Shown piece after piece: positions 1-64,000 of a stretch of 64,000 nucleotides of DNA. A program made the translations under genes and the position numbers. The notes beneath the pieces are model-generated. The model ran no database searches and was not told the origin of the DNA. It was given only the letters and a program-made list of their open reading frames with translations. This stretch comes from an uncultured Eubacteriales bacterium (GTDB lineage: Bacteria; Bacillota; Clostridia; Oscillospirales; Acutalibacteraceae). Location: contig ONCR01000011.1 of the NCBI GenBank assembly GCA_900316345.1, forward strand, positions 7,257-71,256. Direction: 5' to 3'. Positions within the stretch are counted from its first letter, which is position 1. Every line of letters starts with the position of its first letter.

Positions 1-20
1 CACGCGCTTTGGGTTAAAAT

Positions 21-2228
21 TCAGATTGCGGTTTTATTAACTATGTTGATTTGGTTTGTGTAAGCGATTCGCAGTCTTCCGTAGGTGTCAAGGTAAGTCA
101 TATAGCCTTTTACCGCCCAGTTATTCTTTCTTGAAAGATTGCGGACGTTAAGGATGTAAAGGCCGCTGTCGCTTACGCCGGGGAACCTTGCGGTTGTAAC
201 CTGATTATTAACAATAAGGTTAACGTCCGTCGGGTCAAATTCGGCAGCGGGGAGCTTGATATAAGCAATACCTATCGTTTCAATTCTGCAGGAGGTGCTT
301 ACGTTTGAAGCCATAATAAATGTTCCCACGGATTCGTTGTTACTGCCGTCGTAAACGTAAGAAAGCGAAAGCGAAGGTGTGTTTACGTCAATCAGAGCAG
401 GAAGCTCCGGAATCTGAACGTCAACCGCGTCATATTCAGGGTAAATATCAATATTATAGCCGTTTTCAAGGTCAATAAAGTTTCTTTCGGTATAAACCCA
501 GCGGCCGTTGGTATAGCCGTATTTATAAGGCACCTTCGGGAACAGCGCCTCGTAATCCTCAACCTCAAGCCAATCGGCGGATGTTTTGCTTATACTTTCG
601 ATTACCTGGCCGCCTTCGCCGCGGAAGGTAAGCGTTGAATAAGTTTTATCAACAGCGATAGCCTTAATATAAAGATTTGACGTTACGGTATATGAGAAGG
701 TTGTTTCGGTTGAAAGGTAGCGTTTAGTATTAACGTCGTACCACGCGATAAAGCGGTGATTGGAATCCGTCTGCGCGGTAAAGGTTACATAATCGCCGAA
801 AAGAACGCGTCCCGTTCCCTCTCCCCTCGTGCCGTCCGAATCAGCAACCGTGGCGGAGCAGCCATCGCCTTCAAGTTGTAAATTGAGATAGGGTTCAAGC
901 ATTGAAAGCTTTGTAAGAATATCCGAAACCTCGCGGTCAATTGCAAACTGGGGATACTGTAAGCTGTCGCCGTCAGAGATGTTTTTATGAAGCTCGGCAA
1001 CGGAGGAAAGCTCTGAAAAGCTTTCTTCGGAATAATCCTCGGGAACAAGCGAGGAATAAAGCTGTTCGGCTTCAACAAGAGCAGAAATATCGTTTTCAAA
1101 ATCCGTTATTTCTCTGTTGCACGAGGTGCAGACCGCCTTATAACTGTCCGTACTGCTTGTATAAACATAATTATCGTTATGAGGAAGAGCAGCGGTTGTT
1201 TGCTGTTCGGTTATGGTTTCGCCGCATACGGAGCAATAGCTTCCCGCGGTTAATCCGGTTGAAGTACAGCTTGCAGGAACGGCGGGAATAACAACCTCTG
1301 TATGGCCGAGCGCGGGAATAGCAGTAAACGAGGAATCACCGCAAACAGAACAATAGTGCTCCATAACGCCGCGCCTTGTACAGGTAGGCTCGGAAAAAAC
1401 CTCATCAACATAAGTATGGCCGAGCGCGGGAATAGTTTCGTTATGAACATCTCCGCAGACCGAGCAGGTAAAGGTATCCGTTCCCGTTTCGGTACATGTA
1501 GGAGCTGCGGTTACCTCTTCGGTATAGTTGTGATGAAAAGCATTGTTGGAATAACAAGGATTCGAAATACGCTCTTCATATCCGTCGATTACATCCTGCA
1601 TATTGCCGAGGAAAACGGTTTCGCCGTTTGTTATATAATCGTTAACCATAGCGTCAACGCTTGTGTCGTCAAGTGTACCGTCGTTGGCCATAACGTCCGA
1701 GCCGGTGTTGATAACATTTTTAACAACGGAAAGCCAATCGCCTGTAAACACGCCGATACCGACCTTTACAGCATTGATAAGCGTATTTGTACTTAACACC
1801 TCGCTGTCGCCCTGGACGTTACGGATTCCGGTATCGCCGCTGAAAGCGTTTTCGTTAATTGAATTTTCCCTTTTAAGAAGATTTGATTGAATTTCTATAG
1901 TATCAACGCTTTTCATATTTGCAAAAACGTAAGCGCCGACGTAATTAACGTCCTCTTCAATAACAATCCTTGTAACGTCCGTTCTTCCGGCAAACGGGCC
2001 TTGGTCGGCTGAGGGATAATCGGGGGTGTTGGCGTTTGATACGCCGTCGCCGCTCAGGTAAAGGATTTTATTATCTTTATCAATAATCCAGTAAGCGGTA
2101 TTTGTTCCGTCGGTTAAAACACCGCGCTGAAAATAGCGCAGCTCATCAGCTGCGGCAAATGCCGAAATACTTCCCGAAACCGTTAATACGAGCGCAAGAA
2201 GAAACGCAATTATTCTTTTATACTTCAT
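21..2228 (-). CDS. Secreted cell-surface protein with a signal peptide, an LRR-like (BspA-type) N-terminal region, three Cys-rich C-x2-C-G...ALGH repeats and a C-terminal beta-rich module
   Basis: ORF 21..2273. The internal Met at 2228 (MKYKRIIAFLLALVLTVSGSISAFA/AADE) follows an AAAGGTGA RBS and gives a classic signal peptide. The motif C-T..G....C-S-V-C-G....IPALGH occurs three times. I recognise no characterised homologue. Confidence 0.75.
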   Translation of the reverse strand: MKYKRIIAFLLALVLTVSGSISAFAAADELRYFQRGVLTDGTNTAYWIIDKDNKILYLSGDGVSNANTPDYPSADQGPFAGRTDVTRIVIEEDVNYVGAYVFANMKSVDTIEIQSNLLKRENSINENAFSGDTGIRNVQGDSEVLSTNTLINAVKVGIGVFTGDWLSVVKNVINTGSDVMANDGTLDDTSVDAMVNDYITNGETVFLGNMQDVIDGYEERISNPCYSNNAFHHNYTEEVTAAPTCTETGTDTFTCSVCGDVHNETIPALGHTYVDEVFSEPTCTRRGVMEHYCSVCGDSSFTAIPALGHTEVVIPAVPASCTSTGLTAGSYCSVCGETITEQQTTAALPHNDNYVYTSSTDSYKAVCTSCNREITDFENDISALVEAEQLYSSLVPEDYSEESFSELSSVAELHKNISDGDSLQYPQFAIDREVSDILTKLSMLEPYLNLQLEGDGCSATVADSDGTRGEGTGRVLFGDYVTFTAQTDSNHRFIAWYDVNTKRYLSTETTFSYTVTSNLYIKAIAVDKTYSTLTFRGEGGQVIESISKTSADWLEVEDYEALFPKVPYKYGYTNGRWVYTERNFIDLENGYNIDIYPEYDAVDVQIPELPALIDVNTPSLSLSYVYDGSNNESVGTFIMASNVSTSCRIETIGIAYIKLPAAEFDPTDVNLIVNNQVTTARFPGVSDSGLYILNVRNLSRKNNWAVKGYMTYLDTYGRLRIAYTNQINIVNKTAI

Positions 2229-2287
2229 AGGAATCACCTTTTTACAGTTTTTCACAAATACATTATATAACATTTCTTATTAAAAGT

Positions 2288-2330
2288 AAAGAAATAAATA
2301 ACCGCTGACGGTAAAGCAACCGACAGCGGT
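2288..2330 (-). terminator. Rho-independent terminator after the V-ATPase operon
   Basis: Minus strand reads ACCGCTGTCGG-ttgcttta-CCGTCAGCGGT (11 bp, one mismatch) followed by TATTTATTTCTTT, directly after the subunit D stop. Confidence 0.55.
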
Positions 2331-2336
2331 GTATTA

Positions 2337-3017
2337 TTAATGAGCAGCTACCTCTTCGTCGTGAGCGATAGCCTTTTGCCTTGCTTCCTCAAGCATCATT
2401 GATTTAACCTTCATAAGCCTTGTTGTTGAGCTTCGCTCATTTTCATCAAGCTTCATAGTTATATACTTTATTGTTTCTTCATAGCGAGGAATCATAACGT
2501 GCTCAAGGGCGTTAACCCTTCTTCTTGTTTTTTCAATTTCAGCCGACATAAGGCGGCAGGATTTTTCAACCTCGGCAAGGCGGAGCATAAGCGGCATAAT
2601 TTCCGAAAGAGCTTTAACCGCATCGTCCAAATCAGACGAGGTAAAGGCATAGCCGTATGAATAAATATCGTTTTCATCAGCAGTTTTGAGCTTTGCGTCA
2701 AACACGGGAAGCATAACGCTCATAACGTTCTTTTCTTCAATTTCGAGCGTCATTTCCTGAGAGGGCATCATAAGCGCAACGTCAAGAGCCGCGTCGCTCA
2801 TAACGGAGCGCGCAACAGCCATATGCTTATTAGCCTCGGTTATTCCCTCTTCAACGCGGCGGCGAAGCTCCTTGTTTTCCCTTACCAAATCAAGAAAACG
2901 GCGCATAAGCTCATCGCGCTTGTCCTTAAGAAGCTTGTGCCCTCTGCGCGCCGTTGTAAGCTTGCGCTTCAGGTTTGTAAGCTCCATTCGGGTTGGATTT
3001 ACATTCATTACTGCCAT
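2337..3017 (-). CDS. ntpD: V-type ATP synthase subunit D
   Basis: N-terminus MAVMNVNPTRMELTNLKRKLTTARRGHKLLKDKRDEL is the typical V/A-ATPase D signature. It is the last gene of the V-ATPase operon. Confidence 0.95.
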   Translation of the reverse strand: MAVMNVNPTRMELTNLKRKLTTARRGHKLLKDKRDELMRRFLDLVRENKELRRRVEEGITEANKHMAVARSVMSDAALDVALMMPSQEMTLEIEEKNVMSVMLPVFDAKLKTADENDIYSYGYAFTSSDLDDAVKALSEIMPLMLRLAEVEKSCRLMSAEIEKTRRRVNALEHVMIPRYEETIKYITMKLDENERSSTTRLMKVKSMMLEEARQKAIAHDEEVAAH

Positions 3018-3037
3018 TTATTTCACCTGATTACAAA

Positions 3038-4411
3038 TCATTTTTCGTCATAGTATTCATCAAGAAGCGTGTCGCTGATACGCTTAAGCTCGCTTCTCGG
3101 GAATATTCTTAACAGCTTCCAGCCGATTTCAAGGGTTTCCTCAATCGTTCTGTCAACATCAAAGCTCTGGTTAACGTATTCCTTTTCAAATTCATCGGCA
3201 AATTTTGCATAAAGCTTATCCATATCGGTAAGCGCGGCTTCGCCGAGAACTACCATTAATTCCTTTGCGTCCTTACCTCTTGCGTAAGCGGAGAAAAGCT
3301 GATTCATGGTATTGGAATGGTCTTTTCTTGTTTTGCCCTCGCCGATACCCTTATCCTTAAGTCTTGAAAGGGACGGAAGAACGTCAATCGGGGGAAGAAT
3401 TCCTCTTCTGTAAAGGTCACGCGAAAGAATAATCTGTCCCTCGGTGATATATCCCGTAAGGTCGGGAATCGGGTGGGTTTTATCATCCTCGGGCATAGAG
3501 AGAATCGGAATCATAGTGATTGAACCGTCTTTTCCCTTCTGCCTTCCCGCTCTTTCATAAATTGAAGCAAGGTCGGTATACATATAACCGGGGTATCCGC
3601 GCCTTCCGGGAACCTCTTTACGTGCGGCGGAGACCTCACGAAGGGCGTCGGCATAGTTGGTGATGTCCGTCATAATAACAAGAACGTGCATTCCCTTGTC
3701 AAACGCAAGATATTCGGCTGCAGTAAGCGCCATTTTCGGGGTTGCAATTCTTTCAATAGCAGGGTCGTTAGCGAGGTTTGAGAACATAACCGTTCTGTCA
3801 AGCGCGCCGGTTTCCCTGAAGGACTGAATAAAGAAATTTGATTCCTCAAAGGTAATACCCATTGCGGCAAATACAACGGCGAACTTTTCATCCTTGCCCC
3901 TTACCTTTGCCTGACGGGCAATCTGAGCCGCAAGCTGTGCGTGAGGAAGACCCGAAGCAGAGAAAATAGGAAGCTTCTGGCCTCTTACAAGGGTATTAAG
4001 GCCGTCGATAGCGGAAACGCCTGTCTGAATAAACTCCTGGGGATATGCTCTTGCCGCAGGATTCATCGGAAGGCCGTTAACGTTAAGGCGCTTTTCGGGG
4101 ATAATTTCGGGGCCGCCGTCGATAGCTCTTCCGAGGCCGTCAAATACACGGCCGAGCATATCTTCAGAAACGCCGAGCTCCATCATTCTTCCGAGGAAGC
4201 GAACCTTACTGTTTGAAAGGTTAATGCCGGTTGAGGGCTCAAAAAGCTGAACAAGCGCATCGCTGCCGTTGATTTCAAGAACGCGGCAACGCCTTGTTTC
4301 GCCGTTTGCAAGCTCAATTTCGCCGAGCTCGTCAAACTTAACCCCTTCAACCTTTCTCACAAGCATAAGAGGACCTGCTACTTCTTCAACTGTTCTGTAT
4401 TCTTTTGGCAT
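3038..4411 (-). CDS. ntpB: V-type ATP synthase subunit B
   Basis: 457 aa with the conserved B-subunit core ([28 protein letters not shown]). It sits between subunits A and D. Confidence 0.95.
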
Positions 4412-6183
4412 CAGAATTCCTCCTTTGCGTTGATAACTTCGTTAATATCGTTTTCTACAAGAGAAACAACCTTTGCATATTCCTCATCAATGCTGTCCTC
4501 GGCAACATACTTGAACCTGCCGATTGCCTCTCTTGACGGGATAGCGACAAGCTTTTCAATATCAGCGTTCATTTCAAGCGCCGCATTTGCTTTATCGTAA
4601 TACTCCATAACAAGAGTCATCATATAATACTGCTTTTTGAGCGAGGTATAAGTGTCAATCTCGTGGAAGGCGAGCTGATGAAGGAAGTCCTCACGGATGC
4701 TTCGCGCAGCCTCCATCTTAAGCCTATCTGTCGCGGAAAGCGCGTCCATACCTACAAGCTTAACGATTTCATCAAGAGAAGCCTCGTCGGAAAGAAGGTT
4801 CATCATTCTTGTTCTGAGCTTCGTCCAATCACTGTTTACGTTATCGTTAAACCATTTGCCGAGATTATCGGCATAAAGCGAATAGGAGGTAAGCCAGTTG
4901 ATAGCCGGGAAATGACGCTTATATGCAAGCGCTGAATCAAGCCCCCAGAAAACCTTTACGATACGAAGCGTTGCCTGGGATACCGGCTCGGAAATATCAC
5001 CGCCGGGGGGCGATACCGCGCCGATAACGGAAAGCGCGCCCTCCTGCGAACCGCTGCCTAAAACCTCAACGCGGCCGGCACGCTCATAGAACTGCGCAAG
5101 ACGGGAGCCGAGATAAGCGGGATAGCCCTCTTCACCGGGCATCTCTTCAAGTCTGCCCGACATTTCACGAAGAGCCTCAGCCCAGCGCGAGGTTGAATCC
5201 GCCATAAGAGCTACGGAATAGCCCATATCCCTGAAATATTCCGCTATTGTAATACCCGTATAGATTGAGGCTTCACGCGCCGCAACGGGCATATCCGAGG
5301 TGTTTGCGATAAGAACCGTTCTTTCCATAAGCGATTTGCCCGTATGAGGGTCAATAAGCTCGGGGAATTCGTTAAGAACGTCGGTCATCTCGTTTCCGCG
5401 TTCGCCGCAACCGATGTAAACAACTATATCCGCCTCAGCCCATTTTGCAAGCTGGTGCTGGGTTACCGTTTTACCGCTTCCGAACGGGCCGGGAATAGCC
5501 GCAACGCCGCCCTTAGCAATCGGGAAAAGCGCGTCAATAACACGCTGGCCGGTAATAAGCGGCATATCGGGAGGGAGTTTCTTTTTATAAGGTCTTCCCT
5601 GTCTTACGGGCCACTTCTGCATTAGCGTTACGTCGTTTACCCTGCCATTTTCGTTTTCAATAGAAGCAATAACCTCAGTTACGGTATAATCGCCTTCGGT
5701 TATTGATTTAACAGCGCCGCTGACGCCGTAGGGAACCATAATTTTATGCCTTACAATATCGGTTTCCTGAACATAGCCGAGCTCGTCGCCTGCGGACACG
5801 CTGTCGCCTGCGCTGACAGTGGGATAGAAATGCCACTTTATGTCCCTTGAAAGCGACGGAACCTCGATACCTCTTTCAAGGTTGTTTCCGCTGAGCTCCA
5901 TAATCTTCTCAAGCGGACGCTGAATTCCGTCAAAAATACCTTTAATCAGGCCGGGACCGAGCTCAACGCTCAGCGGCTCGTTAGTTGATTCTACGGGCTC
6001 GCCCGTGCCGAGGCCTGCCGTATCCTCATAAACCTGAATTGAGGCTCTGTCACCGTGCATTTCAATGATTTCGCCTATAAGCCTGTGTTCGCTTACACGA
6101 ACAACGTCAAACATATTGGCGTCCCTCATATTTTCAGCAACAACAAGAGGACCCGATACCTTTAAAATTGTACCTTTACTCAT
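4411..6183 (-). CDS. ntpA: V-type ATP synthase catalytic subunit A
   Basis: 590 aa with Walker A GPFGSGKT and the motif GERGNEM...[10 protein letters not shown] typical of the A subunit. Its stop overlaps the B start by 1 nt. Confidence 0.97.
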
Positions 6184-6197
6184 ATGTTTACCACCCG

Positions 6198-6518
6198 TTA
6201 ATTTACTATATCAGAGCCTACGGCCCTTTCTACAAATGAGCTTACCTGCTCCATACCTATACCCGTATTTCCGAAAACGCCGGGGATAGGGATAATTGCC
6301 GGAAGAGGCTCATCGTTATATCTGCTGATTTCACTTTGAATTTGCGAAGCAAGATTTTCCGTTATAAAGATTACTGCGTAATCGTTTTCCGCAAGATTTC
6401 TTATTGTTTTAACGGCGTCAATACCGCTTTCAACGGGATATATAACAATACCGAGAGAGGCAAAGCCGTAAATGCTGTTTTTATCGCCTATTGCGGCAAT
6501 TTTATACATAAAGCTCAC
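6198..6518 (-). CDS. V-type ATP synthase subunit F
   Basis: 106 aa ([19 protein letters not shown]...AVIFITE), the typical small F subunit, placed between C and A. Confidence 0.85.
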
Positions 6519-7503
6519 GCATCCTTTCTCTTATTACATCCGTTGAAACATGGCTCTGCTTTGCCGAAAGGATAACGCGAAGGCATTTTACCTCGGTTTC
6601 CTTTGCGCAGTAATAAGCCGCAAGGGGGCTTATTCCAAAAGCAGTCATCTTTGCCTTTTTAACTATTTCAAGCAGCTTATCATCACAGTATTTTTCAAAC
6701 GCCGAGCCGCCTTTTTCAAGCTCTGCACGGTAATCGGAAAAGCCTGTATTAGTAAGATAATCGCAAAACTCCTCCATACCGTCTGCCGCCGCGTTAACAA
6801 AATCGGCCTTTTTAAGCTTTTCGCAGTTTGCAATAGCCATATCAAGATAAACGGAATTCTTGCCCGTTTTAACGGCGCGATATGCCGTTTTAATATTCGT
6901 TGCAACGCAGTATTCCTCGGCGTAATTAATAAGCACGTCGTCGTTACTGCTTTTGGCATAGCATAAAATTGCCTCAAGCGCAGCAGTATCAATTACCGTA
7001 TCGCAAAGCTGCGCTCTTCCGGTTGTTGAAAGAAGCTCAAGCGCCTTTTCGGCACAGCCCGCAGCACATTCCGGAAGCTCGTCAAACCTGCGCTCTGAAA
7101 CGGCCTTTTTTAGCTTTTCTGCGTCAAAAGCGCAGGGCTTTACAAAATAATCATCAGCCGAATGTCCCATAGCCTCAGCCTTAAGAATTGCCTTAAGATT
7201 TTGAAAATCGTTTTTGATAATAAAGGCGTTAAGCGCCTCAGCCTCGGGAGCGGCCTTTTTAATATAATCCCATGCGCCGTTTAGCTCAATATCAAGCGTT
7301 TTTGAATAATTTCCGCCCGAAGGGATATTGTATCCCTTTTCGTTTAAAAGCGTTACCGCTTTTTCATAGCTTTCGGCATTGATAAGCTGTTCAAGGTCGC
7401 TTCGCGTAAGAAGCGAATTTTCAAGCGCACGAACGGAAGCAACTGCAAAAAGATAATCGTTTCTTTTCAATATGCTTCCCTCCTTAACTGAATAAAAGAG
7501 CAT
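6502..7503 (-). CDS. ntpC: V-type ATP synthase subunit C (eukaryotic d-like)
   Basis: 333-aa helical protein in the expected operon position between E and F. It overlaps both neighbours, which suggests translational coupling. Confidence 0.85.
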   Translation of the reverse strand: MLFYSVKEGSILKRNDYLFAVASVRALENSLLTRSDLEQLINAESYEKAVTLLNEKGYNIPSGGNYSKTLDIELNGAWDYIKKAAPEAEALNAFIIKNDFQNLKAILKAEAMGHSADDYFVKPCAFDAEKLKKAVSERRFDELPECAAGCAEKALELLSTTGRAQLCDTVIDTAALEAILCYAKSSNDDVLINYAEEYCVATNIKTAYRAVKTGKNSVYLDMAIANCEKLKKADFVNAAADGMEEFCDYLTNTGFSDYRAELEKGGSAFEKYCDDKLLEIVKKAKMTAFGISPLAAYYCAKETEVKCLRVILSAKQSHVSTDVIRERMRELYV

Positions 7504-8071
7504 TCAGCGCGTCACGCAGCTCGTCACGCTTGGAAGCTGCAATAGCGTCAAAGGAGCAGTTAATATCAATATCGCCGTAAACAAGAACGAAGCCGCCGTC
7601 AGTGTTCGTACTGTCGCCGAGGATAACGCTTTTTCCTTTGCCGAGTTCGCTGTTAACGGAGCTTATAAAATCCTTCGGAAGCCTGTTAACGTCTGAATCA
7701 GAGAGGCGAAGAACGCCCTCCCCTTCCTTGGCATTATTAATAATAAGCGTTTTGATAACTTCAAAATATTCCTTATCGTCAAGCGATTTAATTGAAGCAA
7801 GAGCCTTACCGAGCATATCGTCAATAGTTTCAAGCTTCGCCTTAAGAATAACCTTGCTTTTTCCGAGCTCTGCTGAGGAAACGGCGGACTGTTTAATATC
7901 CTCCGCCTTTTTGGCGGCGTTTGCTTCAGCATTGCCGATTATATTCTTTGCCTGCTCTTCTGCCTTTTCAATAATGCCCTTTGCGTTCTCTTCTGCCTGC
8001 GAAATTATGCTTTTACAACGGTCGTTTGATTCATATTCAATTTGTGAAATAATTTTTTCAAGACCTGTCAT
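7484..8071 (-). CDS. ntpE: V-type ATP synthase subunit E
   Basis: 195 aa with an Ala/Lys/Glu-rich N-terminal coiled coil and a globular C-terminus (GGFVLVYGDIDINCSFD), the typical stator E subunit. Confidence 0.88.
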   Translation of the reverse strand: MTGLEKIISQIEYESNDRCKSIISQAEENAKGIIEKAEEQAKNIIGNAEANAAKKAEDIKQSAVSSAELGKSKVILKAKLETIDDMLGKALASIKSLDDKEYFEVIKTLIINNAKEGEGVLRLSDSDVNRLPKDFISSVNSELGKGKSVILGDSTNTDGGFVLVYGDIDINCSFDAIAASKRDELRDALNALLFS

Positions 8072-8082
8072 ATATTTTCACC

Positions 8083-10534
<2,452 letters not shown>

Positions 10535-10581
10535 TTTGAGCTTTGCCGTAGGTCATCACCCCATTTCCTTTGAAGTGTAGT

Positions 10582-10893
10582 TTACTGAAGTATAATATTT
10601 TTTACTGCGTCAATGGTTTCGCTTAGCTTATCAGAGCTGATTTCCTTCAGCTTTTCAGTATAAGCAAGCGCTTCGTTTTCAGCCTCGGCAACCGAAGAAG
10701 CGGCGTCCTTCTGCGCGCCTTCAACGGTGCGCTTATAGGCGGCGTCTGCCTCTGCCTCTGCATTTGAAACGATTTCCTTTGCCTTGAGGTTCGCGTTTTC
10801 AAGGATTTTTTCTGCTTCAAGCCTTGCGTTTTGCTCGTTTTCAGCGGTAACCTTTTCCTTTTCCAAAACCTCGCTGAGCATATCAGATACCAT
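10582..10893 (-). CDS. Small coiled-coil V-ATPase stator subunit (G/H-like), first gene of the operon
   Basis: 103 aa, Ala/Glu/Lys-rich and predicted to be a single long helix. Position and size match the G-type peripheral stalk subunit; the sequence alone is low-complexity. Confidence 0.6.
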   Translation of the reverse strand: MVSDMLSEVLEKEKVTAENEQNARLEAEKILENANLKAKEIVSNAEAEADAAYKRTVEGAQKDAASSVAEAENEALAYTEKLKEISSDKLSETIDAVKNIILQ

Positions 10894-10988
10894 TTTTTCA
10901 CCTTCTTTTATATTATCTAATTGAATATATCATATATATTATTTTATTTCAATAATTTACAGTTTTTTTAATCAATTTGTCATTAATT

Positions 10989-11024
10989 AAAAAAATGCAG
11001 AGGGAGAGTCAGGCTCCCTCTGCA
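10989..11024 (-). terminator. Rho-independent terminator ending the surface-protein/small-ORF transcription unit
   Basis: Minus strand reads TGCAGAGGGAG-cctgact-CTCCCTCTGCA (11-bp perfect stem) followed by TTTTTTT. Confidence 0.85.
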
Positions 11025-11086
11025 CATAAGGAGAAACAGCGGCAGGGACGAAAGGATTAAAAGCCTGCCGCCGATATGAAGCTGTT

Positions 11087-11206
11087 TCAGAATTCTATTT
11101 CCTCGTCGCCTTCCTCCCAGCCGGGAGTAGTGACAGATTCCGTAACAACGTCCTTAAAAGTAAATTTATCAATATTTAATTCAGGCTCAATATATTTCTT
11201 TTTCAC
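11087..11206 (-). CDS. Candidate 39-aa small ORF (MKKKYIEPELNIDKFTFKDVVTESVTTPGWEEGDEEIEF)
   Basis: It is below the ORF-track size cutoff. An AAGGAGG RBS (11214..11220) sits immediately after the stop of the upstream ORF, 7 nt before GTG at 11206 (an in-frame ATG at 12212 would be too close; the in-frame ATG is at 11212). The ORF ends in TGA at 11087 and the strong terminator follows ~60 nt downstream. No homologue is assigned. Confidence 0.45.
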   Translation of the reverse strand: MKKKYIEPELNIDKFTFKDVVTESVTTPGWEEGDEEIEF

Positions 11207-11220
11207 GTACATACCTCCTT

Positions 11221-11607
11221 CTAAACATTCGCCGAGGAGCAGATATTTCCGTAATAAATGGCCTCGTAATCTTCGCTTTCGCCGTCGCTGTTGATAAAGA
11301 AGAACTTATACTTAACATAAGCCCTTGTATAAACTACGGCTTCGTCGCGTTTAACTATTGAAAGCGAAAACTGCTTTGTAGAATCAATGGTTTTCTTGCT
11401 TTTCTGGATATATACACCCTCCGTGCCTATTACAAAATCATCGGCGGTAAGACCGTTATTTTTGCTGAATAGCGTTCCCGCTTCAACAACAGTTACGCCT
11501 TCGGGAAGGTTTTGCGTATACGCGCTGTGAGTAGTAAACTTTTCGTCCCCTTCGGCGCCTGTTGATTCGGCATAGCTGTAGATAAACGGAAGGCCGAAGT
11601 TAAGCAT
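11221..11607 (-). CDS. 128-aa ORF encoding a beta-rich C-terminal module, probably the out-of-frame 3' end of the upstream surface-protein gene
   Basis: It starts 8 nt after the upstream stop in a different frame. I see no convincing RBS. By eye it aligns with the C-terminal ~110 aa of the 21..2228 protein (VVEAGTLFSK/IETIGIAYIK; YTRAYVKY/AVKGYMTY; EAIYYGNI/RIAYTNQI). Confidence 0.55.
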   Translation of the reverse strand: MLNFGLPFIYSYAESTGAEGDEKFTTHSAYTQNLPEGVTVVEAGTLFSKNNGLTADDFVIGTEGVYIQKSKKTIDSTKQFSLSIVKRDEAVVYTRAYVKYKFFFINSDGESEDYEAIYYGNICSSANV

Positions 11608-11615
11608 ATGAAGGG

Positions 11616-14600
11616 TTAGCTTATAAAGCTTTCATCCTTATAAGCAAGGTAGGAATAGCTGTCGCCGTAAGCAATCGGCGTAAGAGCGCCGTTATTCAGA
11701 ATTGCAAGGGCGTAAGACTGATTATCGCCCGTTACTGTTGTAAATGCGTCATAGGCAATATTTTCCTGAACGTTTTTGCCGTCATAGCCTACGCTTGCAA
11801 CATAGCCGCCGTCGGGATTTGAATATTCGCCCTTGACGGTTAAAACGCCGTCAACTGCAGCTTCGCTTACCTTAACACTTCCGCTGAGGCTGTATCCGGT
11901 CAAGATATAATTACCTTTAGAGAGGAGGGAATAATCTATACCGTTTACCCTTAGTTTAGTACCGGATACAGTTACTTCATCCTCAGCGGAAGCCGGAAGA
12001 ATATTAACGGTTCTGCCGAACGCGTCAACAATCTTAACCGCGTATTCCGGACATACGGGAGAAGCATAAGCCTTAACCTTGATGTTACTTTGTGTTTTCA
12101 CTTCATATGTTGAGGAATCTACACAAAGCGTTTGAGTATTTTCGCCAAGGCCGTTATCGTCTGTAAGCTCCCACTTATATATTTTTCCGTATTCTTCGGG
12201 AGCTTCAAGCTTAACTACGGAGCCGTAAGCATACTCGCCCGTACCGTCAACATTGCTGTAGAGCACACCGTTTTCGTCAACAACCGAAAAATCAACAGAA
12301 AAGGTCTGAACGCTGAGTTCAACATTATTTTCGTTAATAGCGGTAAGAAGCTCTGTTACGCGTTTATCGGATTCATTAATCAAATCCTGTGTGCCTATTT
12401 CTCGTTGTTCGTTATAATCGTTTTCATCAAATCTGTCGGTCGTTTTAAACGCGTCAAACTTCCTTTTAGCTTCGGCAAGGGCGCTGTTAGCCTCATCGCT
12501 GTACTTCTCGTGGTCAAGCGTTTCGTAAACAAGGTTCATATAGTTATAAACCGAAACATCAACACCCTCAACCTTTTCGTGGTTGGTTTTATCAACAACA
12601 CAAACAAAGGTTGCTAAATCGTTGTCCTCGCTGTCATAACCGAAGAGATGCTTTCTTCCGCCGGCAATAAGCGCTTCACGGGAAACTCTGAGGTTTTCTG
12701 CCGCCGTCTCAGCAGTGCTCTTATCGGTATAGATGTTTGACATAACGGCGTTAATTTCGTCCTTCGCCGTCTGAAGCGCCGCTTCGTAATCATCCCAAAG
12801 CTTCATATCAAAGCAATCGTAATTTGTATCGTAATCAAAGGAAATTACGATTTCCTGCCTTAAGTCCTCATATTCCTCGTCCTTATCAAATTCGCCTTCT
12901 TCAACAATTTCCGCGGCCTTTTCCATATCTGTGCAGGCGCCGTTAATCTTATCAACCGCTGTTTTAACGCCTGTTTCAATATTGGCAGCATAGTCAATGG
13001 TACCCATTGAAATATCTATACCCGTTACGCCGTCAACCTTTTTAAGAAAGTCCATAATTTCAGCAGCGCCCGTATCGCTGTTAGGAATAGCGTTAAACAC
13101 ATCCTTCTGTTCGGAGAGCTTCTTTAAAACAGGAACGATGTTGATTACATAAATCGGGGTTTGCTCATCTGAGTTTGTGTCTGATGTTTTTACGCTCGTT
13201 TCAGAGGTACCGCTACCCGTTCTTGCTCTCCAGCTTAATACAAATTTCTTTGATGTTGCTTCGGTTACTCCGGCGAAATCTGTTGCGCCGCTAATATATT
13301 TAATACCGTTAGCATAGCCGTTTCTTGCCTCACGGCCGCTCTTGGAATTATGCTTTTTATCGGCAAAAATATACGGAGTAACGCTGCTGTCCTTCGTATC
13401 GCCCGCGGTAATATAAGCGGTAATGTGATTTGTTGTGCTGTAATATGAGCTGTCATACTGAGCAACGGAGGTGCCGTCCATGCAGCCTGACCAGTTCAGC
13501 GCAAGAGAATCCATATTCATACTGTCGTCGTCATCGTGGTCCGCTTCGGCAATACCCTTCCAAAGGTGGTTAATGATATTGAAGTTTGCAGTATTAATAA
13601 GGCTTACAGTATAAACATAACGTTTCGTTTCGTTAATACTCAAAAGCGGACTCGCCGTGTTGTAGCCGACGTACTGAACAGGTAGCTTTGCATCATTAAT
13701 GCCGTCATATAACAGAACTGTGGGCGAATAGTAAACATAGTTATTGATGTCGCCTTTATTAGCAAAACGCTCGCCTACATGGTTTAAGCCCTGCTGCCAG
13801 TAAATGATATTATCATAAAGGCTTGTAACCTCTGAACTTTTAGTATTTGTTGTAAAGGTTGAGAAGGTAGGCACAACGTTTGCAGACTCCATATCAAAAT
13901 CCGTCATAGCTTCAAGATTATCGTGGAAGCTGACAACAAGCTCCTCAAGTGTCGGGTCCTCAAACTCGGTTGTGTCGCCGTAAGTGTAAGCGTCAATATA
14001 TTCCTTAGCTTTAATGTAATCCACATAGGTGTTATACATATTCATATACACCATTGTATTTTCGCCGTCGATAGCGGCAATTTTGCGCTCATAATCCTTA
14101 ACATACTCGATAAGCGTGTTCATCTGTGCCGAAATGCTTGACGGCTTAAGGTTCTGAAGGCCTGCGATAGCCTTGTCCATATCCTCGCTGTATTTATCAG
14201 CATAATAAACAACGTCGGAAGCAAAGTTGTAATTTGCAGGATTAAGGCTTGTTGCGGCGTCAAATGCACTGAAAATGCTTTCAAGTCCGCCGGCTTTATA
14301 ATCGGAAACCGCTGAAATATACTGTGCAGCATCCTCGCCTGCTGCGGCAATGGCTTCGCTCATCTTTTTCTGATTAATAAGGTAAATGCCGTTACTCCAG
14401 GACATTGAATATTCCGTACCGTCAGAGGAATCGCTACCGTTGTCGCCGTAAGCGTTCCATGATGTTTTACCAATAACCTTAACATTTTCGTCGAACGCTC
14501 CGCCTTTATAAATAATAGAGTTCTTAAGGCTTACTGCTGAATTGCTTGAACCGACTTGTATTAAATTTGCATTTGAGCCCGACGGAGCCGTTGCCGCAAG

Positions 14601-15266
14601 AGTAAGACCTGTTCCTGCATTCCAGTTGAAATCAACATTTCCGCCATACCAGATATCGTTTTTCATTTTGAAATCATCGTTTTCAACAATGTAGATACCC
14701 TTTGCTTTATAGGCATAACGGGAGCCTTCCTTTAATCCGCTCATAACAGGAACGCTAATTGGATTTACACCGTCATAGAGAAATACGCAACGCGGATAGT
14801 AAATATACGCAAAGCAGCCGTAAACAAGCAATCCTCTCTTACGGAGAATCTCTGTACCGCCCGTAAATGTGGTATCAGTTCCCTTATAAGCAACAAGATT
14901 GTTATAGTAACCGCTGTCAATCGTAACGCCGTTAATTGAAGCAGTACCCGTTGCGGTAATTCCTGTATAAGCGGTCATCTGCTCGGTTTGCTGAACAAGA
15001 GCAACCGTTGCGCCTTCAAGATCGACGGTTCTTCCGTTATCATAGGCATTAGCGGCGCCTATTGCGCTTTTATAGGCTGTATATGCCTTTGACATATTTG
15101 TGTAAACCGTTCCGTCCATTTTTGCTTCGTATGCTTCAATTGCCGAAGCAAGAGCTTCTCGTTCGGCTGAATCAGCAGACGCGGTAAACGGAAACACGGT
15201 TAATGCCGTAAGCACCATAACGATTGACATAAGCAAAGCAAATGCTTTTTTCGTAAGCTTTTTCAT
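11616..15266 (-). CDS. Large secreted surface protein (1216 aa) with a signal peptide, helical FIVAR-like segments and an internally duplicated beta-rich domain
   Basis: ORF 11616..15308. I prefer the ATG at 15266 (MKKLTKKAFALLMSIVMVLTALTVFPFTASA/DSAE), which has AGGAGG 8 nt upstream. The longer GTG start at 15308 lies inside the leader terminator hairpin. Confidence 0.8.
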   Translation of the reverse strand: MKKLTKKAFALLMSIVMVLTALTVFPFTASADSAEREALASAIEAYEAKMDGTVYTNMSKAYTAYKSAIGAANAYDNGRTVDLEGATVALVQQTEQMTAYTGITATGTASINGVTIDSGYYNNLVAYKGTDTTFTGGTEILRKRGLLVYGCFAYIYYPRCVFLYDGVNPISVPVMSGLKEGSRYAYKAKGIYIVENDDFKMKNDIWYGGNVDFNWNAGTGLTLAATAPSGSNANLIQVGSSNSAVSLKNSIIYKGGAFDENVKVIGKTSWNAYGDNGSDSSDGTEYSMSWSNGIYLINQKKMSEAIAAAGEDAAQYISAVSDYKAGGLESIFSAFDAATSLNPANYNFASDVVYYADKYSEDMDKAIAGLQNLKPSSISAQMNTLIEYVKDYERKIAAIDGENTMVYMNMYNTYVDYIKAKEYIDAYTYGDTTEFEDPTLEELVVSFHDNLEAMTDFDMESANVVPTFSTFTTNTKSSEVTSLYDNIIYWQQGLNHVGERFANKGDINNYVYYSPTVLLYDGINDAKLPVQYVGYNTASPLLSINETKRYVYTVSLINTANFNIINHLWKGIAEADHDDDDSMNMDSLALNWSGCMDGTSVAQYDSSYYSTTNHITAYITAGDTKDSSVTPYIFADKKHNSKSGREARNGYANGIKYISGATDFAGVTEATSKKFVLSWRARTGSGTSETSVKTSDTNSDEQTPIYVINIVPVLKKLSEQKDVFNAIPNSDTGAAEIMDFLKKVDGVTGIDISMGTIDYAANIETGVKTAVDKINGACTDMEKAAEIVEEGEFDKDEEYEDLRQEIVISFDYDTNYDCFDMKLWDDYEAALQTAKDEINAVMSNIYTDKSTAETAAENLRVSREALIAGGRKHLFGYDSEDNDLATFVCVVDKTNHEKVEGVDVSVYNYMNLVYETLDHEKYSDEANSALAEAKRKFDAFKTTDRFDENDYNEQREIGTQDLINESDKRVTELLTAINENNVELSVQTFSVDFSVVDENGVLYSNVDGTGEYAYGSVVKLEAPEEYGKIYKWELTDDNGLGENTQTLCVDSSTYEVKTQSNIKVKAYASPVCPEYAVKIVDAFGRTVNILPASAEDEVTVSGTKLRVNGIDYSLLSKGNYILTGYSLSGSVKVSEAAVDGVLTVKGEYSNPDGGYVASVGYDGKNVQENIAYDAFTTVTGDNQSYALAILNNGALTPIAYGDSYSYLAYKDESFIS

Positions 15267-15282
15267 TTTTAGTTCCTCCTTT

Positions 15283-15332
15283 AAAAATAAAAAGACCGAC
15301 TGCAACACTTAAAATAAGAATTGCAGCCGGTC
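15283..15332 (-). terminator. Riboswitch expression platform: intrinsic terminator in the leader of the surface-protein gene
   Basis: Minus strand reads GACCGGCTGCAA (15332..15321), a 15-nt loop, then TTGCAGTCGGTC (15305..15294). This is 12 bp with one G-U pair, followed by TTTTTATTTTT. The 5' arm is the 3' end of the conserved aptamer-like element. Confidence 0.75.
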
Positions 15333-15400
15333 GATCATACAATAAATTGGTTAGACACCTTGCTTTGCGTCACCGCCTTTCGACGGCTTTGCCCTTTAAT
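15321..15400 (-). promoter_or_regulatory. c-di-GMP-I (GEMM-I) riboswitch-like aptamer, copy 1
   Basis: Minus strand reads AUUAAAGGGCAAAGCCGUCGAAAGGCGGUGACGCAAAGCAAGGUGUCUAACC...GAUCGACCGGCUGCAA. It contains the GGCAAA / GNRA loop CGAAAG / GACGCAAAGC core of GEMM-I. It lies in the 5' leader of a surface-protein gene, and a paralogous copy sits 1.2 kb upstream. Confidence 0.8.
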
Positions 15401-16502
15401 CTGATTTTCTTTTTAATTGTTTTTCCTTATACATATTACGGTCCGCGCGTTGAATCAAATCTTCAAACGCTTCGCCGTTTTCCGGAGTTCCCCTCGCCCG
15501 TCCGAAAGAACAGGTTAAGCCTTCGGCTACTCCTTCGATTTTAAGGGAATCCAGGTCATTATGTATTTTGTTTTTTAAGGCTTCAAAATCATAATTATTA
15601 AGCCCTATGTTTATAATTAAAAACTCGTCTCCGCCATAGCGGTAAATATATTTTTCATCAATATTTGCCTTAAAAACATCGGCAATTGAAGCAATAACCC
15701 TGTCGCCGACTATATGGCCGTAGGTATCGTTAATATGCTTAAAATTATCACAGTCACACATAACAAGATAAAGGTGCTTATTGTAATAATTAACGCTGTC
15801 TTCAATAAGCGCATAGCGGTTTTTAAGCTTAGTAAGAACGTCGTATCTTACTGCCCTTTCAAGCGCGGAATTAAGCGAGGCAACCTTTTGGCGGCCCAAT
15901 TGCTGTTTTCGCATAAGGTGATACTTTGCCGAGCTTGCTACAATACAGATACAGGCAAAGGCAAAGAAATTCAGAATATGAATCGATGGCGCTCCGTCGA
16001 AATGAACCAAAACAATGTAACAAACGGTAAACGAAACGGAAAGAAGAATAAGGCTGATATAAGGTTTGATTATTATAAACGCAGCATATGTTACCATTAC
16101 AATATAAAAGGTTATTATATCCTTGCCATAAATATAGTGATTATACGAAAGATAGATGCTGTAAGCAGTAAGAATGGAAAAAGCAATAACCGTAACAACG
16201 GTAATCTTTATATGGGAAACAAATTCATAATTCTTTGCACGTTCAGAATAAAAGTAAAAGAACAAACAGAAAAATACAACAAATGCAACTGACATTGTGC
16301 TTTCCTTTATGTTTCTTACCTGAACAAGACCGGTTGCAACAAAAAGATAAGTAAACAGCTCATAAACTATAACAACTAAAGATATACTGTTAACATTTTT
16401 GATATTAGCTTTGTCCATTTCATTTGTAACACTTAAGGAATCCTTAGGACAGAGTATACTTTTAAGCCAAGATAAAAGATTTTTCATAAATAACCTTAAC
16501 AT
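15396..16502 (-). CDS. Membrane-bound diguanylate cyclase (polytopic N-terminal domain plus GGDEF domain)
   Basis: About 6 predicted TM helices are followed by a GGDEF domain (DVLTKLKNRYAL...DNFKHINDTYGH..GD...RYGGDEFLI...ADRNMYKEK). The start is ambiguous: ATG at 16502 abuts the leader terminator U-tract, and Met-6 at 16487 is the alternative. Confidence 0.9.
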   Translation of the reverse strand: MLRLFMKNLLSWLKSILCPKDSLSVTNEMDKANIKNVNSISLVVIVYELFTYLFVATGLVQVRNIKESTMSVAFVVFFCLFFYFYSERAKNYEFVSHIKITVVTVIAFSILTAYSIYLSYNHYIYGKDIITFYIVMVTYAAFIIIKPYISLILLSVSFTVCYIVLVHFDGAPSIHILNFFAFACICIVASSAKYHLMRKQQLGRQKVASLNSALERAVRYDVLTKLKNRYALIEDSVNYYNKHLYLVMCDCDNFKHINDTYGHIVGDRVIASIADVFKANIDEKYIYRYGGDEFLIINIGLNNYDFEALKNKIHNDLDSLKIEGVAEGLTCSFGRARGTPENGEAFEDLIQRADRNMYKEKQLKRKSD

Positions 16503-16503
16503 A

Positions 16504-16562
16504 TAAAAATCGACCGCAAATATATCGCATTGAAAAAAGCAATACTTTTGCGGCCGGTCGAT
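16504..16562 (-). terminator. Riboswitch expression platform: terminator-like hairpin in the leader of the cyclase gene
   Basis: On the minus strand, AUCGACC(ggcc)GCAAA (16562..16547) pairs with UUUGCGGUCGAU (16520..16509) and is followed by UUUUUA. The 26-nt loop contains a small hairpin. The 5' arm overlaps the 3' end of the aptamer-like element. Confidence 0.6.
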
Positions 16563-16630
16563 CGTATAGTTTTAGCTACTTAGACACCATAGCTTTGCGC
16601 CACCGCCTTTCGACGGGTTTGCCAAATATT
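16547..16630 (-). promoter_or_regulatory. c-di-GMP-I (GEMM-I) riboswitch-like aptamer, copy 2
   Basis: Minus strand reads UUUGGCAAACCCGUCGAAAGGCGGUGGCGCAAAGCUAUGGUGUCUAAGUAGCUAAAACUAUACGAUCGACCGGCCGC. It has the same core as copy 1 and lies between a consensus promoter and the GGDEF gene. Confidence 0.78.
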
Positions 16631-16647
16631 AATAAATTGTTAACATT

Positions 16648-16675
16648 ATTATATCAAAAATTTCAAATTTGTCAA
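16648..16675 (-). promoter_or_regulatory. Sigma-A type promoter for the riboswitch-cyclase transcript
   Basis: Minus strand reads TTGACA (16675..16670), a 16-nt spacer ending in TG, then TATAAT (16653..16648), about 20 nt upstream of the aptamer. Confidence 0.65.
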
Positions 16676-16744
16676 TAGTTTATCAAAAAAATTACCGCAC
16701 ATTTTAAACAAAGTTTTTCCGATAAAAGTACAGTAATAATTAGT

Positions 16745-16776
16745 AAAAACAACAAAAGCAGTGAATTAACACTGCT
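16745..16776 (-). terminator. Terminator after tRNA-Leu
   Basis: Minus strand reads AGCAGTG-ttaatt-CACTGCT followed by TTTGTTGTTTTT, 4 nt after the tRNA 3' end. Confidence 0.6.
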
Positions 16777-16780
16777 TAAG

Positions 16781-16865
16781 TGGTGCGCCTGACAGGACTT
16801 GAACCTGCACATCGGTAGATACTAGATCCTAAATCTAGCGCGTCTGCCAATTCCGCCACAGGCGC
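16781..16865 (-). tRNA. tRNA-Leu (anticodon UAG), class II with a long variable arm and encoded CCA
   Basis: Minus strand reads GCGCCTG-TG-GCGGAATTGGCAGACGCGC-TAGAT-TTTAGGA-TCTAG-long variable arm-GTGCAGGTTCAAGTCCTGT-CAGGCGC-A-CCA. The 7-bp acceptor stem, T-loop GGTTCAAGTCC and anticodon loop TT-TAG-GA are all present. Confidence 0.92.
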
Positions 16866-16897
16866 AAATGTGCGCGCTGTAAATAAACAACGTGGTT

Positions 16898-16925
16898 ATA
16901 ATAACACTTTATTCAGGGCTTTGCA
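16898..16925 (-). promoter_or_regulatory. Putative promoter of tRNA-Leu
   Basis: Minus strand reads TTGCAA, a 16-nt spacer, then TATTAT, about 30 nt upstream of the mature tRNA 5' end. Confidence 0.4.
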
Positions 16926-16930
16926 AGTGT

Positions 16931-17443
16931 TTATTCAGCTTTGTTTTTCTTTGATTTAACAATTCTTACAACAAATAAAACAATAATTACGGCAAAAACG
17001 AAATACATTAAAACGGTTTTTACGCTCGTAACCGCAGAAGCAAAGTGAATGAAACCATCGTTTGTATTAATCCCCTTCAACATCATTATTGAGCAGATAT
17101 TTTCGATATAATCAAGAACGGCAAGAACAATCGGGGCGGCAAGAAGAGCCGACCTTTTTTTCATAAGCGCATATACAGCAAAACAGAAAAACAGGCAATA
17201 TGCAATCGGGTAAACAAAATCAAGCGGAAGCTGAACGTGAAGATATGTATTCAGACCTTCGGGAGAAAGCAACGCCAAAAACCGTTTTGCGTCGTCGACG
17301 GAATATCCGAAATTCATATCAAAACAGCGTATTCCCTCGGTTGATTTTTCAATCGACGGAATCAGGACAAGGTTCATTACAAGGCAGATTACAGCCGTAA
17401 CCGCGCCGCTTACAATCAGAACAAGCTTTTCTTTCTTTTTCAT
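16931..17443 (-). CDS. Hypothetical polytopic membrane protein
   Basis: ORF 16931..17503. I prefer the Met at 17443 (MKKKEKLVLIVSGAVTAVICLV...) because the longer form overlaps comFC by 56 nt. It has about 5 hydrophobic helices. No family is recognised. Confidence 0.6.
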   Translation of the reverse strand: MKKKEKLVLIVSGAVTAVICLVMNLVLIPSIEKSTEGIRCFDMNFGYSVDDAKRFLALLSPEGLNTYLHVQLPLDFVYPIAYCLFFCFAVYALMKKRSALLAAPIVLAVLDYIENICSIMMLKGINTNDGFIHFASAVTSVKTVLMYFVFAVIIVLFVVRIVKSKKNKAE

Positions 17444-17447
17444 ATAA

Positions 17448-18158
17448 TCACCTTTTCTTCTTATGTTTGTTTGTAACCGTAAATGCCGCTGTATAAACCG
17501 CATTTGCGCCCGAATCCTTTACGGTAAAGGCAAGCTCGCTTAACGTGCTTCCGGTTGTTTTAACGTCATCAACAATCAACACGGTTTTGTTTTTGACATC
17601 CTTGCCTTCGATAAGGCTGAATGCGCCGTACAGGTTTGCTCTTCTTTCTTTTGCGCTTGATTTTCTCTGAGATTTGGTACGGCGGTTTTTATAAATCAAT
17701 TCGTCAAAAGGCACGCCGAGCCCGGCGGCGGTTTCACGCGCGAGAAGTTCGGACTGATTATAGCCGCGCTTTCTTTTTCTGCTTTTTGTCATCGGCACGC
17801 AGGTAACAACGTCAAAGCTCACGTCCTTAAAACGAAGCTTAACAGCCTTAACAATGTTTTCGCTCATAGCGGGAACAAGCTCCTTAAAGCCGGCGTTTTT
17901 CAGCCTGTAAACCGCTGAAACCGCGCTTCCTTCAAAATAATACGGAGCACAGAATGCCTTATAATCAGGCGAAAACTTTTCAATACTGCAAACGCAGTTA
18001 TTTACCTCGCGGCCGCATTTATTGCAGATTTTCCCTTCAATCATACTCAGGGCTTCGCATTGTTCACAGCGAATTTTATCAAGCTCAATTACTTCGCCGC
18101 ACAGCTCACAGCGTTTCGGGAATAAGACGTACAACAGCCTTTTAACTGCGCCGGTCAT
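17448..18158 (-). CDS. comFC: ComF family protein (ComFC-like phosphoribosyltransferase with an N-terminal zinc finger)
   Basis: An N-terminal C-x2-C...C-x2-C cluster is followed by a PRPP-binding loop VLIVDDVKTTGSTL. It lies next to comEA. Confidence 0.85.
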   Translation of the reverse strand: MTGAVKRLLYVLFPKRCELCGEVIELDKIRCEQCEALSMIEGKICNKCGREVNNCVCSIEKFSPDYKAFCAPYYFEGSAVSAVYRLKNAGFKELVPAMSENIVKAVKLRFKDVSFDVVTCVPMTKSRKRKRGYNQSELLARETAAGLGVPFDELIYKNRRTKSQRKSSAKERRANLYGAFSLIEGKDVKNKTVLIVDDVKTTGSTLSELAFTVKDSGANAVYTAAFTVTNKHKKKR

Positions 18159-18556
18159 ACGGTTAAATACCCTGCTACGGCTTTATAAGTTTCCTCGCCG
18201 AAGCCCTCTATTTCCATAATCTGTTCAACGCTTGTATACTTTCCGATGTGATTACGGTATTCGATAATTGCCGAGGCCTTCTTTTCGCCGAGGTGTTCAA
18301 TAGTCATAAGCTCCTCAAGCGTTGCGGTATTGATATTAAGGGGATAATCGGGAAGCGTTGTTTGCGCTTTTTCGGACTTTGAATCAGCCTTTGAAGCGTT
18401 ATCGCCTTTTGCGTCTTTTTCGGTTGCCGTTACCGCATTTTGCGTGGAATCGGTATAAATACGCGGCTGTGATAAGCCTATGGCGATAAACACCCCTGCT
18501 ATAACAAGCAGAGCGATACCTGTCATTATAAAGCTTTCGCGTTTATTTGTTTTCAT
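18155..18556 (-). CDS. comEA: ComEA-like helix-hairpin-helix DNA-binding protein (membrane anchored)
   Basis: An N-terminal TM helix is followed by a C-terminal motif LNINTATLEELMTIEHLGEKKASAIIEYRN..G.YTSVEQIMEIEGFGEETY, a tandem HhH. Confidence 0.85.
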   Translation of the reverse strand: MKTNKRESFIMTGIALLVIAGVFIAIGLSQPRIYTDSTQNAVTATEKDAKGDNASKADSKSEKAQTTLPDYPLNINTATLEELMTIEHLGEKKASAIIEYRNHIGKYTSVEQIMEIEGFGEETYKAVAGYLTV

Positions 18557-20403
18557 CGTCTTTTGCCTTTTTTGTTATTGGTCTGTCTTGAGTTATGCCT
18601 GCCGTTATTCGGCGACGAGCCCCTTACGAGGCACATATCCCCCGTCCCGATTAAATCATAACGGTGCGCCTTCCTGAGCGCTTCCTCAACAAGCGGCGCG
18701 TTTTTAGGAACATAATACTGTAAAAGCGCGCGCTGAAGAGCTTTTTCATGGGGATTTTTTGTACAGTAAACCTCTTTCATTGTATAAGGGTCAAGCCCCG
18801 TGTAATACATTGCGGTTGAAACTGTTCCGGGAGTCGGATAAAAATCCTGAACCTGTTCGGGACGGATACGGTTTTTCTTTAAAAAAAGCGCAAGCTCAAT
18901 CGCGTCATCAAGAGTTGAGCCCGGGTGGCTTGACATAAGATAAGGAACAAGATACTGGTCCTTATTTGCTTCGCCGCTGTATTCAAAATAACGCCTTGAA
19001 AACTCAATATACGCCTCAATATGCGGCTTGCCCATTTTGTCAAGAACCGCTGCGGAGCAATGCTCCGGCGCAACCTTTAGCTGGCCGCTTACGTGGTACT
19101 TAACCAGCTCTCTGAAAAAGCTTTCATCCCTGTCAAGCATAAGGTAATCATAGCGAATACCCGAACGGATAAACACTTTTTTAACTTCGGGAAGCGAGCG
19201 AACCTCGCGCAGGATTTCAAGATATTCGCTATGGTCGGCGGTAAGATTAGGGCACGGCTTCGGCGCAAGGCATTTTTTACCCTTGCAAAGCCCCTTTTCC
19301 TTTTGCATTTCGCAGGAGGGCTTGCGAAAGTTAGCCGTCGGGCCGCCGACGTCATGGATATAGCCCTTAAAATCGGGAAGCGCAGTCAGAAGCTTTGCTT
19401 CTTCAATTATACTTTTCTTACTTCGTGAGGTAACGTATCTTCCCTGGTGAAAGGCTATTGAACAGAAGTTACAGCCGCCGAAGCAGCCGCGGTTATGGGT
19501 AATGGAAAATTCAACCTCTTTAATTCCGGGAACGCCTCCCTGAGCTTCATACATAGGGTGATACGTTCGCATATAGGGAAGCGAATAGACCTCGTCAAGC
19601 TCTTCTGTAGTAAGCGGAGGCGAGGGCGGATTTTGAATTACCATCAGCTTTCCGTGCTTTTGTTTAATAGCTCTGCCGCGAATATGGTCCTGCTCATCCT
19701 GCTGAATTCGGGTTGCTTTTGCATATTCGGCTTTATTGGCTTTAACGTTTTCATAGCTCGGGCATTCAGTACCTACGTAAGGGGTTTCCCTTACGTCAAC
19801 ACAGTAGGTTGTTCCGAGAATATCGTGAATTTCATTAATTCTTTCGCCGCCGTCAAGCCTGAGAGCAAGCTCCGAAATCTGATGCTCGCCCATTCCCTGG
19901 ATAAGCAAATCCGCGCCGGATTCAACAAGAATGCTCGGCCTTACTGCGTTATCCCAGTAATCATAATGGGCAAAGCGGCGAAGCGAGGCTTCAAGGCCGC
20001 CGATAATAACGGGAACGTCGGGATAAAGCTTTTTAACGGTTTTTGTATAGACGGTAACGGCTCTGTCGGGGCGTTTGCCCGTTTTGCCGCCTGCCGTATA
20101 GGCGTCCGTACTACGGCGTTTTTTAGCGACGGTATAGTGGGCAACCATACTGTCAATATTTCCGCTCGTTATCAAATACGCGAGCCTCGGCTTTCCGAAT
20201 TGAACAAAATCAGCCGCGCTATGCACATCGGGCTGGCTTAGTACGGCTACTTTAAAGCCCTTGCTTTCAAGGACCCTTGTTATTATTGCCGCGCCGAAGG
20301 AGGGATGGTCAACATACGCATCGCCCGTAATATAGACGAAATCGACCTCATCCCAGCCTCTTTGCAGCATATCTTTTTTATTTACGGGAAGAAAGGTATT
20401 CAT
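18553..20403 (-). CDS. ygiQ: YgiQ family radical SAM protein (UPF0313)
   Basis: N-terminus LPVNKKDMLQRGWDEVDFVYITGDAYVDHPSFGAAII and radical SAM cluster C-F-G-G-C-N-F-C. The basic C-terminal tail is typical of the family. Confidence 0.9.
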   Translation of the reverse strand: MNTFLPVNKKDMLQRGWDEVDFVYITGDAYVDHPSFGAAIITRVLESKGFKVAVLSQPDVHSAADFVQFGKPRLAYLITSGNIDSMVAHYTVAKKRRSTDAYTAGGKTGKRPDRAVTVYTKTVKKLYPDVPVIIGGLEASLRRFAHYDYWDNAVRPSILVESGADLLIQGMGEHQISELALRLDGGERINEIHDILGTTYCVDVRETPYVGTECPSYENVKANKAEYAKATRIQQDEQDHIRGRAIKQKHGKLMVIQNPPSPPLTTEELDEVYSLPYMRTYHPMYEAQGGVPGIKEVEFSITHNRGCFGGCNFCSIAFHQGRYVTSRSKKSIIEEAKLLTALPDFKGYIHDVGGPTANFRKPSCEMQKEKGLCKGKKCLAPKPCPNLTADHSEYLEILREVRSLPEVKKVFIRSGIRYDYLMLDRDESFFRELVKYHVSGQLKVAPEHCSAAVLDKMGKPHIEAYIEFSRRYFEYSGEANKDQYLVPYLMSSHPGSTLDDAIELALFLKKNRIRPEQVQDFYPTPGTVSTAMYYTGLDPYTMKEVYCTKNPHEKALQRALLQYYVPKNAPLVEEALRKAHRYDLIGTGDMCLVRGSSPNNGRHNSRQTNNKKGKRR

Positions 20404-22925
20404 TAAATTTCCTCACTACCGTCATAATCGTCATAATCGAAAGGAGCTTCATCGCTGTCAAAGCTCATCTGTTCGGTATTGTCAGCGGTAAATTCGGGCG
20501 CGGGACCGTTGGCCTTCATCTGAATCCACTGTTGCATATTAATTCTGATTTCCCTTGGCTTTGCGCCGTCCTGAGGGCCGATAATTCCCTTTTCCTCAAG
20601 CTGGTCCATTATCTTTGAACCCCTTGAATAGCCGACGCCGAGCTTACGCTGAAGGAAGGAGGTGGAAGCACGTCCGTTTTCAAGAACAACCTCAACGGCG
20701 TTTTCAAATAACGGGTCAAGGCTCTCGCCGCCCTCGTCATCGCCTGACATACCCGAGGATTTATCCTGAACGGCCTTGCTTTCAATTTCCTTCTGAATTT
20801 CATCGCTGTACTGGCTTTCGCCCTGATTTTTAATAAATTCGCAAAGCTTTTCAACCTCTTCATCGCTTATAAAACAGCCCTGAACACGAAGCGGTTTGCT
20901 TGCGCCGATAGGCGAATAAAGCATATCGCCGTGGCCGAGGAGCTTTTCAGCGCCGCCCGTATCAAGAATAGTTCTTGAATCTATCTGAGACGAAACGGTT
21001 AAGGCAATACGTGAAGAAATATTAGCTTTAATAAGACCTGTGATAACGTCAACCGAAGGCCTTTGGGTTGCAATAACAAGATGCATACCTGCGGCACGCG
21101 CCATTTGTGCGAGGCGGCAAATGCTGTCCTCAACCTCTTTAGGGGCGGCCATCATAAGGTCTGCAAGCTCGTCAATACAGATAACGATTTTAGGCATCGG
21201 CTCCATATCGGGGTGCTTTTCAACGAATTTGTTATAGCCCGAAATATCGCGGACGCCCGTATCCGAAAACGCCTGATAACGCTTAAGCATTTCGGAAACA
21301 GCCCAGCCGAGAGCGCCCGAGGCCTTTCTTGCGTCCGTAACAACGGGAACAAGAAGGTGCGGAATGTTTTCATATTTTGAAAATTCAACTTTCTTCGGGT
21401 CAATCATAAGAAACTTAACTTCGTCGGGCTTTGCGCGGTAAAGAATTGAAACGATAATTGAGTTCATACATACCGATTTACCCGAGCCGGTTGTGCCCGC
21501 AATAAGAAGGTGAGGCATTTTTGCAACGTCGCAGAAAACGGTGTTGCCCGCAATATCCTTACCCAGAGCTGCCGAAAGGAGCGAGCTCTGCCTTGAAAAT
21601 TCGGGAGCGTCAATAACCTCTCTTATTGAAACCATATTCTTAACGGTATTCGGTATTTCAATTCCAACGGCCGCCTTGCCCGGAATCGGAGCTTCAATGC
21701 GGACGTTTGTTGCCGCAAGATTAAGCGCAATATCGTCCGAAAGATTTGTGATTTTTGAAATACGTATACCGGCGGCAGGCTTAAGCTCATACCTCGTTAC
21801 CGTAGGGCCTCTTGAAATATCGGTTATTTCAGCCGAAACGCCGAAGGAATCAAGCGTTTTAATAAGAAGCTCGGCGTTGCTTTTAAGCTCGTTGCTTATA
21901 TCCTTTGCGGATTTATGCGCCGCAACCTTAAGAATATCAACCGAAGGAAGCATATATTCGGCAACGGATTTATTCATATCCTCGTCGCTTACACTGAATT
22001 CGGGAAGAGGCTCGTTTTTCTTAGGCTCCTCCTTTTCTTCGCTTGCGTCCTTAATAATTTCATCAAGCGGCTTCGATTTTGCTTTAACGGTTTCGCGCTG
22101 TTCCTGCTTTTGTTTGGTGGATTCGTTGATTTCGCGGATTAAGTCGTCCATATTATCAACAGTCTCGGGCTTTTCGGGAACGCCGTTTTTATTCCTTTTA
22201 GGTTTGGCGTTTTTAGGCTTTGCCTTAACGTCAGTGCCGTCCTCATAGCCGTCAAGATAAACGTCGATATTACGGTTTCTTCTGCGCTCGCGCCTTTCTT
22301 CAATAATCGGCGTGGCCTTTTCAACCGCCCTTTTAACGGGTTTTGCCGTGTTTTTAAAGAACTGATTAACCGTAGCCTTTGAAAGAAGAAGAATATCAAC
22401 AAGCGAAAGAAGAAGCGTAATAATAATTGCAGGAGCCTTGCCCATTGTAAGAAGAAGCCAGCCAATCAGCGCGCCGAAAAAGCCGCCGTTAAACATAAAC
22501 GGGGCGTCGCGGTAAGCGGAGGATAAGGTTTCGCCGAAGGGGCTTCCGCTTGAATTGCGTACAATATGGATAAAAGCCGATGCAAGCAAAACAATAATAA
22601 CAATTAAACAAACCTCAAAGGTCATCCGCTTATTCTTGCTTTTTACGGTAAATAAAAACGAATACGCAAGACAGAGAAGCGGGAATACAACCGCCGCAAG
22701 CTTGCCGAGAAGACCGATATAGAAGTTATGTAAAATCAGCCATAATCCCTCGCCCGAAATGATTGCTATGAAAAAGAACAAAACCGAAAGCGCAAAGATA
22801 ACAATGCTCATTATCCTTGCATTTGTTTCGCTCTTTTCAAGCTCGTCAAAATCGGGCTGACGCTTTGTTTTAGGCTTTGCGGCTGATTTTGCGCCGCTTT
22901 TTTTAGAATTCCTTGAATTAGCCAT
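20403..22925 (-). CDS. ftsK: DNA translocase FtsK/SpoIIIE
   Basis: 840 aa. N-terminal TM helices and a charged linker precede a motor domain with Walker A GTTGSGKS and a C-terminal gamma (winged-helix) domain ASTSFLQRKLGVGYSRGSKIMDQLEEKGIIG. Confidence 0.95.
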   Translation of the reverse strand: MANSRNSKKSGAKSAAKPKTKRQPDFDELEKSETNARIMSIVIFALSVLFFFIAIISGEGLWLILHNFYIGLLGKLAAVVFPLLCLAYSFLFTVKSKNKRMTFEVCLIVIIVLLASAFIHIVRNSSGSPFGETLSSAYRDAPFMFNGGFFGALIGWLLLTMGKAPAIIITLLLSLVDILLLSKATVNQFFKNTAKPVKRAVEKATPIIEERRERRRNRNIDVYLDGYEDGTDVKAKPKNAKPKRNKNGVPEKPETVDNMDDLIREINESTKQKQEQRETVKAKSKPLDEIIKDASEEKEEPKKNEPLPEFSVSDEDMNKSVAEYMLPSVDILKVAAHKSAKDISNELKSNAELLIKTLDSFGVSAEITDISRGPTVTRYELKPAAGIRISKITNLSDDIALNLAATNVRIEAPIPGKAAVGIEIPNTVKNMVSIREVIDAPEFSRQSSLLSAALGKDIAGNTVFCDVAKMPHLLIAGTTGSGKSVCMNSIIVSILYRAKPDEVKFLMIDPKKVEFSKYENIPHLLVPVVTDARKASGALGWAVSEMLKRYQAFSDTGVRDISGYNKFVEKHPDMEPMPKIVICIDELADLMMAAPKEVEDSICRLAQMARAAGMHLVIATQRPSVDVITGLIKANISSRIALTVSSQIDSRTILDTGGAEKLLGHGDMLYSPIGASKPLRVQGCFISDEEVEKLCEFIKNQGESQYSDEIQKEIESKAVQDKSSGMSGDDEGGESLDPLFENAVEVVLENGRASTSFLQRKLGVGYSRGSKIMDQLEEKGIIGPQDGAKPREIRINMQQWIQMKANGPAPEFTADNTEQMSFDSDEAPFDYDDYDGSEEI

Positions 22926-22940
22926 GTAATTTTCCTATCT

Positions 22941-23801
22941 TTATCTTACTATTAACTGAACAATACCGATAACGGCAACAATAGCACCGAGGCTTATATC
23001 GTAATATGAAATATATTTAAGAAAGCCTTTTTTAATAACGTTGCTTAAAATTCTTACAAGAAGGAAGGATAATGCCGCTGAAAGGATAACGCCGATAATT
23101 GCCGCAATAACTCCGCTTCTGTAATCGGCGGTAATAATTTGCGCAATACCCGAAACAAGAAGAACGGGAACAGCGATTAAAAAGCTGTATTTCAAAGCAA
23201 GCTTGCTTCCGACGCCGAAAAGCACAAGAACGGCAAACACGCCGCCGATAAGCGAAAGCCCTGATACGGGAACAAGAAACAAACTGCAAACTCCTGCAAC
23301 AGCCGCCGCGGGAAGCGAAAGAAATTTAGCGTCTTTTTTAAGGCCGAGCTGCCATACGGAGGCAAGAAGCAACGTGCCGAGAACGGCGAAAAGAACGCCC
23401 TCATCAAGAAGCGTATTATTATTTGCTCCCGACTTTAAAAGGCCGTAAAGATTACCCTTACCACCGAGCGGTATAAGCCACAAAAGCATTGGCAAAAACG
23501 AAACGAGGCAGTAAACAACAAGCTTACCGTTAGGGGTTGAAGCGTTAAAACTGTATTCCCTTTTAATCAGAGCTCTGCCCGTTTTAAACGTTTCGCTTCC
23601 AAGCCTTAAAAAGAATTTCAGCGAAGCGGCAAAAATTCCGAGCGCTATGCCGATATGTATTGCGCCGGTAAGCGAGCCTACCGTTGCGTCCGCTCTTCCG
23701 GCAAAATCGCGGAAAACGGCGGTATGGCCGCTTTCGCTAATCGGCAGAATATAGGTTAGCGCCTGAAAAATGGCTTGAAATATCGCAATTATAACTGACA
23801 T
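22941..23801 (-). CDS. uppP: Undecaprenyl-diphosphate phosphatase (BacA/UppP family)
   Basis: ORF 22941..23834. The Met at 23801 follows a GGAGGAG RBS. N-terminal motif LTYILPISESGHT (compare LPISSSGHL of BacA). It is a polytopic membrane protein. Confidence 0.75.
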   Translation of the reverse strand: MSVIIAIFQAIFQALTYILPISESGHTAVFRDFAGRADATVGSLTGAIHIGIALGIFAASLKFFLRLGSETFKTGRALIKREYSFNASTPNGKLVVYCLVSFLPMLLWLIPLGGKGNLYGLLKSGANNNTLLDEGVLFAVLGTLLLASVWQLGLKKDAKFLSLPAAAVAGVCSLFLVPVSGLSLIGGVFAVLVLFGVGSKLALKYSFLIAVPVLLVSGIAQIITADYRSGVIAAIIGVILSAALSFLLVRILSNVIKKGFLKYISYYDISLGAIVAVIGIVQLIVR

Positions 23802-23917
23802 TATTTTCTCCTCCGAACAGCTCTGCGTTATCAAGAAAATACCCTGACCTTAAATAGTCGTAAGGATTGCTTGAACGGCAGGGCTGTACCCTTTTATCAT
23901 AATTATAAAATATATCG

Positions 23918-24640
23918 TCAAGACTTATTACTGTGTAAAGCATTGTTATTCCCTTCTATTTCGCAGTTAAGAAAATCAAGCGCGTCGGAAAGTCCGCCGA
24001 GGCAATCTATAAGCCCGCATTTAACAGCCTCCTCGCCGTCAAGCACCGTTCCGACATCCATAATAAGCTCACCCGTTTTCATCATAAGCGAGCGAAACGC
24101 CTTAGCGCTTATGGACGAATTGTTTTCAACGAACTTAACTATTCTGTCCTGCATTTTTTCAAAATAAGAAAGCGTTTGCGGAACGCCGAGTACGGTTCCG
24201 TTCATCCTTACGGGGTGAACGGTCATGGTTGCGCTCGGTACGATAAAGCTTTTTTTACAGCTTACGGCAAGCGGAACGCCGATTGAATGACCTCCGCCGA
24301 GAACAAGCGAAGCTGTAGGAGTTGTCATGGTTGAAAGCAGCTCCGCTATTGCAAGCCCCGCTTCAACGTCGCCGCCGACTGTATTAAGAATAATCAGCAA
24401 GCCTTCAATATCCTTGCTTTCCTCAATAGCAACAAGCTGAGGAATAACATGCTCATATTTAGTTGTTTTGTTCTGGCTCGGAAGAATGAAGTGACCCTCA
24501 ATCTGGCCTATAATCGTAAGGCAGTGAATAAAGTGGCCGTCCTTTTCAACGGTAATTGAGCCCGTTTCAAAAGCGGATTTACTTTCCTCTTCACAGCCTT
24601 CCTCGCGCTGTTCATTTTCCTCGCTGAATTCATCAGACAT
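23918..24640 (-). CDS. ClpP-fold serine protease family protein (TepA-like)
   Basis: 240 aa with IIGQIEGH...[17 protein letters not shown]...[22 protein letters not shown], resembling the ClpP/TepA family (SDH-type Clp fold). Confidence 0.7.
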
Positions 24641-24743
24641 AATAGCACCTCACGCTTATTATGCCCTAATTGTACAATATTACATAGTACATATTTTAAC
24701 ATTTTATAAGCAAAATTTCAACATATATTATAAAATAAATAGA

Positions 24744-24763
24744 ACGGGGCAAAAGCGCCCCGT
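24744..24763 (-). terminator. Terminator after the surface-protein/zinc-ribbon operon
   Basis: Minus strand reads ACGGGGC-gctttt-GCCCCGT followed by a T-rich run (TCTATTTATTTT). Confidence 0.55.
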
Positions 24764-24822
24764 ATTTTGATTTAAAAGTAATAGAATCGTTTTTATCGTT
24801 GCATATTTTGCTAACTTAATAA

Positions 24823-25530
24823 CTATTTAAGAAGCGGGATGTTACACTTTGAGCACCTATCCGCCGTTACGGGATTATGCGTTCCGCAGCCTACGCAGGC
24901 GATATACGGCGCCTTTGCCTTATCGTAAAGCTCATAAGGAAAGGTGAACTGCGGATGATATTTAAAACGGTCGCCCACGTTGAGATAGTGGTAAGCGGTT
25001 ACCAGACCGCCCTCGCGCTCAACGATTCGCTTTTTCTTGCCGTCATCCGTTTTTGCTATTGTTATATATTCGGTATAAGTGCTTACGTGTTCCTGATTTC
25101 TTTCGGTGCGCTCGCGTGCTTTCTGCTCCGTTACAACTGCTTCGTAAGTATTGTTTGCGCGCGCTTTAATAAAGCTGCGAACGGCAAAAAGCAGAAAAAT
25201 AAGCGAAACTACAGCGCCCGCGCCGAGCGCCTTTCCTATTTCCATTTTTTGAGTTATAAGGCTGTAAAGCGCAAATCCGATTAGCGGAAGCGGAACAATT
25301 ATGGCCGCAAAGATTTTTGACGCCTTGCGGTTTTTCTTTACTGCCGCAAGAATTTCAGGGTCATTAACACGGTCTGAAAAGCCGGGAGTAAGACCCGATG
25401 GCGTCGCAACGGGCGCTGCCGTAGGTATATTATTAACATTAGTTTCAGAGGTTATAGGCGCTCCGCAGTTTTCGCAGAATTTTGCGCCGTCCTTATTCAC
25501 TGCGCCGCAGGATGAACAAACACCTGACAT
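24823..25530 (-). CDS. Zinc-ribbon membrane protein (N- and C-terminal C-x2-C...C-x2-C ribbons flanking TM helices)
   Basis: ORF 24823..25536. The third-codon ATG at 25530 has AAGGAGG 7 nt upstream. Motifs: CSSCGAVNKDGAKFCENCG at the N-terminus, two hydrophobic helices, and CVGCGTHNPVTADRCSKCN at the C-terminus. Confidence 0.7.
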   Translation of the reverse strand: MSGVCSSCGAVNKDGAKFCENCGAPITSETNVNNIPTAAPVATPSGLTPGFSDRVNDPEILAAVKKNRKASKIFAAIIVPLPLIGFALYSLITQKMEIGKALGAGAVVSLIFLLFAVRSFIKARANNTYEAVVTEQKARERTERNQEHVSTYTEYITIAKTDDGKKKRIVEREGGLVTAYHYLNVGDRFKYHPQFTFPYELYDKAKAPYIACVGCGTHNPVTADRCSKCNIPLLK

Positions 25531-25542
25531 AATCATTCCTCC

Positions 25543-26270
25543 TTATTTCACTTTGACCTTAACGGTTTTTACGATACCGTTCTGTGCGTAAACATAGATG
25601 GTAACGGTACCCTTTTTCTTTGCTTTTATATTGCCCTTTGCGTCTACGGTTGCAATCTTTTTATTGCTGCTTTCGTAGCGGAACTTGGCAATATGAGTTG
25701 CCACCTTGCCCTTGCTTTGAAGCGTGGCTTTGATTTTAGTTTTCTTTCCTTTTTTAAGAGTAATCTTTGCTTTCTTTAACTTAATACCAGTCGGGTTGCC
25801 CTTCTTGCCGCCCGGGGTTGCGCAGTGAACGGATTTGGATTTGCTCATTATCCTGTTACCCGCGGCAGTCTTTTTGTAGGCTACAACAACGTATTTATAA
25901 TACTTGCCCTTCTTTAGCTTTTTGAAGGTATATTTAACCGCTTTCGGATTTGCTACTGTTGCCGCCCTTTCAAGTTTGTTTCCGCAGGGCGCGGCATAAA
26001 TTATATATCCGTCCGCTCCGCTGACTGCTTTCCACGAAACGGTAATATTGGTTTTCTTTGTTGTTGCTTTAAGCTTAAGCGGCGCATAAGCCGAGCCTGA
26101 AACATCCTTTTTATCCGTGTTGGTTTTCTTGATAAGCTCCTCCGTTTTCTCCTCGGTTGGCATTGCCGCCTCTTCGGGAGTGAGTGCGGGAGCGGGCTCC
26201 TTGTAATCGGGATTTGCCGCGCCGCAACGCTTGCACACTTTTTCATTATCCCCGAAATCGTGACCGAGCG
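25543..26270 (-). repeat. Direct repeat copy A (3' coding module shared by two surface-protein genes)
   Basis: Near-identical at nucleotide level to 28595..29322. The encoded 241-aa modules differ at 12 positions by my count. Confidence 0.9.
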
Positions 26271-28584
26271 CAGAGATTTCTGCTACATTGGTTTTTTCGC
26301 CGCAGAGAGAGCATACGTCTGCAGTAAAGCCCTTTTCGGTACAGGTCGGCTGAACGGTGGTTGCAACATTATTATGCGCGTGAGTATTATTGTGAATTTC
26401 GCCTGCGGTATGCTTAATACTGTCGTCGCCGTAGCGCACCTTAGCATTGAGCGTATTGGACACAACGGTTGCGTTTGTTTCGCCGATATCAACAGTATAC
26501 TCGCCGTCCGTTACAACCGTATTACTCGGAACGGTTGCTCCGCCGAGGCTGATAATTCCTATATCGCTTGAATTGATTGTGTTACTTGAAACAACGCCAT
26601 CCGAATTTACTACCGAAGCATCGCCCGCCCCGAGTGCGGAAACACCGACGAGATAATCGCCTGCGGCAGTAATATTATTATTAAATGCGGTTACGTGCTT
26701 CTTTTTGTCGCTTGAGTTTTCGTAAAAGCGAACTCCGAGAGAGAAATGTCCTTTAATATCTATCTCGTTTTCTACCGCCGCAAGGTCAGCTGCGCCTGCG
26801 GAGTTAGATACAAAATTCACTCCGTAAGCCATTTCCGCTTCAGCGTTTATTTTATTCAGAACAACTGAATTATTAAAGTCTGCGCCGCCTATAATCATAT
26901 CCACGGCAGCGGCGTAATACTCCGCCTTACAGCTGACCATATTTTCCGTGATGTTGCTTCTCTTCGTGTTGGTACTGAAGGCGTAAGCGTAGGTTTTTCC
27001 TTCCACGCTTACCGCATTACCGTTTGCGTTAAAGACAGCATTTGCTGTGGCGGGATTATCCGTTGTAACGGCGTAAACTGTATCATAGCTGCCGACGGCT
27101 TCCGTCGCTTTCAAAACAACGGTATTACCGATAAAGTTCACTTCGTTACAGTTTGAAAATGCAATTCCCGCAGAGGTCGGCACTCCTACCCAGCTACCTG
27201 AGCCTGCAGGCTTTTCCTGCCAGATTGTCTGCTCGGAAGCAAGGCGGATATCAAAGGTATTATCCTTTACCGTAACGGCGGAAATCGGGCTGATTTCATC
27301 GCCGCTTACGACAAGCGCACGGCGCAATTTGCCCTTCGTTCTGTCGCCCGTAAAGGTGATGTTATTATTAGTGAGCATTACGCCGCTTGCATTTTCTATC
27401 TTCACGGCGTATTCGCCCGTCTGCGTAATAGTAAGCCCGTCAATGCTGACATTGTCAGCGGTAATCAGGAACGAGATACCGCTGAAGGTTGCATTTTCAG
27501 AGGTAATGTCAACCGTCTGATTAACCGTGATTGTTGAAACATCAAGACCGGCGAAATCGCCGCTAAAGATGAGCGCGGGCTTATCCGTAGGTTTCAGAAC
27601 GCCGCTCGCGTCAAAGTAATCGTGGAAATTATCCTTGGTTACGGTTATCGCATTCGGCGCAATAATAACCTCACCGGAATCAACAAGCGACGCGCCCTTG
27701 GCATATGCCACTTTTTCGCCGAGCGTGATTTTTTCCTGCGGGAAGCTCACACCGCCTATGGCGGAGTTTACCGTCAGTTTTCCGCCGTTTACGGTAAAGC
27801 TGCAGCGGTAATCCTTATCATCGGGCTGCTCGGGGTTGGCAACATAAGGCTCAACGGTGATGCCGTAGCCGTCGGTTGAGGTAAGTGAAACTGTACCGCT
27901 TTCCATAACGAAGGCGTGCTGCGAATCGTCGCTGTTTCCGAAATGAAGCGCGGAATGGTAGTTGCTGACATTGAGCGTAGCGCCGTTTACGGTAACGGTT
28001 GCATTCTGACTGGCAACAATACCGTCATAGTTCGTTGTGGTTTTATTGACTGTAACGGTGCAATCGAGAAAATCAATATTGTGGTTAACCCATATGCTTG
28101 CGCACTGAGAATTAGTAACGGTGAGCGTTGCGCCGTCCTTAACGGTAAGGTTACCGCCGGGCGTTTCCCAATCGCCGATATAGGTTCCGTAATACGGGTT
28201 GTTGATAGCGAGGCTTCCGCCGCCCTTAATAATGACATCGCAGCCGCCCGCGGTATCAATGCCGTCGGCGTAAGTATTTGTACTTTCAAGCACATTGTCG
28301 CCTTCTAAAACGATGTTCAGCGTTGGAAGCTCGCTGTAAATCATCGCTTCGTACCACGGCTTAAATTCATAAGTATCCGAAATGCTTGCGCCGCTCAGCG
28401 TTAGAGTACTTCCCGCCGCGTCGAACGAAACCGTGCCGTCGCCTAAAACGTCGGCTGCGTTCTCTGAATTAACCTGAAAGCCGCCTACAAACAGCGCATA
28501 TTCTTCCGAATCCGCATACGCGCTCATAGGGAATGCGCTGATAAGCATAACAAGCGCAATCAACAATGATAAAAACTTTTTCAT
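25543..28584 (-). CDS. Secreted surface protein with a signal peptide, right-handed beta-helix-like repeats, a Cys-rich ALGH motif, a Lys-rich linker, and FN3-like plus Big_2-like C-terminal domains
   Basis: 1013 aa. Signal peptide MKKFLSLLIALVMLISAFPMSAYA. It has long Asn/Thr/Gly/Val-rich beta-helix-like repeats, and the C-terminal 241 aa are nearly identical to the neighbour. Confidence 0.8.
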   Translation of the reverse strand: MKKFLSLLIALVMLISAFPMSAYADSEEYALFVGGFQVNSENAADVLGDGTVSFDAAGSTLTLSGASISDTYEFKPWYEAMIYSELPTLNIVLEGDNVLESTNTYADGIDTAGGCDVIIKGGGSLAINNPYYGTYIGDWETPGGNLTVKDGATLTVTNSQCASIWVNHNIDFLDCTVTVNKTTTNYDGIVASQNATVTVNGATLNVSNYHSALHFGNSDDSQHAFVMESGTVSLTSTDGYGITVEPYVANPEQPDDKDYRCSFTVNGGKLTVNSAIGGVSFPQEKITLGEKVAYAKGASLVDSGEVIIAPNAITVTKDNFHDYFDASGVLKPTDKPALIFSGDFAGLDVSTITVNQTVDITSENATFSGISFLITADNVSIDGLTITQTGEYAVKIENASGVMLTNNNITFTGDRTKGKLRRALVVSGDEISPISAVTVKDNTFDIRLASEQTIWQEKPAGSGSWVGVPTSAGIAFSNCNEVNFIGNTVVLKATEAVGSYDTVYAVTTDNPATANAVFNANGNAVSVEGKTYAYAFSTNTKRSNITENMVSCKAEYYAAAVDMIIGGADFNNSVVLNKINAEAEMAYGVNFVSNSAGAADLAAVENEIDIKGHFSLGVRFYENSSDKKKHVTAFNNNITAAGDYLVGVSALGAGDASVVNSDGVVSSNTINSSDIGIISLGGATVPSNTVVTDGEYTVDIGETNATVVSNTLNAKVRYGDDSIKHTAGEIHNNTHAHNNVATTVQPTCTEKGFTADVCSLCGEKTNVAEISALGHDFGDNEKVCKRCGAANPDYKEPAPALTPEEAAMPTEEKTEELIKKTNTDKKDVSGSAYAPLKLKATTKKTNITVSWKAVSGADGYIIYAAPCGNKLERAATVANPKAVKYTFKKLKKGKYYKYVVVAYKKTAAGNRIMSKSKSVHCATPGGKKGNPTGIKLKKAKITLKKGKKTKIKATLQSKGKVATHIAKFRYESSNKKIATVDAKGNIKAKKKGTVTIYVYAQNGIVKTVKVKVK

Positions 28585-28594
28585 TTTTCTCTCC

Positions 28595-29322
28595 TTATTT
28601 CACTTTGACTTTGATTGTTCTACAGAGTCCGTTCTGTGCGTAAACATAAATGGTAACGGTACCCTTTTTCTTCGCTTTGATATTGCCTTTTGAATCTACG
28701 GTTGCAATCTTTTTATTGCTGCTTTCGTAGCGGAATTTTGCAATATGGGTTGCAACCTTGCCTTTGCTTAGAAGCGTGGCTTTGATTTTCGTTTTCTTGC
28801 CTTTTTTAAGAGTAATCTTTGCTTTCTTTAACTTAATACCCGTCGGGTTGCCTTTTTTACCGCCCGGGGTTGCACAGTGAACAGATTTTGATTTACTCAT
28901 TATCCTGTTGCCCGCGGCAGTCTTTTTGTAGGCTACGACGATATATTTATAATACTTACCCTTCTTTAGCTTTTTGAAGGTATATTTAACCGCTTTCGGA
29001 TTTGCTACGGTTGCCGCCCTTTCAAGCTTGTTTCCGCAGGGCGCGGCATAAATTATATATCCGTCCGCTCCGCTGACTGTTTTCCACGAAACGGTAATAT
29101 TGGTTTTCTTTGTTGTTGCTTTAAGCTTAAGCGGCGCATAAGCCGAGCCTGAAACGTCCTTTTTATCCGTGTTGGTTTTCTTGATAAGCTCCTCCGTTTT
29201 CTCCTCCGTAGGCATCGCCGCCTCCTCGGGAGTCAGAACGGGAGCGGGCTCTTTGTAATTGGGATTAGCAACGTTGCAACGCTTGCACACTTTTTCGTTG
29301 TCGCCGAAATCGTGACCGAGCG
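28595..29322 (-). repeat. Direct repeat copy B (3' coding module shared by two surface-protein genes)
   Basis: Partner of 25543..26270. Similarity ends sharply upstream of the LGHDFGDNEKVCKRC motif. Confidence 0.9.
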
Positions 29323-31081
29323 GAGCGGTTATTCCGTAGCCGACAATATCGGCAATTTCTGTTGTTCCAGTTTCCTCTTCATAGTATTTTCCGCAAACAT
29401 CGCAAACGTAATATGCGCTTTTACCGCCGTTTAAGCAATCCGCCTGAACTTCATCAACCTTTGTAAGCTGATGGAGCGCGAGAGTTCCGTATTCAAACGA
29501 ATTAACGGGGTCGGCTTCGCCGCAACGGGAGCAGCTGTAATAATACTCTGCAACGTTTTTACAGGTTGCCGCGGTTTTAAGGTACTTATCCTCCGTGCTT
29601 TGCGCCGAATAATCGTGGTCCAAAGCGTCAATGATTCCCCACGTATCTATATCCGCAATTACGGTATTTCCGTTTTCATCCTCAAAGTCTTTTCCGCAGC
29701 CGGAGCAATGATAATACGCTTCCTTTCCCGCGGTAACGCAATCCGCTGCAACCTCAGCAACAGGTGTCATTGTGTGAGTATGAAGATACAACGCGGCTTC
29801 GTCGCCGAGCATTTTCACCTCATATCCGTCGTCGGAGAAAAAGAACTCTGACGGCTCATCGTTTTCGTGATAGGTTTTGAAGCCCTCGGTGAAAGCTATC
29901 GGATTTTCCGCATCCGGAACTTTTTCCGAATCGATTCCGATAGACGCACCGTCTGTTAATTCATCTGCTATAGTAATAATCCTGTCGGTATATTGGTTTG
30001 ACAGGTACATATTTGATTCGGAATACTCGGTAGTATATTCCGTATAGTTATAATTGTATATTTTTTTCTCTTTCTTGTTTCCTGCTATAACCACGTTTCC
30101 CGAAATTGTGCAGGTGCCGCCGATAGTTACGCCGACTCCGCGGGGGTTTCGGGGGAGGTAGCCGCCGGTCTGGTAAGAAGCAATATTTTCGGTAATGCTG
30201 CCACCGGTCATAACAAAGGAACCACTGGAATATACGCCCGCGCCGAACCCTGAGTTATAATCATCGGCGTGAGTGGTATTTTTAGTGATGCTTCCGCCGT
30301 TCATTATAAACGAGCTGCCTTCTCCCTGACTAACGCCGCCGCCGGAGCCGGAGCTGTTTTCGGATATAACACCGTCGTTCATTACAAATGAATTGCCGCT
30401 GCCGTAAATGGATACGCCGCCTCCGTTTGAGCCGGCGCTGTTTTTACTTATTTCGCCGCCGTTCATCGTAAAGGTTCCGCCGTTCCTTAAGCATACGCCG
30501 CCGCCGGGGTTATAAGAAGAGTTATTCGTTATCTTTCCGCCGTGCATATTGAAGGTGCCGCCTTCGGTAACAAAAACGCCGCCTCCGGTTCCGTAATTCG
30601 ACGCGTTGTTTTCGGTAACTTCACCGCCGTACATATTCAGAGTACCACCCATAACGCAGAAGCCGCCTCCGGTATAAATTGTTCCCGAATCACTGTACTG
30701 ACTGCTGTAACCGCCGGTTATTTTTCCCGTTTCGCCGCTGTCATACAGGTTCAGCGTTCCGCTGACATAGATAACATAACCGTTTCTTGTTCTGCTTTCC
30801 ATATTACGGTCAACCGTAAAGCCGTTAAGGTCAAGGGTAACGGTTTTACCGTAGGGAACGGAAAGACCGCTGTCCCTGTTGTGAACGGGGTCAACCGCGT
30901 CCTCGCCGAGCTTTATATTACCGCCGAGCGCCATTTTTTCTTTCAGCGCAGACCAGCTGTAAACTACCCACGGGTTATCCTCTGTTCCGCTTCCCGTTGT
31001 TGGGGTTTCGCTTTCGGCAAATACGGGGGTTGCCGAAAGAAGAAGCATTATTGCCAATAAAATCGATAAAAATTTTTTCAT
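28595..31081 (-). CDS. Secreted surface protein with a signal peptide, Pmp-like GGG-x-F-x-M-x-GG-x-I-x-x-N repeats, three Cys-rich motifs and the shared FN3-like/Big_2-like C-terminal module
   Basis: ORF 28595..31141. I prefer the Met at 31081 (MKKFLSILLAIMLLLSATPVFA), which has a GAGGGAG RBS. About 6 repeats of ~27 aa (GGGV.....GTF.M.GG.I..N) suggest a polymorphic-membrane-protein-like beta-helix. Confidence 0.8.
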   Translation of the reverse strand: MKKFLSILLAIMLLLSATPVFAESETPTTGSGTEDNPWVVYSWSALKEKMALGGNIKLGEDAVDPVHNRDSGLSVPYGKTVTLDLNGFTVDRNMESRTRNGYVIYVSGTLNLYDSGETGKITGGYSSQYSDSGTIYTGGGFCVMGGTLNMYGGEVTENNASNYGTGGGVFVTEGGTFNMHGGKITNNSSYNPGGGVCLRNGGTFTMNGGEISKNSAGSNGGGVSIYGSGNSFVMNDGVISENSSGSGGGVSQGEGSSFIMNGGSITKNTTHADDYNSGFGAGVYSSGSFVMTGGSITENIASYQTGGYLPRNPRGVGVTIGGTCTISGNVVIAGNKKEKKIYNYNYTEYTTEYSESNMYLSNQYTDRIITIADELTDGASIGIDSEKVPDAENPIAFTEGFKTYHENDEPSEFFFSDDGYEVKMLGDEAALYLHTHTMTPVAEVAADCVTAGKEAYYHCSGCGKDFEDENGNTVIADIDTWGIIDALDHDYSAQSTEDKYLKTAATCKNVAEYYYSCSRCGEADPVNSFEYGTLALHQLTKVDEVQADCLNGGKSAYYVCDVCGKYYEEETGTTEIADIVGYGITAPLGHDFGDNEKVCKRCNVANPNYKEPAPVLTPEEAAMPTEEKTEELIKKTNTDKKDVSGSAYAPLKLKATTKKTNITVSWKTVSGADGYIIYAAPCGNKLERAATVANPKAVKYTFKKLKKGKYYKYIVVAYKKTAAGNRIMSKSKSVHCATPGGKKGNPTGIKLKKAKITLKKGKKTKIKATLLSKGKVATHIAKFRYESSNKKIATVDSKGNIKAKKKGTVTIYVYAQNGLCRTIKVKVK

Positions 31082-31203
31082 AACTATACTCCCTCTCATT
31101 TTTGAAAAAATGTATGGTATGCGCTGATTATATATTATCACAAAAAATATCTAATGTAAAGTTAACTTCATATAAATAGACTTATATTGATTTTAAATAA
31201 CAT

Positions 31204-31231
31204 TTACACGGCAAAATAAATGTGGTATAAT
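31204..31231 (+). promoter_or_regulatory. Putative sigma-A promoter of the femX-like/racemase operon
   Basis: TTACAC, a 16-nt spacer ending in TG-G, then TATAAT, about 30 nt upstream of the AGGAGAAG RBS and the ATG at 31263. Confidence 0.5.
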
Positions 31232-31262
31232 AACACTAATATATTTACAGGAGAAGCCTAAT

Positions 31263-32300
31263 ATGATTGAAAGAGTTAATAACGACAATCTTAACGAATA
31301 CGAAGAATTTATAAAACGCCATCCGAAGGGTCTGTTTCAGCACTCTTCAAAGTGGGCAAAGGTTAAGTCAGCCTGGAAGTGGGAAGCGGTTATGCTTAAA
31401 AACGACGACGGCTCAGTAAGAGCCGCCGCAGCGGTGCTTATACGCTCAATCCCCGTTATAGGCAATTCGCTTATGTATGCCTGCAGAGGTTTTGTTGCGG
31501 ACGAGGATGATTTTGAAGCGTTTGACGAGCTGTTCGACGCGCTTCTTAAAATCGGCAAGGAATACAAGGCGTACTGCCTTAAAATTGACCCCGAAATAGT
31601 AATAGAAAACGAAGCGTACAAAAAGCACCTTAAGGATAAAGGCTTTATTGAGCTGAACCCCGGCTGTATGGATTTTGAAAACGTTCAGCCGCGTTTCGTT
31701 TACTGCTTTGATTATAACGGTATGACGGAGGAGGAGCTTATGCTCACCTTCAAGCCCGATTATCGCAACAGAATAAGAAAAGCCACGAAAAAGGGCGTTG
31801 AGGTTAAAATCTGCGGCAAGGAAGCGCTTGACGATTTTGTTGCTATTATGGCTGAAACGGGAGAGCGTGACGGCTTTTCAACAAGGCCGAAATGGTATTT
31901 TGAAAAAATCCTTGACTGTATGACGGATGACGCAAGGCTATATATGGCTTACTACGAGGGTAAGGCTATTGCCGGTACGCTTGCAATTAAATGGGGGCAA
32001 AACGTAATGAAATATCAGTACGGCGCGTCCTCAAACGCACACCGAAACGTTTATCCTAACTATGCGCTTCAATGGGCAATGATGCAGTGGGGTATGGAAT
32101 GCGGCTGTAAGGTTTACGACTTCGGCGGAATCAGCGGCGACTGTCAGAACCCCGATAACCCTCATTACGGCTTATGGCGCTTCAAACACGGCTTCGGCGG
32201 ATATATGAAGGAATTTGTTGGCGAGTTTGACTATGTAATCAACAAGCCTGTATATAAGCTTTACAACATCGGAACAGAGGTATTAAAGAAGATAAGATGA
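31263..32300 (+). CDS. FemAB-family peptidoglycan interpeptide-bridge aminoacyltransferase (FemX-like)
   Basis: 345 aa. N-terminal motif YEEFIKRHPKGLFQHSSKWAKVK and C-terminal motif YGLWRFKHGFGG are typical of FemABX/MurM-type tRNA-dependent transferases. Confidence 0.85.
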   Translation: MIERVNNDNLNEYEEFIKRHPKGLFQHSSKWAKVKSAWKWEAVMLKNDDGSVRAAAAVLIRSIPVIGNSLMYACRGFVADEDDFEAFDELFDALLKIGKEYKAYCLKIDPEIVIENEAYKKHLKDKGFIELNPGCMDFENVQPRFVYCFDYNGMTEEELMLTFKPDYRNRIRKATKKGVEVKICGKEALDDFVAIMAETGERDGFSTRPKWYFEKILDCMTDDARLYMAYYEGKAIAGTLAIKWGQNVMKYQYGASSNAHRNVYPNYALQWAMMQWGMECGCKVYDFGGISGDCQNPDNPHYGLWRFKHGFGGYMKEFVGEFDYVINKPVYKLYNIGTEVLKKIR

Positions 32301-33370
32301 GCAAATACGTAATTGATAAAGCAAAGCTTGATGACAACATTGAGCTTATAAAAGAAAAAGCAGGAGTTCCTCTTATAGGCGTTGTTAAAGGCAACGGCTA
32401 CGGCTTCGGAATCAGGGAGTTCACTCTCGCGTTAAAAGAGCACGGAATTAAAACTTTCGCCGTTACAGAGGTTACTGACATTCCGGTTTTAAAGGAAATT
32501 CTTGACGACGGGGACATACTTGTTATGCGCTCAACCTGCGTTGAAAGCGAAGCAAGGATAATTGCCGAAAACGGCTGTATTGCAACTATAGGCTCGCTTG
32601 AAGCGGCAGAAGTAATGAGCAGGGTTTCAAAAGAGCTTGGCGTAACAACAAAATGCCACCTAAAAATTGATACCGGAATGGCGCGCTACGGCTTTATGCC
32701 GAGCGAGGTTGAAAGCGCAATTAAATGCTATGCGCTTGAAAACCTAAGCTTCACCGGCGCATACACGCATTTTTCCTCGGCATTCCGCAACAGCGAGCTT
32801 ACAAAGGCGCAGCTTGTTATGTTCAAGGATACAATGGAGCAGATTAAAAAAGCAGTCGGCGAAATCGGAACAATGCATTGCGCCAACTCCCCCGCTCTGC
32901 TTAACGTTGAAGACGTTTGCCTTGACAGCGTAAGAATCGGTTCCGCATTTACGGGAAGAGTTATTACAAGAAGCAAGCTTCCGCTTAACCGTTTAGGTTC
33001 GCTTGAAGCCGAGGTTGTTGATGTTAAAACCGTCCCCGCAGGATATAAAATCGGATACAACGGAACATACACAACAAAGCGCGAAACAAAAATCGCCATA
33101 GTTCCCATAGGGCACTACGACGGTTTCGGGCTTACAAAGGAAAAAGAGCAATACGATTTAAGATACGTTTTAAGTATAATTAAAAAGTTCCTTAACAAAA
33201 AGCAGATGTACGTTCGTATTAACGGCGAGTTACACTACGTAATCGGCGGAATAGGGCTTTCGCACACCGCGGTTGATATTACGGGAACGGACATAAAACC
33301 CGGCGACCTTGCGAGCGTTGATATTTCCCCGCTTATGGTTAACCCGAGAATTGAAAGAGTTTATAAATAA
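32297..33370 (+). CDS. Alanine racemase-family PLP enzyme (divergent)
   Basis: 357 aa. The PLP-lysine motif is GVVKGNGYGFG (compare VVKANAYGHG). The second catalytic Tyr context is KIGYNGTY...IVPIGHYDGF (compare VSYG...IPIGYADG). It overlaps the femX-like stop by 4 nt. Confidence 0.75.
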   Translation: MSKYVIDKAKLDDNIELIKEKAGVPLIGVVKGNGYGFGIREFTLALKEHGIKTFAVTEVTDIPVLKEILDDGDILVMRSTCVESEARIIAENGCIATIGSLEAAEVMSRVSKELGVTTKCHLKIDTGMARYGFMPSEVESAIKCYALENLSFTGAYTHFSSAFRNSELTKAQLVMFKDTMEQIKKAVGEIGTMHCANSPALLNVEDVCLDSVRIGSAFTGRVITRSKLPLNRLGSLEAEVVDVKTVPAGYKIGYNGTYTTKRETKIAIVPIGHYDGFGLTKEKEQYDLRYVLSIIKKFLNKKQMYVRINGELHYVIGGIGLSHTAVDITGTDIKPGDLASVDISPLMVNPRIERVYK

Positions 33371-33406
33371 AAAAGAAAAGCGACTCTGAGTCGCTTTTCT
33401 TTTTTA
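33371..33406. terminator. Bidirectional terminator between the racemase (+) and groEL (-)
   Basis: GAAAAGCGACT-ctg-AGTCGCTTTTC (11 bp) is flanked by an A-run upstream and a T-run downstream. Confidence 0.85.
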
Positions 33407-33411
33407 TTATA

Positions 33412-35061
<1,650 letters not shown>

Positions 35062-35064
35062 CTA

Positions 35065-35337
<273 letters not shown>

Positions 35338-35371
35338 TTATATCACCTCTTAAATAATTTACTGTATTGAA

Positions 35372-35398
35372 TTAGCACTCTCGTTGTTCGAGTGCTAA
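35372..35398 (-). promoter_or_regulatory. CIRCE operator (HrcA binding site)
   Basis: Perfect TTAGCACTC-N9-GAGTGCTAA inverted repeat between the promoter and groES. Confidence 0.95.
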
Positions 35399-35403
35399 TA
35401 TAT

Positions 35404-35431
35404 ATTTTAGCAAGTTTTTTCCAATTGTCAA
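35404..35431 (-). promoter_or_regulatory. groESL sigma-A promoter
   Basis: Minus strand reads TTGACA, a 16-nt spacer, then TAAAAT, immediately upstream of CIRCE. Confidence 0.65.
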
Positions 35432-35481
35432 TAGTATTAACAAATTTTTTATAAAATATAGCTTTACATAAGTATTGTATT

Positions 35482-36597
35482 CTATTTGAAATACATATAA
35501 TACTGGCATTTAATCATACCGTTATAAAGCTTTCTTCTTTTATCCGCCCTGCGCCCGAAGCATTTTTCAAACTCCTCGTCGGGTGAAATGACGCCGTAAG
35601 ACCAACCGCGCTTTTGAACGAATTTATTACCCATTATACGGTAAATAGCTTCGGCTTCCTTTATATCAAGCATTCTTTCGCCATAGGGCGGATTGGTTAC
35701 AAGCGTTCCCTTTTCGGTTGTGGGATTAAAAGATTTTATATCGGCAATGCTTGCCCGGATTTTATTTGAAACACCGGCGCGCTTTGCGTTAACCGTTACA
35801 AGCTCCGCGCTGTGAGGGTCAATATCGCTTCCGAAGGCTATAAAATCGGTATCTTTTTTTACAAGCTCGCGGCTTCTTTCGCGCTCGCTCATCCATATGC
35901 TTTCCGGAATAAGGCCCCAGCGGTCAACGTCAAAATTCCTATTATGCCCCGGCGCGATATTCTGCGCAAGCATAGCGCCTTCAATAAGAATTGTTCCGCT
36001 TCCGCAACAGGGGTCATAAAGCGTATGGTAATGCCTCAGCTGTGAAAGGCGGCACATTGCGGCGGCAAGCGTTTCTCTTATAGGCGCGTCATTCCCTACG
36101 GGACGGTATCCCCTTTTATGAAGCCCTGCGCCTGAGGTATCAAGCATAACCGTAACTTCGTTTTTCATAATTGAAAACTGAATCTGATGAACCGGGCCCG
36201 TTTCCTCAAACCAGGAAATTCCGTAATCCTCTTTAAGGCTTTCAACAACCGCTTTTTTAATTATCTTCTGACAGTCGGGAATTGAATGAAGCGTTGAATT
36301 AAGCGAAAAGCCTTTAACGGGAAAGGTATCCCTGCTTCCGATAAATTCGCTCCACGGGAGTGATTTAACAGCCTGAAACAGCTCTTCAAAACTTTCGGCA
36401 TAAAATCTGTCAAGAACAATCTGAATTCTTTCCGCATATCTTGACCAGATATTTGAGCGCGCAAGAATAGTTTCATCGCCTTCAAAAAAGACGCGAGCAT
36501 TTTCGGCATTCACGTTTTCTGCGCCGAGCATTTTTAACTCCTCGGCAACAAGGCCCTCAACCCCCAAAAGGCAGGGCGCAACCATTAACATATTCAT
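35482..36597 (-). CDS. THUMP-domain class I SAM-dependent RNA methyltransferase (RlmL/YpsC-like)
   Basis: 371 aa. N-terminus LLGVEGLVAEELK (ferredoxin-like/THUMP), SAM site DPCCGSGT and catalytic NPPYGERM. Confidence 0.85.
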   Translation of the reverse strand: MNMLMVAPCLLGVEGLVAEELKMLGAENVNAENARVFFEGDETILARSNIWSRYAERIQIVLDRFYAESFEELFQAVKSLPWSEFIGSRDTFPVKGFSLNSTLHSIPDCQKIIKKAVVESLKEDYGISWFEETGPVHQIQFSIMKNEVTVMLDTSGAGLHKRGYRPVGNDAPIRETLAAAMCRLSQLRHYHTLYDPCCGSGTILIEGAMLAQNIAPGHNRNFDVDRWGLIPESIWMSERERSRELVKKDTDFIAFGSDIDPHSAELVTVNAKRAGVSNKIRASIADIKSFNPTTEKGTLVTNPPYGERMLDIKEAEAIYRIMGNKFVQKRGWSYGVISPDEEFEKCFGRRADKRRKLYNGMIKCQYYMYFK

Positions 36598-36608
36598 ATT
36601 AACCTCAT

Positions 36609-36639
36609 TAAAAACGGGCGGCCCTTTTCGGTCGCCCGT
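36609..36639 (-). terminator. Terminator after divIC-like gene
   Basis: Minus strand reads ACGGGCG-acc gaaaag ggc-CGCCCGT followed by TTTTTA. Confidence 0.7.
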
Positions 36640-36644
36640 AAGAA

Positions 36645-36950
36645 TTATTTACTTGATGAAATATCGTAGAAAACGATTTCGCCCTCCTTGGCGTAGCCCT
36701 TTTCCCTCGCCTTCTGTTCAATATATTCGTCCTTATTGTCAGAGCTGAGGATTGCTTTAACTTTATCGTTTTCATTAACCTGCTGTTCGTACTGAGCGTT
36801 TACGTCGGCAGCCTGTGCCTTAAGGCGGCTGATGTCAGAATAATTGCTGAGTAAAGTAAATGCACAGTAAACTGCAAGCAGAGCAACAAGAGCCATAACC
36901 GCAAGACGGATGACTGCTTTTTTATTCAGCTTTAATGATTTACTCTTCAA
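36645..36950 (-). CDS. divIC: Septum formation initiator family protein (DivIC/FtsB-like)
   Basis: 101 aa with one N-terminal TM helix and a coiled coil (ISRLKAQAADVNAQYEQQVNEND). It is syntenic with yabP-yabQ, as in Bacillus. Confidence 0.7.
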   Translation of the reverse strand: MKSKSLKLNKKAVIRLAVMALVALLAVYCAFTLLSNYSDISRLKAQAADVNAQYEQQVNENDKVKAILSSDNKDEYIEQKAREKGYAKEGEIVFYDISSSK

Positions 36951-37000
36951 TATATATGCACCTCTTTCAGTAACTATACAACATATATATTATAATATAT

Positions 37001-37246
37001 TTACTTACTCAATTGCAATAGTTTTTTTAAACTTTTTTTACTATTTTTTAATTTCCCTGAAAGAAATTTTAACAGTTTTACCCACGGATGTATCAAAAAG
37101 GTTAAAAACGGGAACAAAACGCGGTGAAGGCTTAAAAAATACATCACCGCCGCAAAGGCGCATAAAGCAAAGGAATACCACCTTATTTCCCCGCCGCTGA
37201 AAGCAATAAGAAAACAGATATAACTAAGCGCAAAGGCACACATCAA
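37001..37246 (-). CDS. yabQ: YabQ-like spore cortex biosynthesis membrane protein (5' end uncertain)
   Basis: Small hydrophobic ORF between yabP and divIC. The annotated TTG start at 37246 is preceded by 45 further in-frame, stop-free, hydrophobic codons (to 37381) that contain no ATG, GTG or TTG. Confidence 0.5.
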   Translation of the reverse strand: MMCAFALSYICFLIAFSGGEIRWYSFALCAFAAVMYFLSLHRVLFPFLTFLIHPWVKLLKFLSGKLKNSKKSLKKLLQLSK

Positions 37247-37362
37247 TATAAAATCGGTTATAACCTCAACGGCTTTTAACGGAAATGCTTTTTCAAACGC
37301 CGTGCAAAGGTCAAAGGCTATGGCGAAACACGCGCCGAGAATAAGATATGCAGCAACCTCAA

Positions 37363-37638
37363 TTACTGCGAAAACGCCCTTTTAAACAAGCCCTTTGCAA
37401 CACTTCTGTCGCTATAGGCAACTGCGCCGATATTTCCCTTTATCTTAACTATTCCCGTTTCAAGGTCGAGCACGTCAATATGGAGCTCGCTTCCTTTAAT
37501 AAGAAGGTCGCCCCAATCCGTGCTTGCGTTTATAACCTCCTCATTAAACGCGTCAACCGCCTTAATACCCTCAAGCTCAAGGCGCTCGCGGTTTTCCATA
37601 ATCAATATATGCTTCGCTTTACTGAATTCATCAGGCAT
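37363..37638 (-). CDS. yabP: Sporulation protein YabP
   Basis: HILIMENRERLELEGIKAVDAFNEEVINASTDWGDLLIKGSELHIDVLDLETGIVKIKGNIGAVAYSD matches the YabP family. I prefer the Met at 37638 because the longer ORF (to 37737) runs through a terminator hairpin and overlaps the upstream gene. Confidence 0.85.
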   Translation of the reverse strand: MPDEFSKAKHILIMENRERLELEGIKAVDAFNEEVINASTDWGDLLIKGSELHIDVLDLETGIVKIKGNIGAVAYSDRSVAKGLFKRAFSQ

Positions 37639-37640
37639 AA

Positions 37641-37670
37641 AAAGACCCCCGTGCAATAATATGCACGGGG
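37641..37670 (-). terminator. Hairpin/terminator between the 76-aa coiled-coil gene and yabP
   Basis: Minus strand reads CCCCGTGCA-tattat-TGCACGGGG followed by TCTTTTT, abutting the yabP ATG. Confidence 0.55.
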
Positions 37671-37702
37671 ATTTGAACTTATTCTCAAAACAAAGTAGTA
37701 AT

Positions 37703-37933
37703 CTATTTTTCTTTAAGCGATGAAACAATGTTTTCAATTTCGCTTTTTAAAGACTGAAGAACCTCTATATTCTTTTCAAGCTCACGGTTAGCCTCGTTAA
37801 GCTGCGATTCAAGATTAGAGTTGATTATCTCAAGCCTCTGGCATTCAAATTCCGATTCATTAAGAGCCGCCAGAAGCCTTGCATTTTCGTTTTTCAGTTG
37901 TTCAATTTCTTTTTGTTTTGGAGTTATAGCCAT
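37703..37933 (-). CDS. Hypothetical 76-aa coiled-coil protein
   Basis: Heptad-rich sequence (EIEQLKNENARLLAALNESE...LESQLNEANRELEKNIEVLQSLKSEIENI) starting 3 nt after the stop of the PrsA-like gene. No family is recognised. Confidence 0.5.
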   Translation of the reverse strand: MAITPKQKEIEQLKNENARLLAALNESEFECQRLEIINSNLESQLNEANRELEKNIEVLQSLKSEIENIVSSLKEK

Positions 37934-37935
37934 AA

Positions 37936-39747
37936 TCAGTTATCAATATCCGTATCAATTTCAAAGAACCATGCTCCGGGGTAGGACTTAGTGATTGAAA
38001 CTTTTTCTTCAAGCTCTTCAAACGCGCTTGTTGACTCCTCTGTAGAAAGAGCCTGCGCAGCCTTAAACTTCCATGCGGGAAGGTCGCCTTCGGATACGAA
38101 GTAAATGATGTGGTAGCCGAATTCGGTTTCAACAATTTCTACGTCGCCGGTCTTTCTTGAGCTGTCAAAGCACCAATCGTTAAACGAAGTAACCATCTGG
38201 TTCGGAACAACGTTTTCATAAATTCCGCCCGTTGAAGCGTTGCCGTCGGTTGAATATTTTTTAGCAAGCGCCGCAAAAGCGTCCTCGGTTTTTTCGCCCT
38301 TATTATATTCGGCAAGAACCTCGTCAGCCTTTTTCTTAGCTGCCTTCTTCTGCTTCTTGGTAGCTTCGGAAAGATTTACGTTGGTGGTTTTGCCTTCTTC
38401 GTCGGTATTCTGAGGCTGAATAAGAATATGGCGAACGTTTACCGTTTTAACCTCAGAAAGGTTAACAGGCTTAATAACGTATACAACTGAGGTTGAGAAG
38501 TTCTTTTTATCGCCGGCTTTTCTCTTCTTTGAATAGAGCCAGTCAAGGCCGGGATATGAAGCTTCTGTTTCAGCGTTATCGTCATCGGATTCAGTTGTTT
38601 CCTCTTTTGCAATAGCGGCGTTTAACGGGTTAATGAATACGGAACGGTTGATGTCCTTATAGGTTGTTTCAGCCTCGTCCTTATACATTTCCTTATCTTC
38701 GTCTTTTGCGTATTTAACGGCAAGCTCTGCAAAGTTTGAGCCGTCGTCATTAAGCTCCTTAACGAACGCCTTGGCCTTGTCCTCGCTGTCCGCTTCAAAA
38801 TACTTAACGTCAACGCTTACAAGCTCGTCTCTGTGTTCTTCAAGATACTTATTATAATCCTTGTCGGTGTATTCCTTCTTTGCAAGCTCATCCTTATAGT
38901 CTGTCTGATAATTATCGGCAATATAAGAAATTTCAGCTTCGTTTCTGAAAGTTGCTTCGGTAACGCCGTTACCCATAACCGCTGTAAGATAAGCGTCAAG
39001 AGTAAATCCGTTTTTATCTGCGCTTTCCTGATAAGAATCAAGTGTTTCTTTAAGCTCTTTTTCCTGATCCTCGGTAATTTCGGGAACCTTGCCGTCATTA
39101 GCCTTAACGGCGGCATAGTAATAGGAGTAAACGTCCTTTATGTTATGAAGAACAGCATCCTCAGCCTTCTGAGACCATGTTATAGTGTTGCCGTCCTCAT
39201 CCTCGGTATTCTGCTTTGCGAACGCTTTGTCAAAATCAACGTTTTCGTTGTTTTCAACGCCGTACTGAGAATAATACTGCTGAGACTGCTTAAGGTTGTT
39301 GTAATAAACTGCAAAATAGTAGTTATATGTACTTACCTTGATTGCATGAGTTTCGCCGTCAGCGTCGGTTAAAACCATACCGGTTAAAGCATTCTGGGGA
39401 ACGCCGAGAGAGCTGAGCACGCCGTGCTTTGCAAGGCCGGTTGCAACATATCCGAAAACGAGAGCGCAAACGCAAACGATAGCTACGCAGGCGGTAATGC
39501 CCTTCTTTGCCTTTTTGCCGAGCGGAACCTTTACCTTTTTATCGGTAATAACAATACCGTCAAGCTGTTCAATAAGCTCATCGCGCTGTTTACGAAGCTT
39601 TTTCTTTTCCTTTTCATCCTTCTCTTCAAGGATTTTTCCCTTAAGCTCTTTAATTTCCTTATGAAGCTCGTCCTTTTTTGCCTGAGCCTTTTCGATTTTT
39701 GCATCGAGCTTAGAGGTCTGCTTTTCTGTTTCTTTTTCTTTAGCCAT
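37936..39747 (-). CDS. Membrane-anchored parvulin-type peptidyl-prolyl isomerase (PrsA/SurA-like), paralogue 1
   Basis: ORF 37936..39756, with Met-4 at 39747 better spaced from the AAAGGA RBS. It has a Lys/Glu-rich N-terminus, one TM helix, a chaperone-like region and a PpiC domain (VRHILIQP...TEFGYHIIYF). Confidence 0.82.
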   Translation of the reverse strand: MAKEKETEKQTSKLDAKIEKAQAKKDELHKEIKELKGKILEEKDEKEKKKLRKQRDELIEQLDGIVITDKKVKVPLGKKAKKGITACVAIVCVCALVFGYVATGLAKHGVLSSLGVPQNALTGMVLTDADGETHAIKVSTYNYYFAVYYNNLKQSQQYYSQYGVENNENVDFDKAFAKQNTEDEDGNTITWSQKAEDAVLHNIKDVYSYYYAAVKANDGKVPEITEDQEKELKETLDSYQESADKNGFTLDAYLTAVMGNGVTEATFRNEAEISYIADNYQTDYKDELAKKEYTDKDYNKYLEEHRDELVSVDVKYFEADSEDKAKAFVKELNDDGSNFAELAVKYAKDEDKEMYKDEAETTYKDINRSVFINPLNAAIAKEETTESDDDNAETEASYPGLDWLYSKKRKAGDKKNFSTSVVYVIKPVNLSEVKTVNVRHILIQPQNTDEEGKTTNVNLSEATKKQKKAAKKKADEVLAEYNKGEKTEDAFAALAKKYSTDGNASTGGIYENVVPNQMVTSFNDWCFDSSRKTGDVEIVETEFGYHIIYFVSEGDLPAWKFKAAQALSTEESTSAFEELEEKVSITKSYPGAWFFEIDTDIDN

Positions 39748-39819
39748 AATTATCATTCCTTTTCAGGTTATTTAAAAATTCTGTAATATTCTACAACAAA
39801 TCTGTCATTAATACAAGAG

Positions 39820-41679
39820 TTAATTTGTTGTACCCTCCTGCGCGCTTTCGGAAGGCTGTTCTGAAACGATTGAATCATCGGTAATCGTTCCCGGAGTTGC
39901 CTGGTTTTCAGCTGCAGACGGCTTTGCGACAGTAGTTTTTGCCATAATTCGCGGATACTCGGTAACCTTTGCAGCGTTAACAAAATCGTCTTCCATTTCA
40001 ATCTGTACGGCCATTTTACATTCCGAGAAGTATGCGGGGCCGTCGCTGATGAAGAACATAATGTGGTATCCGAACTGGGATTTAACAATCTCAACGTCGC
40101 CGTAATTTCTGCTTTTATCTGTTGCCCAGCCTTCAAATTCCTTTACCATCTGGCCGAGCGGAGTATTTGTATAAAGACCGCCGAAGGAGGAGCTTTGGCT
40201 TGAAATTGAACCGGTATCTTCGGAATACTTTTCGGCAAGAAGAGCGAAGTTGTATTCGGTTCTTTCACCGCTGTTGTATTCGCCGAGAATCTTGTTTGCC
40301 TTTTCCTCGGCTGCCTTCCACTGTTCCTTGGTAGGCTTAACGGTTTCGGTATTATCGTCATCGTCTGCCTTATCGGTTTCGGGCGTGATAAGAATATGCC
40401 TTACGCTGTAAACTTCGTCGTCATTAACGCTTACTTTACTTGTTTTAAGAACGATGAATACCGCGCTGTAATTATCATCGGCAACCGTTCTGCAAGCGCC
40501 CTTCTTGTTGTTTTCGTCAAAAAGGAAATCAATCATCGCCTGCGGAAGCTGATAGGGATTGCTCTTTGTTACTGTCATATTTGCGCGTCTTGCGAGCTCT
40601 GCCGCAACTGATTCCTCATCGCCTCGACCGTTTTTTACATAGGCGTCAATAAGCTCCTTATCAACAATCGGGATAAGCTTTTTAAGCTCTTCCTCGGTTT
40701 TTATATTCTCTGCATATTTCTTTGCCTGCTTAATAACGTCGGTCTTTGTTTTTTCGTCATCCTGCATTATGATGTAGCACATATCAACCTGGAGGTAATC
40801 CTCTTTATGCTGCTCGTAATAATCGTTGACCTGTTCGTCATCGGGAAGCATTTCTATGCTCGCCTTGCGAAGGTAGGTCTGAGCCATATATGACATTCTT
40901 TCCATTTTTTCAACAGTATCAATACCGCAGTATTCGCCGAAATTCATACTGATATACTTATCAACGGAAAGCTCGTTATCCTTTGCGTTATTCTTGATGG
41001 TGTCAAGGTCTTCCTTAATTAATTTTTCCTGTTCCGCGGTAACCTTGATTCCGTCCTTTTGCGCCGCTTCGTAATAAGCAACAAGCCTTTGAAGCTGGTC
41101 GATGGTGTCAAGCTTAAAGCGCTCTTCCCAAGTTATCTCGTTTCCGTCGGCATCGGTTGTTTTTTGGCTTGAATAAGATTTGGTTGAATCAAGCTCAATT
41201 GAACCGTAGCTTGCCTGCTGAAGATAGTAGTTAACCGTTGAATTATAATAGTAGTTGTACATACCGATTGTTATATCGGTATCGCTGATTTTAGCGCATA
41301 CGTTACCGGGATTCGGGATTTCGGCAGTATTGGGCGTATTGTAATAACGAACGCCGAAAAACGCAAGAACGCCGGCAAAGATAAGAAGGAATACAGCCAT
41401 ACAGAAGAACTTAACGGCGTTCTTACTGTCCTCGCGCGGCTCGGACGGAGCTGCAGTCTGTGCCGCATTGGTTTTTGATGCCGAGGGGCGTTCCCTTGTT
41501 TCGTATTCACTCTTTTTCGGTATTAAAATTTCAAACTCATCGTTTTCAACAACTGTATCGTCAAGAGTGTGTGCCACACCGTCAAACTTCCATTCGGAAT
41601 CGTTGCTTTCGGTATCGTTAAGAGCTATGTTCTTATCGTTATCGTCAGGCACAAGGTTTTCATTAATCTTGTCGCTCAT
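39820..41679 (-). CDS. Membrane-anchored parvulin-type peptidyl-prolyl isomerase (PrsA/SurA-like), paralogue 2
   Basis: 619 aa with the same architecture as the neighbour (one TM helix, YYYNSTVNYY chaperone-like region, PpiC domain VRHILITPE...SQFGYHIMFF). Confidence 0.82.
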   Translation of the reverse strand: MSDKINENLVPDDNDKNIALNDTESNDSEWKFDGVAHTLDDTVVENDEFEILIPKKSEYETRERPSASKTNAAQTAAPSEPREDSKNAVKFFCMAVFLLIFAGVLAFFGVRYYNTPNTAEIPNPGNVCAKISDTDITIGMYNYYYNSTVNYYLQQASYGSIELDSTKSYSSQKTTDADGNEITWEERFKLDTIDQLQRLVAYYEAAQKDGIKVTAEQEKLIKEDLDTIKNNAKDNELSVDKYISMNFGEYCGIDTVEKMERMSYMAQTYLRKASIEMLPDDEQVNDYYEQHKEDYLQVDMCYIIMQDDEKTKTDVIKQAKKYAENIKTEEELKKLIPIVDKELIDAYVKNGRGDEESVAAELARRANMTVTKSNPYQLPQAMIDFLFDENNKKGACRTVADDNYSAVFIVLKTSKVSVNDDEVYSVRHILITPETDKADDDDNTETVKPTKEQWKAAEEKANKILGEYNSGERTEYNFALLAEKYSEDTGSISSQSSSFGGLYTNTPLGQMVKEFEGWATDKSRNYGDVEIVKSQFGYHIMFFISDGPAYFSECKMAVQIEMEDDFVNAAKVTEYPRIMAKTTVAKPSAAENQATPGTITDDSIVSEQPSESAQEGTTN

Positions 41680-41834
41680 AATTTGCGCACTCCTTAATAA
41701 AAATATTATATAACAGTTTAATATTATACTATAAAAGTTTTAAGATTTCAACATAAAATTATCCACTTGCAAAAATACTTCTTTTATAGTATAGTAATGT
41801 TGGTAATTATCTACAATTTACGGAAGGAATTAAA

Positions 41835-43232
41835 ATGGAAAGCAGTGTTAAAAATCAGCCGGATTTAAAGGCGAGATTTAAAAAGAACCCTGCGTGGTTT
41901 TGCCTTTTATTCACGCTGTTCGGCTTTTTCCTTTTACCTGAATACATAAGCCCGTTTATCCTTTTTGCTTCTTACATTGTTTTTAAAAGGCAATGGACCA
42001 GGGAAGGGCGCCTTGCAAAGGTAGGAAGAATAGGTAAAATAGAAATGGCGTTTATGTGCTTAATGCTGATAAGCGCTCTTTGGTCCCCCACTAAGCTTGA
42101 CACACTCGGAAGCGCGGGGCTGTGGTGGGCGGTAATTCTTATTCAGGTTATGATTTATAATCTTGCCCGAACAAAGGAACGCATCAACAAAGTATTAACC
42201 GCAATAGTCGCCTCAGCTGCAATTAACGGAATAGTCGGGGCAATCCAGTTTGCTACCTACGTTTTAAACTGCAACGGCTATATTCCGTCTTGGCTTGTTG
42301 TTCCGACGCCGTTTTACAGAAATCTTGACGTAGCGGTTTACGGAGCAATGCCGTTTAAAATTTCAACCTATATGTGGTCAACAAGGGCAAGCGGATTTTT
42401 CTCAAACCCGAATCTTCTTGCAAGCTTTATGCTTGTTGCGTTCCCGCTTGCGGTTTATCTTCTTTTAAACGCGCAAACAAAAAAGAGAAAGCGCTTAAGC
42501 GCCCTGTCGATTGTATTTATCAGCTTCGGTATGGCGTCAACCCAGACAAGAGCAGGATGTTACGTTCTTATCGCCGCATGGGTAATCCTTTTCCTCGTAT
42601 TTATGAAAAAGCATTTATTAAAGCTTCTTGCGCTTTTTGTTCCCGTTTGCGGAAGTTCGGTATTTGCACTTCTTGTCAGGTACGGACAGATTAATATTTA
42701 CCCGAACGTTCAGTATATTCCCGTATCTCCCGAGGAGGCTATCATTTCAACCGCAAAGCATTTTGAAATCTGGGGCAGCCTTGTTGATTATTTAACCCAC
42801 CACGTAACGGCGTTTATATTCGGAACAGGCTTCGGCTGCGAACAGACGGGCAATATTCTTTTTAACGAATACGCGCTGAAAAAGCCCCATGCTCACAATT
42901 TTGTTATTGAAATATGGACGGAGCTGGGCATTATAGGAATAATCTTCCTTGCGGTAATAATCATATACGCTATAGGAAAGCTTCTTGAAATAAACTCAAG
43001 TGAATTTCGCGCGCTTTCGCTTGAAATTTCCGTTTTGGTTTCATTCGGTTCGCTTCTGATTTTCGGGCTTTCGGATTACATATTCAATTCCCCGAAGCAG
43101 ATAATACTTTTTATAATGCTTATAGGTATAATTCAGGCAGTTTCGTACACCTATGATAAACGCGAAATTCAGCGGACGTCGGATATAAGCAGGCTTGCAA
43201 AGGATGAAATACACAATATAATAAACCAATAG
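41835..43232 (+). CDS. O-antigen ligase/polymerase family (Wzy_C-like) polytopic membrane protein
   Basis: 465 aa with about 11 TM helices and a central loop ...SQTRAGCYVLIAAW... typical of the O-antigen ligase family. It is one of only three plus-strand genes. Confidence 0.7.
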   Translation: MESSVKNQPDLKARFKKNPAWFCLLFTLFGFFLLPEYISPFILFASYIVFKRQWTREGRLAKVGRIGKIEMAFMCLMLISALWSPTKLDTLGSAGLWWAVILIQVMIYNLARTKERINKVLTAIVASAAINGIVGAIQFATYVLNCNGYIPSWLVVPTPFYRNLDVAVYGAMPFKISTYMWSTRASGFFSNPNLLASFMLVAFPLAVYLLLNAQTKKRKRLSALSIVFISFGMASTQTRAGCYVLIAAWVILFLVFMKKHLLKLLALFVPVCGSSVFALLVRYGQINIYPNVQYIPVSPEEAIISTAKHFEIWGSLVDYLTHHVTAFIFGTGFGCEQTGNILFNEYALKKPHAHNFVIEIWTELGIIGIIFLAVIIIYAIGKLLEINSSEFRALSLEISVLVSFGSLLIFGLSDYIFNSPKQIILFIMLIGIIQAVSYTYDKREIQRTSDISRLAKDEIHNIINQ

Positions 43233-43260
43233 AAAAAGCAGGAATTCTTCCTGCTTTTTT
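43233..43260. terminator. Bidirectional terminator between the O-antigen-ligase-like gene (+) and yabO (-)
   Basis: AAAAAGCAGGAA-ttc-TTCCTGCTTTTTT, with A/T runs on both sides. Confidence 0.8.
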
Positions 43261-43498
43261 ATAACGCTTTATACATTTTAGCCGCGTCCTCCTTGAGGGC
43301 GTGTTCGTTAATTTCAAGAACCTCAAAGCTTTTTGAGCTTTGGCCGAGGTTTACGGTAATTATATCGCCGACCTTTACGTTGTACGAAGCTCTTGCTACG
43401 GTTGAATTAACCTCAACTCTTCCCGCGTCGCACGCCTCGTTTGCAACGGTTCTTCGTTTAATTATGCGGCTGACTTTTAAATACTTATCAAGTCTCAT
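43259..43498 (-). CDS. yabO: RNA-binding S4-domain protein (YabO/Hsp15-like)
   Basis: 79 aa: MRLDKYLKVSRIIKRRTVANEACDAGRVEVN...VKVGDIITV, the classic S4 domain. Confidence 0.88.
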   Translation of the reverse strand: MRLDKYLKVSRIIKRRTVANEACDAGRVEVNSTVARASYNVKVGDIITVNLGQSSKSFEVLEINEHALKEDAAKMYKAL

Positions 43499-43510
43499 AT
43501 TTCACATCCT

Positions 43511-43544
43511 TAAAGAAATAAGGGCTGCCCTTCAGGACAGCCCC
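43511..43544 (-). terminator. Terminator after hup
   Basis: Minus strand has a GGGCTG..CAGCCC stem (extended by CC/GG) followed by TTATTTCTTT. Confidence 0.5.
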
Positions 43545-43559
43545 ATTAAAGGCGTTAGC

Positions 43560-43835
43560 TTATTTATTAACAGCGTCCTTAAGAGCCTTGCCTGCCTTGA
43601 AAGCAGGAGCCTTAGCAGCAGCAATAGTAATCTTTTCGCCTGTGCGGGGGTTCTGACCTTTACGAGCTGCGCGAGCTCTTACCTCGAATGTACCGAAGCC
43701 AACAAGAGAAACCTTGTCGCCGTCAGCAAGTGCGTCAGTGATTGAAGCAACAACAGCAGCTACAGCAGCCTCTGCGTCCTTCTTTGAAAGTTCTGCCTTT
43801 GCAGCAACAGCTGCTACGAGATCAGTTTTGTTCAT
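43560..43835 (-). CDS. hup: HU family DNA-binding protein
   Basis: 91 aa: [11 protein letters not shown]...[31 protein letters not shown]. Confidence 0.97.
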
Positions 43836-43858
43836 AATTTTTCCTCCATTTTTAGCGA

Positions 43859-44665
43859 TTATTCGCTTTTTATTTTCTTGGCCTCATCCCAAAGCCTGTC
43901 CAGTTCGTCAATAGAAGAATTCTTCATATCAATTCCCCTTTCGGCGGCAAGCCTTTCAACCTCCTTAAACCTGCTTAAAAACTTATCTGTTGAAGAAGTT
44001 AAAGCCTCTTCGCTGTCAAGTTTAAGAAAGCGTGAAATGTTAACGCACGAAAAAAGAACGTCGCCGAATTCATCTTCAATTTCAGAGCTATCGCCGTGGG
44101 ACACAGCCATTTTTAACTCATCAATTTCCTCATAAAGCTTATCAAAGGCGCCGTCGGCATTATCCCAATCAAAGCCGACCTTAGCCGCTTTATGTTGAAT
44201 TTTTTGCGCTCTCATAAGCGCGGGCAACTCACGCGGTACGGAAAGCATCGCTTCGCTTTGAGAGCTCTGCTTCTTTGATTTTGCCTTTGCTTCATCCCAG
44301 GATTCAAGTGCTTCCTTTTCGTTTTCAGCCCTAACGTCGCCGAAAACGTGAGGATGGCGGATAACAAGCTTTTTAACAAGCTCGTCAACAACGTCGTTAA
44401 AATCAAAGCTTCCCTTTTCCCTTTCCATTTCACAATGGAGCGCAATCTGAAGCAGTACGTCGCCGAGTTCCTCGCGGAGCATTGCGGCGTTTTCTTTATT
44501 TATTGCTTCGATAACCTCATAGGTTTCCTCAATGAAATTCTTTTTGATGGAAAAGTGAGTCTGCTCTCTGTCCCAAGGGCAGCCGCCGGGGGCTCTTAAA
44601 AGAGTTATGATTGAAACCAAATCGTTAAAATCATATCTGTCCTTAAATTCAAAATCAAGAGCCAT
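43859..44665 (-). CDS. mazG: Nucleoside triphosphate pyrophosphohydrolase MazG
   Basis: 268 aa. [15 protein letters not shown]...EETYEV...ELGDVLLQ is followed by a second MazG repeat EEIDEL...EFGDVLFS. Confidence 0.92.
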
Positions 44666-44753
44666 AACCTTTTCGCTTTCAAATATATAATTTCATAAAG
44701 CTGTAAATTTATTCCCGCTTCATTGAAATAATACTATATTTTCCCTTGAAAAG

Positions 44754-46433
44754 TCAAGCATTTATGCCATTTTTTTGATATTTTAACCCACAAAATATTT
44801 GTTTAAAATTTGTCAATTTTACAAAAAAGCACAAGATACAGTATATTGCGCTAAAAAGTGCGCCTTCAATCAATAAGTTGAAAAGTGTATTATTTATCTC
44901 AGCAATATAAAAGCACAGTTTTTTACAAACAAAATAGCTAAAAAATGAAACAAAAATCGGCTTTATTACTGTATTTTTTATGCCTAAACGAACGCCCGAA
45001 AGCTTTGAAGCAAGGCGCGCATTCATCATAAATAAAACCGAATAGCCTATCGCTCCGGATAGGACAGCACCGATAAGCACAAGGGGCGAATGCCTTATCA
45101 GGATAACGTTAAGAGCAACGCGGATAATACCCGAAACAACATATGATTTAACAGATTTTTCGGGCTTGCCGAGAGCCTGAACGCAAAACACTGCAGTTGA
45201 GGCGAGCGAATAAACCGGAACCGTAACACCAAACCAAAAAATCAGCGGGGCGCAGTAACGCTGAATATCGTATGACGACGGGTAAAACAGCTTAAGAAGA
45301 TTGCTGCTTTCAAGAGCTATAAGCGTTCCGCCGAAGCACGACAAAACGGAGGTAAAAACGTAAATATCGTTAACAAGCGTTTTCAGCCTTTCGGCATTTT
45401 TTCTTTCAAACTCTCTGCAAATTGCCGGAACCGCACAAATGCCGAGAGCCATAGTTATACCCGGTACAAGATTTTTAAAATCGAGCGCGGTTGAGAAAAG
45501 CCCGAAGGCATAGGTTACCGTATCTCCGCCCGAGACTTCGCCGCCGTAAAGCAGGGCAAGATAGTTTTTCGGGATTTTTCCGAGGGAATACTGAACGGAA
45601 GCGGTATCCAAAAACTGAAAAACGCTTTGAACCGAACAGCTTATCATAATCGGAAATGAGAACGAAAGAAGCTCCCTTCTCCCCTGCCTTCCGCTTGCAT
45701 AAGGAAGAGATTTATCTTTATTAATCAGATAGTAAACTGCACAGTATATCCAGCTAATGGCAGAGCCGAGCGTAACGCCGAGCATAGCCGCAGCCGAAGT
45801 AAAGGGATAAATAAACGAAAGCGCCTGAGCTTCGCTTTTGAGCGAAACGCCGAACACTTCCCCGTTTTGAGCATATAACGAGAGCATATAGCCCATTGAA
45901 AGCTTTGCAAAAAGAAGGCCGAAAATCATTTTAAAAAGCGCTTCAACAGTTTGTGAAACCGAGGTTGGCTGCATATTCATAAAGCCCTCAAAATAACCTC
46001 TGTAGCGCGCTGCAAGGCAGGAAAAAAGAAGGCTCGGCGCAAGGACGAATATTGAATATACGCTTTTCGGCGACGAGGCAACAAGAATCGAATAAGGCTT
46101 TGCGGCAACAATAATTAACGCCGTACCGATTAAGCCGGCTGAAAGGAAAACCGCGTCGCTTCCTTTTTTCAACGAAACAAGCATTTTTTTATTTTCCTTC
46201 GCGTTATACTTGCTTACAAGCCGTGAAAGCGCAATGGGAAACGCGCCCATTAAAAGGGCGTGGACGGGAAGATAGACGTTATACGCAGCGGCGAAATATC
46301 CCCTGCCGACAGCTCCGATAAAAGCCGTCAACGGTATTTTATAAACCGCGCCGATAAATTTAACTATAACCGAGGTCAAAAGCAGCATAAAGGCTGAGGC
46401 GAAATATCTGTTTTCACTTTTCAAAACAATCAC
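44754..46433 (-). CDS. MOP-superfamily polysaccharide/lipid II flippase-like protein (SpoVB/YabM-like)
   Basis: 559 aa with about 14 TM helices. N-terminus LLLTSVIVKFIGAVYKIPLTAFIGAVGRGYF is typical of SpoVB/MurJ-like proteins. The position upstream of mazG matches Bacillus yabM. The start is GTG and uncertain. Confidence 0.78.
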   Translation of the reverse strand: MIVLKSENRYFASAFMLLLTSVIVKFIGAVYKIPLTAFIGAVGRGYFAAAYNVYLPVHALLMGAFPIALSRLVSKYNAKENKKMLVSLKKGSDAVFLSAGLIGTALIIVAAKPYSILVASSPKSVYSIFVLAPSLLFSCLAARYRGYFEGFMNMQPTSVSQTVEALFKMIFGLLFAKLSMGYMLSLYAQNGEVFGVSLKSEAQALSFIYPFTSAAAMLGVTLGSAISWIYCAVYYLINKDKSLPYASGRQGRRELLSFSFPIMISCSVQSVFQFLDTASVQYSLGKIPKNYLALLYGGEVSGGDTVTYAFGLFSTALDFKNLVPGITMALGICAVPAICREFERKNAERLKTLVNDIYVFTSVLSCFGGTLIALESSNLLKLFYPSSYDIQRYCAPLIFWFGVTVPVYSLASTAVFCVQALGKPEKSVKSYVVSGIIRVALNVILIRHSPLVLIGAVLSGAIGYSVLFMMNARLASKLSGVRLGIKNTVIKPIFVSFFSYFVCKKLCFYIAEINNTLFNLLIEGALFSAIYCILCFFVKLTNFKQIFCGLKYQKNGINA

Positions 46434-46434
46434 C

Positions 46435-46466
46435 CAAAAGAAAAAAGCAATGCAAAGGCACTGCTT
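46435..46466 (-). terminator. Terminator after the 141-aa coiled-coil gene
   Basis: Minus strand reads AAGCAGTGC-cttt-GCATTGCTT (one G-U pair) followed by TTTTCTTTT. Confidence 0.6.
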
Positions 46467-46486
46467 TAAATCTTTGTTATTTCAAA

Positions 46487-46912
46487 TTATTCCGTCGGCT
46501 CAACAACCTCAGTTTCAACCTCGGCTTCAGGCTCCTTTTCCTCTTTTGCCGAAGCCTCGCTGAACAATCTTCTCAGCTCTTCAATTTCCTTATCAATCAT
46601 TTCGGCTCTGGTTTTCTGAAGGTCAATCTGGGCAAAAGCGGATTTATACTCGTCCTCGTTAACCTCTTCTCCCTGACGCTTTGCATATTCAAGCCTGCCG
46701 AATTTTTCATAGGCCTTTGAAAGCTTTGTTTTGCTGTCAAGCAATTCTATTTTTTTACGCGATATTTCAAGCCTTTCGGCGCTTTTTCTTGTTGCTTTTT
46801 CGGCATAGCTTTTTGTTTTTGCCAAAACCTCTTCAAAGCTTCCGTTTTTAGCGCTTGAAATTACATCGTCAACGCCCGAAATAACATCGTTAAAATTCTT
46901 CATATTAAACAC
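46487..46912 (-). CDS. Hypothetical 141-aa coiled-coil, acidic C-tail protein
   Basis: ORF with its own putative promoter (TTGCAA-17-TATAAT at about 46940..46968 on the minus strand) and terminator. No family is recognised. Confidence 0.55.
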   Translation of the reverse strand: MFNMKNFNDVISGVDDVISSAKNGSFEEVLAKTKSYAEKATRKSAERLEISRKKIELLDSKTKLSKAYEKFGRLEYAKRQGEEVNEDEYKSAFAQIDLQKTRAEMIDKEIEELRRLFSEASAKEEKEPEAEVETEVVEPTE

Positions 46913-46980
46913 CTCTCGGACATCATTATAATATAGATTATTTAATTTTGCAATAGTTTAAAGCAATGACTTTATACATT

Positions 46981-48405
46981 TTATTCGCCGTAAAATGCAT
47001 ATATACCGTCTTTGCGCAAAATCATTTCATCAAAATTATTTAAATACTCATAGGGGTATTTATAATTATATATCCTCTCTATATGGCCGCTTTCGGGATT
47101 TTTAAGCTTAGTTACCGCGCCTGCCCCTGCCGCAAGGACGGTGTGGGTTTCATCCATCATAAAAACGTTATAAAGGCATTCGTAACCTTTTTTGCACCAT
47201 CCCGTGTTCTCAAGGTTACCGAGTGATTTGCTCTGGCGGTACATATAATAAGGATTATAGCCGCTACCCGACAGCGCTTCGTAAGAGTAATCTATCATAC
47301 GGTTTGCAAAAAGCTTTTTTGATAAATCGTAATATCTGTTTTCGGTTACAAGAAACGCCGCGCTTTTAAGGGCAAGATTGTGGATAGTTACGGATTCAGC
47401 CCCAAGAGCGATTGCGCTGTTTACGCTGTTTTTAAAGGATTCAACCGTATCGCCGGAAAGCCCTGCAATTAAATCCATATTAATATTCTTAAACCCGAGG
47501 CTTCTTGCCTTTTCAAATGCCTTAACCGTCTGTTCTACGGTATGGCGTCTTCCGATTATCTTAAGCACCTCATCGTTAAAGGTCTGTGGGTTAATGCTAA
47601 TTCTCCCTACATTATGAGCAAGAAGCGCATTAAGCTTTTCCTCGGTTACGGTATCGGGCCTGCCTGCCTCAACGGTATATTCTCGAAGACCTGATAAATC
47701 AAAACTGCTTTCAACCGCCGTAAGCAAGCTGTCAAGCTGTTTTGCTGAAAGCGTTGTAGGCGTACCTCCGCCAAAATAAACTGTTTCAAGCCTTAAGCCG
47801 AGGCTTTTTGCCGCCTCTCCCGTTGCGGCAAGCTCCCTGATAAGAAGCTCAACGTAAGGCTCTATCAAATCGGCGGCGTTTTCAATACTGTGGGAAACAA
47901 AGGAACAATAGGAGCACCTTGAGGGGCAAAACGGAATTGAAACGTAAAGAGAGAAGGAGTTATCCCTCGACAGCTTTATTATTTCATTTTCGCTTCTCAT
48001 TACGCTTCTTGCAAGTTCAATTTTATCGTCCCTTACAAGGCATTGTTTAAAAAAACGCGCCGCGCCGTCCTCGCCGAGCTCCTCCGTTTTTGCGTGCATA
48101 AGTCGCGCAGGGCGAACGCCGTACAGAATTCCCCAGGGCGGAACAAAGCCCGTTGCTTCCGATAACAGCTTAAAAAGCAAAAGGGACACAGCGTTAGCCA
48201 TATCCTCGTTTTGCTTTGGCTTATATTCCGCCGAAAGCTCTTTGTCAAACAGCTTAACGCCCGCATAAAACGTTTTGCCCTTTAATTCGGTTATAACCCT
48301 TATATCACCGCTTTCATTTTCATTTATCTTTTCAAGCGGAAAAAACATAGTAACGATTTTTCTTGTGTGATATTCAAAGGGGTGGTTAATATTTTTTAAT
48401 TCCAT
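46981..48405 (-). CDS. hemZ: Radical SAM coproporphyrinogen-dehydrogenase-like protein (HemZ/HemN family)
   Basis: 474 aa. Cluster motif YVSIPFCPSRCSYCSF (C-x3-C-x2-C), and the overall length and N-terminal extension are typical of HemZ. Confidence 0.8.
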   Translation of the reverse strand: MELKNINHPFEYHTRKIVTMFFPLEKINENESGDIRVITELKGKTFYAGVKLFDKELSAEYKPKQNEDMANAVSLLLFKLLSEATGFVPPWGILYGVRPARLMHAKTEELGEDGAARFFKQCLVRDDKIELARSVMRSENEIIKLSRDNSFSLYVSIPFCPSRCSYCSFVSHSIENAADLIEPYVELLIRELAATGEAAKSLGLRLETVYFGGGTPTTLSAKQLDSLLTAVESSFDLSGLREYTVEAGRPDTVTEEKLNALLAHNVGRISINPQTFNDEVLKIIGRRHTVEQTVKAFEKARSLGFKNINMDLIAGLSGDTVESFKNSVNSAIALGAESVTIHNLALKSAAFLVTENRYYDLSKKLFANRMIDYSYEALSGSGYNPYYMYRQSKSLGNLENTGWCKKGYECLYNVFMMDETHTVLAAGAGAVTKLKNPESGHIERIYNYKYPYEYLNNFDEMILRKDGIYAFYGE

Positions 48406-49022
48406 ATTCCGTAATTCATATACATATTGTTTTTGCGTTCATAATCGAGGGTTGAAAAACCATCGTGCCCCGGATATACGTTATAATCCCCTTCAAGCGA
48501 TGAAAGCTTTTTAAGAGAGGCAATTATTTTCTCAACGCTGCCACCCGGAAAATCCGTTCTTCCGCAGGAGCCGCGAAACAGGGTGTCGCCCGTAAAAAGC
48601 GAATCCCCGGCAAGATAGCAAAGGCCGCCTTTTGTATGGCCCGGGGTTGCGATTACTTTAACCGTAATATCACCCAGCTTAAGCTCGTCGCCGTCGGCGG
48701 CTATAATATCCGCTTCGCAGTTATAATGCCTGTTTCTTGTTATAGCGGCAAGGCAGTAAACCTCGTTGCCGAGCATAATTTCATCCTCTTTTGAGATAAC
48801 AACCTTGGGATTATATCTTTTTTTAACCTCGCTTACGCCTTCGATATGGTCATAGTGGCCGTGAGTTAAAAGGACGTATTTTAAATCGGTATCACCGATT
48901 AAGGCTTCCATATCCTCATTCCACACAGAACAGTCAACAAGTGCAGAACAATTTGTATTTTCATCAATTATAAGATAGCAGTTGTTTGAAATTGGCGGAA
49001 ACACCGCGCTTTTGATTTTCAT
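48396..49022 (-). CDS. MBL-fold metallo-hydrolase (glyoxalase II-like)
   Basis: ORF 48396..49043. The Met at 49022 follows AAGGAG at 7 nt and avoids overlapping dtd. Metal motif LLTHGHYDH and downstream TPGHTKGG. Confidence 0.85.
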   Translation of the reverse strand: MKIKSAVFPPISNNCYLIIDENTNCSALVDCSVWNEDMEALIGDTDLKYVLLTHGHYDHIEGVSEVKKRYNPKVVISKEDEIMLGNEVYCLAAITRNRHYNCEADIIAADGDELKLGDITVKVIATPGHTKGGLCYLAGDSLFTGDTLFRGSCGRTDFPGGSVEKIIASLKKLSSLEGDYNVYPGHDGFSTLDYERKNNMYMNYGIWN

Positions 49023-49023
49023 T

Positions 49024-49473
49024 TTACAGCTCCTTACTGTCAAGAATTATAGTTACGGGGCCGTCGTTAACAAGCTCAATTTGCATATCCGCGCCGAATT
49101 CTCCCGTTTCAACGCTTTTAACGCCCGCTTCGCGAAGTAATTCAACAAAGTATTCATAAAGAGGAACCGCCTCGGACGGAGGCGCAGCGGCCGTAAAGGA
49201 GGGACGCCTTCCGTGAGAGCAGTCGGCGGCAAGCGTGAACTGTGAAATTACAAGCATTTCGCCGTTAACATCAAGGCAGGAGCGGTTCATTTTCCCGTTA
49301 TCATCCTCAAATATTCTTAAAACCGGAATCTTCTTTGCAAGCTTTTCGGCGTCCTCACGGGTATCGCCCTCAACAACGCCGAGAAGAATCATAAAACCGT
49401 TTTCGCACTTTCCCTTAAGCTCGCCTTCAATAACGCATTTTGCATAGCTTACGCGCTGAATTACAGCCTTCAT
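49024..49473 (-). CDS. dtd: D-aminoacyl-tRNA deacylase
   Basis: 149 aa: [17 protein letters not shown]...LLGV...ISQFTL..D...GRRPSF. Confidence 0.95.
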
Positions 49474-51689
49474 TATGAATCAGACCTTTCAATAAGATAA
49501 ACGCCGTTAATTTTATTGAGCATTTTAATTATTCCTTCAAGATGCTCTTTGCCGTTAACGGCTATTGTAATTGTTATACGGCAGTTGCCGTCGTTAATCG
49601 TCCTTGCGTTAAGCGCGTTCATTTTAACGTGAGCGTTAAGCAGGGCGGCGGAAATATCAATAACAAGGCCGTCGCGGTTAATACCGTAGATGTTTAGCGT
49701 TGAACGCGCTTCAATTTTGATATTGGCGTCCCAGCTCGCGCGCACCCAGCGCTCCGGCTCGGGGCAGGAATTAAGGTCGCGCGGAACGTTTTTACAGTCG
49801 CGGCGGTGAATAGTCATTCCGTGACCGCGGGTAATAAATCCGATTATCGGCTCGCCGGGGAGCGGATTACAGCACCTTGCCATATTGATTAAGCAGTTTT
49901 CAATTCCCTCAACGATAACCCCGCCCGAGGAGCGGCGGCTTTCAAGCTTTGCGCCCTCGTCGGTATTTTCAACGAGAGGCGAAGCGGAATCGTCCTTATT
50001 GACCCTCCAGTTACGGTTATATTCATCCTTAAGCCCCGGCATAAGACGGGAGATTTTAACACCGCCGTAGCCTATTGCGGCATAGAGGTCGTCAACGTTT
50101 GAAAAGCGCTGTCTTTCGGCAATTTTTTTGAGGAATTCCTCATATTTCTCGTTATCGTCAAAGCGAATCATATTTCGCCTGAGCTCATGTTCAAGCTCGG
50201 TTTTACCCTCAACAATATTTTCCTCACGTCTTTCCTTTTTGAACCACGAGCGGATTTTTGAGCGAGCCTCGCTTGTTTTAACAATATTGAGCCAATCCCT
50301 TGAAGGGCCTTTACCCTGTTGGTTAGAGGTTAAAATCTCAACAATCTGGCCCGTTCTTACCTCGGTATCAAGCGGAACAATTCTTCCGTCAACCTTTGCG
50401 CCGACCATTCGGTTGCCTACCGCGGAATGTATTGCATAGGCAAAGTCAATAACCGTTGAGCCGCCCGGAAGGGTTTTTACCTCTCCCTTCGGGGTAAAAA
50501 CGTAAACCTCGTCAATAGCTAAATCGCCCTTGATATTGGCAATAAACTCTGACGCGTCGTCTGAGTTTTCGTTTTCAAGCATACGGTTAATCCATTGAAG
50601 CGATTTATCAAGATTATCGTTGCCGCCCTTGCCGAGCTTATATTTCCAATGCGCGGCGATACCGTATTCGGCCGTGCGGTGCATTTCGCGCGTTCTAATC
50701 TGAATTTCAAACGGTATGCCCTTTTTGCTTAAAACCGTTGTATGAAGCGACTGGTACATATTTGGCTTCGGGGTTGAAATATAATCCTTAAATCTTCCCG
50801 GAAGCGGAGTATAAATATCGTGAACTATACCGAGGGCGTTATAACAGTCAATCATAGTATCAACAATAATTCTTACCGCATAAATATCATAGATTTCCTC
50901 TAAATTTTTGCCCTTTATATATATTTTTCTGAATATACCGTGAACGGATTTCACCCTTGAAGTAATGATGCAGTTTTTAATCTGCGAGCCGAGCTTTTCT
51001 TCAAGCTCCTTTGTAATTTCCTCAAGGAAGCTTTCGCCCTCTTCCTGCTTAAGCATAAGGGATTTTTCAATGTCCTTATATGCTACGGGGTCAAGATAGC
51101 GGATGGCGAGGTCCTCAAGCTCCTCTTTAAATGCACGGATACCTAAACGGTGCGCAATAGGGGCATAGATTTCAAGCGTTTCAAGAGATTTTTGCCTTTG
51201 CTTATACGCAGGCATATGCTGGAGAGTTCGCATATTATGAAGCCTGTCGGCAAGCTTGATGATGATAACCCTTACGTCGCGGTTCATAGCAATAAACATC
51301 TTACGGATGTTTTCAGCCTGAACCTCTTCACGTGAGGAAAGCGGAATCTGGCCGAGCTTTGTTACGCCGTCAACAAGAAGCGCAACGTCGGGGCCGAATT
51401 CGCGGCTGATAAAATCAAGGTCATATTTAGTATCCTCAACAACATCATGAAGAAGGGCGGCAACGATACATTCGTTATCCATCCCCATTTCAAAAAGAAT
51501 CTTGGCAACGGCAACGGGATGCATAATATAAGGCTCGCCCGAGCGGCGGCGCTGGTCCTTATGCGCCTCCCGTGCAAGCTGATAAGCCTTTAATATAAGC
51601 CCGCTGTCATACGCGCTGTTCTTTTTGACCTCTTCAAAGAATTCGTCAAAGCGGTCGTTATATTCCTCGTACTTAATTTCTTCAGCCAA
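49473..51689 (-). CDS. relA: Bifunctional (p)ppGpp synthetase/hydrolase (RelA/SpoT homologue)
   Basis: 738 aa with an HD domain (HPVAVA...LLHDVVEDT), a synthetase domain ([14 protein letters not shown]), and TGS and ACT C-terminal domains. Confidence 0.97.
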
Positions 51690-53706
51690 GGTTAATTCTC
51701 TCCCTTAATGTTTTTAAAATCTTCGTTTCCTCAAGGTTAACCTTGCCCTGAGGGGTTAAAAGCTCAATTGCTCCGTTCATTTTAACAAGACCTGCCTGGA
51801 TAAACGCCTTAAGGGCGAGCATAAGCTGCCCGTAGCTTACCCTGCTCTGAAGGCGGAAATATAAATCGTCAAGCGAATATTTCCAGCCGCCGCAAGCTTT
51901 AAGATATTTATAAATAAACGCGCAGGTCTCTCTGTCGGGATAAAGCAAAGGCGAACAAGACTTGTTAAGGCGGTAAAGCTCATATTCATTCTTTTCTGAA
52001 AAATACTTAGCGTCGTCGCTGTTATAAAGGCGGATGTCAACTGCCTGAATTGAAAGATAAGCCTTTTCCCTGAAAATATTTTTTGAAATTTTAACGGCAA
52101 GGTTAAGCAAATCGCCGGGTTTATACGGGAATTCACCGTATTCCGTTTTAAACTTTACAACCCTTATAACTCTTCCCTTTTTTTCAAGTTCAAGGCGGAC
52201 GTGCCTTCCCTCCTTAAGCGGGGTTACGTTTATAAGCTTCATCTTATATATACCGAAAACCGCCTGGGGATTAGCCGCGCCGTAAGGCTCAAGCACTAAA
52301 AGGTTTTCGGCAAGCTCAAGATTAAGGTAATTCGGCGAAATCTTTAAATCAATATTTAACGTCTGCGCAGGCATAATCGCATAGTTATCATACGCATAGG
52401 CGTTAATATGCTGCCTGAACAAATCAATGTTTTCCTCTTTAAGCGTAATACCCGCCGCCTGAGGGTGGCCGCCGAAGCGGATTAAATCGTCGCTGCAGGA
52501 GGATATTGCGTCATAAATATTAAAGCCTTCAATCGACCTTGCGGAGCCCCTTGCGGTTCCGTCCTCCTCAACCGAAATTACGAATGCGGGCTTAGAATAC
52601 TCGTCAAGAATATGGCTTGCAACGATGCCCGTTACGCCGTGGTGATAGCCCTTGCCTGCAACGACTATAACTCTTTCGGCAGCAAGGCGGGGATTTTCGC
52701 TGATTTTTCTTTTAACGTCGTCAAGGATTTCCTTTTCGGTTTCCTGACGGCGAGCGTTTTCAAGGCAGAGCTGCTCATACTTTGAAGCGCAGTCCTCCTC
52801 ATCCTCGCTTATTAAGAATTCGACCGCTCGGTCAGCGTTGCCCATTCGTCCCATAGCGTTAATCCTCGGGCAAAGCTGAAAAACAATTTCACCTGCAGAA
52901 TATTCTTTAACCCCGTTAGAATTTACAAACGCTTCAAGCGCAGGGCGCGGATAATTGTTAATCTTATTCAAGCCCTCTCTTACAAAAGAGCGGTTTTCAT
53001 GAAGAAGCGGAACAACGTCTGCAAGAGTTCCGAGAGCAACAAGGTCGATATACTCCTCAATTAAATCCTTAACGTCGCCATCATACATAGCCTCGGCAAG
53101 CTTAAAGGCAACGCCTACGCCGCAGTAATCCCTGAACGCAAGCTCGTTTTCCTCCCTGTGAGGGTTAACAATAGCCTCTGCCCTGGGGAGCTCATTTCCG
53201 AGCTGATGATGGTCCGTAACAACAAGGCGCATACCGAGGGAATAGATATATTCCGCTTCGTCAACCGAGCTAATTCCGTTATCAACGGTAACGATAAGCT
53301 GAGCGCCTTTTTCTTTTATCTTATCAACCGCTTCGGTGTTAATTCCGTAGCCCTCATTAATTCTGTCGGGTATATAATAAAACACGTCCGCCCCTTCATT
53401 TTTCAGAAAAGAATAAAGGAGCGCCGTTGAGGTTACGCCGTCGCAGTCATAATCGCCGTAGATACATATTCTTTCGCCGTTATCAATTGCGTCGCCGATA
53501 ACGAAGGAAGCTTCCTCCATATCCGCAAAGCTGAAGGGCGACGCCGATTCATAGCTTTTTGACAAAAAGCCGGATACGGATAAATCGTCGTCTATTCCCC
53601 TTGAAACAAGAAGAAAGGCAACAAACGGGTCAATATCAAATTTTTCGCTTATTGCGGACGCCCTTTCTTTATCTGCGTCGCTTACAACCCACTTTTTATA
53701 CGCCAT
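51682..53706 (-). CDS. recJ: Single-stranded-DNA-specific exonuclease RecJ
   Basis: 674 aa with DHH motifs ICIYGDYDCDGVTS, VTVDNG, VVTDHH and DHHA1 GGHPQAAG. Confidence 0.95.
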   Translation of the reverse strand: MAYKKWVVSDADKERASAISEKFDIDPFVAFLLVSRGIDDDLSVSGFLSKSYESASPFSFADMEEASFVIGDAIDNGERICIYGDYDCDGVTSTALLYSFLKNEGADVFYYIPDRINEGYGINTEAVDKIKEKGAQLIVTVDNGISSVDEAEYIYSLGMRLVVTDHHQLGNELPRAEAIVNPHREENELAFRDYCGVGVAFKLAEAMYDGDVKDLIEEYIDLVALGTLADVVPLLHENRSFVREGLNKINNYPRPALEAFVNSNGVKEYSAGEIVFQLCPRINAMGRMGNADRAVEFLISEDEEDCASKYEQLCLENARRQETEKEILDDVKRKISENPRLAAERVIVVAGKGYHHGVTGIVASHILDEYSKPAFVISVEEDGTARGSARSIEGFNIYDAISSCSDDLIRFGGHPQAAGITLKEENIDLFRQHINAYAYDNYAIMPAQTLNIDLKISPNYLNLELAENLLVLEPYGAANPQAVFGIYKMKLINVTPLKEGRHVRLELEKKGRVIRVVKFKTEYGEFPYKPGDLLNLAVKISKNIFREKAYLSIQAVDIRLYNSDDAKYFSEKNEYELYRLNKSCSPLLYPDRETCAFIYKYLKACGGWKYSLDDLYFRLQSRVSYGQLMLALKAFIQAGLVKMNGAIELLTPQGKVNLEETKILKTLRERINLG

Positions 53707-54029
53707 TACGAATTTTTGTCTACCTTATGAAATGTTTTTAAATTGCCTGCCTTTTCGGCTCTTTTATGAAGCGTTGCTTCAACGTCCTCAATTGTTATTC
53801 CCTCGTTAACCATCATAACAAGGGTGTGATATAAAAGGTCGCAGATTTCGCCTACGGTTTCGTCCTTATCTCCGTTTTTAGCGGCTATAATCATCTCTGC
53901 GCTTTCCTCACCCACTTTTTTAAGGATTTTATCAAGCCCCTGTTCAAAAAGATAGCAGGTATAAGAGCCCTCCTCTTTGGCGGCTTTTCTTTTAAGTATT
54001 GTTTCGTAATCGTTTCTTATATAATCCAT
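53706..54029 (-). CDS. hisE: Phosphoribosyl-ATP pyrophosphatase
   Basis: 107 aa: SYTCYLFEQGLDKILKKVGEESAEMIIAAKNGDKDE..GEICDLLYHTLVMM. Confidence 0.93.
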   Translation of the reverse strand: MDYIRNDYETILKRKAAKEEGSYTCYLFEQGLDKILKKVGEESAEMIIAAKNGDKDETVGEICDLLYHTLVMMVNEGITIEDVEATLHKRAEKAGNLKTFHKVDKNS

Positions 54030-54032
54030 AAT

Positions 54033-54365
54033 TTATCCTTTGTTAAAATCTATGTTATTGAAAAAGCAGGAATGGCTGCCCGTATGGCAGGCGGCGCCCG
54101 TTTGTTCAACTTTAATTAAAAGCGTATCGTCGTCGCAATCGCCCTTAATTTCAACAATTTTTTGAATGTGGCCGGAGGTTGCGCCCTTGTTCCAAAGCTC
54201 CTGCCTTGAACGGGACCAGAACCAGGTATATCCCGTTTCAAGCGTTTTTTGCATAGATTCCTTATTCATATAAGCAAGCATTAAAACCTCGCCCGTTGAG
54301 GCCTCCTGAATAATAGCGGGAATAAGCTCGCTCTTTTTAAAATACTTATCTAAATTCATCGGCAT
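54033..54365 (-). CDS. hisI: Phosphoribosyl-AMP cyclohydrolase
   Basis: 110 aa: [21 protein letters not shown]...TLETG...[16 protein letters not shown]......DCD.D.LL..V.Q.G.ACHTG..SCF. Confidence 0.95.
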
Positions 54366-55069
54366 AAATCTATCGCCTCCTTAAGCTTAAGCGTTCCCTT
54401 GTATATTGATTTGCCGCAGATTGCGCCGTAAAGGCCGCTGTTTTTTAAAGCGGAAATATCGTTAATATCGGTAACGCCGCCCGAAGCGGTAATATCGCAC
54501 GAAACTGCATTATTAAGCTCGTTAAGCTGCTCAAGGTTGGGGCCGCTGAGCGTACCGTCCTTTGAAATATCGGTAAAAATAATATTCTTAACGCCGTACT
54601 GCTCCATCTTCTTTGCAAGGTCTGTAAAATAGATATTGCTTCCCTCTGTCCAGCCCTCTGCTGCGGCATAGCCGTCCTTTGCGTCAATACCTACGGCAAT
54701 AAGAGAGCCGAATTCCTTAACCGCGTTTTTAACAAGCTCCGGGTTTTTAAGCGCAACCGAGCCTAAAATCACGCGGCTTATTCCGTTTTCGGCGTAAAAG
54801 GCTATGTCGTCAAGCGTTCTTATTCCGCCGCCGATTTCAACCTTAAGCTCTGTTTTTGAGGCGACCTCAATAAAGGTTTTTTCGTTTACTCTTTTCTTTT
54901 GAAGCGAGCCGTCAAGGTCTACCATATGAATCCACTTTGCGCCGTCTTTTTGGAAGGACAGCGCAGTTTCAAGAGCATTTTCGGCAACCTGCTCCACAGT
55001 TGAAAAATCGCCCTTAAAAAGCCTGACGGGCTTACCGCCGATTATATCTATTGCAGGAAAAATAATCAT
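54356..55069 (-). CDS. hisA: ProFAR isomerase HisA
   Basis: 237 aa: [22 protein letters not shown]... (beta/alpha)8 HisA signature. Its stop overlaps hisI. Confidence 0.93.
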
Positions 55070-55656
55070 TACAGCACACCCTTTGTTGAAAGCACGCTTC
55101 CGTCGTCGTTTTTCTTAACAGCAATTTTAAGAGCATGGGCAACGGCTTTGAATATAGCTTCAATCTGGTGGTGAGCGTTAGTGCCGTAAGGCACGTTGAT
55201 GTGAAGCGTAATTCCCGAATTCATAGCAAATGCACGCCAGAATTCCTCAGTCATGCAGGTTTCGTAATCGCCGCATCTTTCCTGCATAAACGTTGCGTTA
55301 AAAACGAGGAAGGGTCGGTTTGAAATATCAAGCGAAGCCCTCGCAAGGCTTTCATCCATAGGAATATCAAAAAAGCCGTAACGCTGAATCCCGCTCATTT
55401 TGCAAAGCGCTTCCTTAAACGCTTTGCCGAGAACAATTCCGGTATCCTCTACTGTATGATGAGTGTCAACCTCAAGGTCGCCCGTTACGCTGAGCTTAAG
55501 CCCGAAGCCGCCATGAACGCCGAAGGCGGTTAACATATGGTCAAAAAAGCCGATACCCGTTGAAACCTGAATTTCGCCGCCGTCAAGGCAAAGCTCGGCT
55601 TTGATTTTAGTTTCCTTAGTATTTCTTTCTACTGTAGCTGTCCTCATAGTTTTCAC
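55069..55656 (-). CDS. hisB: Imidazoleglycerol-phosphate dehydratase
   Basis: 195 aa: RNTKETKI...TGIGFFDHML..F..HG.F.L.....GDLEVD.HHTVEDTGI. Confidence 0.96.
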   Translation of the reverse strand: MKTMRTATVERNTKETKIKAELCLDGGEIQVSTGIGFFDHMLTAFGVHGGFGLKLSVTGDLEVDTHHTVEDTGIVLGKAFKEALCKMSGIQRYGFFDIPMDESLARASLDISNRPFLVFNATFMQERCGDYETCMTEEFWRAFAMNSGITLHINVPYGTNAHHQIEAIFKAVAHALKIAVKKNDDGSVLSTKGVL

Positions 55657-55657
55657 C

Positions 55658-56947
55658 TTACTTAAATCTTACTTTAATCGAATTTGCGTGAGCTGTGAGC
55701 CCCTCGGTTTCGGCAAGCTTGATAATATCGTCCTTAACCTTGCGAAGCTCTGCGCTCGGGTAATAGATAAAGGAGGATTTTTTTATAAAGCTGTCAACAG
55801 AAAGCGGAGAGAAAAAGCGCGCTGTTCCCGAAGTAGGAAGAACATGATTCGGGCCCGCATAATAATCGCCGAGCGGCTCGGGCGACCAATTCCCGAGGAA
55901 AACAGAACCGGCATTATCAACCTTTCCTATATACTTAAGCGGCTCGCTTACGCAAAGCTCAAGATGCTCGGGTGCAAGCTCGTTAGCAAATTCGATAGCC
56001 TGCTCAAGCGTTTCACATACAATTATTTCACCGAAGCTTTCAAGCGACTGTTCAATTATAGTCTGCCTTTCAAGATATTTAATCTGCTTTTCAATTTCGT
56101 GAAGTGTTACACGCGCAACTTCGCTTGACGTTGTTAAAAGAATTGCAGAAGCGAGAACATCGTGCTCCGCCTGGCTCATAAGGTCAGCTGCAAGAAACGC
56201 AGGCTCCGCGGTTTTATCGGCAACAATAAGTATTTCGCTCGGCCCTGCAACCATATCAATATCAACAACGCCGTAAAGAAGCTTTTTCGCCGTTGCAACG
56301 AAGATATTGCCGGGGCCTACGATTTTATCAACCTTCGGGATTTTTTCGGTTCCGTAAGCGAGAGCGGCAACAGCCTGCGCGCCGCCTACAATAAACACTC
56401 TGTCAACGCCTGCAACAGCGGCAGCCGCCATAATATTCGGGTCAGGAGCGCCGTTCTTCGCAGGGGGCGTTACCATAATTATTTCCTCAACACCCGCAAT
56501 TTTTGCAGGAACGGCATTCATAAGCACGGAGGAGGGATAAGCGGCGGTACCGCCGGGAACGTATATTCCTACCCTTTTAAGGCCCCTTATTCTCTGCCCC
56601 ATTATAATTCCGTTTTCCTGAGTAGTCATCCAGCTTTGCTGAAGCTGGCGGAGGTGAAAATCATAAATGTTGTTTTTTGCATTGATAAGGGCGGCTTTGA
56701 AATCCTCGTCAACCTGTTCAAGATAAGCAGTAAGCTCCTCCTTTTCAACAACGCTTTTTTTAGGAAGCGCGCCGTCAAAACGAACGGTATACTCCCTTAC
56801 CGCCTCATCGCCGTTTTCCTTAACACCCTTGATGATATTTCTTACAATATCAACTATTTTTTCATCTGCTTCGCCTGCACGTTTTTTCAGGTTTTCAATA
56901 AGCGCATATTCAGCCTTACCGTTTGCTTTAGTTATCTTCATAATCAA
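55658..56947 (-). CDS. hisD: Histidinol dehydrogenase
   Basis: 429 aa: GIYVPGGTAAYPSSVLMNAVPAKIAGV...AGPSE....D....P...AADL.SQAEHD. Confidence 0.97.
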   Translation of the reverse strand: MIMKITKANGKAEYALIENLKKRAGEADEKIVDIVRNIIKGVKENGDEAVREYTVRFDGALPKKSVVEKEELTAYLEQVDEDFKAALINAKNNIYDFHLRQLQQSWMTTQENGIIMGQRIRGLKRVGIYVPGGTAAYPSSVLMNAVPAKIAGVEEIIMVTPPAKNGAPDPNIMAAAAVAGVDRVFIVGGAQAVAALAYGTEKIPKVDKIVGPGNIFVATAKKLLYGVVDIDMVAGPSEILIVADKTAEPAFLAADLMSQAEHDVLASAILLTTSSEVARVTLHEIEKQIKYLERQTIIEQSLESFGEIIVCETLEQAIEFANELAPEHLELCVSEPLKYIGKVDNAGSVFLGNWSPEPLGDYYAGPNHVLPTSGTARFFSPLSVDSFIKKSSFIYYPSAELRKVKDDIIKLAETEGLTAHANSIKVRFK

Positions 56948-56952
56948 ATCTC

Positions 56953-58566
56953 CTATACCTTACTTGCCAGCTCTAAATCGTTAAGAAAAGCTTCAATTTC
57001 ATTTTTTCTGAGCTTCATTGAAGCCATATTAACAATTACTCTTGCCGAAATAGGCATAATTTCTTCTACAATTTCAAGCCCGTTTTCCTTAATTGTTGAG
57101 CCCGTTTCAACAATATCAACAATTCCGTCCGCAAGGCCGAGCAAGGGAGCAAGCTCAACGCTGCCCTCAATTTTAATTATTTCAACGTCCATCCCCCTGC
57201 TTTCAAAGAATTCCTTTGCAACAGCGGGATATTTTGACGCAACAACCTTTCTTTTATAGCCCGAGAAGAAATCTTCGCCCTTCTTGCAGGCAAGCGCAAA
57301 GCGGCATTTGCCTATGCCGAGGTCTATTACCTCATAAAACGAGGAACCGTGCTCAACAATTGTATCCTTGCCGACGATGCCTATATCGCATACGCCGTGT
57401 TCAACATAGGTTATAACATCGGGCGCCTTTGAAAGCACCGCTTCGTATTTATCAACGGGAAGGATAAGCCTTCTGCCCTTATTTTCAAGCTCGGAGGTAT
57501 CAAGCCCCATAGTTTTGAAAAGCGCTACGCTGCTTTTTTCAAGCCTGCCCTTTGTTAAGGCTATTCTTATAGGGCGTTCAACGTTAATTGTTTCTCTCAT
57601 CGCTTCGCATACGGCGCTTACTTCAACGCCGAAACCTATAGCGGGGGCGTTTAAACCGAACTGGCCGAGAAGATTATCATAACGTCCGCCGGAAAGAATG
57701 GTAAGCCCCGAACCCTCTGCATAGCCGTGGAAGATAACACCCGTGTAATAATTGGAACGGTTAACAAGCCCCAGGTCAAGCATTATACTTTCCTTAAGCC
57801 CTAAATCGCAAAGGGCGTCATAAACCTTTTTAAGATAGGCAAGAGCAGCGACAGCATCCCTGTCGTCATAAAGGCGTTTAGCTTCGTCAAGCACCTCCGC
57901 GCCGCCGAAAAGCCTCGGTAGTTTTCTTAAGAGCTGAACCTCTCTGCTGTTTTCGAGCTTATCAAGCATATCGCCGAGAGCGGCGTAGTTTTTCCCCTCA
58001 ATAAGATTACATATATCCGCCCTGCCGTTATCGTCAAGAGCAAGCTTATTAAGGATTGTATTAAAGAAAGCCGCGTTGCCGATTTCAAGCTTAAAGGAAT
58101 TGAGCTTACAGCTTTTAAGGCTTTCAATCGCAAGTTTAATTACTTCAATATCCGCTTCAAAAGAGCCGTCGCCGATAAGCTCAACGCCGCTTTGGGCAAT
58201 CTCGTTAGTTCTTCCCTTAAGGTCCTTATTGCGAACAAAAACGCTTTGATTATAATAAAGCCTTACGGGGAAATCCTCTTTGCCGAGCCTTGTCGCAACC
58301 ATTCGCGCAATAGGCATTGTATTATCGGGGCGAAGAACTGTTGTTCTTCCGGCGGAATCGGTAAGCTTGAACATCTCGTCAGCCTGAATTCCCGTATTAT
58401 CGCTTTTAAAAACGTCAATAAATTCAATAGCGGGAGTAATTACCTTGCGGTATCCCCTATCCTTGAACAAATCGGCAAGAGTATGTTCAACAATCCTTCT
58501 GTCGTCGCATTCCTCAAAAAGGAAATCGCGCGAGCCCTCGGGTGTAATTTTAGAATATCTTTTCAT
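56953..58566 (-). CDS. hisZG: Fused HisZ (ATP-PRT regulatory subunit, aaRS-like) and short-form HisG (ATP phosphoribosyltransferase)
   Basis: ORF 56953..58584; I use the ATG at 58566. The first ~330 aa are HisZ-like (ITPEGSRDFLFEE...VITPAIEF...). The last ~210 aa are HisG-short-like (IRIALTKGRLEK...ILSKAPDVITYVEHGVCDIGIVGKD...ELAPLLGLADGIVDIVETGSTIKENGL). There is no stop between them. Confidence 0.85.
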   Translation of the reverse strand: MKRYSKITPEGSRDFLFEECDDRRIVEHTLADLFKDRGYRKVITPAIEFIDVFKSDNTGIQADEMFKLTDSAGRTTVLRPDNTMPIARMVATRLGKEDFPVRLYYNQSVFVRNKDLKGRTNEIAQSGVELIGDGSFEADIEVIKLAIESLKSCKLNSFKLEIGNAAFFNTILNKLALDDNGRADICNLIEGKNYAALGDMLDKLENSREVQLLRKLPRLFGGAEVLDEAKRLYDDRDAVAALAYLKKVYDALCDLGLKESIMLDLGLVNRSNYYTGVIFHGYAEGSGLTILSGGRYDNLLGQFGLNAPAIGFGVEVSAVCEAMRETINVERPIRIALTKGRLEKSSVALFKTMGLDTSELENKGRRLILPVDKYEAVLSKAPDVITYVEHGVCDIGIVGKDTIVEHGSSFYEVIDLGIGKCRFALACKKGEDFFSGYKRKVVASKYPAVAKEFFESRGMDVEIIKIEGSVELAPLLGLADGIVDIVETGSTIKENGLEIVEEIMPISARVIVNMASMKLRKNEIEAFLNDLELASKV

Positions 58567-58643
58567 AAATAAGCCGCCTTTCACTTTAGCGTGCTAATAT
58601 GCTAACATATTAAAGTAATTCTGTCAACTATTTATTATATTAT

Positions 58644-61600
58644 TTAAAAGAATGAAATCTGCTTTGTTTCGGGAAGGTCGCCAAGGGCTCCTGCATTACG
58701 AAGCGCTTCAACAACCGACTTACCTACTCCGGGCTCGCCTGCTAAATCGTCAGACGCGATGAAGCCTTCGGGATTTCGGCGCACCGCGTCGGCAATGGCA
58801 ATAGCCGCTGTTTCGCCGATACCGTCAATTGCAGAAAACGGAAGTCTTATTTTCCCTTCCTCTATTTTATAAATTCTCCAATCGGATTTATAAAGGTCAA
58901 CGGGAAGAAATTCAAATCCCCTTGCAAGCATTTCAATAACAATCTGGTTAACGACGTAGGTGTTTTCCTCCTTTGCGGTAACCTCAATATTGTTTTTCTT
59001 TTTATTGTTGAATTCCTCCATCTTCTTTTTAACTGCCGCCTTGCCCTGAACGGCGGAAACGGCGTCAATCGCTCCTCCGCGAACGGTAAAATAAGCAGAA
59101 TAAAACTGAAGCGGATAATATATTTTGTACCACGCAATACGAAGCGCGGCTATAACGTACGCCGCGGCGTGAGCCTTCGGGAACATATATTTGATTTTGT
59201 AACACGAATCAATATACCACTGCTCAACGCCGATTTTCTTCATAGCCTCTTCAAAAGGCGGAAGCTCTTTAGGCGCTTTACCCTTACGGGTATACTCCAT
59301 AATCTTAAAGCAATCCTTATTTGAAAGCGGAGATTTTTCGCCCGTTTTGGCTTCATAAGCCTCTGCAACGTGGATAAGGTGAGTCATAATATCGTCACGG
59401 CAGCCTATAACTTCTGAAATCGTGCAGGTTTTGCTGTCAATCAAATCCTTTGCGTTGCCGAGCCAAACGTCCGTTCCGTGGGAAAGACCTGAAATCTGAA
59501 GCAAATCGGCAAAGGTTTTAGGCTTTGCGTCAACAAGCATCTGAATAACGAAAGGCGTTCCCATTTCGGGGATGGCAAGCGTTCCCGTAGGGCAGTCAAT
59601 ATCCTCCTCGCTTACTTGTATCGGGTCAGGCGAGGTTATAAGCTCATAAAGCTTCGGGTCTGACAAATCAACGTCCATTACGGGAATACCCGTTGCGTCC
59701 TCAAGGTATTTATAAAGCGTCGGATTATCGTGGCCGAGCTCGTCAAGCTTTAATAGCGTATCGTGAAGCGAGCGCTTGAAATCAAAATGAGTTGTATAGG
59801 TTCCCTTTTTTTCATCATTTGAGGGATACTGAATCGGGGTAAAATCCTCAACCGTGTATTCATCGGGAACAACAACCATACCGCCCGGGTGCTGACCCGT
59901 TGTTCGCTTAATACCCGTACATCCGATTGTAAGGCGGTCAATTTCCGCCTTCGGAGTGATATTAAGAAGCTCGCGCTCTTCAAGATATTTTCTTACAAAG
60001 CCGTAAGCGGTTTTATCGGCAACGGTTGCCATCGTGCCCGCCTTAAATACGTATTCCTTGCCGAACAAATCCTCGGTAAAGCGGTGAATTTTACTTTGAA
60101 CCTCGCCCGAAAAGTTAAGGTCAATATCGGGCTCCTTGTCGCCGTCGAAGCCGAGGAAGGTTTCAAACGGAATTTCGTGGCCGTCGCGCTTCATAGGCTC
60201 GCCGCATTCGGGGCAATTCTTCGGCGGAAGGTCAAAGCCCGAGCCGTATTCGCCGTGAGTGAAGAATTCGCTGTGTTTGCACTTCTTGCAGTAGTAGTGC
60301 GGCGGAAGCGGATTAACCTCGGAAATACCGCCGAGATGAGCTGCAAGGGACGAGCCTACAGAGCCTCTTGAGCCTACAAGATAGCCGTTTCTTTCGCTTT
60401 CGGCAACAAGACGCTTGGCAATAACATAAAGCACGCCGAAGCCGTGGCCGATAATACTGTCTAGCTCGCGCTGAAGCCTTGAAGCTACAAGCTCGGGGCG
60501 GAATATCGTCCTGAATCATATCGGCAATCTTATTCGGATTATCAATAACAAATTCCTTCGCTCTGTCGCCTGCCCAGGCGAAATCCTCAAGCATTTCCTC
60601 CGTTGTTTTAAAATAAAGCGGAGCCTGATTATCGGCATCGGTAAAGCCCATTGACGCCTGAATAATCGCCCTGAATTTACCGTCCTCTTTATCCATAAAG
60701 TGAACGTCTCCGGTTGCAACAACAAGCTTACCGAGCTTGTCCGCAAGAGCAACAAGCTTTCTGTTGATATCGGTTAAATCCTCTTCGCTGTTAATTTTTG
60801 CGTGAATATCGCGCTCCGAGCGAATCATAAACGCGTTGTTGCCGTTCGGCTGAATTTCAATATAATCGTAAAACGAGGCAAGGCGTTCAAGTTCCTCGTC
60901 GCTCTCTCCGCGAAGAATAGCCTGAATAAGCTCGCCTTGCTCGCAGGCAGAGCCTACAAGTATTCCGTCGCGCTTTTTTGCGAGAAGCGATTTCGGGATA
61001 AGCGGCCTCGTTTTAAAGGTTTTTACGTTTGAATGGGAAATGAGCTCATAAAGGTTCTTTCTTCCGTATTTGCGCTCCTCCTTCGGAATTGAAGAATCAA
61101 GCGAGGTATCCTCCTTAACCAGAAGAATAATATGATGGCGGCGCATTTCTTTGTTTTTCATATTCATAAAATCGGGATAAAGGCTATCGTCAACAAGATA
61201 GCCCTCCATGCCGAGAATAAGCTTTATTTTTCCCTTTGCCGCCGCATACGCTTCGGGAAGCGCCTGAACAACGCCGTGGTCGGTTACCGCAATAGCTTTA
61301 TGGCCCCATTTTATTGCTCTTGAAACAAGCTTTTTAGGTGAGGTTATACCGTCCATTTCGGAAAGCGAGGTATGAAGATGAAGCTCCACTCTCTTTTCCG
61401 GAGCGTTATCCCTCTTCTCCTGTTTCATAACGGTTTCAATGCTTTTAGGACGAAGCACAAACTGGTTTGCGTATTGGTCAAACTGATAAGCGCCGTTAAC
61501 TACAACCGTTGTTCCCTCGCCGATTTTATCAATTATCGGCTCAAGGATATTCTTTCTGTCAAACATTCGGCAGGGCAACGACGAGGTGTAATCCGTAATG

Positions 61601-62370
61601 TCAAAGGAAAACGACTTACTGTCGCCTCGCTTTGTATCCTTGCTTTCGCACTTAAAAATATCGCCCCAAACGGTAATAAAGCCGTCGTCGGGTTTAACGG
61701 TATTAATCGGCTTGGGGATTTCCCTGATAGCTCTGCCGAAAACGACCTTCTTCGTATCCTCGTAAAGCGGAGTATTTCCCCACGGCTTATGAACGGCGTT
61801 CTTTTCCTCTTCAATAAGGCGCTGTTTTATTTCGGCCTCTTTTTTCTTATTTTCCTCAACCTTTTTTTCAACCGCCTCGCGGATTGCTTCCTCCGCATCA
61901 AAGGAACTCACTTCTAAAAATGACACGTCATAGTCAAGGTCAAATTCATCAAGAAGGAGCTTTGAAATAAGGCTGTCAATCCCCTTTTCCTCCAGCAGAG
62001 CTTTTCCGCCTTTTTTAAGGCAAACGGTTAAAACGTTATCCTCAAGCTCTGCTTCAACGCCGTCAAAATAACCGTTAATCATCGCGTTTTCGGCTTTAAT
62101 CGGGGAAAGAATTTTTTCAATATCGTTAAGGATAAAAAGGCTTTGGTCATAGCTCATTTCAAGAATACACTTTTTAAGCTCAAGCGCTTCGGTAAGGGCG
62201 GTTTTAACCCTTGCAAGAACATTGTAATCAATAAGCGTATCGCTAAAAAGCCCGAGAGTCACGGCTCTTGAAGCTTTTCTTACCTTAAACTTTTTTATAT
62301 AAGCAGTTCCGATAAACTGTAAATCGTCATTATTTATGTAGTTTGAAAATAATTCGTAAAACTGAGTCAT
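58644..62370 (-). pseudogene. polC: PolC-type DNA polymerase III alpha subunit. The frame is interrupted as given (two ORFs, 60313..62370 and 58644..60434), and there is no DEDD exonuclease insert.
   Basis: The N-terminal ORF has a PolC N-domain, an OB fold (FDITDYTSS) and PHP motifs (ELHLHT, VTDHG, ATGDVHF). The C-terminal ORF has the palm/fingers ([50 protein letters not shown]). Homology switches frame at the C4 run 60495..60498, and removing one C gives one ~1241-aa ORF. The ATG overlaps the ispG stop (TAATG). Confidence 0.8.
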
Positions 62371-63428
62371 TAAAGCTTGTCTACCTCTTTCATCAATTCG
62401 TCAAGCAAATCTTTTTCATCAACTTTTCTTAATATTTCGCCCTTCTTGAATATCAGCCCGCAACCGTCGCCGCCTGCAATTCCGATATCCGCCTCTCTCG
62501 CCTCGCCCGGGCCGTTAACAATACAGCCCATAACTGCAACCTTAATCGGCTTAGTACAGCCGCGAAGCCTTTCTTCAACCTGCTTTGCAAGGCCTACAAG
62601 GTCAATTTTTGTTCTTCCGCAGGTAGGGCAGGAAATCAGATAAGGACAATCGGTTTTAAGCCCGATAGCCTTAAGAATATCAAAAGCGGCATAAACCTCT
62701 TCAACGGGCTCGTCGGTAAGGCTTACCCTGATTGTATCGCCAATTCCCCTTGTTAAAAGCGAGCCTATTCCGACGGCGGATTTAATAATGCCCATACGCT
62801 TTGTTCCGGCTTCGGTAACGCCGAGATGAAGCGGATAATCGCATTTTTCGGCGGCGAGCTCGTAACAGGCAATCATAGTATTTACATTCGAAGATTTTAT
62901 GGAAATTACTATATCGTCAAAATCAAATTTTTCAAGAAGCGATGCATGGTAAAGCGCGCTTTCAACCATAGCCTCGGGGGTCGGAGAACCGTATTTTTCA
63001 AGTATATGCTTTTCAAGCGAGCCTGAATTTACGCCGATTCTTATAGGAAGCCCCTTTAATTTGCATATTTCGGCAACCGCCTTAACTCTGTCCTCGCTGC
63101 CGATATTGCCGGGATTGATTCTGATTTTATCAATTCCCCTTTCAGCCGCGCCGAGAGCGAGCTTATAGTCAAAATGAATATCGGCAACAAGCGGTACGGT
63201 TGTAGCGTTCTTAATAGGCTCAATCAGCGCAAGCGCCTCTTCATTAGGTACGGCGAAGCGGATAACCTGACAGCCTGCTTTTTCAAGCTCAACAGCCTGC
63301 TTAACGCTTCCCTCAATATCGGAAGCGGGAACATTAAGCATACTTTGAACAAGCACGGGCGAATCTCCGCCGATAAAAGTATTTCCGAGTTTTATTTTTT
63401 TTGTTTGTCTTTTATTCATAATCGTCAC
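62370..63428 (-). CDS. ispG: 4-hydroxy-3-methylbut-2-en-1-yl diphosphate synthase (flavodoxin) IspG/GcpE
   Basis: 352 aa: VLVQSM.N....D...V.Q...LE.AGC..IR.AVP...A....I......PLVADIHFDY.LA and the C-terminal cluster CPTCGR...GC.VNGPGE. Confidence 0.96.
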   Translation of the reverse strand: MTIMNKRQTKKIKLGNTFIGGDSPVLVQSMLNVPASDIEGSVKQAVELEKAGCQVIRFAVPNEEALALIEPIKNATTVPLVADIHFDYKLALGAAERGIDKIRINPGNIGSEDRVKAVAEICKLKGLPIRIGVNSGSLEKHILEKYGSPTPEAMVESALYHASLLEKFDFDDIVISIKSSNVNTMIACYELAAEKCDYPLHLGVTEAGTKRMGIIKSAVGIGSLLTRGIGDTIRVSLTDEPVEEVYAAFDILKAIGLKTDCPYLISCPTCGRTKIDLVGLAKQVEERLRGCTKPIKVAVMGCIVNGPGEAREADIGIAGGDGCGLIFKKGEILRKVDEKDLLDELMKEVDKL

Positions 63429-64000
63429 CTGAACAGCTTTGAAATATCCGAGAAGGTTATTATACTCATAAATCCGAGAAGGATTACCAGCCCTGCGCCG
63501 TTAATCGCCCACTCCCATTTGTCGGGAAGCTTACGTTTGAAAATGCCTTCAAAAATAAGAAGGAAAAGTCTCCAGCCGTCAAGCGCGGGAATCGGGAAAA
63601 GATTGAAAATGCCGACGTTAATTGTGAGCAAAGCCATAATGCGAAGCATTGAATAAGCGCTCATTTTAACAGCGTCAGAGATTATACCGACAGCGCCGAC
63701 AGGGCCGCTCATATCGGAAATTCTAAAATGGCCCGTAACCAAATCGTGAACCGAAAGGAACACCATTCTTGCATACGAAACCCAGTCAAGGAAGGTGTTT
63801 TTAATAACGTTGCCAACGGTTTTTTCAACCCCGATAAGCCAAAAATCCATATGAATAATCTGTCTGCCTTCATATTCTTCGGTATCAAAGGTAACGTCAA
63901 GCTTCTTTTCCTCGCCGTTTCTGATAACAATCATTTCGAGCGTATTATCTGAGGAGCGCGAGAAGCCCGTTGAAACGTCCGTTGCGCTGTAAACGCGCAT
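63425..64000 (-). CDS. rseP: RIP metalloprotease RseP/RasP (site-2 protease), 3' part only; the gene continues beyond the window
   Basis: The C-terminal 191 aa are visible: a PDZ-like segment, then the membrane segment with NLFPIPALDGWRLFLL (compare the LPIPxLDGG motif). The frame is open to the window edge, and the gene overlaps the ispG start by 4 nt. Confidence 0.85.
   Translation of the reverse strand: MRVYSATDVSTGFSRSSDNTLEMIVIRNGEEKKLDVTFDTEEYEGRQIIHMDFWLIGVEKTVGNVIKNTFLDWVSYARMVFLSVHDLVTGHFRISDMSGPVGAVGIISDAVKMSAYSMLRIMALLTINVGIFNLFPIPALDGWRLFLLIFEGIFKRKLPDKWEWAINGAGLVILLGFMSIITFSDISKLFR

Follow-up and report, generated by a model that had tools for sequence, protein, structure and literature searches.

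Introduction

A riboswitch usually responds to the product of a pathway by shutting that pathway down, and pili and adhesins are a class of genes typically induced by c-di-GMP. Among the closest described systems, Bc3-5 of Bacillus thuringiensis is a triple tandem of class I c-di-GMP (c-di-GMP-I) riboswitches, all ON switches, with one terminator per copy, whose sequence is shared with the binding-site C, the P1 strand and a portion of the final stem (PMC4759541). Additional copies lower the background and enlarge the fold-change, which is 11-13x for a single element, 28x for a double and 38x for the triple (PMC4759541). The ON riboswitch Bc2 lies upstream of the collagen adhesin gene cap, and c-di-GMP promotes its read-through both in vitro and in vivo (PMC4933901). 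Tandems of this sort have been catalogued as "pseudo-cooperative" by Sherlock et al. (2022), who counted 347 c-di-GMP-I doublets and 12 triplets, required a gap of ≤300 nt and no intervening ORF, treated the D. acetoxidans riboswitch clusters that are separated by ORFs as independent devices, and described how one pocket nucleotide switches riboswitch specificity (PMC9481103). In C. difficile, c-di-GMP riboswitches control pili, adhesins and other envelope proteins, with class I elements uniformly OFF and the induction of adhesin and pilA1 genes mediated by class II (PMC6200980). Control of c-di-GMP metabolism itself by such riboswitches is rare (PMC6366702).

Here we describe a locus, within a 64-kb stretch of DNA (the window), whose minus strand carries in order a promoter, a riboswitch (RS1), a diguanylate cyclase gene (dgc), a second riboswitch (RS2), a secreted-protein gene (the cargo), a 39-aa ORF and a strong terminator. 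We judge it probable, with real room for doubt, that these elements form one operon, with c-di-GMP inducing its own synthase and having to open a second gate before the cargo is expressed. Our literature search returned no earlier account of a riboswitch-cyclase-riboswitch layout. A first-pass annotation of the DNA had likewise called a synthase between two riboswitch copies unfamiliar, which is consistent with the main tandem survey having left out pairs with an intervening ORF (PMC9481103).

Results

Layout and boundaries of the locus

All elements of the unit listed by the first-pass annotation were recovered at or very near the positions it gave (Table 1), and its two statements about termination were borne out. 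The terminator scan identified one strong unconditional terminator, at 11025..10995, whereas the other non-aptamer matches on the minus strand within the unit are 5-bp stems; a strong hairpin with a U-tract follows each of the two aptamers. Upstream, the terminator of a tRNA-Leu gene insulates the unit against transcription from that side, and a tRNA also directly precedes RS1 in relatives L001 and L010. Downstream, the following promoter (10952..10924) serves V-ATPase genes. A crude motif scan of the window revealed no EAL, HD-GYP, PilZ or additional GGDEF sequence.

Table 1. Features of the riboswitch-cyclase-riboswitch locus, in order of transcription.
Feature	Position	Strand	Basis and remarks
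tRNA-Leu (anticodon TAG)	16781..16865	-	Rfam 58.3 bits; ARAGORN; upstream neighbour
tRNA-Leu terminator	16777..16756	-	Terminator scan
Sigma-A promoter, TTGACA-16-TATAAT, extended TG	16648..16675	-	12/12 match; predicted start near 16641
RS1, c-di-GMP-I aptamer	16546..16633	-	RF01051, 57.2 bits (gathering score 35)
RS1 platform: hairpin 16556..16511 and U-tract	16502..16556	-	Folding; 5' arm supplied by the aptamer's final 11 nt
dgc, predicted membrane diguanylate cyclase, 363 aa	15396..16487	-	Pfam PF00990, E = 1.4e-30; TIGR00254
RS2, c-di-GMP-I aptamer	15319..15403	-	RF01051, 68.7 bits (gathering score 35)
RS2 platform: hairpin 15332..15294 and U-tract 15293..15283	15283..15332	-	Folding; 5' arm supplied by the aptamer's final 14 nt
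Cargo ribosome-binding site, AGGAGG	15275..15280	-	Direct reading; a few nt past the RS2 U-tract
Cargo gene, large secreted protein, 1216 aa as interrupted here	11616..15266	-	N-terminal signal-peptide-like segment
Site of 64-nt deletion relative to contig L005	11624..11625	-	blastn gap; base-level comparison
Cargo gene remnant, 128 orphaned C-terminal codons	11221..11607	-	Same sequence as the P0001 C-terminus
Small ORF, 39 aa, acidic C-terminus	11087..11206	-	GAAGGAGG ribosome-binding site; conserved in L002, L004 and L005
Unconditional intrinsic terminator, end of unit	10985..11025	-	12-bp stem with 7 G-C, then T-run

Aptamers and cyclase

RS1 and RS2 are the only c-di-GMP-I aptamers detected in the 64-kb window by Rfam or by our own model, and the aptamers of all relatives score 57-70 bits against RF01051. 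When 12 related sequences were aligned, 94.2% of the cells in paired columns could pair (17-49% in slid controls) and 8 of the 22 base pairs were changed on both sides. The ligand-contacting nucleotides of the c-di-GMP-I aptamer are G20, A47 and C92 (Vc2 numbering), and the first of these distinguishes sensors of c-di-GMP (G) from sensors of cGAMP (A). Three motifs, GGCAAA, GCAAAG and a 3' GC (columns 11-16, 37-41 and 83-84, respectively), are invariant in 12/12 aptamers, and we take these, by a mapping onto Vc2, to hold the putative ligand contacts. Both RS1 and RS2 probably bind c-di-GMP.

The dgc product comprises about six transmembrane segments, as judged by hydropathy, followed by a GGDEF domain in which the RYGGDEF motif is intact; the active-site residues D, K, N and D are invariant in an alignment of 21 family members. 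The protein is predicted to be an active diguanylate cyclase. Its start at 16487 is supported by a TAAGGTGAT ribosome-binding site that is conserved in relatives. The RxxD I-site, located five residues upstream of GGDEF, governs product inhibition and is not a defining feature of cyclases. In the alignment this site is absent, with IDEK at the corresponding position in the window and no RxxD conserved in the family.

A probable single promoter for two riboswitches

The view that the locus has just one good promoter agrees with our scan, which covered sigma-A-type sites. Over 9 kb, 22 promoter-like matches were found versus 19.3 ± 4.5 in shuffled sequences; the site at 16675..16648 is the sole standout and the other 21 occur at chance frequency. 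Its -35, TG and -10 elements are kept in L001 and L003 at 76% overall DNA identity, and every RS1 examined has a promoter of 10-12/12 located 14-29 nt upstream. The same scan yields no promoter of ≥10/12 within about 960 nt upstream of RS2. Moreover, RS2 starts inside the last codons of dgc, 5 nt ahead of the stop codon TAA (15398..15396), which leaves no space for an intergenic promoter. This overlap and the absence of a promoter suggest that RS1, dgc, RS2 and the cargo gene are co-transcribed.

A different arrangement is nevertheless conceivable, although we consider it unlikely: a promoter inside dgc might drive RS2 and the cargo as a unit with one gate only, adjacent to but independent of the first, so that the proximity of the two would reflect common regulation by c-di-GMP and not serial gating. 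The distant lineage represented by L016/17 is organized exactly in this manner, with its own perfect 12/12 promoter (TTGACA-17-TATAAT) between the dgc stop and RS2. Within the dgc of the window, weak promoter-like sites are present at 16393..16366 (10/12 with TG, at the same position as a 9/12 match in L010), at 15752..15744 (an extended -10-like TGTGATAAT that recurs at the same position in four lineages) and at 15586..15558 (9/12). However, such matches arise at chance frequency, the recurrent ones sit on invariant codons (C-D-N of DxDxFK and Y-I of IYRYGGDEF) and are therefore explained by coding, and the 15586 site has decayed in L001 and L004. Identity at synonymous codons, taken as a possible sign of a hidden promoter or an extension of the RNA element, does peak at the 3' end of dgc (0.70 versus a mean of 0.50), but this peak is no clear outlier because other windows of the gene reach 0.62-0.65. 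Finally, given that RS2 overlaps the stop codon and that no terminator follows dgc, transcription begun at the 12/12 promoter would run on into RS2 regardless of any internal start.

Conservation of the layout

A survey of relatives revealed that the riboswitch-GGDEF-riboswitch order is conserved in five lineages, with cyclase identities of 35-100% and differing cargo that in some is of the adhesin or pilus type. The overlap of RS2 with the dgc stop is present in the window, L001, L004, L010 and L014, and is implied by the coordinates of the short contig L103. Cyclase relatives at ≤34% identity lack the order, and our riboswitch model gave 0 matches in 885 kb of sequence surrounding 80 unrelated GGDEF genes, a background drawn from a scan of species-representative genomes with generic GGDEF motifs that covered cyclases of all phyla. 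A metagenome scan with the family-specific membrane domain returned 3 loci, adding L103 (RS2 at the stop) and L104 (RS1 only). RS2 has been lost in L012/13 and L104; together with the separate RS2 promoter of L016, these losses indicate that the family can do without strict serial gating.

Cargo in relatives includes sortase pilus operons and Cna_B/VWA adhesins, and that of L012 and L014 classes as cell-wall-anchored adhesin or pilin (LPXTG, Cna_B/SpaA/VWA). The 35%-identity homologue is labelled Ruminococcaceae/Oscillospiraceae. Several of the relatives' contigs come from datasets whose sample labels we read as rumen or gut metagenomes, which suggests the habitat of these organisms.

The cargo gene and its interruption

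The AGGAGG ahead of the cargo gene is kept in L001, L004 and L005. Contig L005 is 99.4% identical to the window, and relative to it the window has a 64-nt deletion that frameshifts the cargo gene. Because the gene is interrupted in this way, we regard ORF 11607..11221, which is without a ribosome-binding site of its own, as the orphaned C-terminus of the cargo; intact homologues measure 1368-1369 aa. A small ORF comparable to that of the window also follows P0006, a distant homologue of the cargo.

Searches of Pfam, NCBIfam and PDB sequences gave no match for the cargo protein, which has no transmembrane segment beyond its signal-peptide-like N-terminus, and an intact homologue contains neither LPXTG nor a second hydrophobic segment. 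An AF2 model of residues 32-380 (pLDDT 78.5) had no PDB match at E ≤ 1e-3, and Foldseek returned only generic Ig-like sandwiches at a TM of about 0.2. With no domain or sequence match and nothing more specific than these sandwiches, we did not adopt the assignment of the cargo as an adhesin. Of the features that mark cell-wall-anchored adhesins and pilins (a signal peptide, a C-terminal LPXTG sorting signal and domains such as Cna_B, SpaA or VWA), the window cargo has only the signal-peptide-like N-terminus. We keep the first-pass designation "surface protein" as putative at most: the product has no recognizable domain or anchor, and its gene is interrupted.

The deletion raises the question of whether the unit is, in this genome, a decaying remnant that retains the ancestral architecture with a broken cargo gene and a circuit without functional output. 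We hold this to be improbable. The frameshift severs the link to the last ~150 residues of the cargo, and the near-identical contig L005 is damaged elsewhere, having lost 1 nt of dgc. On the other hand, the window retains undamaged copies of the promoter, of both aptamers with their terminators, of the dgc reading frame and of the small ORF, intact versions are commoner among the cluster members, the 64-nt deletion could be an assembly artefact, and the shortened 1216-aa protein may still function.

Expression platforms and switch direction

The two conditional terminator hairpins have folding energies of about -23 to -24 kcal/mol, and that of RS1 is kept in relatives with compensatory changes. 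In 12/12 elements from 7 lineages, the 5' arm of the terminator starts 11-27 nt inside the aptamer and a U-tract follows the hairpin. Across these elements, enforcing the aptamer gives a fold 1.6-20.8 kcal/mol less stable than that of the terminator, which makes termination the predicted default state. In 11-12/12 elements the terminator pairs columns 78-86 of the aptamer, among them the C that we take for a ligand contact. Covariation with the terminator is perfect at column 82 (C-G in 5 elements, including the C of RS1, and U-A in 7, including the U of RS2), and where column 80 has changed from G to A, aptamer and terminator both show a compensating change.

No separate terminator/anti-terminator pair was found in any of the 12 elements, the sole terminator of each using the aptamer's own 3' strand. 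Because the 5' arm of the terminator is this strand, RS1 and RS2, like all 12 platforms examined, are predicted to be ON switches: the terminator consumes the strand that holds the putative contact C, and thus a folded, ligand-bound aptamer would exclude it. This prediction is backed by the match of the design to Bc2 and Bc3-5, both experimentally ON. That both elements are instead OFF, such that c-di-GMP would repress its own synthase in homeostatic negative feedback and repress the cargo as well, is very improbable, since even though every functional class I switch examined in C. difficile is OFF (PMC6200980) and riboswitches typically feed back negatively on the pathway of their ligand (PMC6366702), a bound aptamer would exclude the only terminator available to these elements, the same architecture is experimentally ON in Bc2 and Bc4 (PMC4933901; PMC4759541), and the pilus and adhesin cargo of relatives fits induction by c-di-GMP.

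A predicted two-gate circuit with positive feedback

In the single-operon reading, most transcripts would end at the RS1 terminator (about 16511) when c-di-GMP is low. Those that leak through would give rise to little cyclase and would meet a second stop at the RS2 terminator (about 15294). A rise in c-di-GMP, whether prompted by the membrane sensor domain of this cyclase or produced by other cyclases, would allow ligand-bound RS1 to retain its 3' strand, blocking the terminator and yielding more cyclase mRNA. This would constitute positive feedback through an enzyme that is without an RxxD product-inhibition site. Ligand-bound RS2 would then let the same transcript extend into the cargo genes, so that cargo output would be contingent on both gates. 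With both platforms ON, passage through gate 1 would increase production of the very ligand by which gate 2 is opened. The ON direction in cells and the dynamic behaviour portrayed here are what the architecture leads us to expect.

By calculation, two hyperbolic gates in series give an apparent Hill coefficient of about 1.2, and the main gain is that the leak is squared. The feedback becomes bistable only with an extra non-linearity, such as dimer-dependent cyclase activity. This modelling suggests that the serial gates would mainly cut leak, and that switch-like behaviour, if there is any, would have to be supplied by the feedback together with another non-linearity. The first-pass annotation had conditionally proposed one transcription unit with two c-di-GMP checkpoints and the synthase between them, in which passage of the first raises the ligand for the second, and had termed the result a feed-forward or ultrasensitive design. 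Every sequence-based test favours the single unit, and the ON type predicted for both platforms agrees with the proposed coupling of the gates. Serial gating with feedback is likewise supported, but "ultrasensitive" overstates what the gates alone would deliver.

Discussion

If correct, the single-operon reading would make this locus a natural example of a riboswitch driving positive feedback on the synthesis of its ligand, opposite to the usual negative-feedback role. The predicted circuit would be a two-key device made up of cis RNA and a single enzyme. As a natural design for committed switching with low leak it would be compact, its output in relatives being pili and adhesins, and it would exemplify locus-specific c-di-GMP signalling. 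The cargo and its small-ORF partner, for their part, define an uncharacterized secreted-protein family in uncultured gut and rumen Clostridia.

A broader reading, which we offer tentatively as a little short of an even chance, joins these observations. RS-dgc-RS could be a portable, RNA-gated, self-amplifying c-di-GMP cassette: through the ON switch RS1 the messenger would induce its own synthase, itself free of product inhibition, and RS2, fused to the stop codon, would license any downstream adhesion cargo. Gut and rumen Oscillospiraceae would then commit to attachment in an all-or-none and possibly bistable manner. On this view the layout would have at least two origins, one in the clade of the window, where RS2 is promoterless, and one in L016, by duplication of a promoter-plus-aptamer module.

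We rejected the label "tandem riboswitch" for the pair, because the intervening ORF breaks the published definition, though the pair would work like a tandem. Since tandem surveys discard pairs of this kind, riboswitch-ORF-riboswitch circuits have been systematically overlooked and can now be searched for.

Comparison with the C. difficile regulon reveals differences in both direction and position: class I elements there are OFF and none is reported to flank a cyclase, whereas the pair in the window is predicted to be ON and flanks one. The locus shares with Bc2 a class I aptamer that has a terminator/anti-terminator platform, but Bc2 stands alone and its unit contains no cyclase. As in the tandems of Sherlock et al. 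(2022), there are two complete riboswitches of the same class with separate platforms, here presumably on a shared RNA; unlike in those tandems, a 1092-nt cyclase gene lies between them and the aptamers are about 1.14 kb apart. The nearest likeness is to Bc3-5, in that complete class I riboswitches stand in series with their own terminators overlapping the aptamer, probably within one transcript. The copies of Bc3-5 occupy one 5' UTR with no gene between them, whereas here a 1.1-kb synthase gene separates the copies, and gate 1 would thus also control production of the ligand.

Organization of the putative riboswitch–cyclase operon

The first-pass annotation had described a unit with a promoter, two aptamers with terminators, a cyclase gene, a large downstream gene, a small ORF, and an end terminator, and all of these parts were found (see the table below). 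We refer to the c-di-GMP-I riboswitches before and after the cyclase gene (dgc) as RS1 and RS2, and to the large gene after RS2 as the cargo gene. Searches of the 64 kb with Rfam and our own covariance model revealed no further c-di-GMP-I elements.

Coordinates of the putative operon and its flanking features in the window
Feature	Position	Strand	Details
tRNA-Leu	16865..16781	-	own terminator 16777..16756
Sigma-A promoter	16675..16648	-	perfect TTGACA-16-TATAAT with extended TG
RS1, c-di-GMP-I aptamer	16633..16546	-	57.2 bits
RS1 terminator hairpin and U-tract	16556..16502	-	
Cyclase gene (dgc)	16487..15396	-	363 aa
RS2, c-di-GMP-I aptamer	15403..15319	-	68.7 bits
RS2 terminator and U-tract	15332..15283	-	AGGAGG ribosome-binding site next
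Cargo ORF	15266..11616	-	1216 codons, signal-peptide-like N-terminal segment
128-codon ORF	11607..11221	-	different frame
39-codon ORF	11206..11087	-	strong ribosome-binding site
Terminator	11025..10995	-	12 bp, G+C-rich
Promoter of adjacent V-ATPase genes	10952..10924	-	

RS1 is immediately preceded by a tRNA gene in the window (tRNA-Leu) and in two further lineages, represented by the related contigs L001 (8200..8281) and L010 (7549..7628). The genes beyond the tRNA differ between L010 and the other two, and in L001 the tRNA 3′ end and terminator occur a second time about 190 nt away. This placement and the additional tRNA end may be the scar of an integration or may hint at cassette mobility.

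RS1 and RS2 are predicted to be ON switches

The minimum-energy fold of both leaders contains the terminator, with a 5′ arm formed by the 3′ strand of the aptamer itself (GACCGGCYGCAA). When the comparison of terminator and aptamer folds was extended to 12 elements from seven lineages, the terminator 5′ arm began 11 to 27 nt inside the aptamer in every case, and the terminator-containing fold was more stable than the aptamer-enforced fold by 1.6 to 20.8 kcal/mol. Aptamer columns 78 to 86 are paired in the terminator in 11 to 12 of the 12 elements, and they include an invariant C at the consensus position of the ligand-contacting C, which we take to be the contact here. Column 82 covaries perfectly in the terminator (C-G in five elements, U-A in seven), and at column 80 one lineage shows a G-to-A substitution that is matched by compensatory changes in both its aptamer partner and its terminator partner. 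The aptamer fold is likewise supported by covariation, with 94% of cells paired and eight pairs showing double changes, versus 17 to 49% for slid controls. Selection thus maintains both of the mutually exclusive helices. Because a separate anti-terminator is absent, the ligand-stabilized aptamer must block termination, and we infer from structure rather than precedent that RS1 and RS2 are ON switches, in which ligand permits read-through.

Column 82 (alignment A3; window positions 16552 in RS1 and 15325 in RS2) is C in five of six RS1 copies and U in all six RS2 copies, and lies two nucleotides 5′ of the putative ligand-contacting C. At the base of the last stem, this gives an A·C mismatch in RS1 and an A-U pair in RS2, and the partner nucleotide in the terminator changes accordingly (G opposite C, A opposite U). 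This difference might set distinct thresholds for the two gates.

Probable co-transcription of the cyclase and cargo genes

The first nucleotide of RS2 lies 5 nt ahead of the dgc stop codon, and a few nucleotides separate the end of its terminator U-tract from the cargo ribosome-binding site, leaving no intergenic room for a promoter. In scans for sigma-A promoters, the 12/12 promoter upstream of RS1 was the sole outstanding match in a 9-kb stretch, where promoter-like matches otherwise occur at the frequency of shuffled sequence (22 versus 19.3 ± 4.5). The best match inside dgc (16393..16366, 10/12 with TG) is near the 5′ end of the gene, and no site of at least 10/12 occurs in the gene within about 960 nt upstream of RS2. 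Weak recurrent sites coincide with invariant codons: TGTGATAAT (15752..15744) with C-D-N of DxDxFK, and TATATT with Y-I of IYRYGGDEF. Another promoter-like site (15586..15558) decays in relatives. Synonymous-codon identity peaks at the dgc 3′ end (0.70 versus a mean of 0.50), although this peak is not a clear outlier. There is no terminator after the cyclase gene, and therefore any RNA that starts at the strong promoter and gets past RS1 must enter RS2 in any case. Co-transcription is the most economical reading of these data.

The last ~35 nt of dgc (15396..15440) are almost invariant as DNA among lineages that are ~70% identical overall. RS2 might extend 5′ into this segment, the segment might hide a promoter, or the similarity might be due to chance.

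Conservation of the arrangement among relatives

Relatives were gathered by exact-protein look-ups of cargo and cyclase homologues and then scanned with Rfam and our covariance model.

Riboswitch and gene content of related loci (L-numbers)
Locus	Cyclase identity to window	Riboswitches	Downstream genes
Window, L005	99-100%	RS1 + RS2	1369-aa cargo protein and small ORF
L001-3	66%	RS1 + RS2	as in window
L010/11	63%	RS1 + RS2	52-aa ORF
L014/15	46%	RS1 + RS2	202-aa protein, signal peptidase, VWA/Cna_B protein, SpaA pilin, sortase
L016/17	35% (homologue labelled Ruminococcaceae/Oscillospiraceae)	RS1 + RS2	two small proteins
L004		RS2 at stop codon; upstream off contig	as in window
L103	65% over N-terminal domain	RS2 at stop codon; upstream off contig	
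L012/13, L104	52-54%	RS1 only	Cna_B/SpaA/sortase pilus operon 74-110 nt 3′ of cyclase (L012/13)
L098-L102	34% or less	none	

The riboswitch–cyclase–riboswitch sandwich is conserved. No hits to our covariance model occurred in the 885 kb surrounding 80 unrelated GGDEF genes. Within the window's clade, RS1 copies have a common distal hairpin (GTAG...CTAT) and RS2 copies another (CCAATTTATTG), indicating that the pair is older than the split of these lineages. In L016, the most distant lineage with the sandwich, RS1 and RS2 (3475..3560 and 4733..4818) hardly differ from each other, and RS2 is preceded by a perfect TTGACA-17-TATAAT promoter of its own (4698..4726), located in the 42-nt gap after the cyclase stop codon. 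This suggests that a promoter-plus-aptamer module was duplicated or that gene conversion took place. The sandwich probably arose more than once, and strict serial gating is predicted to be a trait of the window's clade rather than of every relative.

The gap after the cyclase gene in L012 (8683..8757) and L013 (8063..8173) contains a short CCGG...CCGG hairpin that may be an RS2 terminator remnant. The uncultured source organism probably belongs to Oscillospiraceae/Ruminococcaceae and lives in the gut or rumen, as suggested by the label of one relative and by sample labels that we interpret as rumen or gut studies.

The cyclase, the cargo protein, and the small ORF

In the cyclase, a GGDEF domain (Pfam E = 1.4e-30) with an intact RYGGDEF comes after about six hydrophobic segments (residues ~32–190). 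At the usual place of the RxxD product-inhibition site, five residues before GGDEF, that motif is absent and IDEK is found.

The cargo protein matches no Pfam, NCBIfam, or PDB sequence entry, and neither an LPXTG motif nor a second hydrophobic segment was found. Evidence supports a secreted protein of unknown function; the earlier label "surface protein" is an inference. An AlphaFold (AF2) model of residues 32–380 (14127..15173, minus strand) is usable (pLDDT 78.5, pTM 0.78) and predicts a β-sandwich surrounded by a helical bundle, with no significant PDB neighbour, for this module without a Pfam family. The module is repeated internally (residues 32–380 and ~380–700) and also occurs in otherwise different large proteins, such as P0004 with LRR_5 and fn3 domains.

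Close cargo homologues (100%, 80%, and 72% identity) are 1368 to 1369 aa long. In base-level comparison with L005, a 99.4%-identical contig, 64 nt were found to be missing from the window between 11625 and 11624, with no flanking microhomology. The deletion shifts the frame relative to L005 and to the 1369-aa homologue P0001, which makes the 128-codon ORF an orphaned cargo C-terminus. This deletion could be real pseudogenization or an assembly error. L005 itself has a 1-nt deletion in dgc at ~1000 (aligned to window ~15560), and a 319-aa product is called (P0131). The two near-identical contigs thus carry different lesions in the same operon, either of which may be an assembly artefact, or the unit may be counter-selected in some strains.

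Immediately 3′ of the cargo gene, the acidic small ORF (38–39 aa) is conserved as KKxYxEPExxIxKFTxxDVVTxS...GWxxGDxEIEF. Comparable ORFs follow distant cargo-family members: P0006 (45 aa, sharing the YxEPELEI start) and an L014 paralogue (62 aa). This pairing of a large and a small protein recurs in the family. The L014 paralogue (27..4694; 25% identity, E = 5e-52; small ORF 4711..4899) is full length and lies ~2 kb upstream of the RS–dgc–RS–pilus cassette, so both kinds of cargo co-occur in one genome neighbourhood.

Proposed circuit and comparison with known systems

The following scheme, including its ligand binding, switch direction, co-transcription, enzyme activity, and dynamics, is a prediction from sequence and comparison. 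While c-di-GMP is scarce, transcription would start at the strong promoter but most RNA would stop at the RS1 terminator, and RNA that leaked through would yield a little cyclase before stopping at the RS2 terminator. If c-di-GMP rose, whether through a cue sensed by the membrane domain of this cyclase or through other cyclases, RS1 would open and more cyclase would be made, without I-site restraint. RS2 would open as well, such that the same transcripts reach the cargo genes.

By calculation, adding a second hyperbolic gate in series sharpens the response only slightly (its range is 81-fold with one gate and about 40-fold with two; apparent Hill coefficient 1.19) but squares the leak, for example, raising dynamic range from 10× to 100×. 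Positive feedback through a hyperbolic gate was bistable in 0 of 1131 parameter sets when activity was linear in enzyme amount and in 52 of 1131 when it varied with the square. GGDEF enzymes work as dimers, for which a squared dependence would be expected. The operon, if co-transcribed, had been proposed to be a "feed-forward or ultrasensitive design." Given the modest sharpening, squared leak, and conditional bistability, "low-leak AND gate plus self-amplification" describes it more fairly than "ultrasensitive."

The measured behaviour of the Bc3-5 array agrees with the calculated effect of gates in series, and its Bc4 element is described with the same architecture as the window elements (PMC4759541). 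ON behaviour has been demonstrated in vitro and in vivo for Bc2 (PMC4933901). In contrast, class I switches of C. difficile are uniformly OFF (PMC6200980), whereas the window elements are predicted to be ON.

Class I aptamers, ON platforms, tandem copies, and control of adhesin or pilus genes are already known; no description of the riboswitch–cyclase–riboswitch arrangement was found in the literature searched. For c-di-GMP-I elements, the main tandem-riboswitch catalogue reports 347 doublets and 12 triplets, under criteria (no intervening ORF and a gap of at most 300 nt) that exclude the present layout by design (PMC9481103). We considered the label "tandem riboswitch" for RS1 and RS2 and set it aside, since the published definition does not allow an intervening ORF and this pair has one. 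Functionally, the pair is expected to work like a tandem riboswitch to which a feedback loop has been added.

Follow-up and report, generated by a model that had tools for sequence, protein, structure and literature searches.

A class I c-di-GMP riboswitch at the stop codon of a riboswitch-led cyclase gene, predicted to switch on a giant secreted protein in an uncultured clostridial bacterium

The window analysed here is a stretch of 64,000 nucleotides from an uncultured Eubacteriales bacterium. Its minus strand carries a putative operon in which two class I c-di-GMP riboswitches flank a membrane cyclase gene and are followed by the gene of a giant secreted protein, referred to below as the cargo. 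Related loci are designated by numbers with the prefix L. The operon promoter (16648..16675) consists of TTGACA, a 16-nt spacer and a TG-extended TATAAT, matching the consensus in 12 of 12 positions in addition to the TG. It is isolated from upstream transcription by the terminator (16777-16756) of a tRNA-Leu(UAG) located at 16865-16784. The promoter is kept in L001 and L003, and counterparts stand ahead of riboswitch 1 in L013, L015, L016 and L017. The riboswitch 1 aptamer (c-di-GMP-I, 16546..16633, 57.2 bits with RF01051) forms the 5' leader of the cyclase gene. Folding places its terminator at 16505..16557; the aptamer's 3' strand doubles as its 5' arm CCGGCCGCAAA, and a U5 run comes after the 3' arm UUUGCGGUCGA. 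Comparison with L001 reveals the same terminator arms and a different upper stem.

The cyclase gene (15396..16502) encodes a protein with five or six transmembrane helices predicted from hydropathy and a GGDEF domain (Pfam PF00990, 1.4e-30, together with an NCBIfam match). The active-site motif GGDEF is intact at residue 290, and the protein is a putative diguanylate cyclase. The RxxD I-site positions read IDEK, so that the protein has no I-site; RxxD is likewise absent from all cassette cyclases examined. Translation probably starts at ATG 16487, which is preceded by an AAGG Shine-Dalgarno sequence, rather than at ATG 16502, which lies only 2 nt past the U-run of riboswitch 1.

Riboswitch 2 occupies the end of the cyclase gene and the leader of the cargo gene. 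A scan of the whole window with Rfam 15 gave three matches above the curated thresholds, namely the two c-di-GMP-I elements and the tRNA. The riboswitch 2 aptamer (15403..15319) is matched over model positions 1-87 of RF01051 with 68.7 bits (E 2.3e-11), nearly twice the curated gathering score of 35. An earlier note on this DNA had assigned the element to GEMM-I from its letters and proposed a covariance-model search as the check, and the assignment came through that search. The letters quoted there are those of the minus strand at 15410-15260. Riboswitch 2 is thus a true class I c-di-GMP riboswitch, ordinary in kind and known as such before, and the observation is real and far beyond chance.

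The junctions between the two hairpins read GGCAAA and GACGCAAAGC and are invariant among the aligned aptamers. The first hairpin is capped by a GAAA tetraloop (15381-15378), a GNRA loop typical of the type 1 architecture, while the second contains a receptor-like UCUAA...UAUGA against the consensus CUAA...AuGa, which suggests a candidate tertiary contact. Alignment to the consensus makes G 15393, A 15366 and C 15323 the equivalents of G20, A47 and C92 in the numbering of the Vc2 structure, and binding of c-di-GMP by riboswitch 2 would be expected from this core. The P1 helix comprises only about four A-U or G-U pairs. The TAA stop codon of the cyclase (15396..15398) is embedded in the 5' flank of the aptamer. 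It falls within the first 8 positions of the model, 2 nt ahead of the G20 equivalent, in agreement with the earlier statement that the aptamer begins at the cyclase stop. The same note took the two aptamers of the operon to differ at only two core positions. This proved too few: 59 of 74 core bases are identical, and outside the distal hairpin the two copies differ six times (G/C in column 17, A/G in GACGC, a T indel, A/T, T/C in UAUGA and U/C in GGCUGC).

The orthologous loci L001, L002 and L003 were recovered first, through the cargo protein. L003 has 99.4% DNA identity to the window; L001 belongs to Ruminococcaceae bacterium UBA3751 (Oscillospiraceae), and the cargo proteins of L001 and L002 are 80% and 72% identical to that of the window. 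The riboswitch 2 aptamer is present in all three (63.7-69.4 bits), as are riboswitch 1 and the tRNA wherever the contig extends far enough. Coding DNA of the window is 78% identical to that of L001 and 73% to that of L002. The aptamer core is the same in 68 of 73 positions (93%) in each comparison. The terminator 5' arm is identical in both (13/13), and the 3' arm in 13/13 and 12/13 positions, respectively, which amounts to 92-100% for the arms overall. The hairpin loop agrees in 12/13 positions with L001 and in 4/13 (31%) with L002. This pattern suggests that the aptamer and both terminator arms are maintained while the loop between the arms changes freely. Covariation was examined by aligning 11 aptamers (10 distinct) of this cassette and related ones. 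Standard pairing was found in 94.5% of helix cells, compared with 18-50% in slid controls in which the 3' partner was moved by 1-3 columns, and 7 of the 20 helix pairs contain compensatory changes on both sides.

The expression platform of riboswitch 2 (15283..15332) was derived from folds and coordinates and includes a 13-bp terminator stem, an inner 4-bp stem and U5AU5. The final 13 nt of the aptamer, GACCGGCUGCAAU (15332-15320), are complementary to GUUGCAGUCGGUC (15306-15294). In the resulting hairpin, GACCGGCUGCAA(U) pairs with (G)UUGCAGUCGGUC in 12 pairs including one G-U, or 13 with the terminal U-G, and the U5AU5 tract UUUUUAUUUUU follows the stem directly at 15293-15283. Next come the AGGAGG Shine-Dalgarno sequence (15280-15275) and the ATG (15266-15264) of the cargo gene, together spanning 15264..15280. 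The hairpin, U-run, AGGAGG and ATG are all present as the earlier note had quoted them. The whole region folds with -46.1 kcal/mol (z = -4.6 against shuffles).

The 13 nt common to the aptamer and the terminator constitute the basal 3' strand of P2, the C92 equivalent and the start of the P1 3' strand. Since the terminator 5' arm is the aptamer 3' strand, the bound aptamer and the terminator would be mutually exclusive, and ligand binding should prevent termination, which corresponds to an ON switch. The terminator conformer has a minimum free energy of -41.7 kcal/mol, compared with -28.1 kcal/mol when the Rfam aptamer structure is enforced; being the more stable, it implies termination as the default state. 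No separate anti-terminator was found in the folds of riboswitch 2, and none is needed. Pairing of the Shine-Dalgarno sequence with aptamer sequence was seen in none of the folds examined. Judged from these structures, riboswitch 2 most likely switches on the giant secreted protein when c-di-GMP rises, and ON would also be the sign of regulation in the cell. The gating of the cargo gene implied by the earlier note gains support from the terminator arm being part of the aptamer. The logic of riboswitch 1, as read from its sequence, appears to be the same.

The cargo gene is disrupted in the window. The open reading frame from ATG 15266 (11616..15266) has the 1216 codons given earlier and includes a signal peptide, a repeated domain and a long C-terminal region, but it is a 5' fragment, and the closest database proteins, which are full-length homologues, have 1368-1369 aa. 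Comparison with L003 by blastn shows that 64 nt (L003 5066-5129) are absent from the window at a junction at 11624..11625. This deletion shifts the frame, drops 21 conserved codons and has no flanking repeat; it may be real or an assembly fault. The conserved C-terminal part of about 130 aa is encoded by an out-of-frame 3' remnant (11221..11624), in which the ORF 11221-11607 is the displaced C-terminus of the cargo. The disruption, like the recurrence of the arrangement in other loci, was not part of the earlier note.

Directly after the cargo gene lies a conserved small ORF of 39 codons (11087..11206) with its own AAGGAGG, encoding an acidic peptide (VKKKYIEPELNIDKF...EEIEF). Gene calling also picks it up in L002, L003, L005-L009 and L011, and neither Pfam nor NCBIfam yielded a family for it. 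Its YxxPxL motif raised the possibility of a precursor of a lasso-type RiPP. This was rejected, as core positions 7-9 of the homologues contain nothing acidic and maturation genes are missing from the neighbourhood. The operon is closed by an intrinsic terminator (10989..11024) with an 11-bp stem UGCAGAGGGAG/CUCCCUCUGCA followed by U7.

The cargo protein starts with a typical signal peptide (MKKLTKKAFALLMSIVMVLTALTVFPFTASA/DS) and contains a domain of about 320 aa twice, at aa ~30-345 and ~380-720. Neither Pfam nor NCBIfam matches were obtained for the cargo or for a full-length homologue, in line with its earlier description as a protein of no known family. A profile of the domain retrieved 414 representative clusters among 1.84 billion proteins, all of them proteins of about 0.9-3.2 kaa. 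Signal-peptide-like N-termini occur in 146 of the 155 family members retrieved, and some members also carry BspA-type LRR, fn3 or Ig domains. An AlphaFold model of the domain built from 25 diverse members (pLDDT 85, pTM 0.81) predicts a three-helix bundle, a large beta-sandwich and C-terminal helices; a first model from 8 sequences (pLDDT 55) was too poor and was dropped. With this model, Foldseek retrieved nothing from the PDB beyond weak resemblances of a generic beta-sandwich type to pilins, chaperones and lectin domains (TM <= 0.26), and no match from BFVD. The cargo had been called a secreted surface protein. Secretion is supported by the evident signal peptide, and the surface location is putative: LPXTG with a hydrophobic segment and charged tail is absent from the last 60 aa of the cargo and from all 155 family members retrieved, and no Pfam anchor or wall-binding domain was found in the cargo. 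The terms surface protein and adhesin can be used for it as candidate labels only. No riboswitch was found at the distant cargo homologues L004-L009, which means that riboswitch control is not a property of the whole cargo family. A scan of metagenomes for further orthologous loci yielded one contig, which begins inside the gene and lacks the leader.

The most informative search was the one with the cyclase instead of the cargo, since it returned the same arrangement in front of different cargos. The order of promoter, riboswitch 1, I-site-less membrane GGDEF cyclase, riboswitch 2 and cargo is conserved down to 35% cyclase identity. L001, L002, L003, L011, L015 and L016 share both the layout and the overlap of riboswitch 2 with the cyclase stop codon seen in the window. 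The cyclase of L011 is 66% identical to that of the window, and its two riboswitches precede a 1368-aa protein and the 39-aa ORF. In L015 and L016 (cyclase 46% and 44%), both riboswitches are followed by genes for a 202-aa protein, an S26 signal-peptidase homologue, a 1332-aa VWA/Cna_B protein and a SpaA-type LPXTG pilin. L013 and L014 (cyclase 52%) have riboswitch 1 and no riboswitch 2, and their cargos are a Cna_B protein, a SpaA pilin and a sortase. Neither an aptamer nor a terminator is present in their cyclase-cargo spacer of 74-110 nt, and a degenerate aptamer in the L013 spacer was ruled out, as no match appeared even at E <= 10. L017 (cyclase 35%) has riboswitch 1 and, 43 nt past the cyclase stop, a riboswitch 2 with its own TTGACA/TATAAT promoter, followed by two small ORFs. 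L018 (cyclase 29%) has neither riboswitch and lies in an unrelated context. In all cases of riboswitch 1 that were examined, a consensus promoter is present and the terminator overlaps the aptamer 3' strand.

Cassette and cargo seem to have been recombined. The cyclase and riboswitch 2 of L002 are 90% identical in DNA to those of L015 and L016 until 6 nt before the cargo start codon; beyond this block, L002 has the giant protein and L015/L016 the pilus operon. Conversely, L002 and the window share cargo proteins that are 72% identical and cyclase proteins that are 46-47% identical. The breakpoint would lie between the terminator and Shine-Dalgarno sequence of riboswitch 2 and the first cargo codon. 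In the lineages of the window, L001, L002 and L015, riboswitch 1 copies are alike and riboswitch 2 copies are alike. The copies group by slot, and therefore the duplication is old; the two copies of L017 resemble each other instead.

With considerable confidence, the minus strand at 15283-15403 can be regarded as a complete class I c-di-GMP riboswitch that would act as a conditional terminator inside the operon, with an ON response, in series after riboswitch 1 and the cyclase. The analysis shows which class the aptamer belongs to, that it is conserved and covaries, that it shares nucleotides with the terminator, and that the cassette recurs. Ligand binding, the sign in vivo, co-transcription and positive feedback are the parts that we infer. 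Transcription would most likely start at the promoter 16675-16648 and proceed through riboswitch 1 and the cyclase gene to riboswitch 2. At low c-di-GMP, most transcripts would end at riboswitch 1, and the few that pass it would end at the riboswitch 2 U-tract as a cyclase-only mRNA, as GACCGGCUGCAAU would pair with GUUGCAGUCGGUC into a strong terminator. With c-di-GMP bound, the same strand would be kept in the aptamer, and RNA polymerase would read into the gene of the giant protein and the 39-aa ORF. If active, the membrane cyclase would raise c-di-GMP, opening riboswitch 1 further and giving more cyclase, with no I-site acting as a brake. Given an ON riboswitch 1 and an I-site-less cyclase, the cassette should self-amplify and release the cargo only after c-di-GMP rises and riboswitch 2 opens. 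The feedback and any bistability of the cassette would follow from this scheme.

The serial arrangement presupposes that cyclase and cargo are co-transcribed, which the locus suggests in several ways. The cyclase stop lies inside the aptamer flank, and therefore no intergenic space is left for a promoter; the only consensus promoter of the operon is the one upstream of riboswitch 1. In L013, the cyclase and pilus genes are joined without a riboswitch, terminator or other signal between them, which implies co-transcription there. Comparison of relatives found no conserved promoter in the 3' end of the cyclase gene, and a candidate at 15586-15558 from the window scan was rejected as not conserved. 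Alternatively, a promoter hidden within the final ~60 nt of the cyclase coding sequence could serve riboswitch 2, making it an ordinary 5'-leader element, in which case cyclase and cargo would be separate units switched on in parallel rather than in series. We consider this rather improbable, although several features point to it. Between its cyclase stop and riboswitch 2, L017 contains a consensus TTGACA...TATAAT. The window itself has a weak promoter-like site at 15454-15426 (TTCAAC, a 17-nt spacer, TATAAG), and the matching site in L002 and L015 has a good -35 (TTGAAA, an 18-nt spacer, TATAAG). The TATAAG box (15431-15426) lies 26-38 nt upstream of the G20 equivalent, a geometry similar to that of riboswitch 1, where the -10 box is ~25 nt upstream. 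It is also located inside the sole 17-nt block perfectly kept among three diverged cyclase genes that are 46-66% identical in protein. However, the window site matches 8/12 consensus positions, has no TG extension and was unlisted by the promoter scan; the conserved block encodes the conserved ADRNMYK motif, and with the observed codon identity of 32%, four identical codons in a row should turn up roughly once in each gene. It is likewise doubtful that riboswitch 2 is intact but idle in this genome, gating nothing useful in front of a cargo pseudogene and heading to decay. The loss of 21 conserved codons and the cutting off of the conserved C-terminal ~130 aa would fit this, as would L003, which has a 1-nt deletion in its cyclase gene instead, leaving each of the two near-identical strains with one broken part. 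Against it, no sign of decay is seen in the aptamer (72/73 bases) or the terminator (26/26 bases) when compared with L003. Each of the lesions might stem from faulty assembly, the 1-nt deletion being located in an A-run, and the cell might still produce the 1216-aa fragment and the small ORF product.

Two further readings concern what riboswitch 2 senses and how it responds. Riboswitches of the c-di-GMP-I type and their cGAMP variants share one fold, and the cGAMP-selective GEMM variants carry A at the G20 position. Sensing of another dinucleotide such as 3'3'-cGAMP, in the manner of GEMM-Ib, is hardly credible here, as the G20 equivalent (column 11) is G in 11/11 aligned aptamers and the adjoining gene encodes a GGDEF cyclase with the canonical motif. 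An OFF or translational switch, by which c-di-GMP would lower cargo expression, has a precedent in the class I riboswitches of C. difficile, which acted as off switches (PMC6200980), but it is very unlikely for riboswitch 2: the aptamer and terminator states are exclusive, no anti-terminator apart from the aptamer was found, the Shine-Dalgarno sequence stays unpaired with the aptamer in all folds, and the identical logic is experimentally ON in Bc2 (PMC4933901).

The preferred reading, an ON switch in series after the cyclase, has its closest functional analogue, as far as the comparison goes, in Bc2 of B. thuringiensis BMB171, a class I ON switch with a terminator ahead of the collagen adhesin gene cap, characterised experimentally (PMC4933901). 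Both combine a class I aptamer with an intrinsic terminator immediately before the ORF, and both would turn transcription on through the bound aptamer as anti-terminator, which is predicted here from sequence. In both, the gene that follows is that of a Firmicute protein which is large and either secreted or located at the surface. Unlike Bc2, which lies in a normal 5' UTR with its own promoter, riboswitch 2 starts at the stop codon of a cyclase gene that is itself under riboswitch control, and unlike cap, the cargo in the window has no recognisable adhesin domain or anchor. The prototype GEMM-I elements Vc2 and Vc1 of Vibrio cholerae (PMC4744006, PMC11705072) share with riboswitch 2 the aptamer family RF01051, GGCAAA and GACGCAAAGC, the tetraloop and receptor, and G20, A47 and C92. 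Unlike riboswitch 2, the Vibrio examples, which precede gbpA and tfoY, are not coupled to a terminator in the same way.

C. difficile, also a member of the Clostridia, uses c-di-GMP riboswitches with terminators for adhesins, pili and surface proteins (PMC6200980, PMC6366702). There, the ON switches ahead of adhesins and pilA1 belong to class II, and class I riboswitches are OFF (PMC6200980, PMC6366702), in contrast to the class I element described here, which is predicted to be ON. The earlier note had contrasted the window with that species. This is accurate for C. difficile (PMC6200980) but not in general, and the Bc2/cap precedent (PMC4933901) makes the case less unusual. Tandem c-di-GMP riboswitches are known from the triple tandem Bc3-Bc5 (PMC4759541) and from a survey of contiguous riboswitches (PMC12452182). 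As in these, at least two complete c-di-GMP-I riboswitches with their own terminators would stand in series on one transcript, from which a sharper response is expected. Contiguous tandems lie in one untranslated leader, whereas the two elements of the window are 1143 nt apart with the 1.1-kb cyclase gene between them, and the first gate would also control synthesis of the ligand. In a limited literature search, no account of a cyclase gene between two ON riboswitches turned up, which does not prove that none exists.

Riboswitch 2 itself is routine and can be found by any Rfam-based annotation, so that its value lies in the context. The interesting part is the apparently self-amplifying architecture of the cassette, the function of which is proposed here from its layout. 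This context is of moderate interest because of the position within an operon at a stop codon, the prospect of ligand-induced ligand synthesis, the exchangeable adhesin and pilus cargos, and the unannotated family of giant proteins. It suggests a compact c-di-GMP circuit, consisting of a ligand-induced cyclase and a ligand-gated output, in uncultured Clostridia of the gut and rumen, a group whose c-di-GMP biology has for the most part not been explored. For the unannotated cargo family of about 414 clusters it provides a functional lead, since the same regulatory slot holds pili and Cna_B adhesins in sister cassettes. In synthetic biology, the cassette could serve as a natural two-threshold c-di-GMP reporter or actuator.

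More tentatively, the promoter, ON riboswitch, I-site-less membrane cyclase and second ON riboswitch might form a portable latch that Oscillospiraceae have repeatedly recombined before different surface-structure operons, with feedback and serial gating leading to all-or-none production of adhesive structures. Its cargos would then be the giant secreted protein, sortase pili with VWA/Cna_B tip adhesins, and Cna_B adhesins. If this speculative view is true, the outcome would resemble phase variation with no change in DNA. The cyclase-only transcript might moreover gain stability from the aptamer-terminator structure left at its 3' end.

The cyclase-plus-riboswitch-2 cassette of L002 (24-1243), a contig with a giant-protein cargo, was compared with the related cassettes of L015 (5984-7201) and L016 (6058-7283). 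The cassette DNA is 90% identical up to a point 6 nt ahead of the cargo start codon, whereas the cargos behind it are unrelated: L002 has the giant protein, L015 and L016 a sortase-pilus operon. Such similar cassettes in front of unrelated cargos indicate, from the sequence comparison, recombination between cassette and cargo at the riboswitch/RBS junction.

In the window, the operon is surrounded by housekeeping genes on the minus strand. Downstream (21-10893) lies a V-type ATPase operon, whose subunit genes include those for I, E, C and A; upstream (16931-22925) are ComF-like, ComEA-like (HHH), YgiQ-type radical SAM and FtsK genes. Judged by gene content, the cassette is located in a conserved chromosomal neighbourhood adjoining tRNA-Leu, since the same upstream genes are present in L011, another contig carrying the giant-protein cargo.

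The start region of the cyclase gene (16485-16505, minus strand) contains two ATG codons. The first of the open reading frame (16502) lies 2 nt past the U-run of riboswitch 1 and has no Shine-Dalgarno sequence. The ATG at 16487 is preceded by AAGG 6 nt upstream and agrees with the start called in the homologues; the cyclase is therefore probably 363 aa long, not 368. In the 99.4%-identical sister contig L003, one nucleotide is missing from an A-run of the GGDEF gene (L003 ~1120-1165, corresponding to window ~15560); the gene call there is 319 aa long and stops 124 nt short of riboswitch 2. The cargo gene of the window is itself frameshifted by the loss of 64 nt relative to L003 (junction at 11624-11625; L003 5066-5129), which puts the conserved C-terminal ~130 aa out of frame (11221-11624). 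Thus, in each of these near-identical strains one part of the operon is broken. The 64-nt deletion may mark a genuine pseudogene or stem from faulty assembly.

Within the cyclase gene, the block GACCGTAATATGTATAA (15426-15443, minus strand) is the sole perfectly conserved run of at least 9 nt among three cyclase genes, the proteins of which are 46-66% identical. Two boxes in it, TAATAT and TATAAG, lie 26-45 nt upstream of the riboswitch 2 aptamer. The block may be an embedded promoter, or it may simply coincide with the ADRNMYK motif; the statistics behind it are weak. At the most distant cassette, L017 (GCA_015066525.1, cyclase 35% identical), riboswitch 2 is found 43 nt past the stop codon with its own TTGACA...TATAAT promoter in front (spacer 4690-4733). 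The two riboswitches of L017 are closer to each other than to their positional counterparts at other loci.

The cargo contains a ~320-aa domain of unassigned function (aa 30-345; 14232-15179, minus strand) and a second copy of it (13107-14141, minus strand). About 414 clusters of giant proteins bearing signal peptides make up the family that this domain defines. Its AlphaFold model is confident (pLDDT 85) and combines a helical bundle with a beta-sandwich; searches of PDB and BFVD gave no informative match.

Directly 3' of the giant gene is a small acidic ORF with a strong Shine-Dalgarno of its own (window 11087-11206, minus strand; L002 5370-5486; L011 11341-11460; and, at loci of distant cargo homologues, L005 8875-9012, L008 5384-5524 and L009 4996-5100). 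It had no match in NCBIfam, and RiPP maturation genes were absent from its vicinity; its YxxPxL motif is reminiscent of RiPP leader motifs. The conserved product of 38-46 aa follows the pattern M[KR]K.Y.EPE[LF]..., and its acidic C-terminus ends in EIEF or D.FG. The ORF keeps this position even at giant homologues only ~30% identical that have the C-terminal ~90-aa domain in common.

Follow-up and report, generated by a model that had tools for sequence, protein, structure and literature searches.

Two c-di-GMP-I riboswitches, probably in series, on either side of a predicted membrane diguanylate cyclase gene in an uncultured rumen Ruminococcaceae

Does the leader of a predicted diguanylate cyclase gene sense the product of the enzyme that it precedes, and does the ligand then open or close the gene? 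We addressed this question in a 64-kb window, i.e., the whole stretch of DNA analysed (64,000 nucleotides), from an uncultured rumen Ruminococcaceae. A preliminary description of the locus had proposed a c-di-GMP riboswitch acting either in a positive feedback or as a homeostat. The answer that we regard as probable is that a single transcription unit carries, one after the other, two c-di-GMP-I riboswitches, both most likely transcriptional ON switches. Its computed support comes from the class of the aptamers, the strand shared between aptamer and terminator, conservation, covariation, the pattern of promoters and the catalytic motifs of the enzyme.

The aptamers and their surroundings

All the features described here are on the minus (-) strand. 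The unit is adjoined upstream by a tRNA-Leu gene (anticodon UAG; 16781..16865), identified by ARAGORN and by Rfam RF00005 (58.3 bits), whose position is kept in the orthologous loci L001 and L002, where the tRNA is also matched. It is split from the riboswitch transcription unit by a terminator-like hairpin that the consensus scan places 3' of the tRNA (AAGCAGTG...CACTGCTT, then TTGTTGTTTT; 16756..16777). Promoter A (16648..16675) consists of a -35 TTGACA at 16675-16670, a 16-nt spacer and an extended -10 TGaTATAAT, with the TG at 16656-16655 and the hexamer at 16653-16648. It had been described as a near-consensus promoter before the GGDEF open reading frame (TTGACA-16-TGaTATAAT), and it agrees with the consensus at 12/12 positions in our scan, in addition to the TG extension. 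The predicted transcription start (~16641) is 5' of the entire aptamer A. Extended -10 promoters (10-12/12) are found 11-38 nt 5' of the A aptamers in 9/9 orthologous loci.

Aptamer A (16546..16633) lies between this promoter and the GGDEF gene. The minus-strand RNA quoted for it in the preliminary description is present in the sequence as given there. Its assignment to the c-di-GMP-I class (GEMM-I), for which a search with RF01051 had been suggested as a check, holds: the match is full-length (model positions 1-87) and scores 57.2 bits for a gathering score of 35 bits (E 1.5e-8 over the whole window, 4e-10 in a local scan), well above what chance would give. The control suggested with it, the c-di-GMP-II model RF01786, gave no match in 15200-16950 even at E <= 10, and the c-di-GMP-II class was rejected on this ground. 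A second c-di-GMP-I aptamer, B, which had been overlooked, is located at 15319..15403 (RF01051, 68.7 bits, E 2.3e-11, model 1-87). No Rfam family besides RF01051 competes for either aptamer.

Both aptamers have the GNRA-type hairpin and the CUAAG...UAUG-type receptor of the c-di-GMP-I class. The first hairpin of A has a GAAA tetraloop capping CCGUC/GGCGG, and the second hairpin carries the receptor (UCUAAG...UACGA in A, UCUAAC...UAUGA in B). The equivalents of Vc2 G20, A47 and C92 in aptamer A are G, A and C, where A47 and C92 are placed by our own alignment to Vc2. Across 15 aptamers (two in the window and 13 orthologous ones), the A47 and C92 equivalents are invariant and the G20 equivalent (model position 11) is G in 15/15. 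The latter is the selectivity position, equivalent to G11 of Cd1 (PMC9262584). In the nine orthologues, 93.9% of the cells of the aptamer A fold pair and seven pairs are changed on both sides; the observed covariation score is matched by 0/500 shuffles. Leader A is confirmed as a genuine c-di-GMP-I class riboswitch, and the predicted aptamers A and B would be expected to bind c-di-GMP. Aptamer A scores below aptamer B (57.2 vs 68.7 bits), and the window copy has a G at position 16600 where all the orthologues and the Rfam consensus have an A (GGCGC vs GACGC), which could alter its affinity.

A strand shared by aptamer and terminator

Terminator A (16501..16556) is made of a 5' arm CGGCCGCAAA (16556-16547), a 3' arm UUUGCGGUCG (16520-16511) and a U-tract AUUUUUAUAU (16510-16501). 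Its 5' arm overlaps the 3' strand of aptamer P2 and the C92 equivalent. The aptamer and terminator folds are mutually exclusive, as the preliminary description had seen, and one strand is common to both. The alternative pairing proposed there is real, but its register (AUCGACC...GCAAA) is slightly off: the orthologues favour CGGCCGCAAA/UUUGCGGUCG. They back this pairing also against the minimum-energy register given by ViennaRNA (AUCGACCG...CGGUCGAU), which was set aside. The hairpin has an energy of -24.5 kcal/mol and is part of the leader's minimum-energy fold. Over nine loci, 88% of the cells of the outer stem pair, against at most 47% in shifted registers, and there are compensatory changes from C-G to U-A and from G.U to G-C (e.g., GGCCGC/GCGG in the window vs GGCUGC/GCAG in L013). 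The inner stem (UAUUGC/GCGAUA) varies in sequence and is kept as a stem in every locus.

In terminator B (15283..15332), the 3' strand of aptamer B serves as the 5' arm GACCGGCUGCAA (15332-15321), followed by the 3' arm UUGCAGUCGGUC (15305-15294) and the U-tract UUUUUAUUUUU (15293-15283). Its 12-bp stem pairs in 72/72 cells over six loci, against at most 50% in shifted registers. This terminator is also within the minimum-energy fold of its leader, and enforcing aptamer B costs +15.1 kcal/mol.

An expression platform made of an intrinsic terminator with a strand common to the aptamer is found in 15/15 leaders, and the ligand-free minimum-energy fold is the terminator in all of them. Forcing the aptamer pairs costs between +1.6 and +18.9 kcal/mol across these leaders, and the hairpin that remains is then no longer adjacent to the U-tract; these energies concern secondary structure only, ignoring the tertiary fold of the aptamer and the kinetics of co-transcriptional folding. 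No intervening anti-terminator was found in any of the 15 leaders. Since the 5' arm of the terminator is the 3' strand of aptamer P2, stabilisation of the aptamer can only disfavour the terminator. This overlap, with no anti-terminator in between, makes anti-termination (ON) the better supported of the two polarities initially proposed. We infer that both riboswitches most likely act in vivo as transcriptional ON switches. The published model for GEMM platforms with an overlapping terminator predicts that expression increases with more ligand (PMC1950547). Translational control of the cyclase was rejected: the Shine-Dalgarno AAGG is 3' of the U-tract, outside both folds.

The predicted cyclase, the probable second gate and the output gene

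The GGDEF open reading frame reported 3' of the leader encodes a predicted membrane diguanylate cyclase of 363 aa (15396..16487; PF00990, E 1.4e-30; TIGR00254, E 2.1e-28). Its start codon had been placed directly after the U-tract (ATG 16502). Comparison with the orthologues moves it to ATG 16487, behind the Shine-Dalgarno AAGG (16497-16494). Hydropathy shows 5-6 hydrophobic segments in the N-terminal ~190 aa, which have no Pfam match even at E <= 10; this membrane domain presumably supplies an external trigger. In the C-terminal GGDEF domain, RYGGDEF and DCDNFKHINDTYGHIVGD are intact. Both are invariant in three orthologues (63-66% identity), as are the DxD that binds metal and, in NDxxGHxxGD, the N and D that bind the substrate. 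In the latter motif, the enzyme has the canonical Asp and not the Hypr Ser, by comparison with PleD and GacA. These are motifs of active diguanylate cyclases, and such an activity is probable for the protein. The RxxD inhibitory (I) site, typical of GGDEF cyclases but not obligatory, is absent from its place five residues before GGDEF in the three orthologues compared (IDEK in the window, LPKG in L001, IEEQ in L002). Diguanylate cyclases without an I site are known, e.g., YfiN (PMC10127611). With its catalytic motifs intact and no RxxD site for product inhibition, the product of the cyclase would feed back positively on its own mRNA. The exact cyclase sequence was also found in rumen metagenome contigs.

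The aptamer-cyclase link is present in 9/9 orthologous loci of rumen and gut Ruminococcaceae, at protein identities of 35-100%, and in 0/3 outgroup loci. In the nine loci examined, the aptamer is tied to one specific family of membrane cyclases. Where aptamer B is lacking, the cyclase leads directly to Cna_B/SpaA adhesin genes, with no intervening terminator or promoter.

Aptamers A and B are separated by the 1092-nt open reading frame of the cyclase. Tandem riboswitches have several aptamers in one 5' UTR (PMC9481103); the present arrangement is serial within the operon, not tandem within a UTR. The stop codon of the cyclase (15398-15396) is inside the 5' flank of aptamer B, 4 nt before the G20 equivalent, and aptamer B is kept at the same position in L001, L002, L013 and L014. 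No promoter-like site (at least 8/12) was found in the 150 nt 5' of aptamer B in the window or in these four loci, and the consensus scan of the window found no terminator between the cyclase and aptamer B. In L015, aptamer B is 43 nt past the cyclase stop, with a TTGACA-17-TATAAT (12/12) promoter 6 nt upstream. Overall, promoters are found 5' of 9/9 A aptamers vs 1/6 B aptamers. As the A aptamers have strong promoters and five of the six B aptamers have none, c-di-GMP appears to gate the window operon twice, once before and once after the cyclase, and transcription would continue from the cyclase gene through aptamer B.

Behind aptamer B, the window encodes by translation a secreted orphan protein of 1216 aa (11616..15266), with a Shine-Dalgarno AAAGGAGG at 15282-15275 and a signal peptide (...FTASA, then DS). 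It has no Pfam or NCBIfam match, and only seven homologues (three close, four weak) were found among 5.8 billion sequences; the AlphaFold2 model built from an eight-sequence alignment is unusable (mean pLDDT 42, pTM 0.32). The gene is shortened in the window by a frameshifting deletion near 11620, the remainder being the open reading frame at 11221-11607. The full-length protein has 1369 aa in near-identical rumen contigs, and the window protein is 100% identical to the first 1214 aa of the protein of L019. The frameshift explains why an exact look-up of the 1216-aa sequence returned no match, and implies that the output of the circuit may be defective in this genome or assembly.

These data bear on several other readings of the locus. 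In the homeostat, c-di-GMP would favour termination and the cyclase would be repressed by its own product. Such negative feedback would suit an enzyme without I site, and OFF-type c-di-GMP-I switches do exist, such as Cd1 of C. difficile, where the aptamer and terminator folds coexist (PMC9262584). But for an OFF switch, the aptamer with its ligand must sequester an anti-terminator; we rejected it because no such element is present. Furthermore, the 5' arm of the terminator is the 3' strand of P2, with the C92 equivalent, in 15/15 leaders, and the published prediction for this overlap is ON (PMC1950547). We regard this polarity as very unlikely. One may also imagine two independent c-di-GMP-ON units that are adjacent by chance, with no serial gating and with B driven by a separate promoter within the 3' end of the cyclase gene. 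Aptamer B of L015 does have its own promoter, which shows that the two units can stand apart, and a promoter that is weak or depends on an alternative sigma factor escapes a consensus scan. Against this stand the lack of any site of at least 8/12 in the 150 nt before B in the window, L001, L002, L013 and L014, when all nine A aptamers have one of 10-12/12, the cyclase stop codon inside the flank of aptamer B and the lack of a terminator between the two, which make independent units unlikely.

The two remaining readings concern the ligand and the enzyme. It is scarcely credible that the ligand of the aptamers is a different cyclic dinucleotide (3'3'-cGAMP, as in GEMM-Ib), which would make the circuit not autoregulatory: the adjacent enzyme has the canonical Asp of c-di-GMP synthases and not the Hypr Ser, and the G20 equivalent is G, not the A of GEMM-Ib, in 15/15 aptamers. 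The GEMM-Ib variant was rejected on this G, even if GEMM-I variants that bind c-AMP-GMP are known and G20 contributes to selectivity without acting as a strict filter (PMC9262584, PMC9481103). Alternatively, the GGDEF protein could be catalytically inactive or a receptor, in which case the riboswitch would control an effector without feedback. Degeneracy is common among GGDEF proteins, and the membrane domain at the N terminus of this one lacks a Pfam match. Yet the GGDEF, the DxD and the substrate N and D are invariant in the three orthologues (63-66% identity), and degenerate receptor-type GGDEFs usually retain the RxxD that is absent here, which renders an inactive protein highly improbable.

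The proposed circuit and its relation to known systems

In the serial arrangement of two ON switches that we favour, transcription would begin at promoter A and aptamer A would be made first. Without ligand, the downstream complementary arm would capture the 3' strand of the aptamer, and the hairpin and U-tract would end the transcript before the cyclase. With c-di-GMP bound, aptamer A would keep the shared strand, the terminator would be blocked and the membrane GGDEF cyclase would be transcribed, its product raising its own mRNA in a positive feedback. Aptamer B, without a promoter of its own, would repeat the decision ahead of the large secreted protein, so that the output would require two successive c-di-GMP-dependent read-throughs, the cyclase being made after the first. 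The expected behaviour is a steep, self-reinforcing commitment of the rumen Ruminococcaceae cell to a c-di-GMP-high state in which the surface protein is expressed. Positive feedback or bistability could result; for the latter, non-linearity is needed in addition, together with a suitable activity of phosphodiesterases. Genes for a c-di-GMP phosphodiesterase or a PilZ protein were not found among the 20 largest other open reading frames of the window.

We tentatively propose, as a possibility that goes further and is more doubtful, that the locus is an RNA-only circuit dedicated to commitment: one promoter, gate A, a cyclase without I site, gate B and a surface-protein output, where the first read-through makes the ligand that opens both gates. 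Positive autoregulation would here be joined to an output that is double-gated and under coherent feed-forward control, and the strain-specific surface proteins or adhesins of fibre-associated rumen Ruminococcaceae would be expressed in a bistable, all-or-none manner. The internal riboswitch overlapping the stop codon would then be a selected design, not an accident of gene order. If the logic of the favoured model holds, the cyclase family is a compact natural case of second-messenger positive feedback implemented wholly in RNA. It would shed light on the commitment of uncultured Ruminococcaceae of rumen and gut to an attached lifestyle, and synthetic biology would gain a bistable module that is ready-made and promoter-independent. 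Riboswitch classification gains nothing; both aptamers are detectable by any Rfam-based annotation pipeline.

The locus is built from known parts. The GEMM ON platform with a terminator whose 5' side overlaps the 3' side of P2 was described in 2007 by Weinberg et al. (PMC1950547), and GEMM elements upstream of GGDEF genes were already recorded in 2007/2008. Genes with GGDEF and HD-GYP domains are among the targets listed in PMC1950547, PMC3971182 and PMC12564702; the last two cite Sudarsan et al. 2008 for DGC and PDE genes as targets. The ligand c-di-GMP was reportedly identified by Sudarsan et al. 2008. Compared with ON-type GEMM-I riboswitches of RF01051, the aptamer class, the GNRA/receptor architecture, the ligand contacts, the platform and the gene association are the same. 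There is no difference in kind, and what the locus adds is an instance not characterised before, from an uncultured rumen Ruminococcaceae. A limited literature search found no experimentally studied riboswitch-gated cyclase loop or intercistronic c-di-GMP riboswitch.

Several characterised systems resemble parts of this one. Bc3-Bc5 of B. thuringiensis (cbpA/cap, collagen-binding adhesin; PMC9481103, PMC7423583) are likewise serial c-di-GMP-I ON switches with their own terminators and a surface protein as output. A more digital response is expected of this triple tandem (PMC9481103), and likewise here. The B. thuringiensis aptamers are all in one 5' UTR, whereas here the cyclase open reading frame lies between the gates and the first gate would release the enzyme whose product both of them bind. 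The Desulfuromonas acetoxidans region, with seven riboswitches in 7 kb, also has clusters separated by open reading frames, own terminators and recurring c-di-GMP-I aptamers, but it forms mixed AdoCbl/c-di-GMP/c-AMP-GMP logic gates and no cyclase is reported between them (PMC9481103). The c-GAMP riboswitch of Geobacter pilM (GEMM-Ib) is a transcriptional ON switch with mutually exclusive aptamer and terminator; it differs by its ligand (c-AMP-GMP, with A at G20), and by its control of pilus and exoelectrogenesis genes instead of a cyclase (PMC9262584). Cd1, upstream of flgB in C. difficile, shares the aptamer class, the transcriptional control and a Firmicute host, but is an OFF switch with coexisting aptamer and terminator folds that represses flagellar genes (PMC9262584, PMC6200980). 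Finally, in E. coli, PdeR and PdeL, which are trigger phosphodiesterases, also place a c-di-GMP enzyme under a c-di-GMP sensor in a switch-like loop, with a protein as the sensor and a degrading enzyme, in contrast to the RNA sensor and the predicted synthesising enzyme found here (PMC5052742, PMC12564702).

Two c-di-GMP-I aptamers around a cyclase gene

An Rfam 15 scan over the whole 64-kb window returned three matches above gathering score. Two belong to the c-di-GMP-I family (RF01051) and both span model positions 1-87: aptamer A, in the leader of the GGDEF cyclase gene (16633-16546(-); 57.2 bits, E 1.5e-8, gathering score 35), and aptamer B, just behind the cyclase (15403-15319(-); 68.7 bits, E 2.3e-11). 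Aptamer B scores higher than A and was absent from the preliminary description, whose quoted minus-strand leader sequence occurs exactly in the window. The control family was clean, with no c-di-GMP-II (RF01786) match in 15200-16950 at E <= 10, and a permissive Rfam scan of this interval (E <= 10) brought no other family near its own gathering score. The open reading frame (ORF) behind aptamer A matches PF00990 (E 1.4e-30) and TIGR00254. The proposed c-di-GMP-I leader before a GGDEF gene is confirmed, and the window aptamers gave positive results in all RF01051 tests that can be run computationally.

The third match is a tRNA (16865-16784(-)), delimited as tRNA-Leu at 16865-16781(-) (ARAGORN/Rfam) and followed by a terminator-like hairpin (16777-16756(-)). 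Between it and a ComF-like gene lies a 190-aa ORF (16931-17503(-); 170 aa on related contigs) with no match in Pfam or NCBIfam. The near-consensus promoter described earlier holds: promoter A (16675-16648(-)) has TTGACA, a 16-nt spacer and TATAAT with upstream TG, and at 12/12 is the best promoter-like site of the region in a consensus scan.

Each aptamer overlaps an intrinsic terminator through its 3' strand. In terminator A, the outer stem pairs CGGCCGCAAA (16556-16547(-)) with UUUGCGGUCG (16520-16511(-)), and the tail AUUUUUAUAU (16510-16501(-)) directly follows the 3' arm. The cyclase gene has a Shine-Dalgarno AAGG (16497-16494(-)) and an ATG at 16487(-), a start supported by N-terminal conservation among orthologues, and encodes 363 aa up to a TAA (15398-15396(-)) that lies in the 5' flank of aptamer B, 4 nt before the equivalent of G20 in the V. 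cholerae reference aptamer Vc2. Terminator B (15332-15283(-)) pairs GACCGGCUGCAA (15332-15321) with UUGCAGUCGGUC (15305-15294), then runs into UUUUUAUUUUU; it is followed by AAAGGAGG and the ATG of the output gene (15266(-)). Over an aligned 1.46-kb stretch comprising the leaders and the cyclase, the window differs from the near-identical rumen contig L019 only at 16492(-), in the cyclase ribosome-binding site, where AAGGTTA in the window corresponds to AAGGTGA in L019, nearer the Shine-Dalgarno consensus.

Conservation of the leaders and their probable ligand

Scanning genomes turned up two orthologous loci, both in Ruminococcaceae MAGs (L001 and L002; 66% and 63% protein identity), and a protein search showed that the cyclase family is small (30 members at E <= 1e-40). 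We fetched contigs for family members across the identity range, which gave a set comprising the window, L001, L002 and L010-L018. An RF01051 aptamer lies directly upstream of the cyclase in 9/9 loci at 35%-100% identity (window, L001, L002, L010-L015) and in none of the three outgroup loci at ~30% (L016-L018). A second aptamer right behind the cyclase is found in the window, L001, L002, L013, L014 and L015. The DNA of leader B is nearly invariant while the flanking proteins share only 63-80% identity. The exact cyclase sequence is carried by 12 metagenome contigs, including some from cow-rumen projects, and the host is therefore an uncultured rumen Ruminococcaceae.

Pairing is conserved in both elements. 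In an alignment of nine A leaders, 93.9% of cells are paired in the Rfam aptamer fold, against at most 49% in shifted registers; seven of the 22 pairs change on both sides, and none of 500 shuffles reached the observed covariation score. The 12-bp outer stem of terminator A is paired in 88% of cells (<=47% in shifted registers), with a C-G to U-A exchange (GGCCGC/GCGG in the window, GGCUGC/GCAG in L013) as well as G.U to G-C exchanges; its inner stem differs in sequence in almost every locus and is present in all. In terminator B, 72/72 cells are paired over the six loci, and each of the three one-sided changes keeps the pair intact. At 16600(-), aptamer A has a G in the window and also in L019, the only contig of the same species in the alignment at this point (GGCGCAAAG); an A occupies the position in all eight orthologous A aptamers, in every B aptamer and in the Rfam consensus (GACGCAAAG). 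This G contributes to the lower score of aptamer A and may alter its affinity.

Across the 15 aptamers, neither the A that follows the GC pair nor the C that follows P2 varies; we align these with A47 and C92 of Vc2. In the NDxxGHxxGD motif the cyclase carries the canonical Asp, where Hypr GGDEFs have Ser (residue assignment after PleD and GacA). The G20-equivalent (model position 11) is a G in 15/15 aptamers. The corresponding G11 of Cd1 has been equated with Vc2 G20 and termed the selectivity position (PMC9262584), G marking binders of c-di-GMP and A those of c-AMP-GMP (PMC9481103). Together, the G20-equivalent and the Asp of the enzyme point to c-di-GMP as the probable ligand.

Predicted switch polarity, feedback and operon structure

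In the ligand-free minimum-energy structure of all 15 leaders the terminator is fully formed and the outer part of aptamer P2 is missing, which bears out the earlier claim that the two folds share a strand. In these calculations, which ignore tertiary structure and co-transcriptional kinetics, enforcing the aptamer pairs costs +1.6 to +18.9 kcal/mol (+10.2 for window A, +15.1 for window B) and reduces the downstream hairpin to a stub several unpaired bases from the U-tract. The strand common to both folds takes in the 3' side of P2 along with the C92-equivalent, and no third element able to serve as an anti-terminator was found in the leaders examined; a ligand-stabilised aptamer should therefore only be able to prevent termination. 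For the same arrangement, Weinberg et al. 2007 predicted that higher ligand raises gene expression (PMC1950547), and the related pilM c-GAMP switch has been shown experimentally to follow this ON logic, unlike Cd1, which is an OFF switch (PMC9262584). Given the shared-strand anatomy, the 2007 prediction and the pilM logic, A and B are both interpreted as ON switches acting on transcription.

The three closest cyclase orthologues all keep RYGGDEF and DCDNFKHINDTYGHIVGD unchanged, and all three lack an RxxD inhibitory site five residues upstream of GGDEF (IDEK, LPKG, IEEQ). The N-terminal ~190 residues have five or six hydrophobic segments by hydropathy and no Pfam match at E <= 10. From these features the enzyme is probably an active, membrane-bound cyclase without product inhibition, which, combined with an ON riboswitch, would give net positive feedback at the RNA level. 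The preliminary interpretation, which had left positive feedback and a homeostat side by side, is thus supported, with the former favoured.

When the 150 nt ahead of every aptamer were scanned in the same way, 9/9 A aptamers had an extended -10 promoter (10-12/12) 11-38 nt upstream. Aptamer B may be transcribed from a weak or alternative-sigma promoter within the cyclase gene, but five of the six B aptamers, including that of the window, have no promoter-like site of at least 8/12 in the scanned interval. A consensus scan found no terminator between the cyclase and aptamer B in the window, and in L011 and L012, which lack B, the cyclase leads straight into a Cna_B adhesin gene with neither promoter nor terminator between them. 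Most economically, the arrangement is read as a single operon along which RNA polymerase would meet two c-di-GMP-dependent terminators in series, one controlling the cyclase and another, 3' of it, the output gene. The exception is L015, the most distant aptamer-bearing locus (35% identity; aptamers at 3475-3560 and 4733-4818), where aptamer B lies apart from the stop codon of the cyclase and is preceded by a 12/12 promoter of its own. The two L015 aptamers share an identical distal P2 segment (GTAACACAGTTAT); together with this promoter, this suggests that they arose by duplication or underwent gene conversion recently and are transcribed independently. Aptamers A and B of the window have an identical first hairpin (CCGTCGAAAGGCGG), in which A differs from the orthologous A aptamers, and this hints at gene conversion here too.

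Output genes and known systems

Further out in the family, the cyclase is followed by genes for recognisable Gram-positive surface structures of sortase type (L011 4119-9050; L012 6250-11121; L013 and L014 ~6200-11100). They encode Cna_B proteins, LPXTG-anchored SpaA-type pilins, and VWA/Cna_B proteins accompanied by an S26 signal-peptidase-like gene. Controlling surface adhesins or pili therefore seems to be the module's conserved function. The output of the window lineage is a secreted orphan protein, a 1216-aa ORF whose translation has a typical Gram-positive signal peptide, with no match in Pfam or NCBIfam, only seven homologues in 5.8 billion proteins, and an unusable structure model. Its first 1214 residues are identical to a 1369-aa protein of the near-identical rumen contigs L019-L021; relative to these, a deletion of ~64 nt after ...GAAAGCTTT (~11616-11625(-)) shifts the frame, leaving the 1216-aa ORF and a 128-aa ORF (11221-11607(-)) in place of the single one. 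The gene may truly have become a pseudogene, or the break may reflect a variant of the assembly. The PolC-type DNA polymerase III alpha is also split into two overlapping ORFs (58644-60434(-) and 60313-62370(-)), one carrying the PHP and N-terminal domains and the other the NTPase, finger and HHH domains, which suggests a second frameshift, so some indels of the window may be assembly errors. In L002 (6093-6502), aptamer B and its terminator are intact and the large output gene is absent; only a 52-codon ORF with a good Shine-Dalgarno follows, then a terminator and feoAB. With an output gene that varies or is missing among loci, the cyclase and riboswitch thus form the conserved core, and the cargo is variable. 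Three other large putative surface proteins of the window, one BspA-type LRR and two with Big_2/fn3 domains (21-2273(-), 25543-28584(-), 28595-31141(-)), have no riboswitch match ahead of them in the Rfam scan.

Genes with GGDEF and HD-GYP domains were among the GEMM-associated genes of the 2007 discovery paper (PMC1950547), and two reviews citing Sudarsan et al. 2008 place GEMM upstream of DGC and PDE ORFs (PMC3971182, PMC12564702). In the one literature library searched, we found neither an experimental study of a riboswitch-gated cyclase loop nor any account of a cyclase sitting between two such gates. The circuit is clean, conserved and testable, and will not surprise a specialist. Within single UTRs, c-di-GMP-I switches occur in series as 347 doublets and 12 triplets, such as the triplet ahead of an adhesin gene in B. 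thuringiensis, and in a D. acetoxidans cluster riboswitches recur between ORFs (PMC9481103). Only the placement of the second riboswitch inside the operon is modestly unusual; it makes the cyclase the putative first product of a doubly gated transcript.

Follow-up and report, generated by a model that had tools for sequence, protein, structure and literature searches.

The window, meaning the whole 64,000-nt stretch of DNA analyzed here, carries on its minus strand a polC-like gene that is confirmed to encode a PolC without the DnaQ/DEDDh exonuclease. The best explanation of the whole, to which we assign a probability of about 0.8, is that this is an orthologous and naturally exonuclease-less (exo-less) polC, that editing, if it takes place in cis, would be performed by the PHP domain, and that the copy at hand was broken by assembly. 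The gene (58644..62370) was called as two overlapping ORFs, and its features and upstream neighbors are as follows.

60313..62370, minus strand: ORF1, 685 aa
58644..60434, minus strand: ORF2, 596 aa
60499..62370, minus strand: 5′ part of polC (aa 1-624), which stays in frame until the deletion joint
62173..62361 (NI) and 61798..62121 (NII), together 61798..62361, minus strand: PolC N-terminal domains NI and NII (Pfam PF14480, PF11490)
61435..61680, minus strand: N-terminal OB fold with FDITDYTSS (weak Pfam matches PF01336, PF13742)
60535..61386, minus strand: uninterrupted PHP domain with nine ligands (Pfam PHP, AF2 model, match to 3f2b)
61144..61185, minus strand: 14-residue linker SLYPDFMNMKNKEM (aa 396-409), at the site of the approximately 190-aa DnaQ/DEDDh exonuclease in canonical PolC
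61063..61110, minus strand: lineage-specific 16-residue PHP loop insertion DTSLDSSIPKEERKYG (aa 421-436)
60496..60498, minus strand: joint of the 101-nt deletion (alignments and metagenome contigs)
58644..60497, minus strand: 3′ part of polC with palm, thumb, fingers, and HhH, 617 aa plus stop
60201..60299, minus strand: Zn module, in the 3′ part
60111..60131, minus strand: catalytic PDIDLNF, in the 3′ part
58647..58661, minus strand: C-terminal clamp-type motif QISFF, in the 3′ part
62370..63428, minus strand: ispG (GcpE), immediately upstream of polC
63425..64000, minus strand: rseP (M50 peptidase), upstream of ispG

Both halves of the gene belong to the PolC type represented by the models NF001688 and TIGR01405. 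Pfam matches in ORF1 comprised NI, NII, OB, and PHP and those in ORF2 comprised pol3_alpha, finger, and HHH_6, and ORF2 scored 943.7 bits against NF001688 (cutoff 873) over model positions 850-1444. The NI/NII and OB domains lie N-terminal to PHP, the core contains a Pol3 palm with D-x-D, fingers, the Zn module, and (HhH)2, and the canonical hallmark of the type, DnaQ/DEDDh inserted in PHP, is missing; what is found is a contiguous PHP with no Exo, which is the NTD+OB+PHP+Pol3+HhH architecture of the exo-less variant. The PolC-like N-domain, OB fold, and Zn module that an earlier note on this DNA had recognized were all recovered by Pfam and by coordinates, and its placement of the gene at the canonical ispG-polC locus held as well, with ispG immediately upstream and synteny kept across related loci. 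Once restored, the protein would be approximately 1275 aa long with the layout NTD-OB-PHP-Pol3-(HhH)2.

At the site where the exonuclease is normally inserted, LILGMEGYLVDD (aa 384-395) is followed by the 14 residues of SLYPDFMNMKNKEM and then by RRHHIILLVKE (aa 410-420), and this exo-free junction falls within the reported interval of 61130..61200; the two PHP halves are joined by just these 14 residues, exactly as the earlier note had described. The NCBIfam PolC models match piecewise, with NF001688 aligning ORF1 residues 16-426 to model positions 21-437 and TIGR01405 resuming at residue 434, and they omit approximately 190 model positions at the exonuclease site, a figure estimated from the offset between the models. 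The domain scan that had been proposed detected no exonuclease domain with either Pfam or NCBIfam, and RNase_T/PF00929 had no Pfam match in ORF1 or ORF2 even at E≤1. An exonuclease HMM, for which the corresponding domains of seven exo-containing relatives were used, found nothing in a six-frame search of the full 64-kb window; the top score was 12.6 bits, antisense to ispG. This agrees with the earlier statement that no ExoI/II/III motif occurs in any frame of 58644..62370 and led us to reject an exonuclease concealed in another frame. In a HMMER scan of 1.84 billion cluster representatives, from which the 150 best matches were taken, 101 spanned the junction (40 exo-less and 61 with an exonuclease), and the spacing between TDHG and GSAC was bimodal, at 86-141 aa in exo-less and 217-341 aa in exonuclease-bearing proteins. 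Given these searches, the 14-aa linker, this bimodality, and a protein approximately 190 aa shorter than exo-containing PolCs, a diverged exonuclease domain hidden in some other part of the ORF or in a different frame is so improbable that it can practically be dismissed.

The PHP domain itself is complete. Its nine ligands (H331, H333, D340, H365, E389, H413, C476, D555, and H557), whose positions were assigned by alignment to G. kaustophilus PolC (3f2b), are all present, and where the exonuclease would be there is a short loop, located between ligands five and six. Together they read HHDHEHCDH, which bears out the claim that all nine metal ligands are kept and agrees with the nine-position consensus HHDHEH[C/H]DH given for an 'active' PHP motif (PMC12926913). 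For the RHH segment, a ligand histidine had been correctly anticipated, but the conserved ligand is H413 and not H412. The eighth ligand lies in ATGDVHF here versus ATGNVHY in 3f2b and 9qpc, two Bacilli-type PolC structures, and the earlier statement that B. subtilis PolC has N in place of this D (GNVHY) fits both of these structures. An AlphaFold2 model of residues 321-624 (mean pLDDT 93, pTM 0.90) shows a complete PHP fold; its top PDB match was 3f2b (TM 0.79, rmsd 2.7 Å, 311 columns), and alignment of full-length PolC 9qpc with the model extended over approximately 500 columns, accommodating the exonuclease of 9qpc. The DTSLDSSIPKEERKYG loop sits after the beta-strand bearing H413. The closest approximately 50 species conserve it; E. 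coprostanoligenes and a few others carry a longer insertion of 27 residues in its place, and more distant exo-less PolCs lack it, as does 3f2b.

When one genome per GTDB species was scanned, 575 relatives were obtained, of which the best 80 loci were analyzed. They belong to Eubacterium sp., Ruminococcaceae, Acutalibacteraceae, and Clostridia MAGs from rumen and gut, include the isolate Eubacterium coprostanoligenes ATCC 51222 (L052), and show 54-86% identity over the PHP region. The survey of PolC lengths and exonuclease content among relatives that the earlier note had suggested returned an exo-less PolC at every one of these best 80 loci: all 80 aligned without an insertion, and no exonuclease domain was detected in any of their frames. 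A single intact ORF of 1244-1325 aa encodes PolC in 68 of the 80, three of which were scanned with Pfam and had the same architecture with no exonuclease, and the linkers are short and of similar length in all 68. None of the nine ligands varies among the 69 sequences formed by the window and these 68 orthologs, nor does PDIDLNF; the position of H412 is occupied by H, Y, N, or F, and the orthologs end in the clamp-type motif Q-[ILM]-S-[LF]-F. Same-strand ispG lies immediately upstream of polC in 77 of the 80 loci and rseP is present in 75.

The split of the window's gene is no simple frameshift, for a 101-nt deletion at 60497 is combined with a shift of frame, and ORF1 past the joint is an out-of-frame run to a stop at 60313. 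The deletion removes 34 conserved residues (consensus about PIPPGTFQP.I.GA.EELTEKCW..AK.LYGDPV) that stand between DDIP and PE[YL]V in 68/68 orthologs and are missing in the window, and NF001688 positions of about 813-850 (roughly 37, an estimate) are absent at the same place; DNA alignment with the orthologs shows a clean 101-nt gap with CC on its flanks. Taken at face value, an assembled sequence in which a deletion and a frameshift remove the start of the palm domain would describe a real pseudogene or a strain-specific knock-out, with replication left to DnaE1 or another polC copy, and the speculation of Timinskas et al. that DnaE1 is the main replicase in some Clostridia, some of which have DnaE1 only, would accommodate such a loss. 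The metagenomes argue otherwise. Logan contigs from eight rumen/gut metagenome runs with near-identical sequence were aligned over 60497, and in each of the eight runs one contig aligned in two pieces meeting at 60497 with 100 unaligned bases between them, which amounts to a net +101 nt relative to the window in 8/8 runs, the same-species 101 nt being deduced from contig coordinates and orthologs and their bases not read directly. No contig among the eight runs supported the deleted form. One contig (X1) matches the window perfectly on the right of the joint but has 6 differing sites on the left, and in another (X9) the pattern is reversed, with identity on the left and 9 differing sites on the right. 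Since the window matches different strains on either side, as is typical of a chimeric assembly join, the split is most likely an artefact in which two strain haplotypes were joined and 101 nt were lost. With the intact allele in 8/8 runs of near-identical strains, 68 intact orthologs, and both halves otherwise stop-free with all catalytic motifs preserved, we regard a pseudogene or knock-out as improbable.

Strain variants in the metagenomes fall almost entirely at third codon positions of each half's own frame, and because of this polC is judged to be under purifying selection in the population. The 68 intact orthologs, the rseP-ispG-polC synteny, and these third-position variants together mark this as the orthologous polC locus, and on the same grounds a decaying second copy was rejected. 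The exo-less PolC is a lineage-wide, selectively maintained state in the Eubacterium coprostanoligenes / Acutalibacteraceae group.

Two scans of JGI metagenome contigs by exact pattern turned up no copy of the intact allele, and a junction-bridging query gave no same-species protein among the proteins listed, all of which were shorter than approximately 530 aa; the protein homology searches listed only proteins below this length and are biased to fragments and frameshifted pieces. Many exo-less PolC 'proteins' in the database are fragments of 400-500 aa with out-of-frame tails that lie on long contigs (for example, P0002, P0004, P0006, P0011, P0025, and P0037). In public metagenome assemblies, frameshift errors appear to split polC often, and the broken polC described here, itself more probably an assembly error than a pseudogene, serves as a warning.

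Among the 150 best matches of the cluster-representative scan, HHDHEHCDH was complete in 37/37 complete exo-less representatives and in 56/57 exo-containing ones. On these sequences, an intact PHP site is the default for these clostridial PolCs and is not peculiar to exo-less forms, and since 56 of 57 exo-containing relatives have the intact motif, it is no signature of compensation. The earlier suggestion that the D-x-H pair and the nine-ligand site mark a special PHP-proofreading adaptation is therefore not supported, all the more so as a 2026 survey (PMC12926913) reported an 'active' PHP alongside DnaQ in most PolCs of Clostridia. A neighbor-joining (NJ) tree of 41 full-length sequences (1159 columns, 100 bootstraps), which is crude and has long star-like deep branches, grouped the window's clade as a monophyletic exo-less group with 99% bootstrap support. 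The other exo-less PolCs were scattered among exo-containing ones, with 9-13 Fitch changes over the 100 bootstraps, which hints that the exonuclease was lost repeatedly within Clostridia. A first NJ tree, based on the PHP region alone (17 changes), was too poorly resolved and was replaced by the full-length tree. A broader proposal, that the PHP center is the sole cis proofreader of exo-less PolCs and that a pre-existing, redundant active PHP editor permitted many independent losses of the DnaQ insert, is put forward tentatively, as we rate its chances slightly below one in two.

The gene is most likely the single-locus orthologous polC of a rumen bacterium in the Eubacterium coprostanoligenes / Acutalibacteraceae group of the class Clostridia. 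Its product is predicted to be a functional replicase subunit, in which polymerization would rely on the conserved PDIDLNF of the palm together with the clamp-type motif at the C-terminus, and 3′-5′ editing, if in cis, would be carried out by the PHP metal center, as in M. tuberculosis DnaE1 (PMC5636811); a co-resident DnaE1 may contribute. By analogy with the mycobacterial enzyme, cis PHP editing in an exo-less PolC is plausible, with odds that we consider close to even. Proofreading might also be provided in trans, by a separate DnaQ-like exonuclease or by the PHP of DnaE1, and the PHP of PolC would then be kept for structural or other roles, such as that of a pyrophosphatase. In favor of this, all Clostridia and Negativicutes are reported to pair PolC with a DnaE1 whose PHP site is described as perfect (PMC3919608), two exo-less PolCs of Acidaminococcus in the supplement of the same paper come from PolC+DnaE1 genomes, and stand-alone DnaQ homologs are common (>3 per proteome; PMC12926913). 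Moreover, a PHP motif that is equally conserved beside a cis DnaQ needs no role as sole proofreader to explain its conservation. Near the gene, however, neither the 64-kb window nor the sequence up to 6 kb from polC at the 80 loci contains a DnaQ-like ORF, and nine ligands that never vary across 68 species speak for a catalytic site over a merely structural one; we consider proofreading in trans less likely than not. The large ORFs scanned in the 64-kb window included none resembling DnaE.

In nature, exo-less PolCs of this kind correspond to the exo-deleted PolC that was engineered for crystallography, and they offer a clean system for asking whether the PHP of a PolC can proofread. They also bear on the division of labor in the poorly understood PolC+DnaE1 replisome of Clostridia.

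Several other features of the window were observed. The minus-strand interval 56953..58584 is a single 543-aa ORF in which a HisZ-like domain (tRNA-synt_His, residues 17-325) is fused to a short-form HisG (residues 386-538), the HisG part being an ATP phosphoribosyltransferase. HisZ and HisG are usually two separate subunits. This hisZ-hisG fusion is found directly downstream of polC in 55 of the 80 related loci. Two c-di-GMP-I riboswitches (15319..15403 and 16546..16633, minus strand) lie in tandem gene leaders, one preceding a 1230-aa ORF (11616..15308) in which Pfam recognized no domain at E≤1e-5 and the other preceding a 368-aa ORF (15396..16502). Two adjacent minus-strand ORFs of 1013 and 848 aa at 25543..31141 have C-terminal Big_2 Ig-like domains, one of them also having fn3, and are probably cell-surface proteins, and a 750-aa BspA-type LRR protein is encoded at 21..2273.

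Compared with canonical PolC (B. subtilis, 3f2b, and 9qpc), the protein shares the N-terminal domains, OB, PHP, Zn module, PDIDLNF, fingers, and HhH, with 41% identity to 3f2b over PHP, and it differs in the absence of the roughly 190-aa DnaQ/DEDDh that is inserted in the canonical PHP. Judging from the GSGSG linker in RRLGSGSGPFHV, we take 3f2b to be an engineered exo-deleted G. kaustophilus PolC construct; its artificial linker occupies the exonuclease site, and it is this construct that the natural protein resembles. The DnaE1 of M. tuberculosis (PMC5636811) is likewise a C-family replicase with a nine-residue PHP metal site and no cis DnaQ, but it has a C-terminal OB and neither the PolC NTD nor the Zn module, and the exonuclease activity of its PHP is experimental, whereas that of the present protein is predicted. 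The literature searched contained no experimental report of PHP exonuclease activity for any PolC.

The novelty implied by the earlier note is not sustained, for the architecture was described in 2014 by Timinskas et al. (PMC3919608), who found that 6% of PolCs have no Exo insertion and that these all occur in Clostridia and Negativicutes, except for one extra copy in Thermotogae; they also asked if DnaE1 might be the principal replicase in such genomes. Here, too, the NCBI lineage is class Clostridia, where PolC pairs with DnaE1. Their table includes, for example, the Acidaminococcus fermentans protein YP_003399045.1 (1191 aa, NTD+OB+PHP+Pol3+HhH, PC+E1, HHDHEHCDH 9/9), and the two exo-less PolCs of Acidaminococcus listed in their supplement have all nine motif residues. 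The A. fermentans protein and the one described here have the same domain order, no Exo in PHP, and the same HHDHEHCDH (9/9), with the C-terminal Q-x-x-x-F clamp motif being QIELF in the former and QISFF in the latter. What sets the window apart from the exo-less PolCs of 2014 is a different lineage, consisting mostly of uncultured gut/rumen MAGs and not listed in the supplements of PMC12926913, together with the 16-residue PHP loop and the 101-nt split. The exo-less PolC is an already-catalogued variant, and the window introduces no new principle; it adds to that variant one more large clade, from gut and rumen, with intact genes in at least 68 species.
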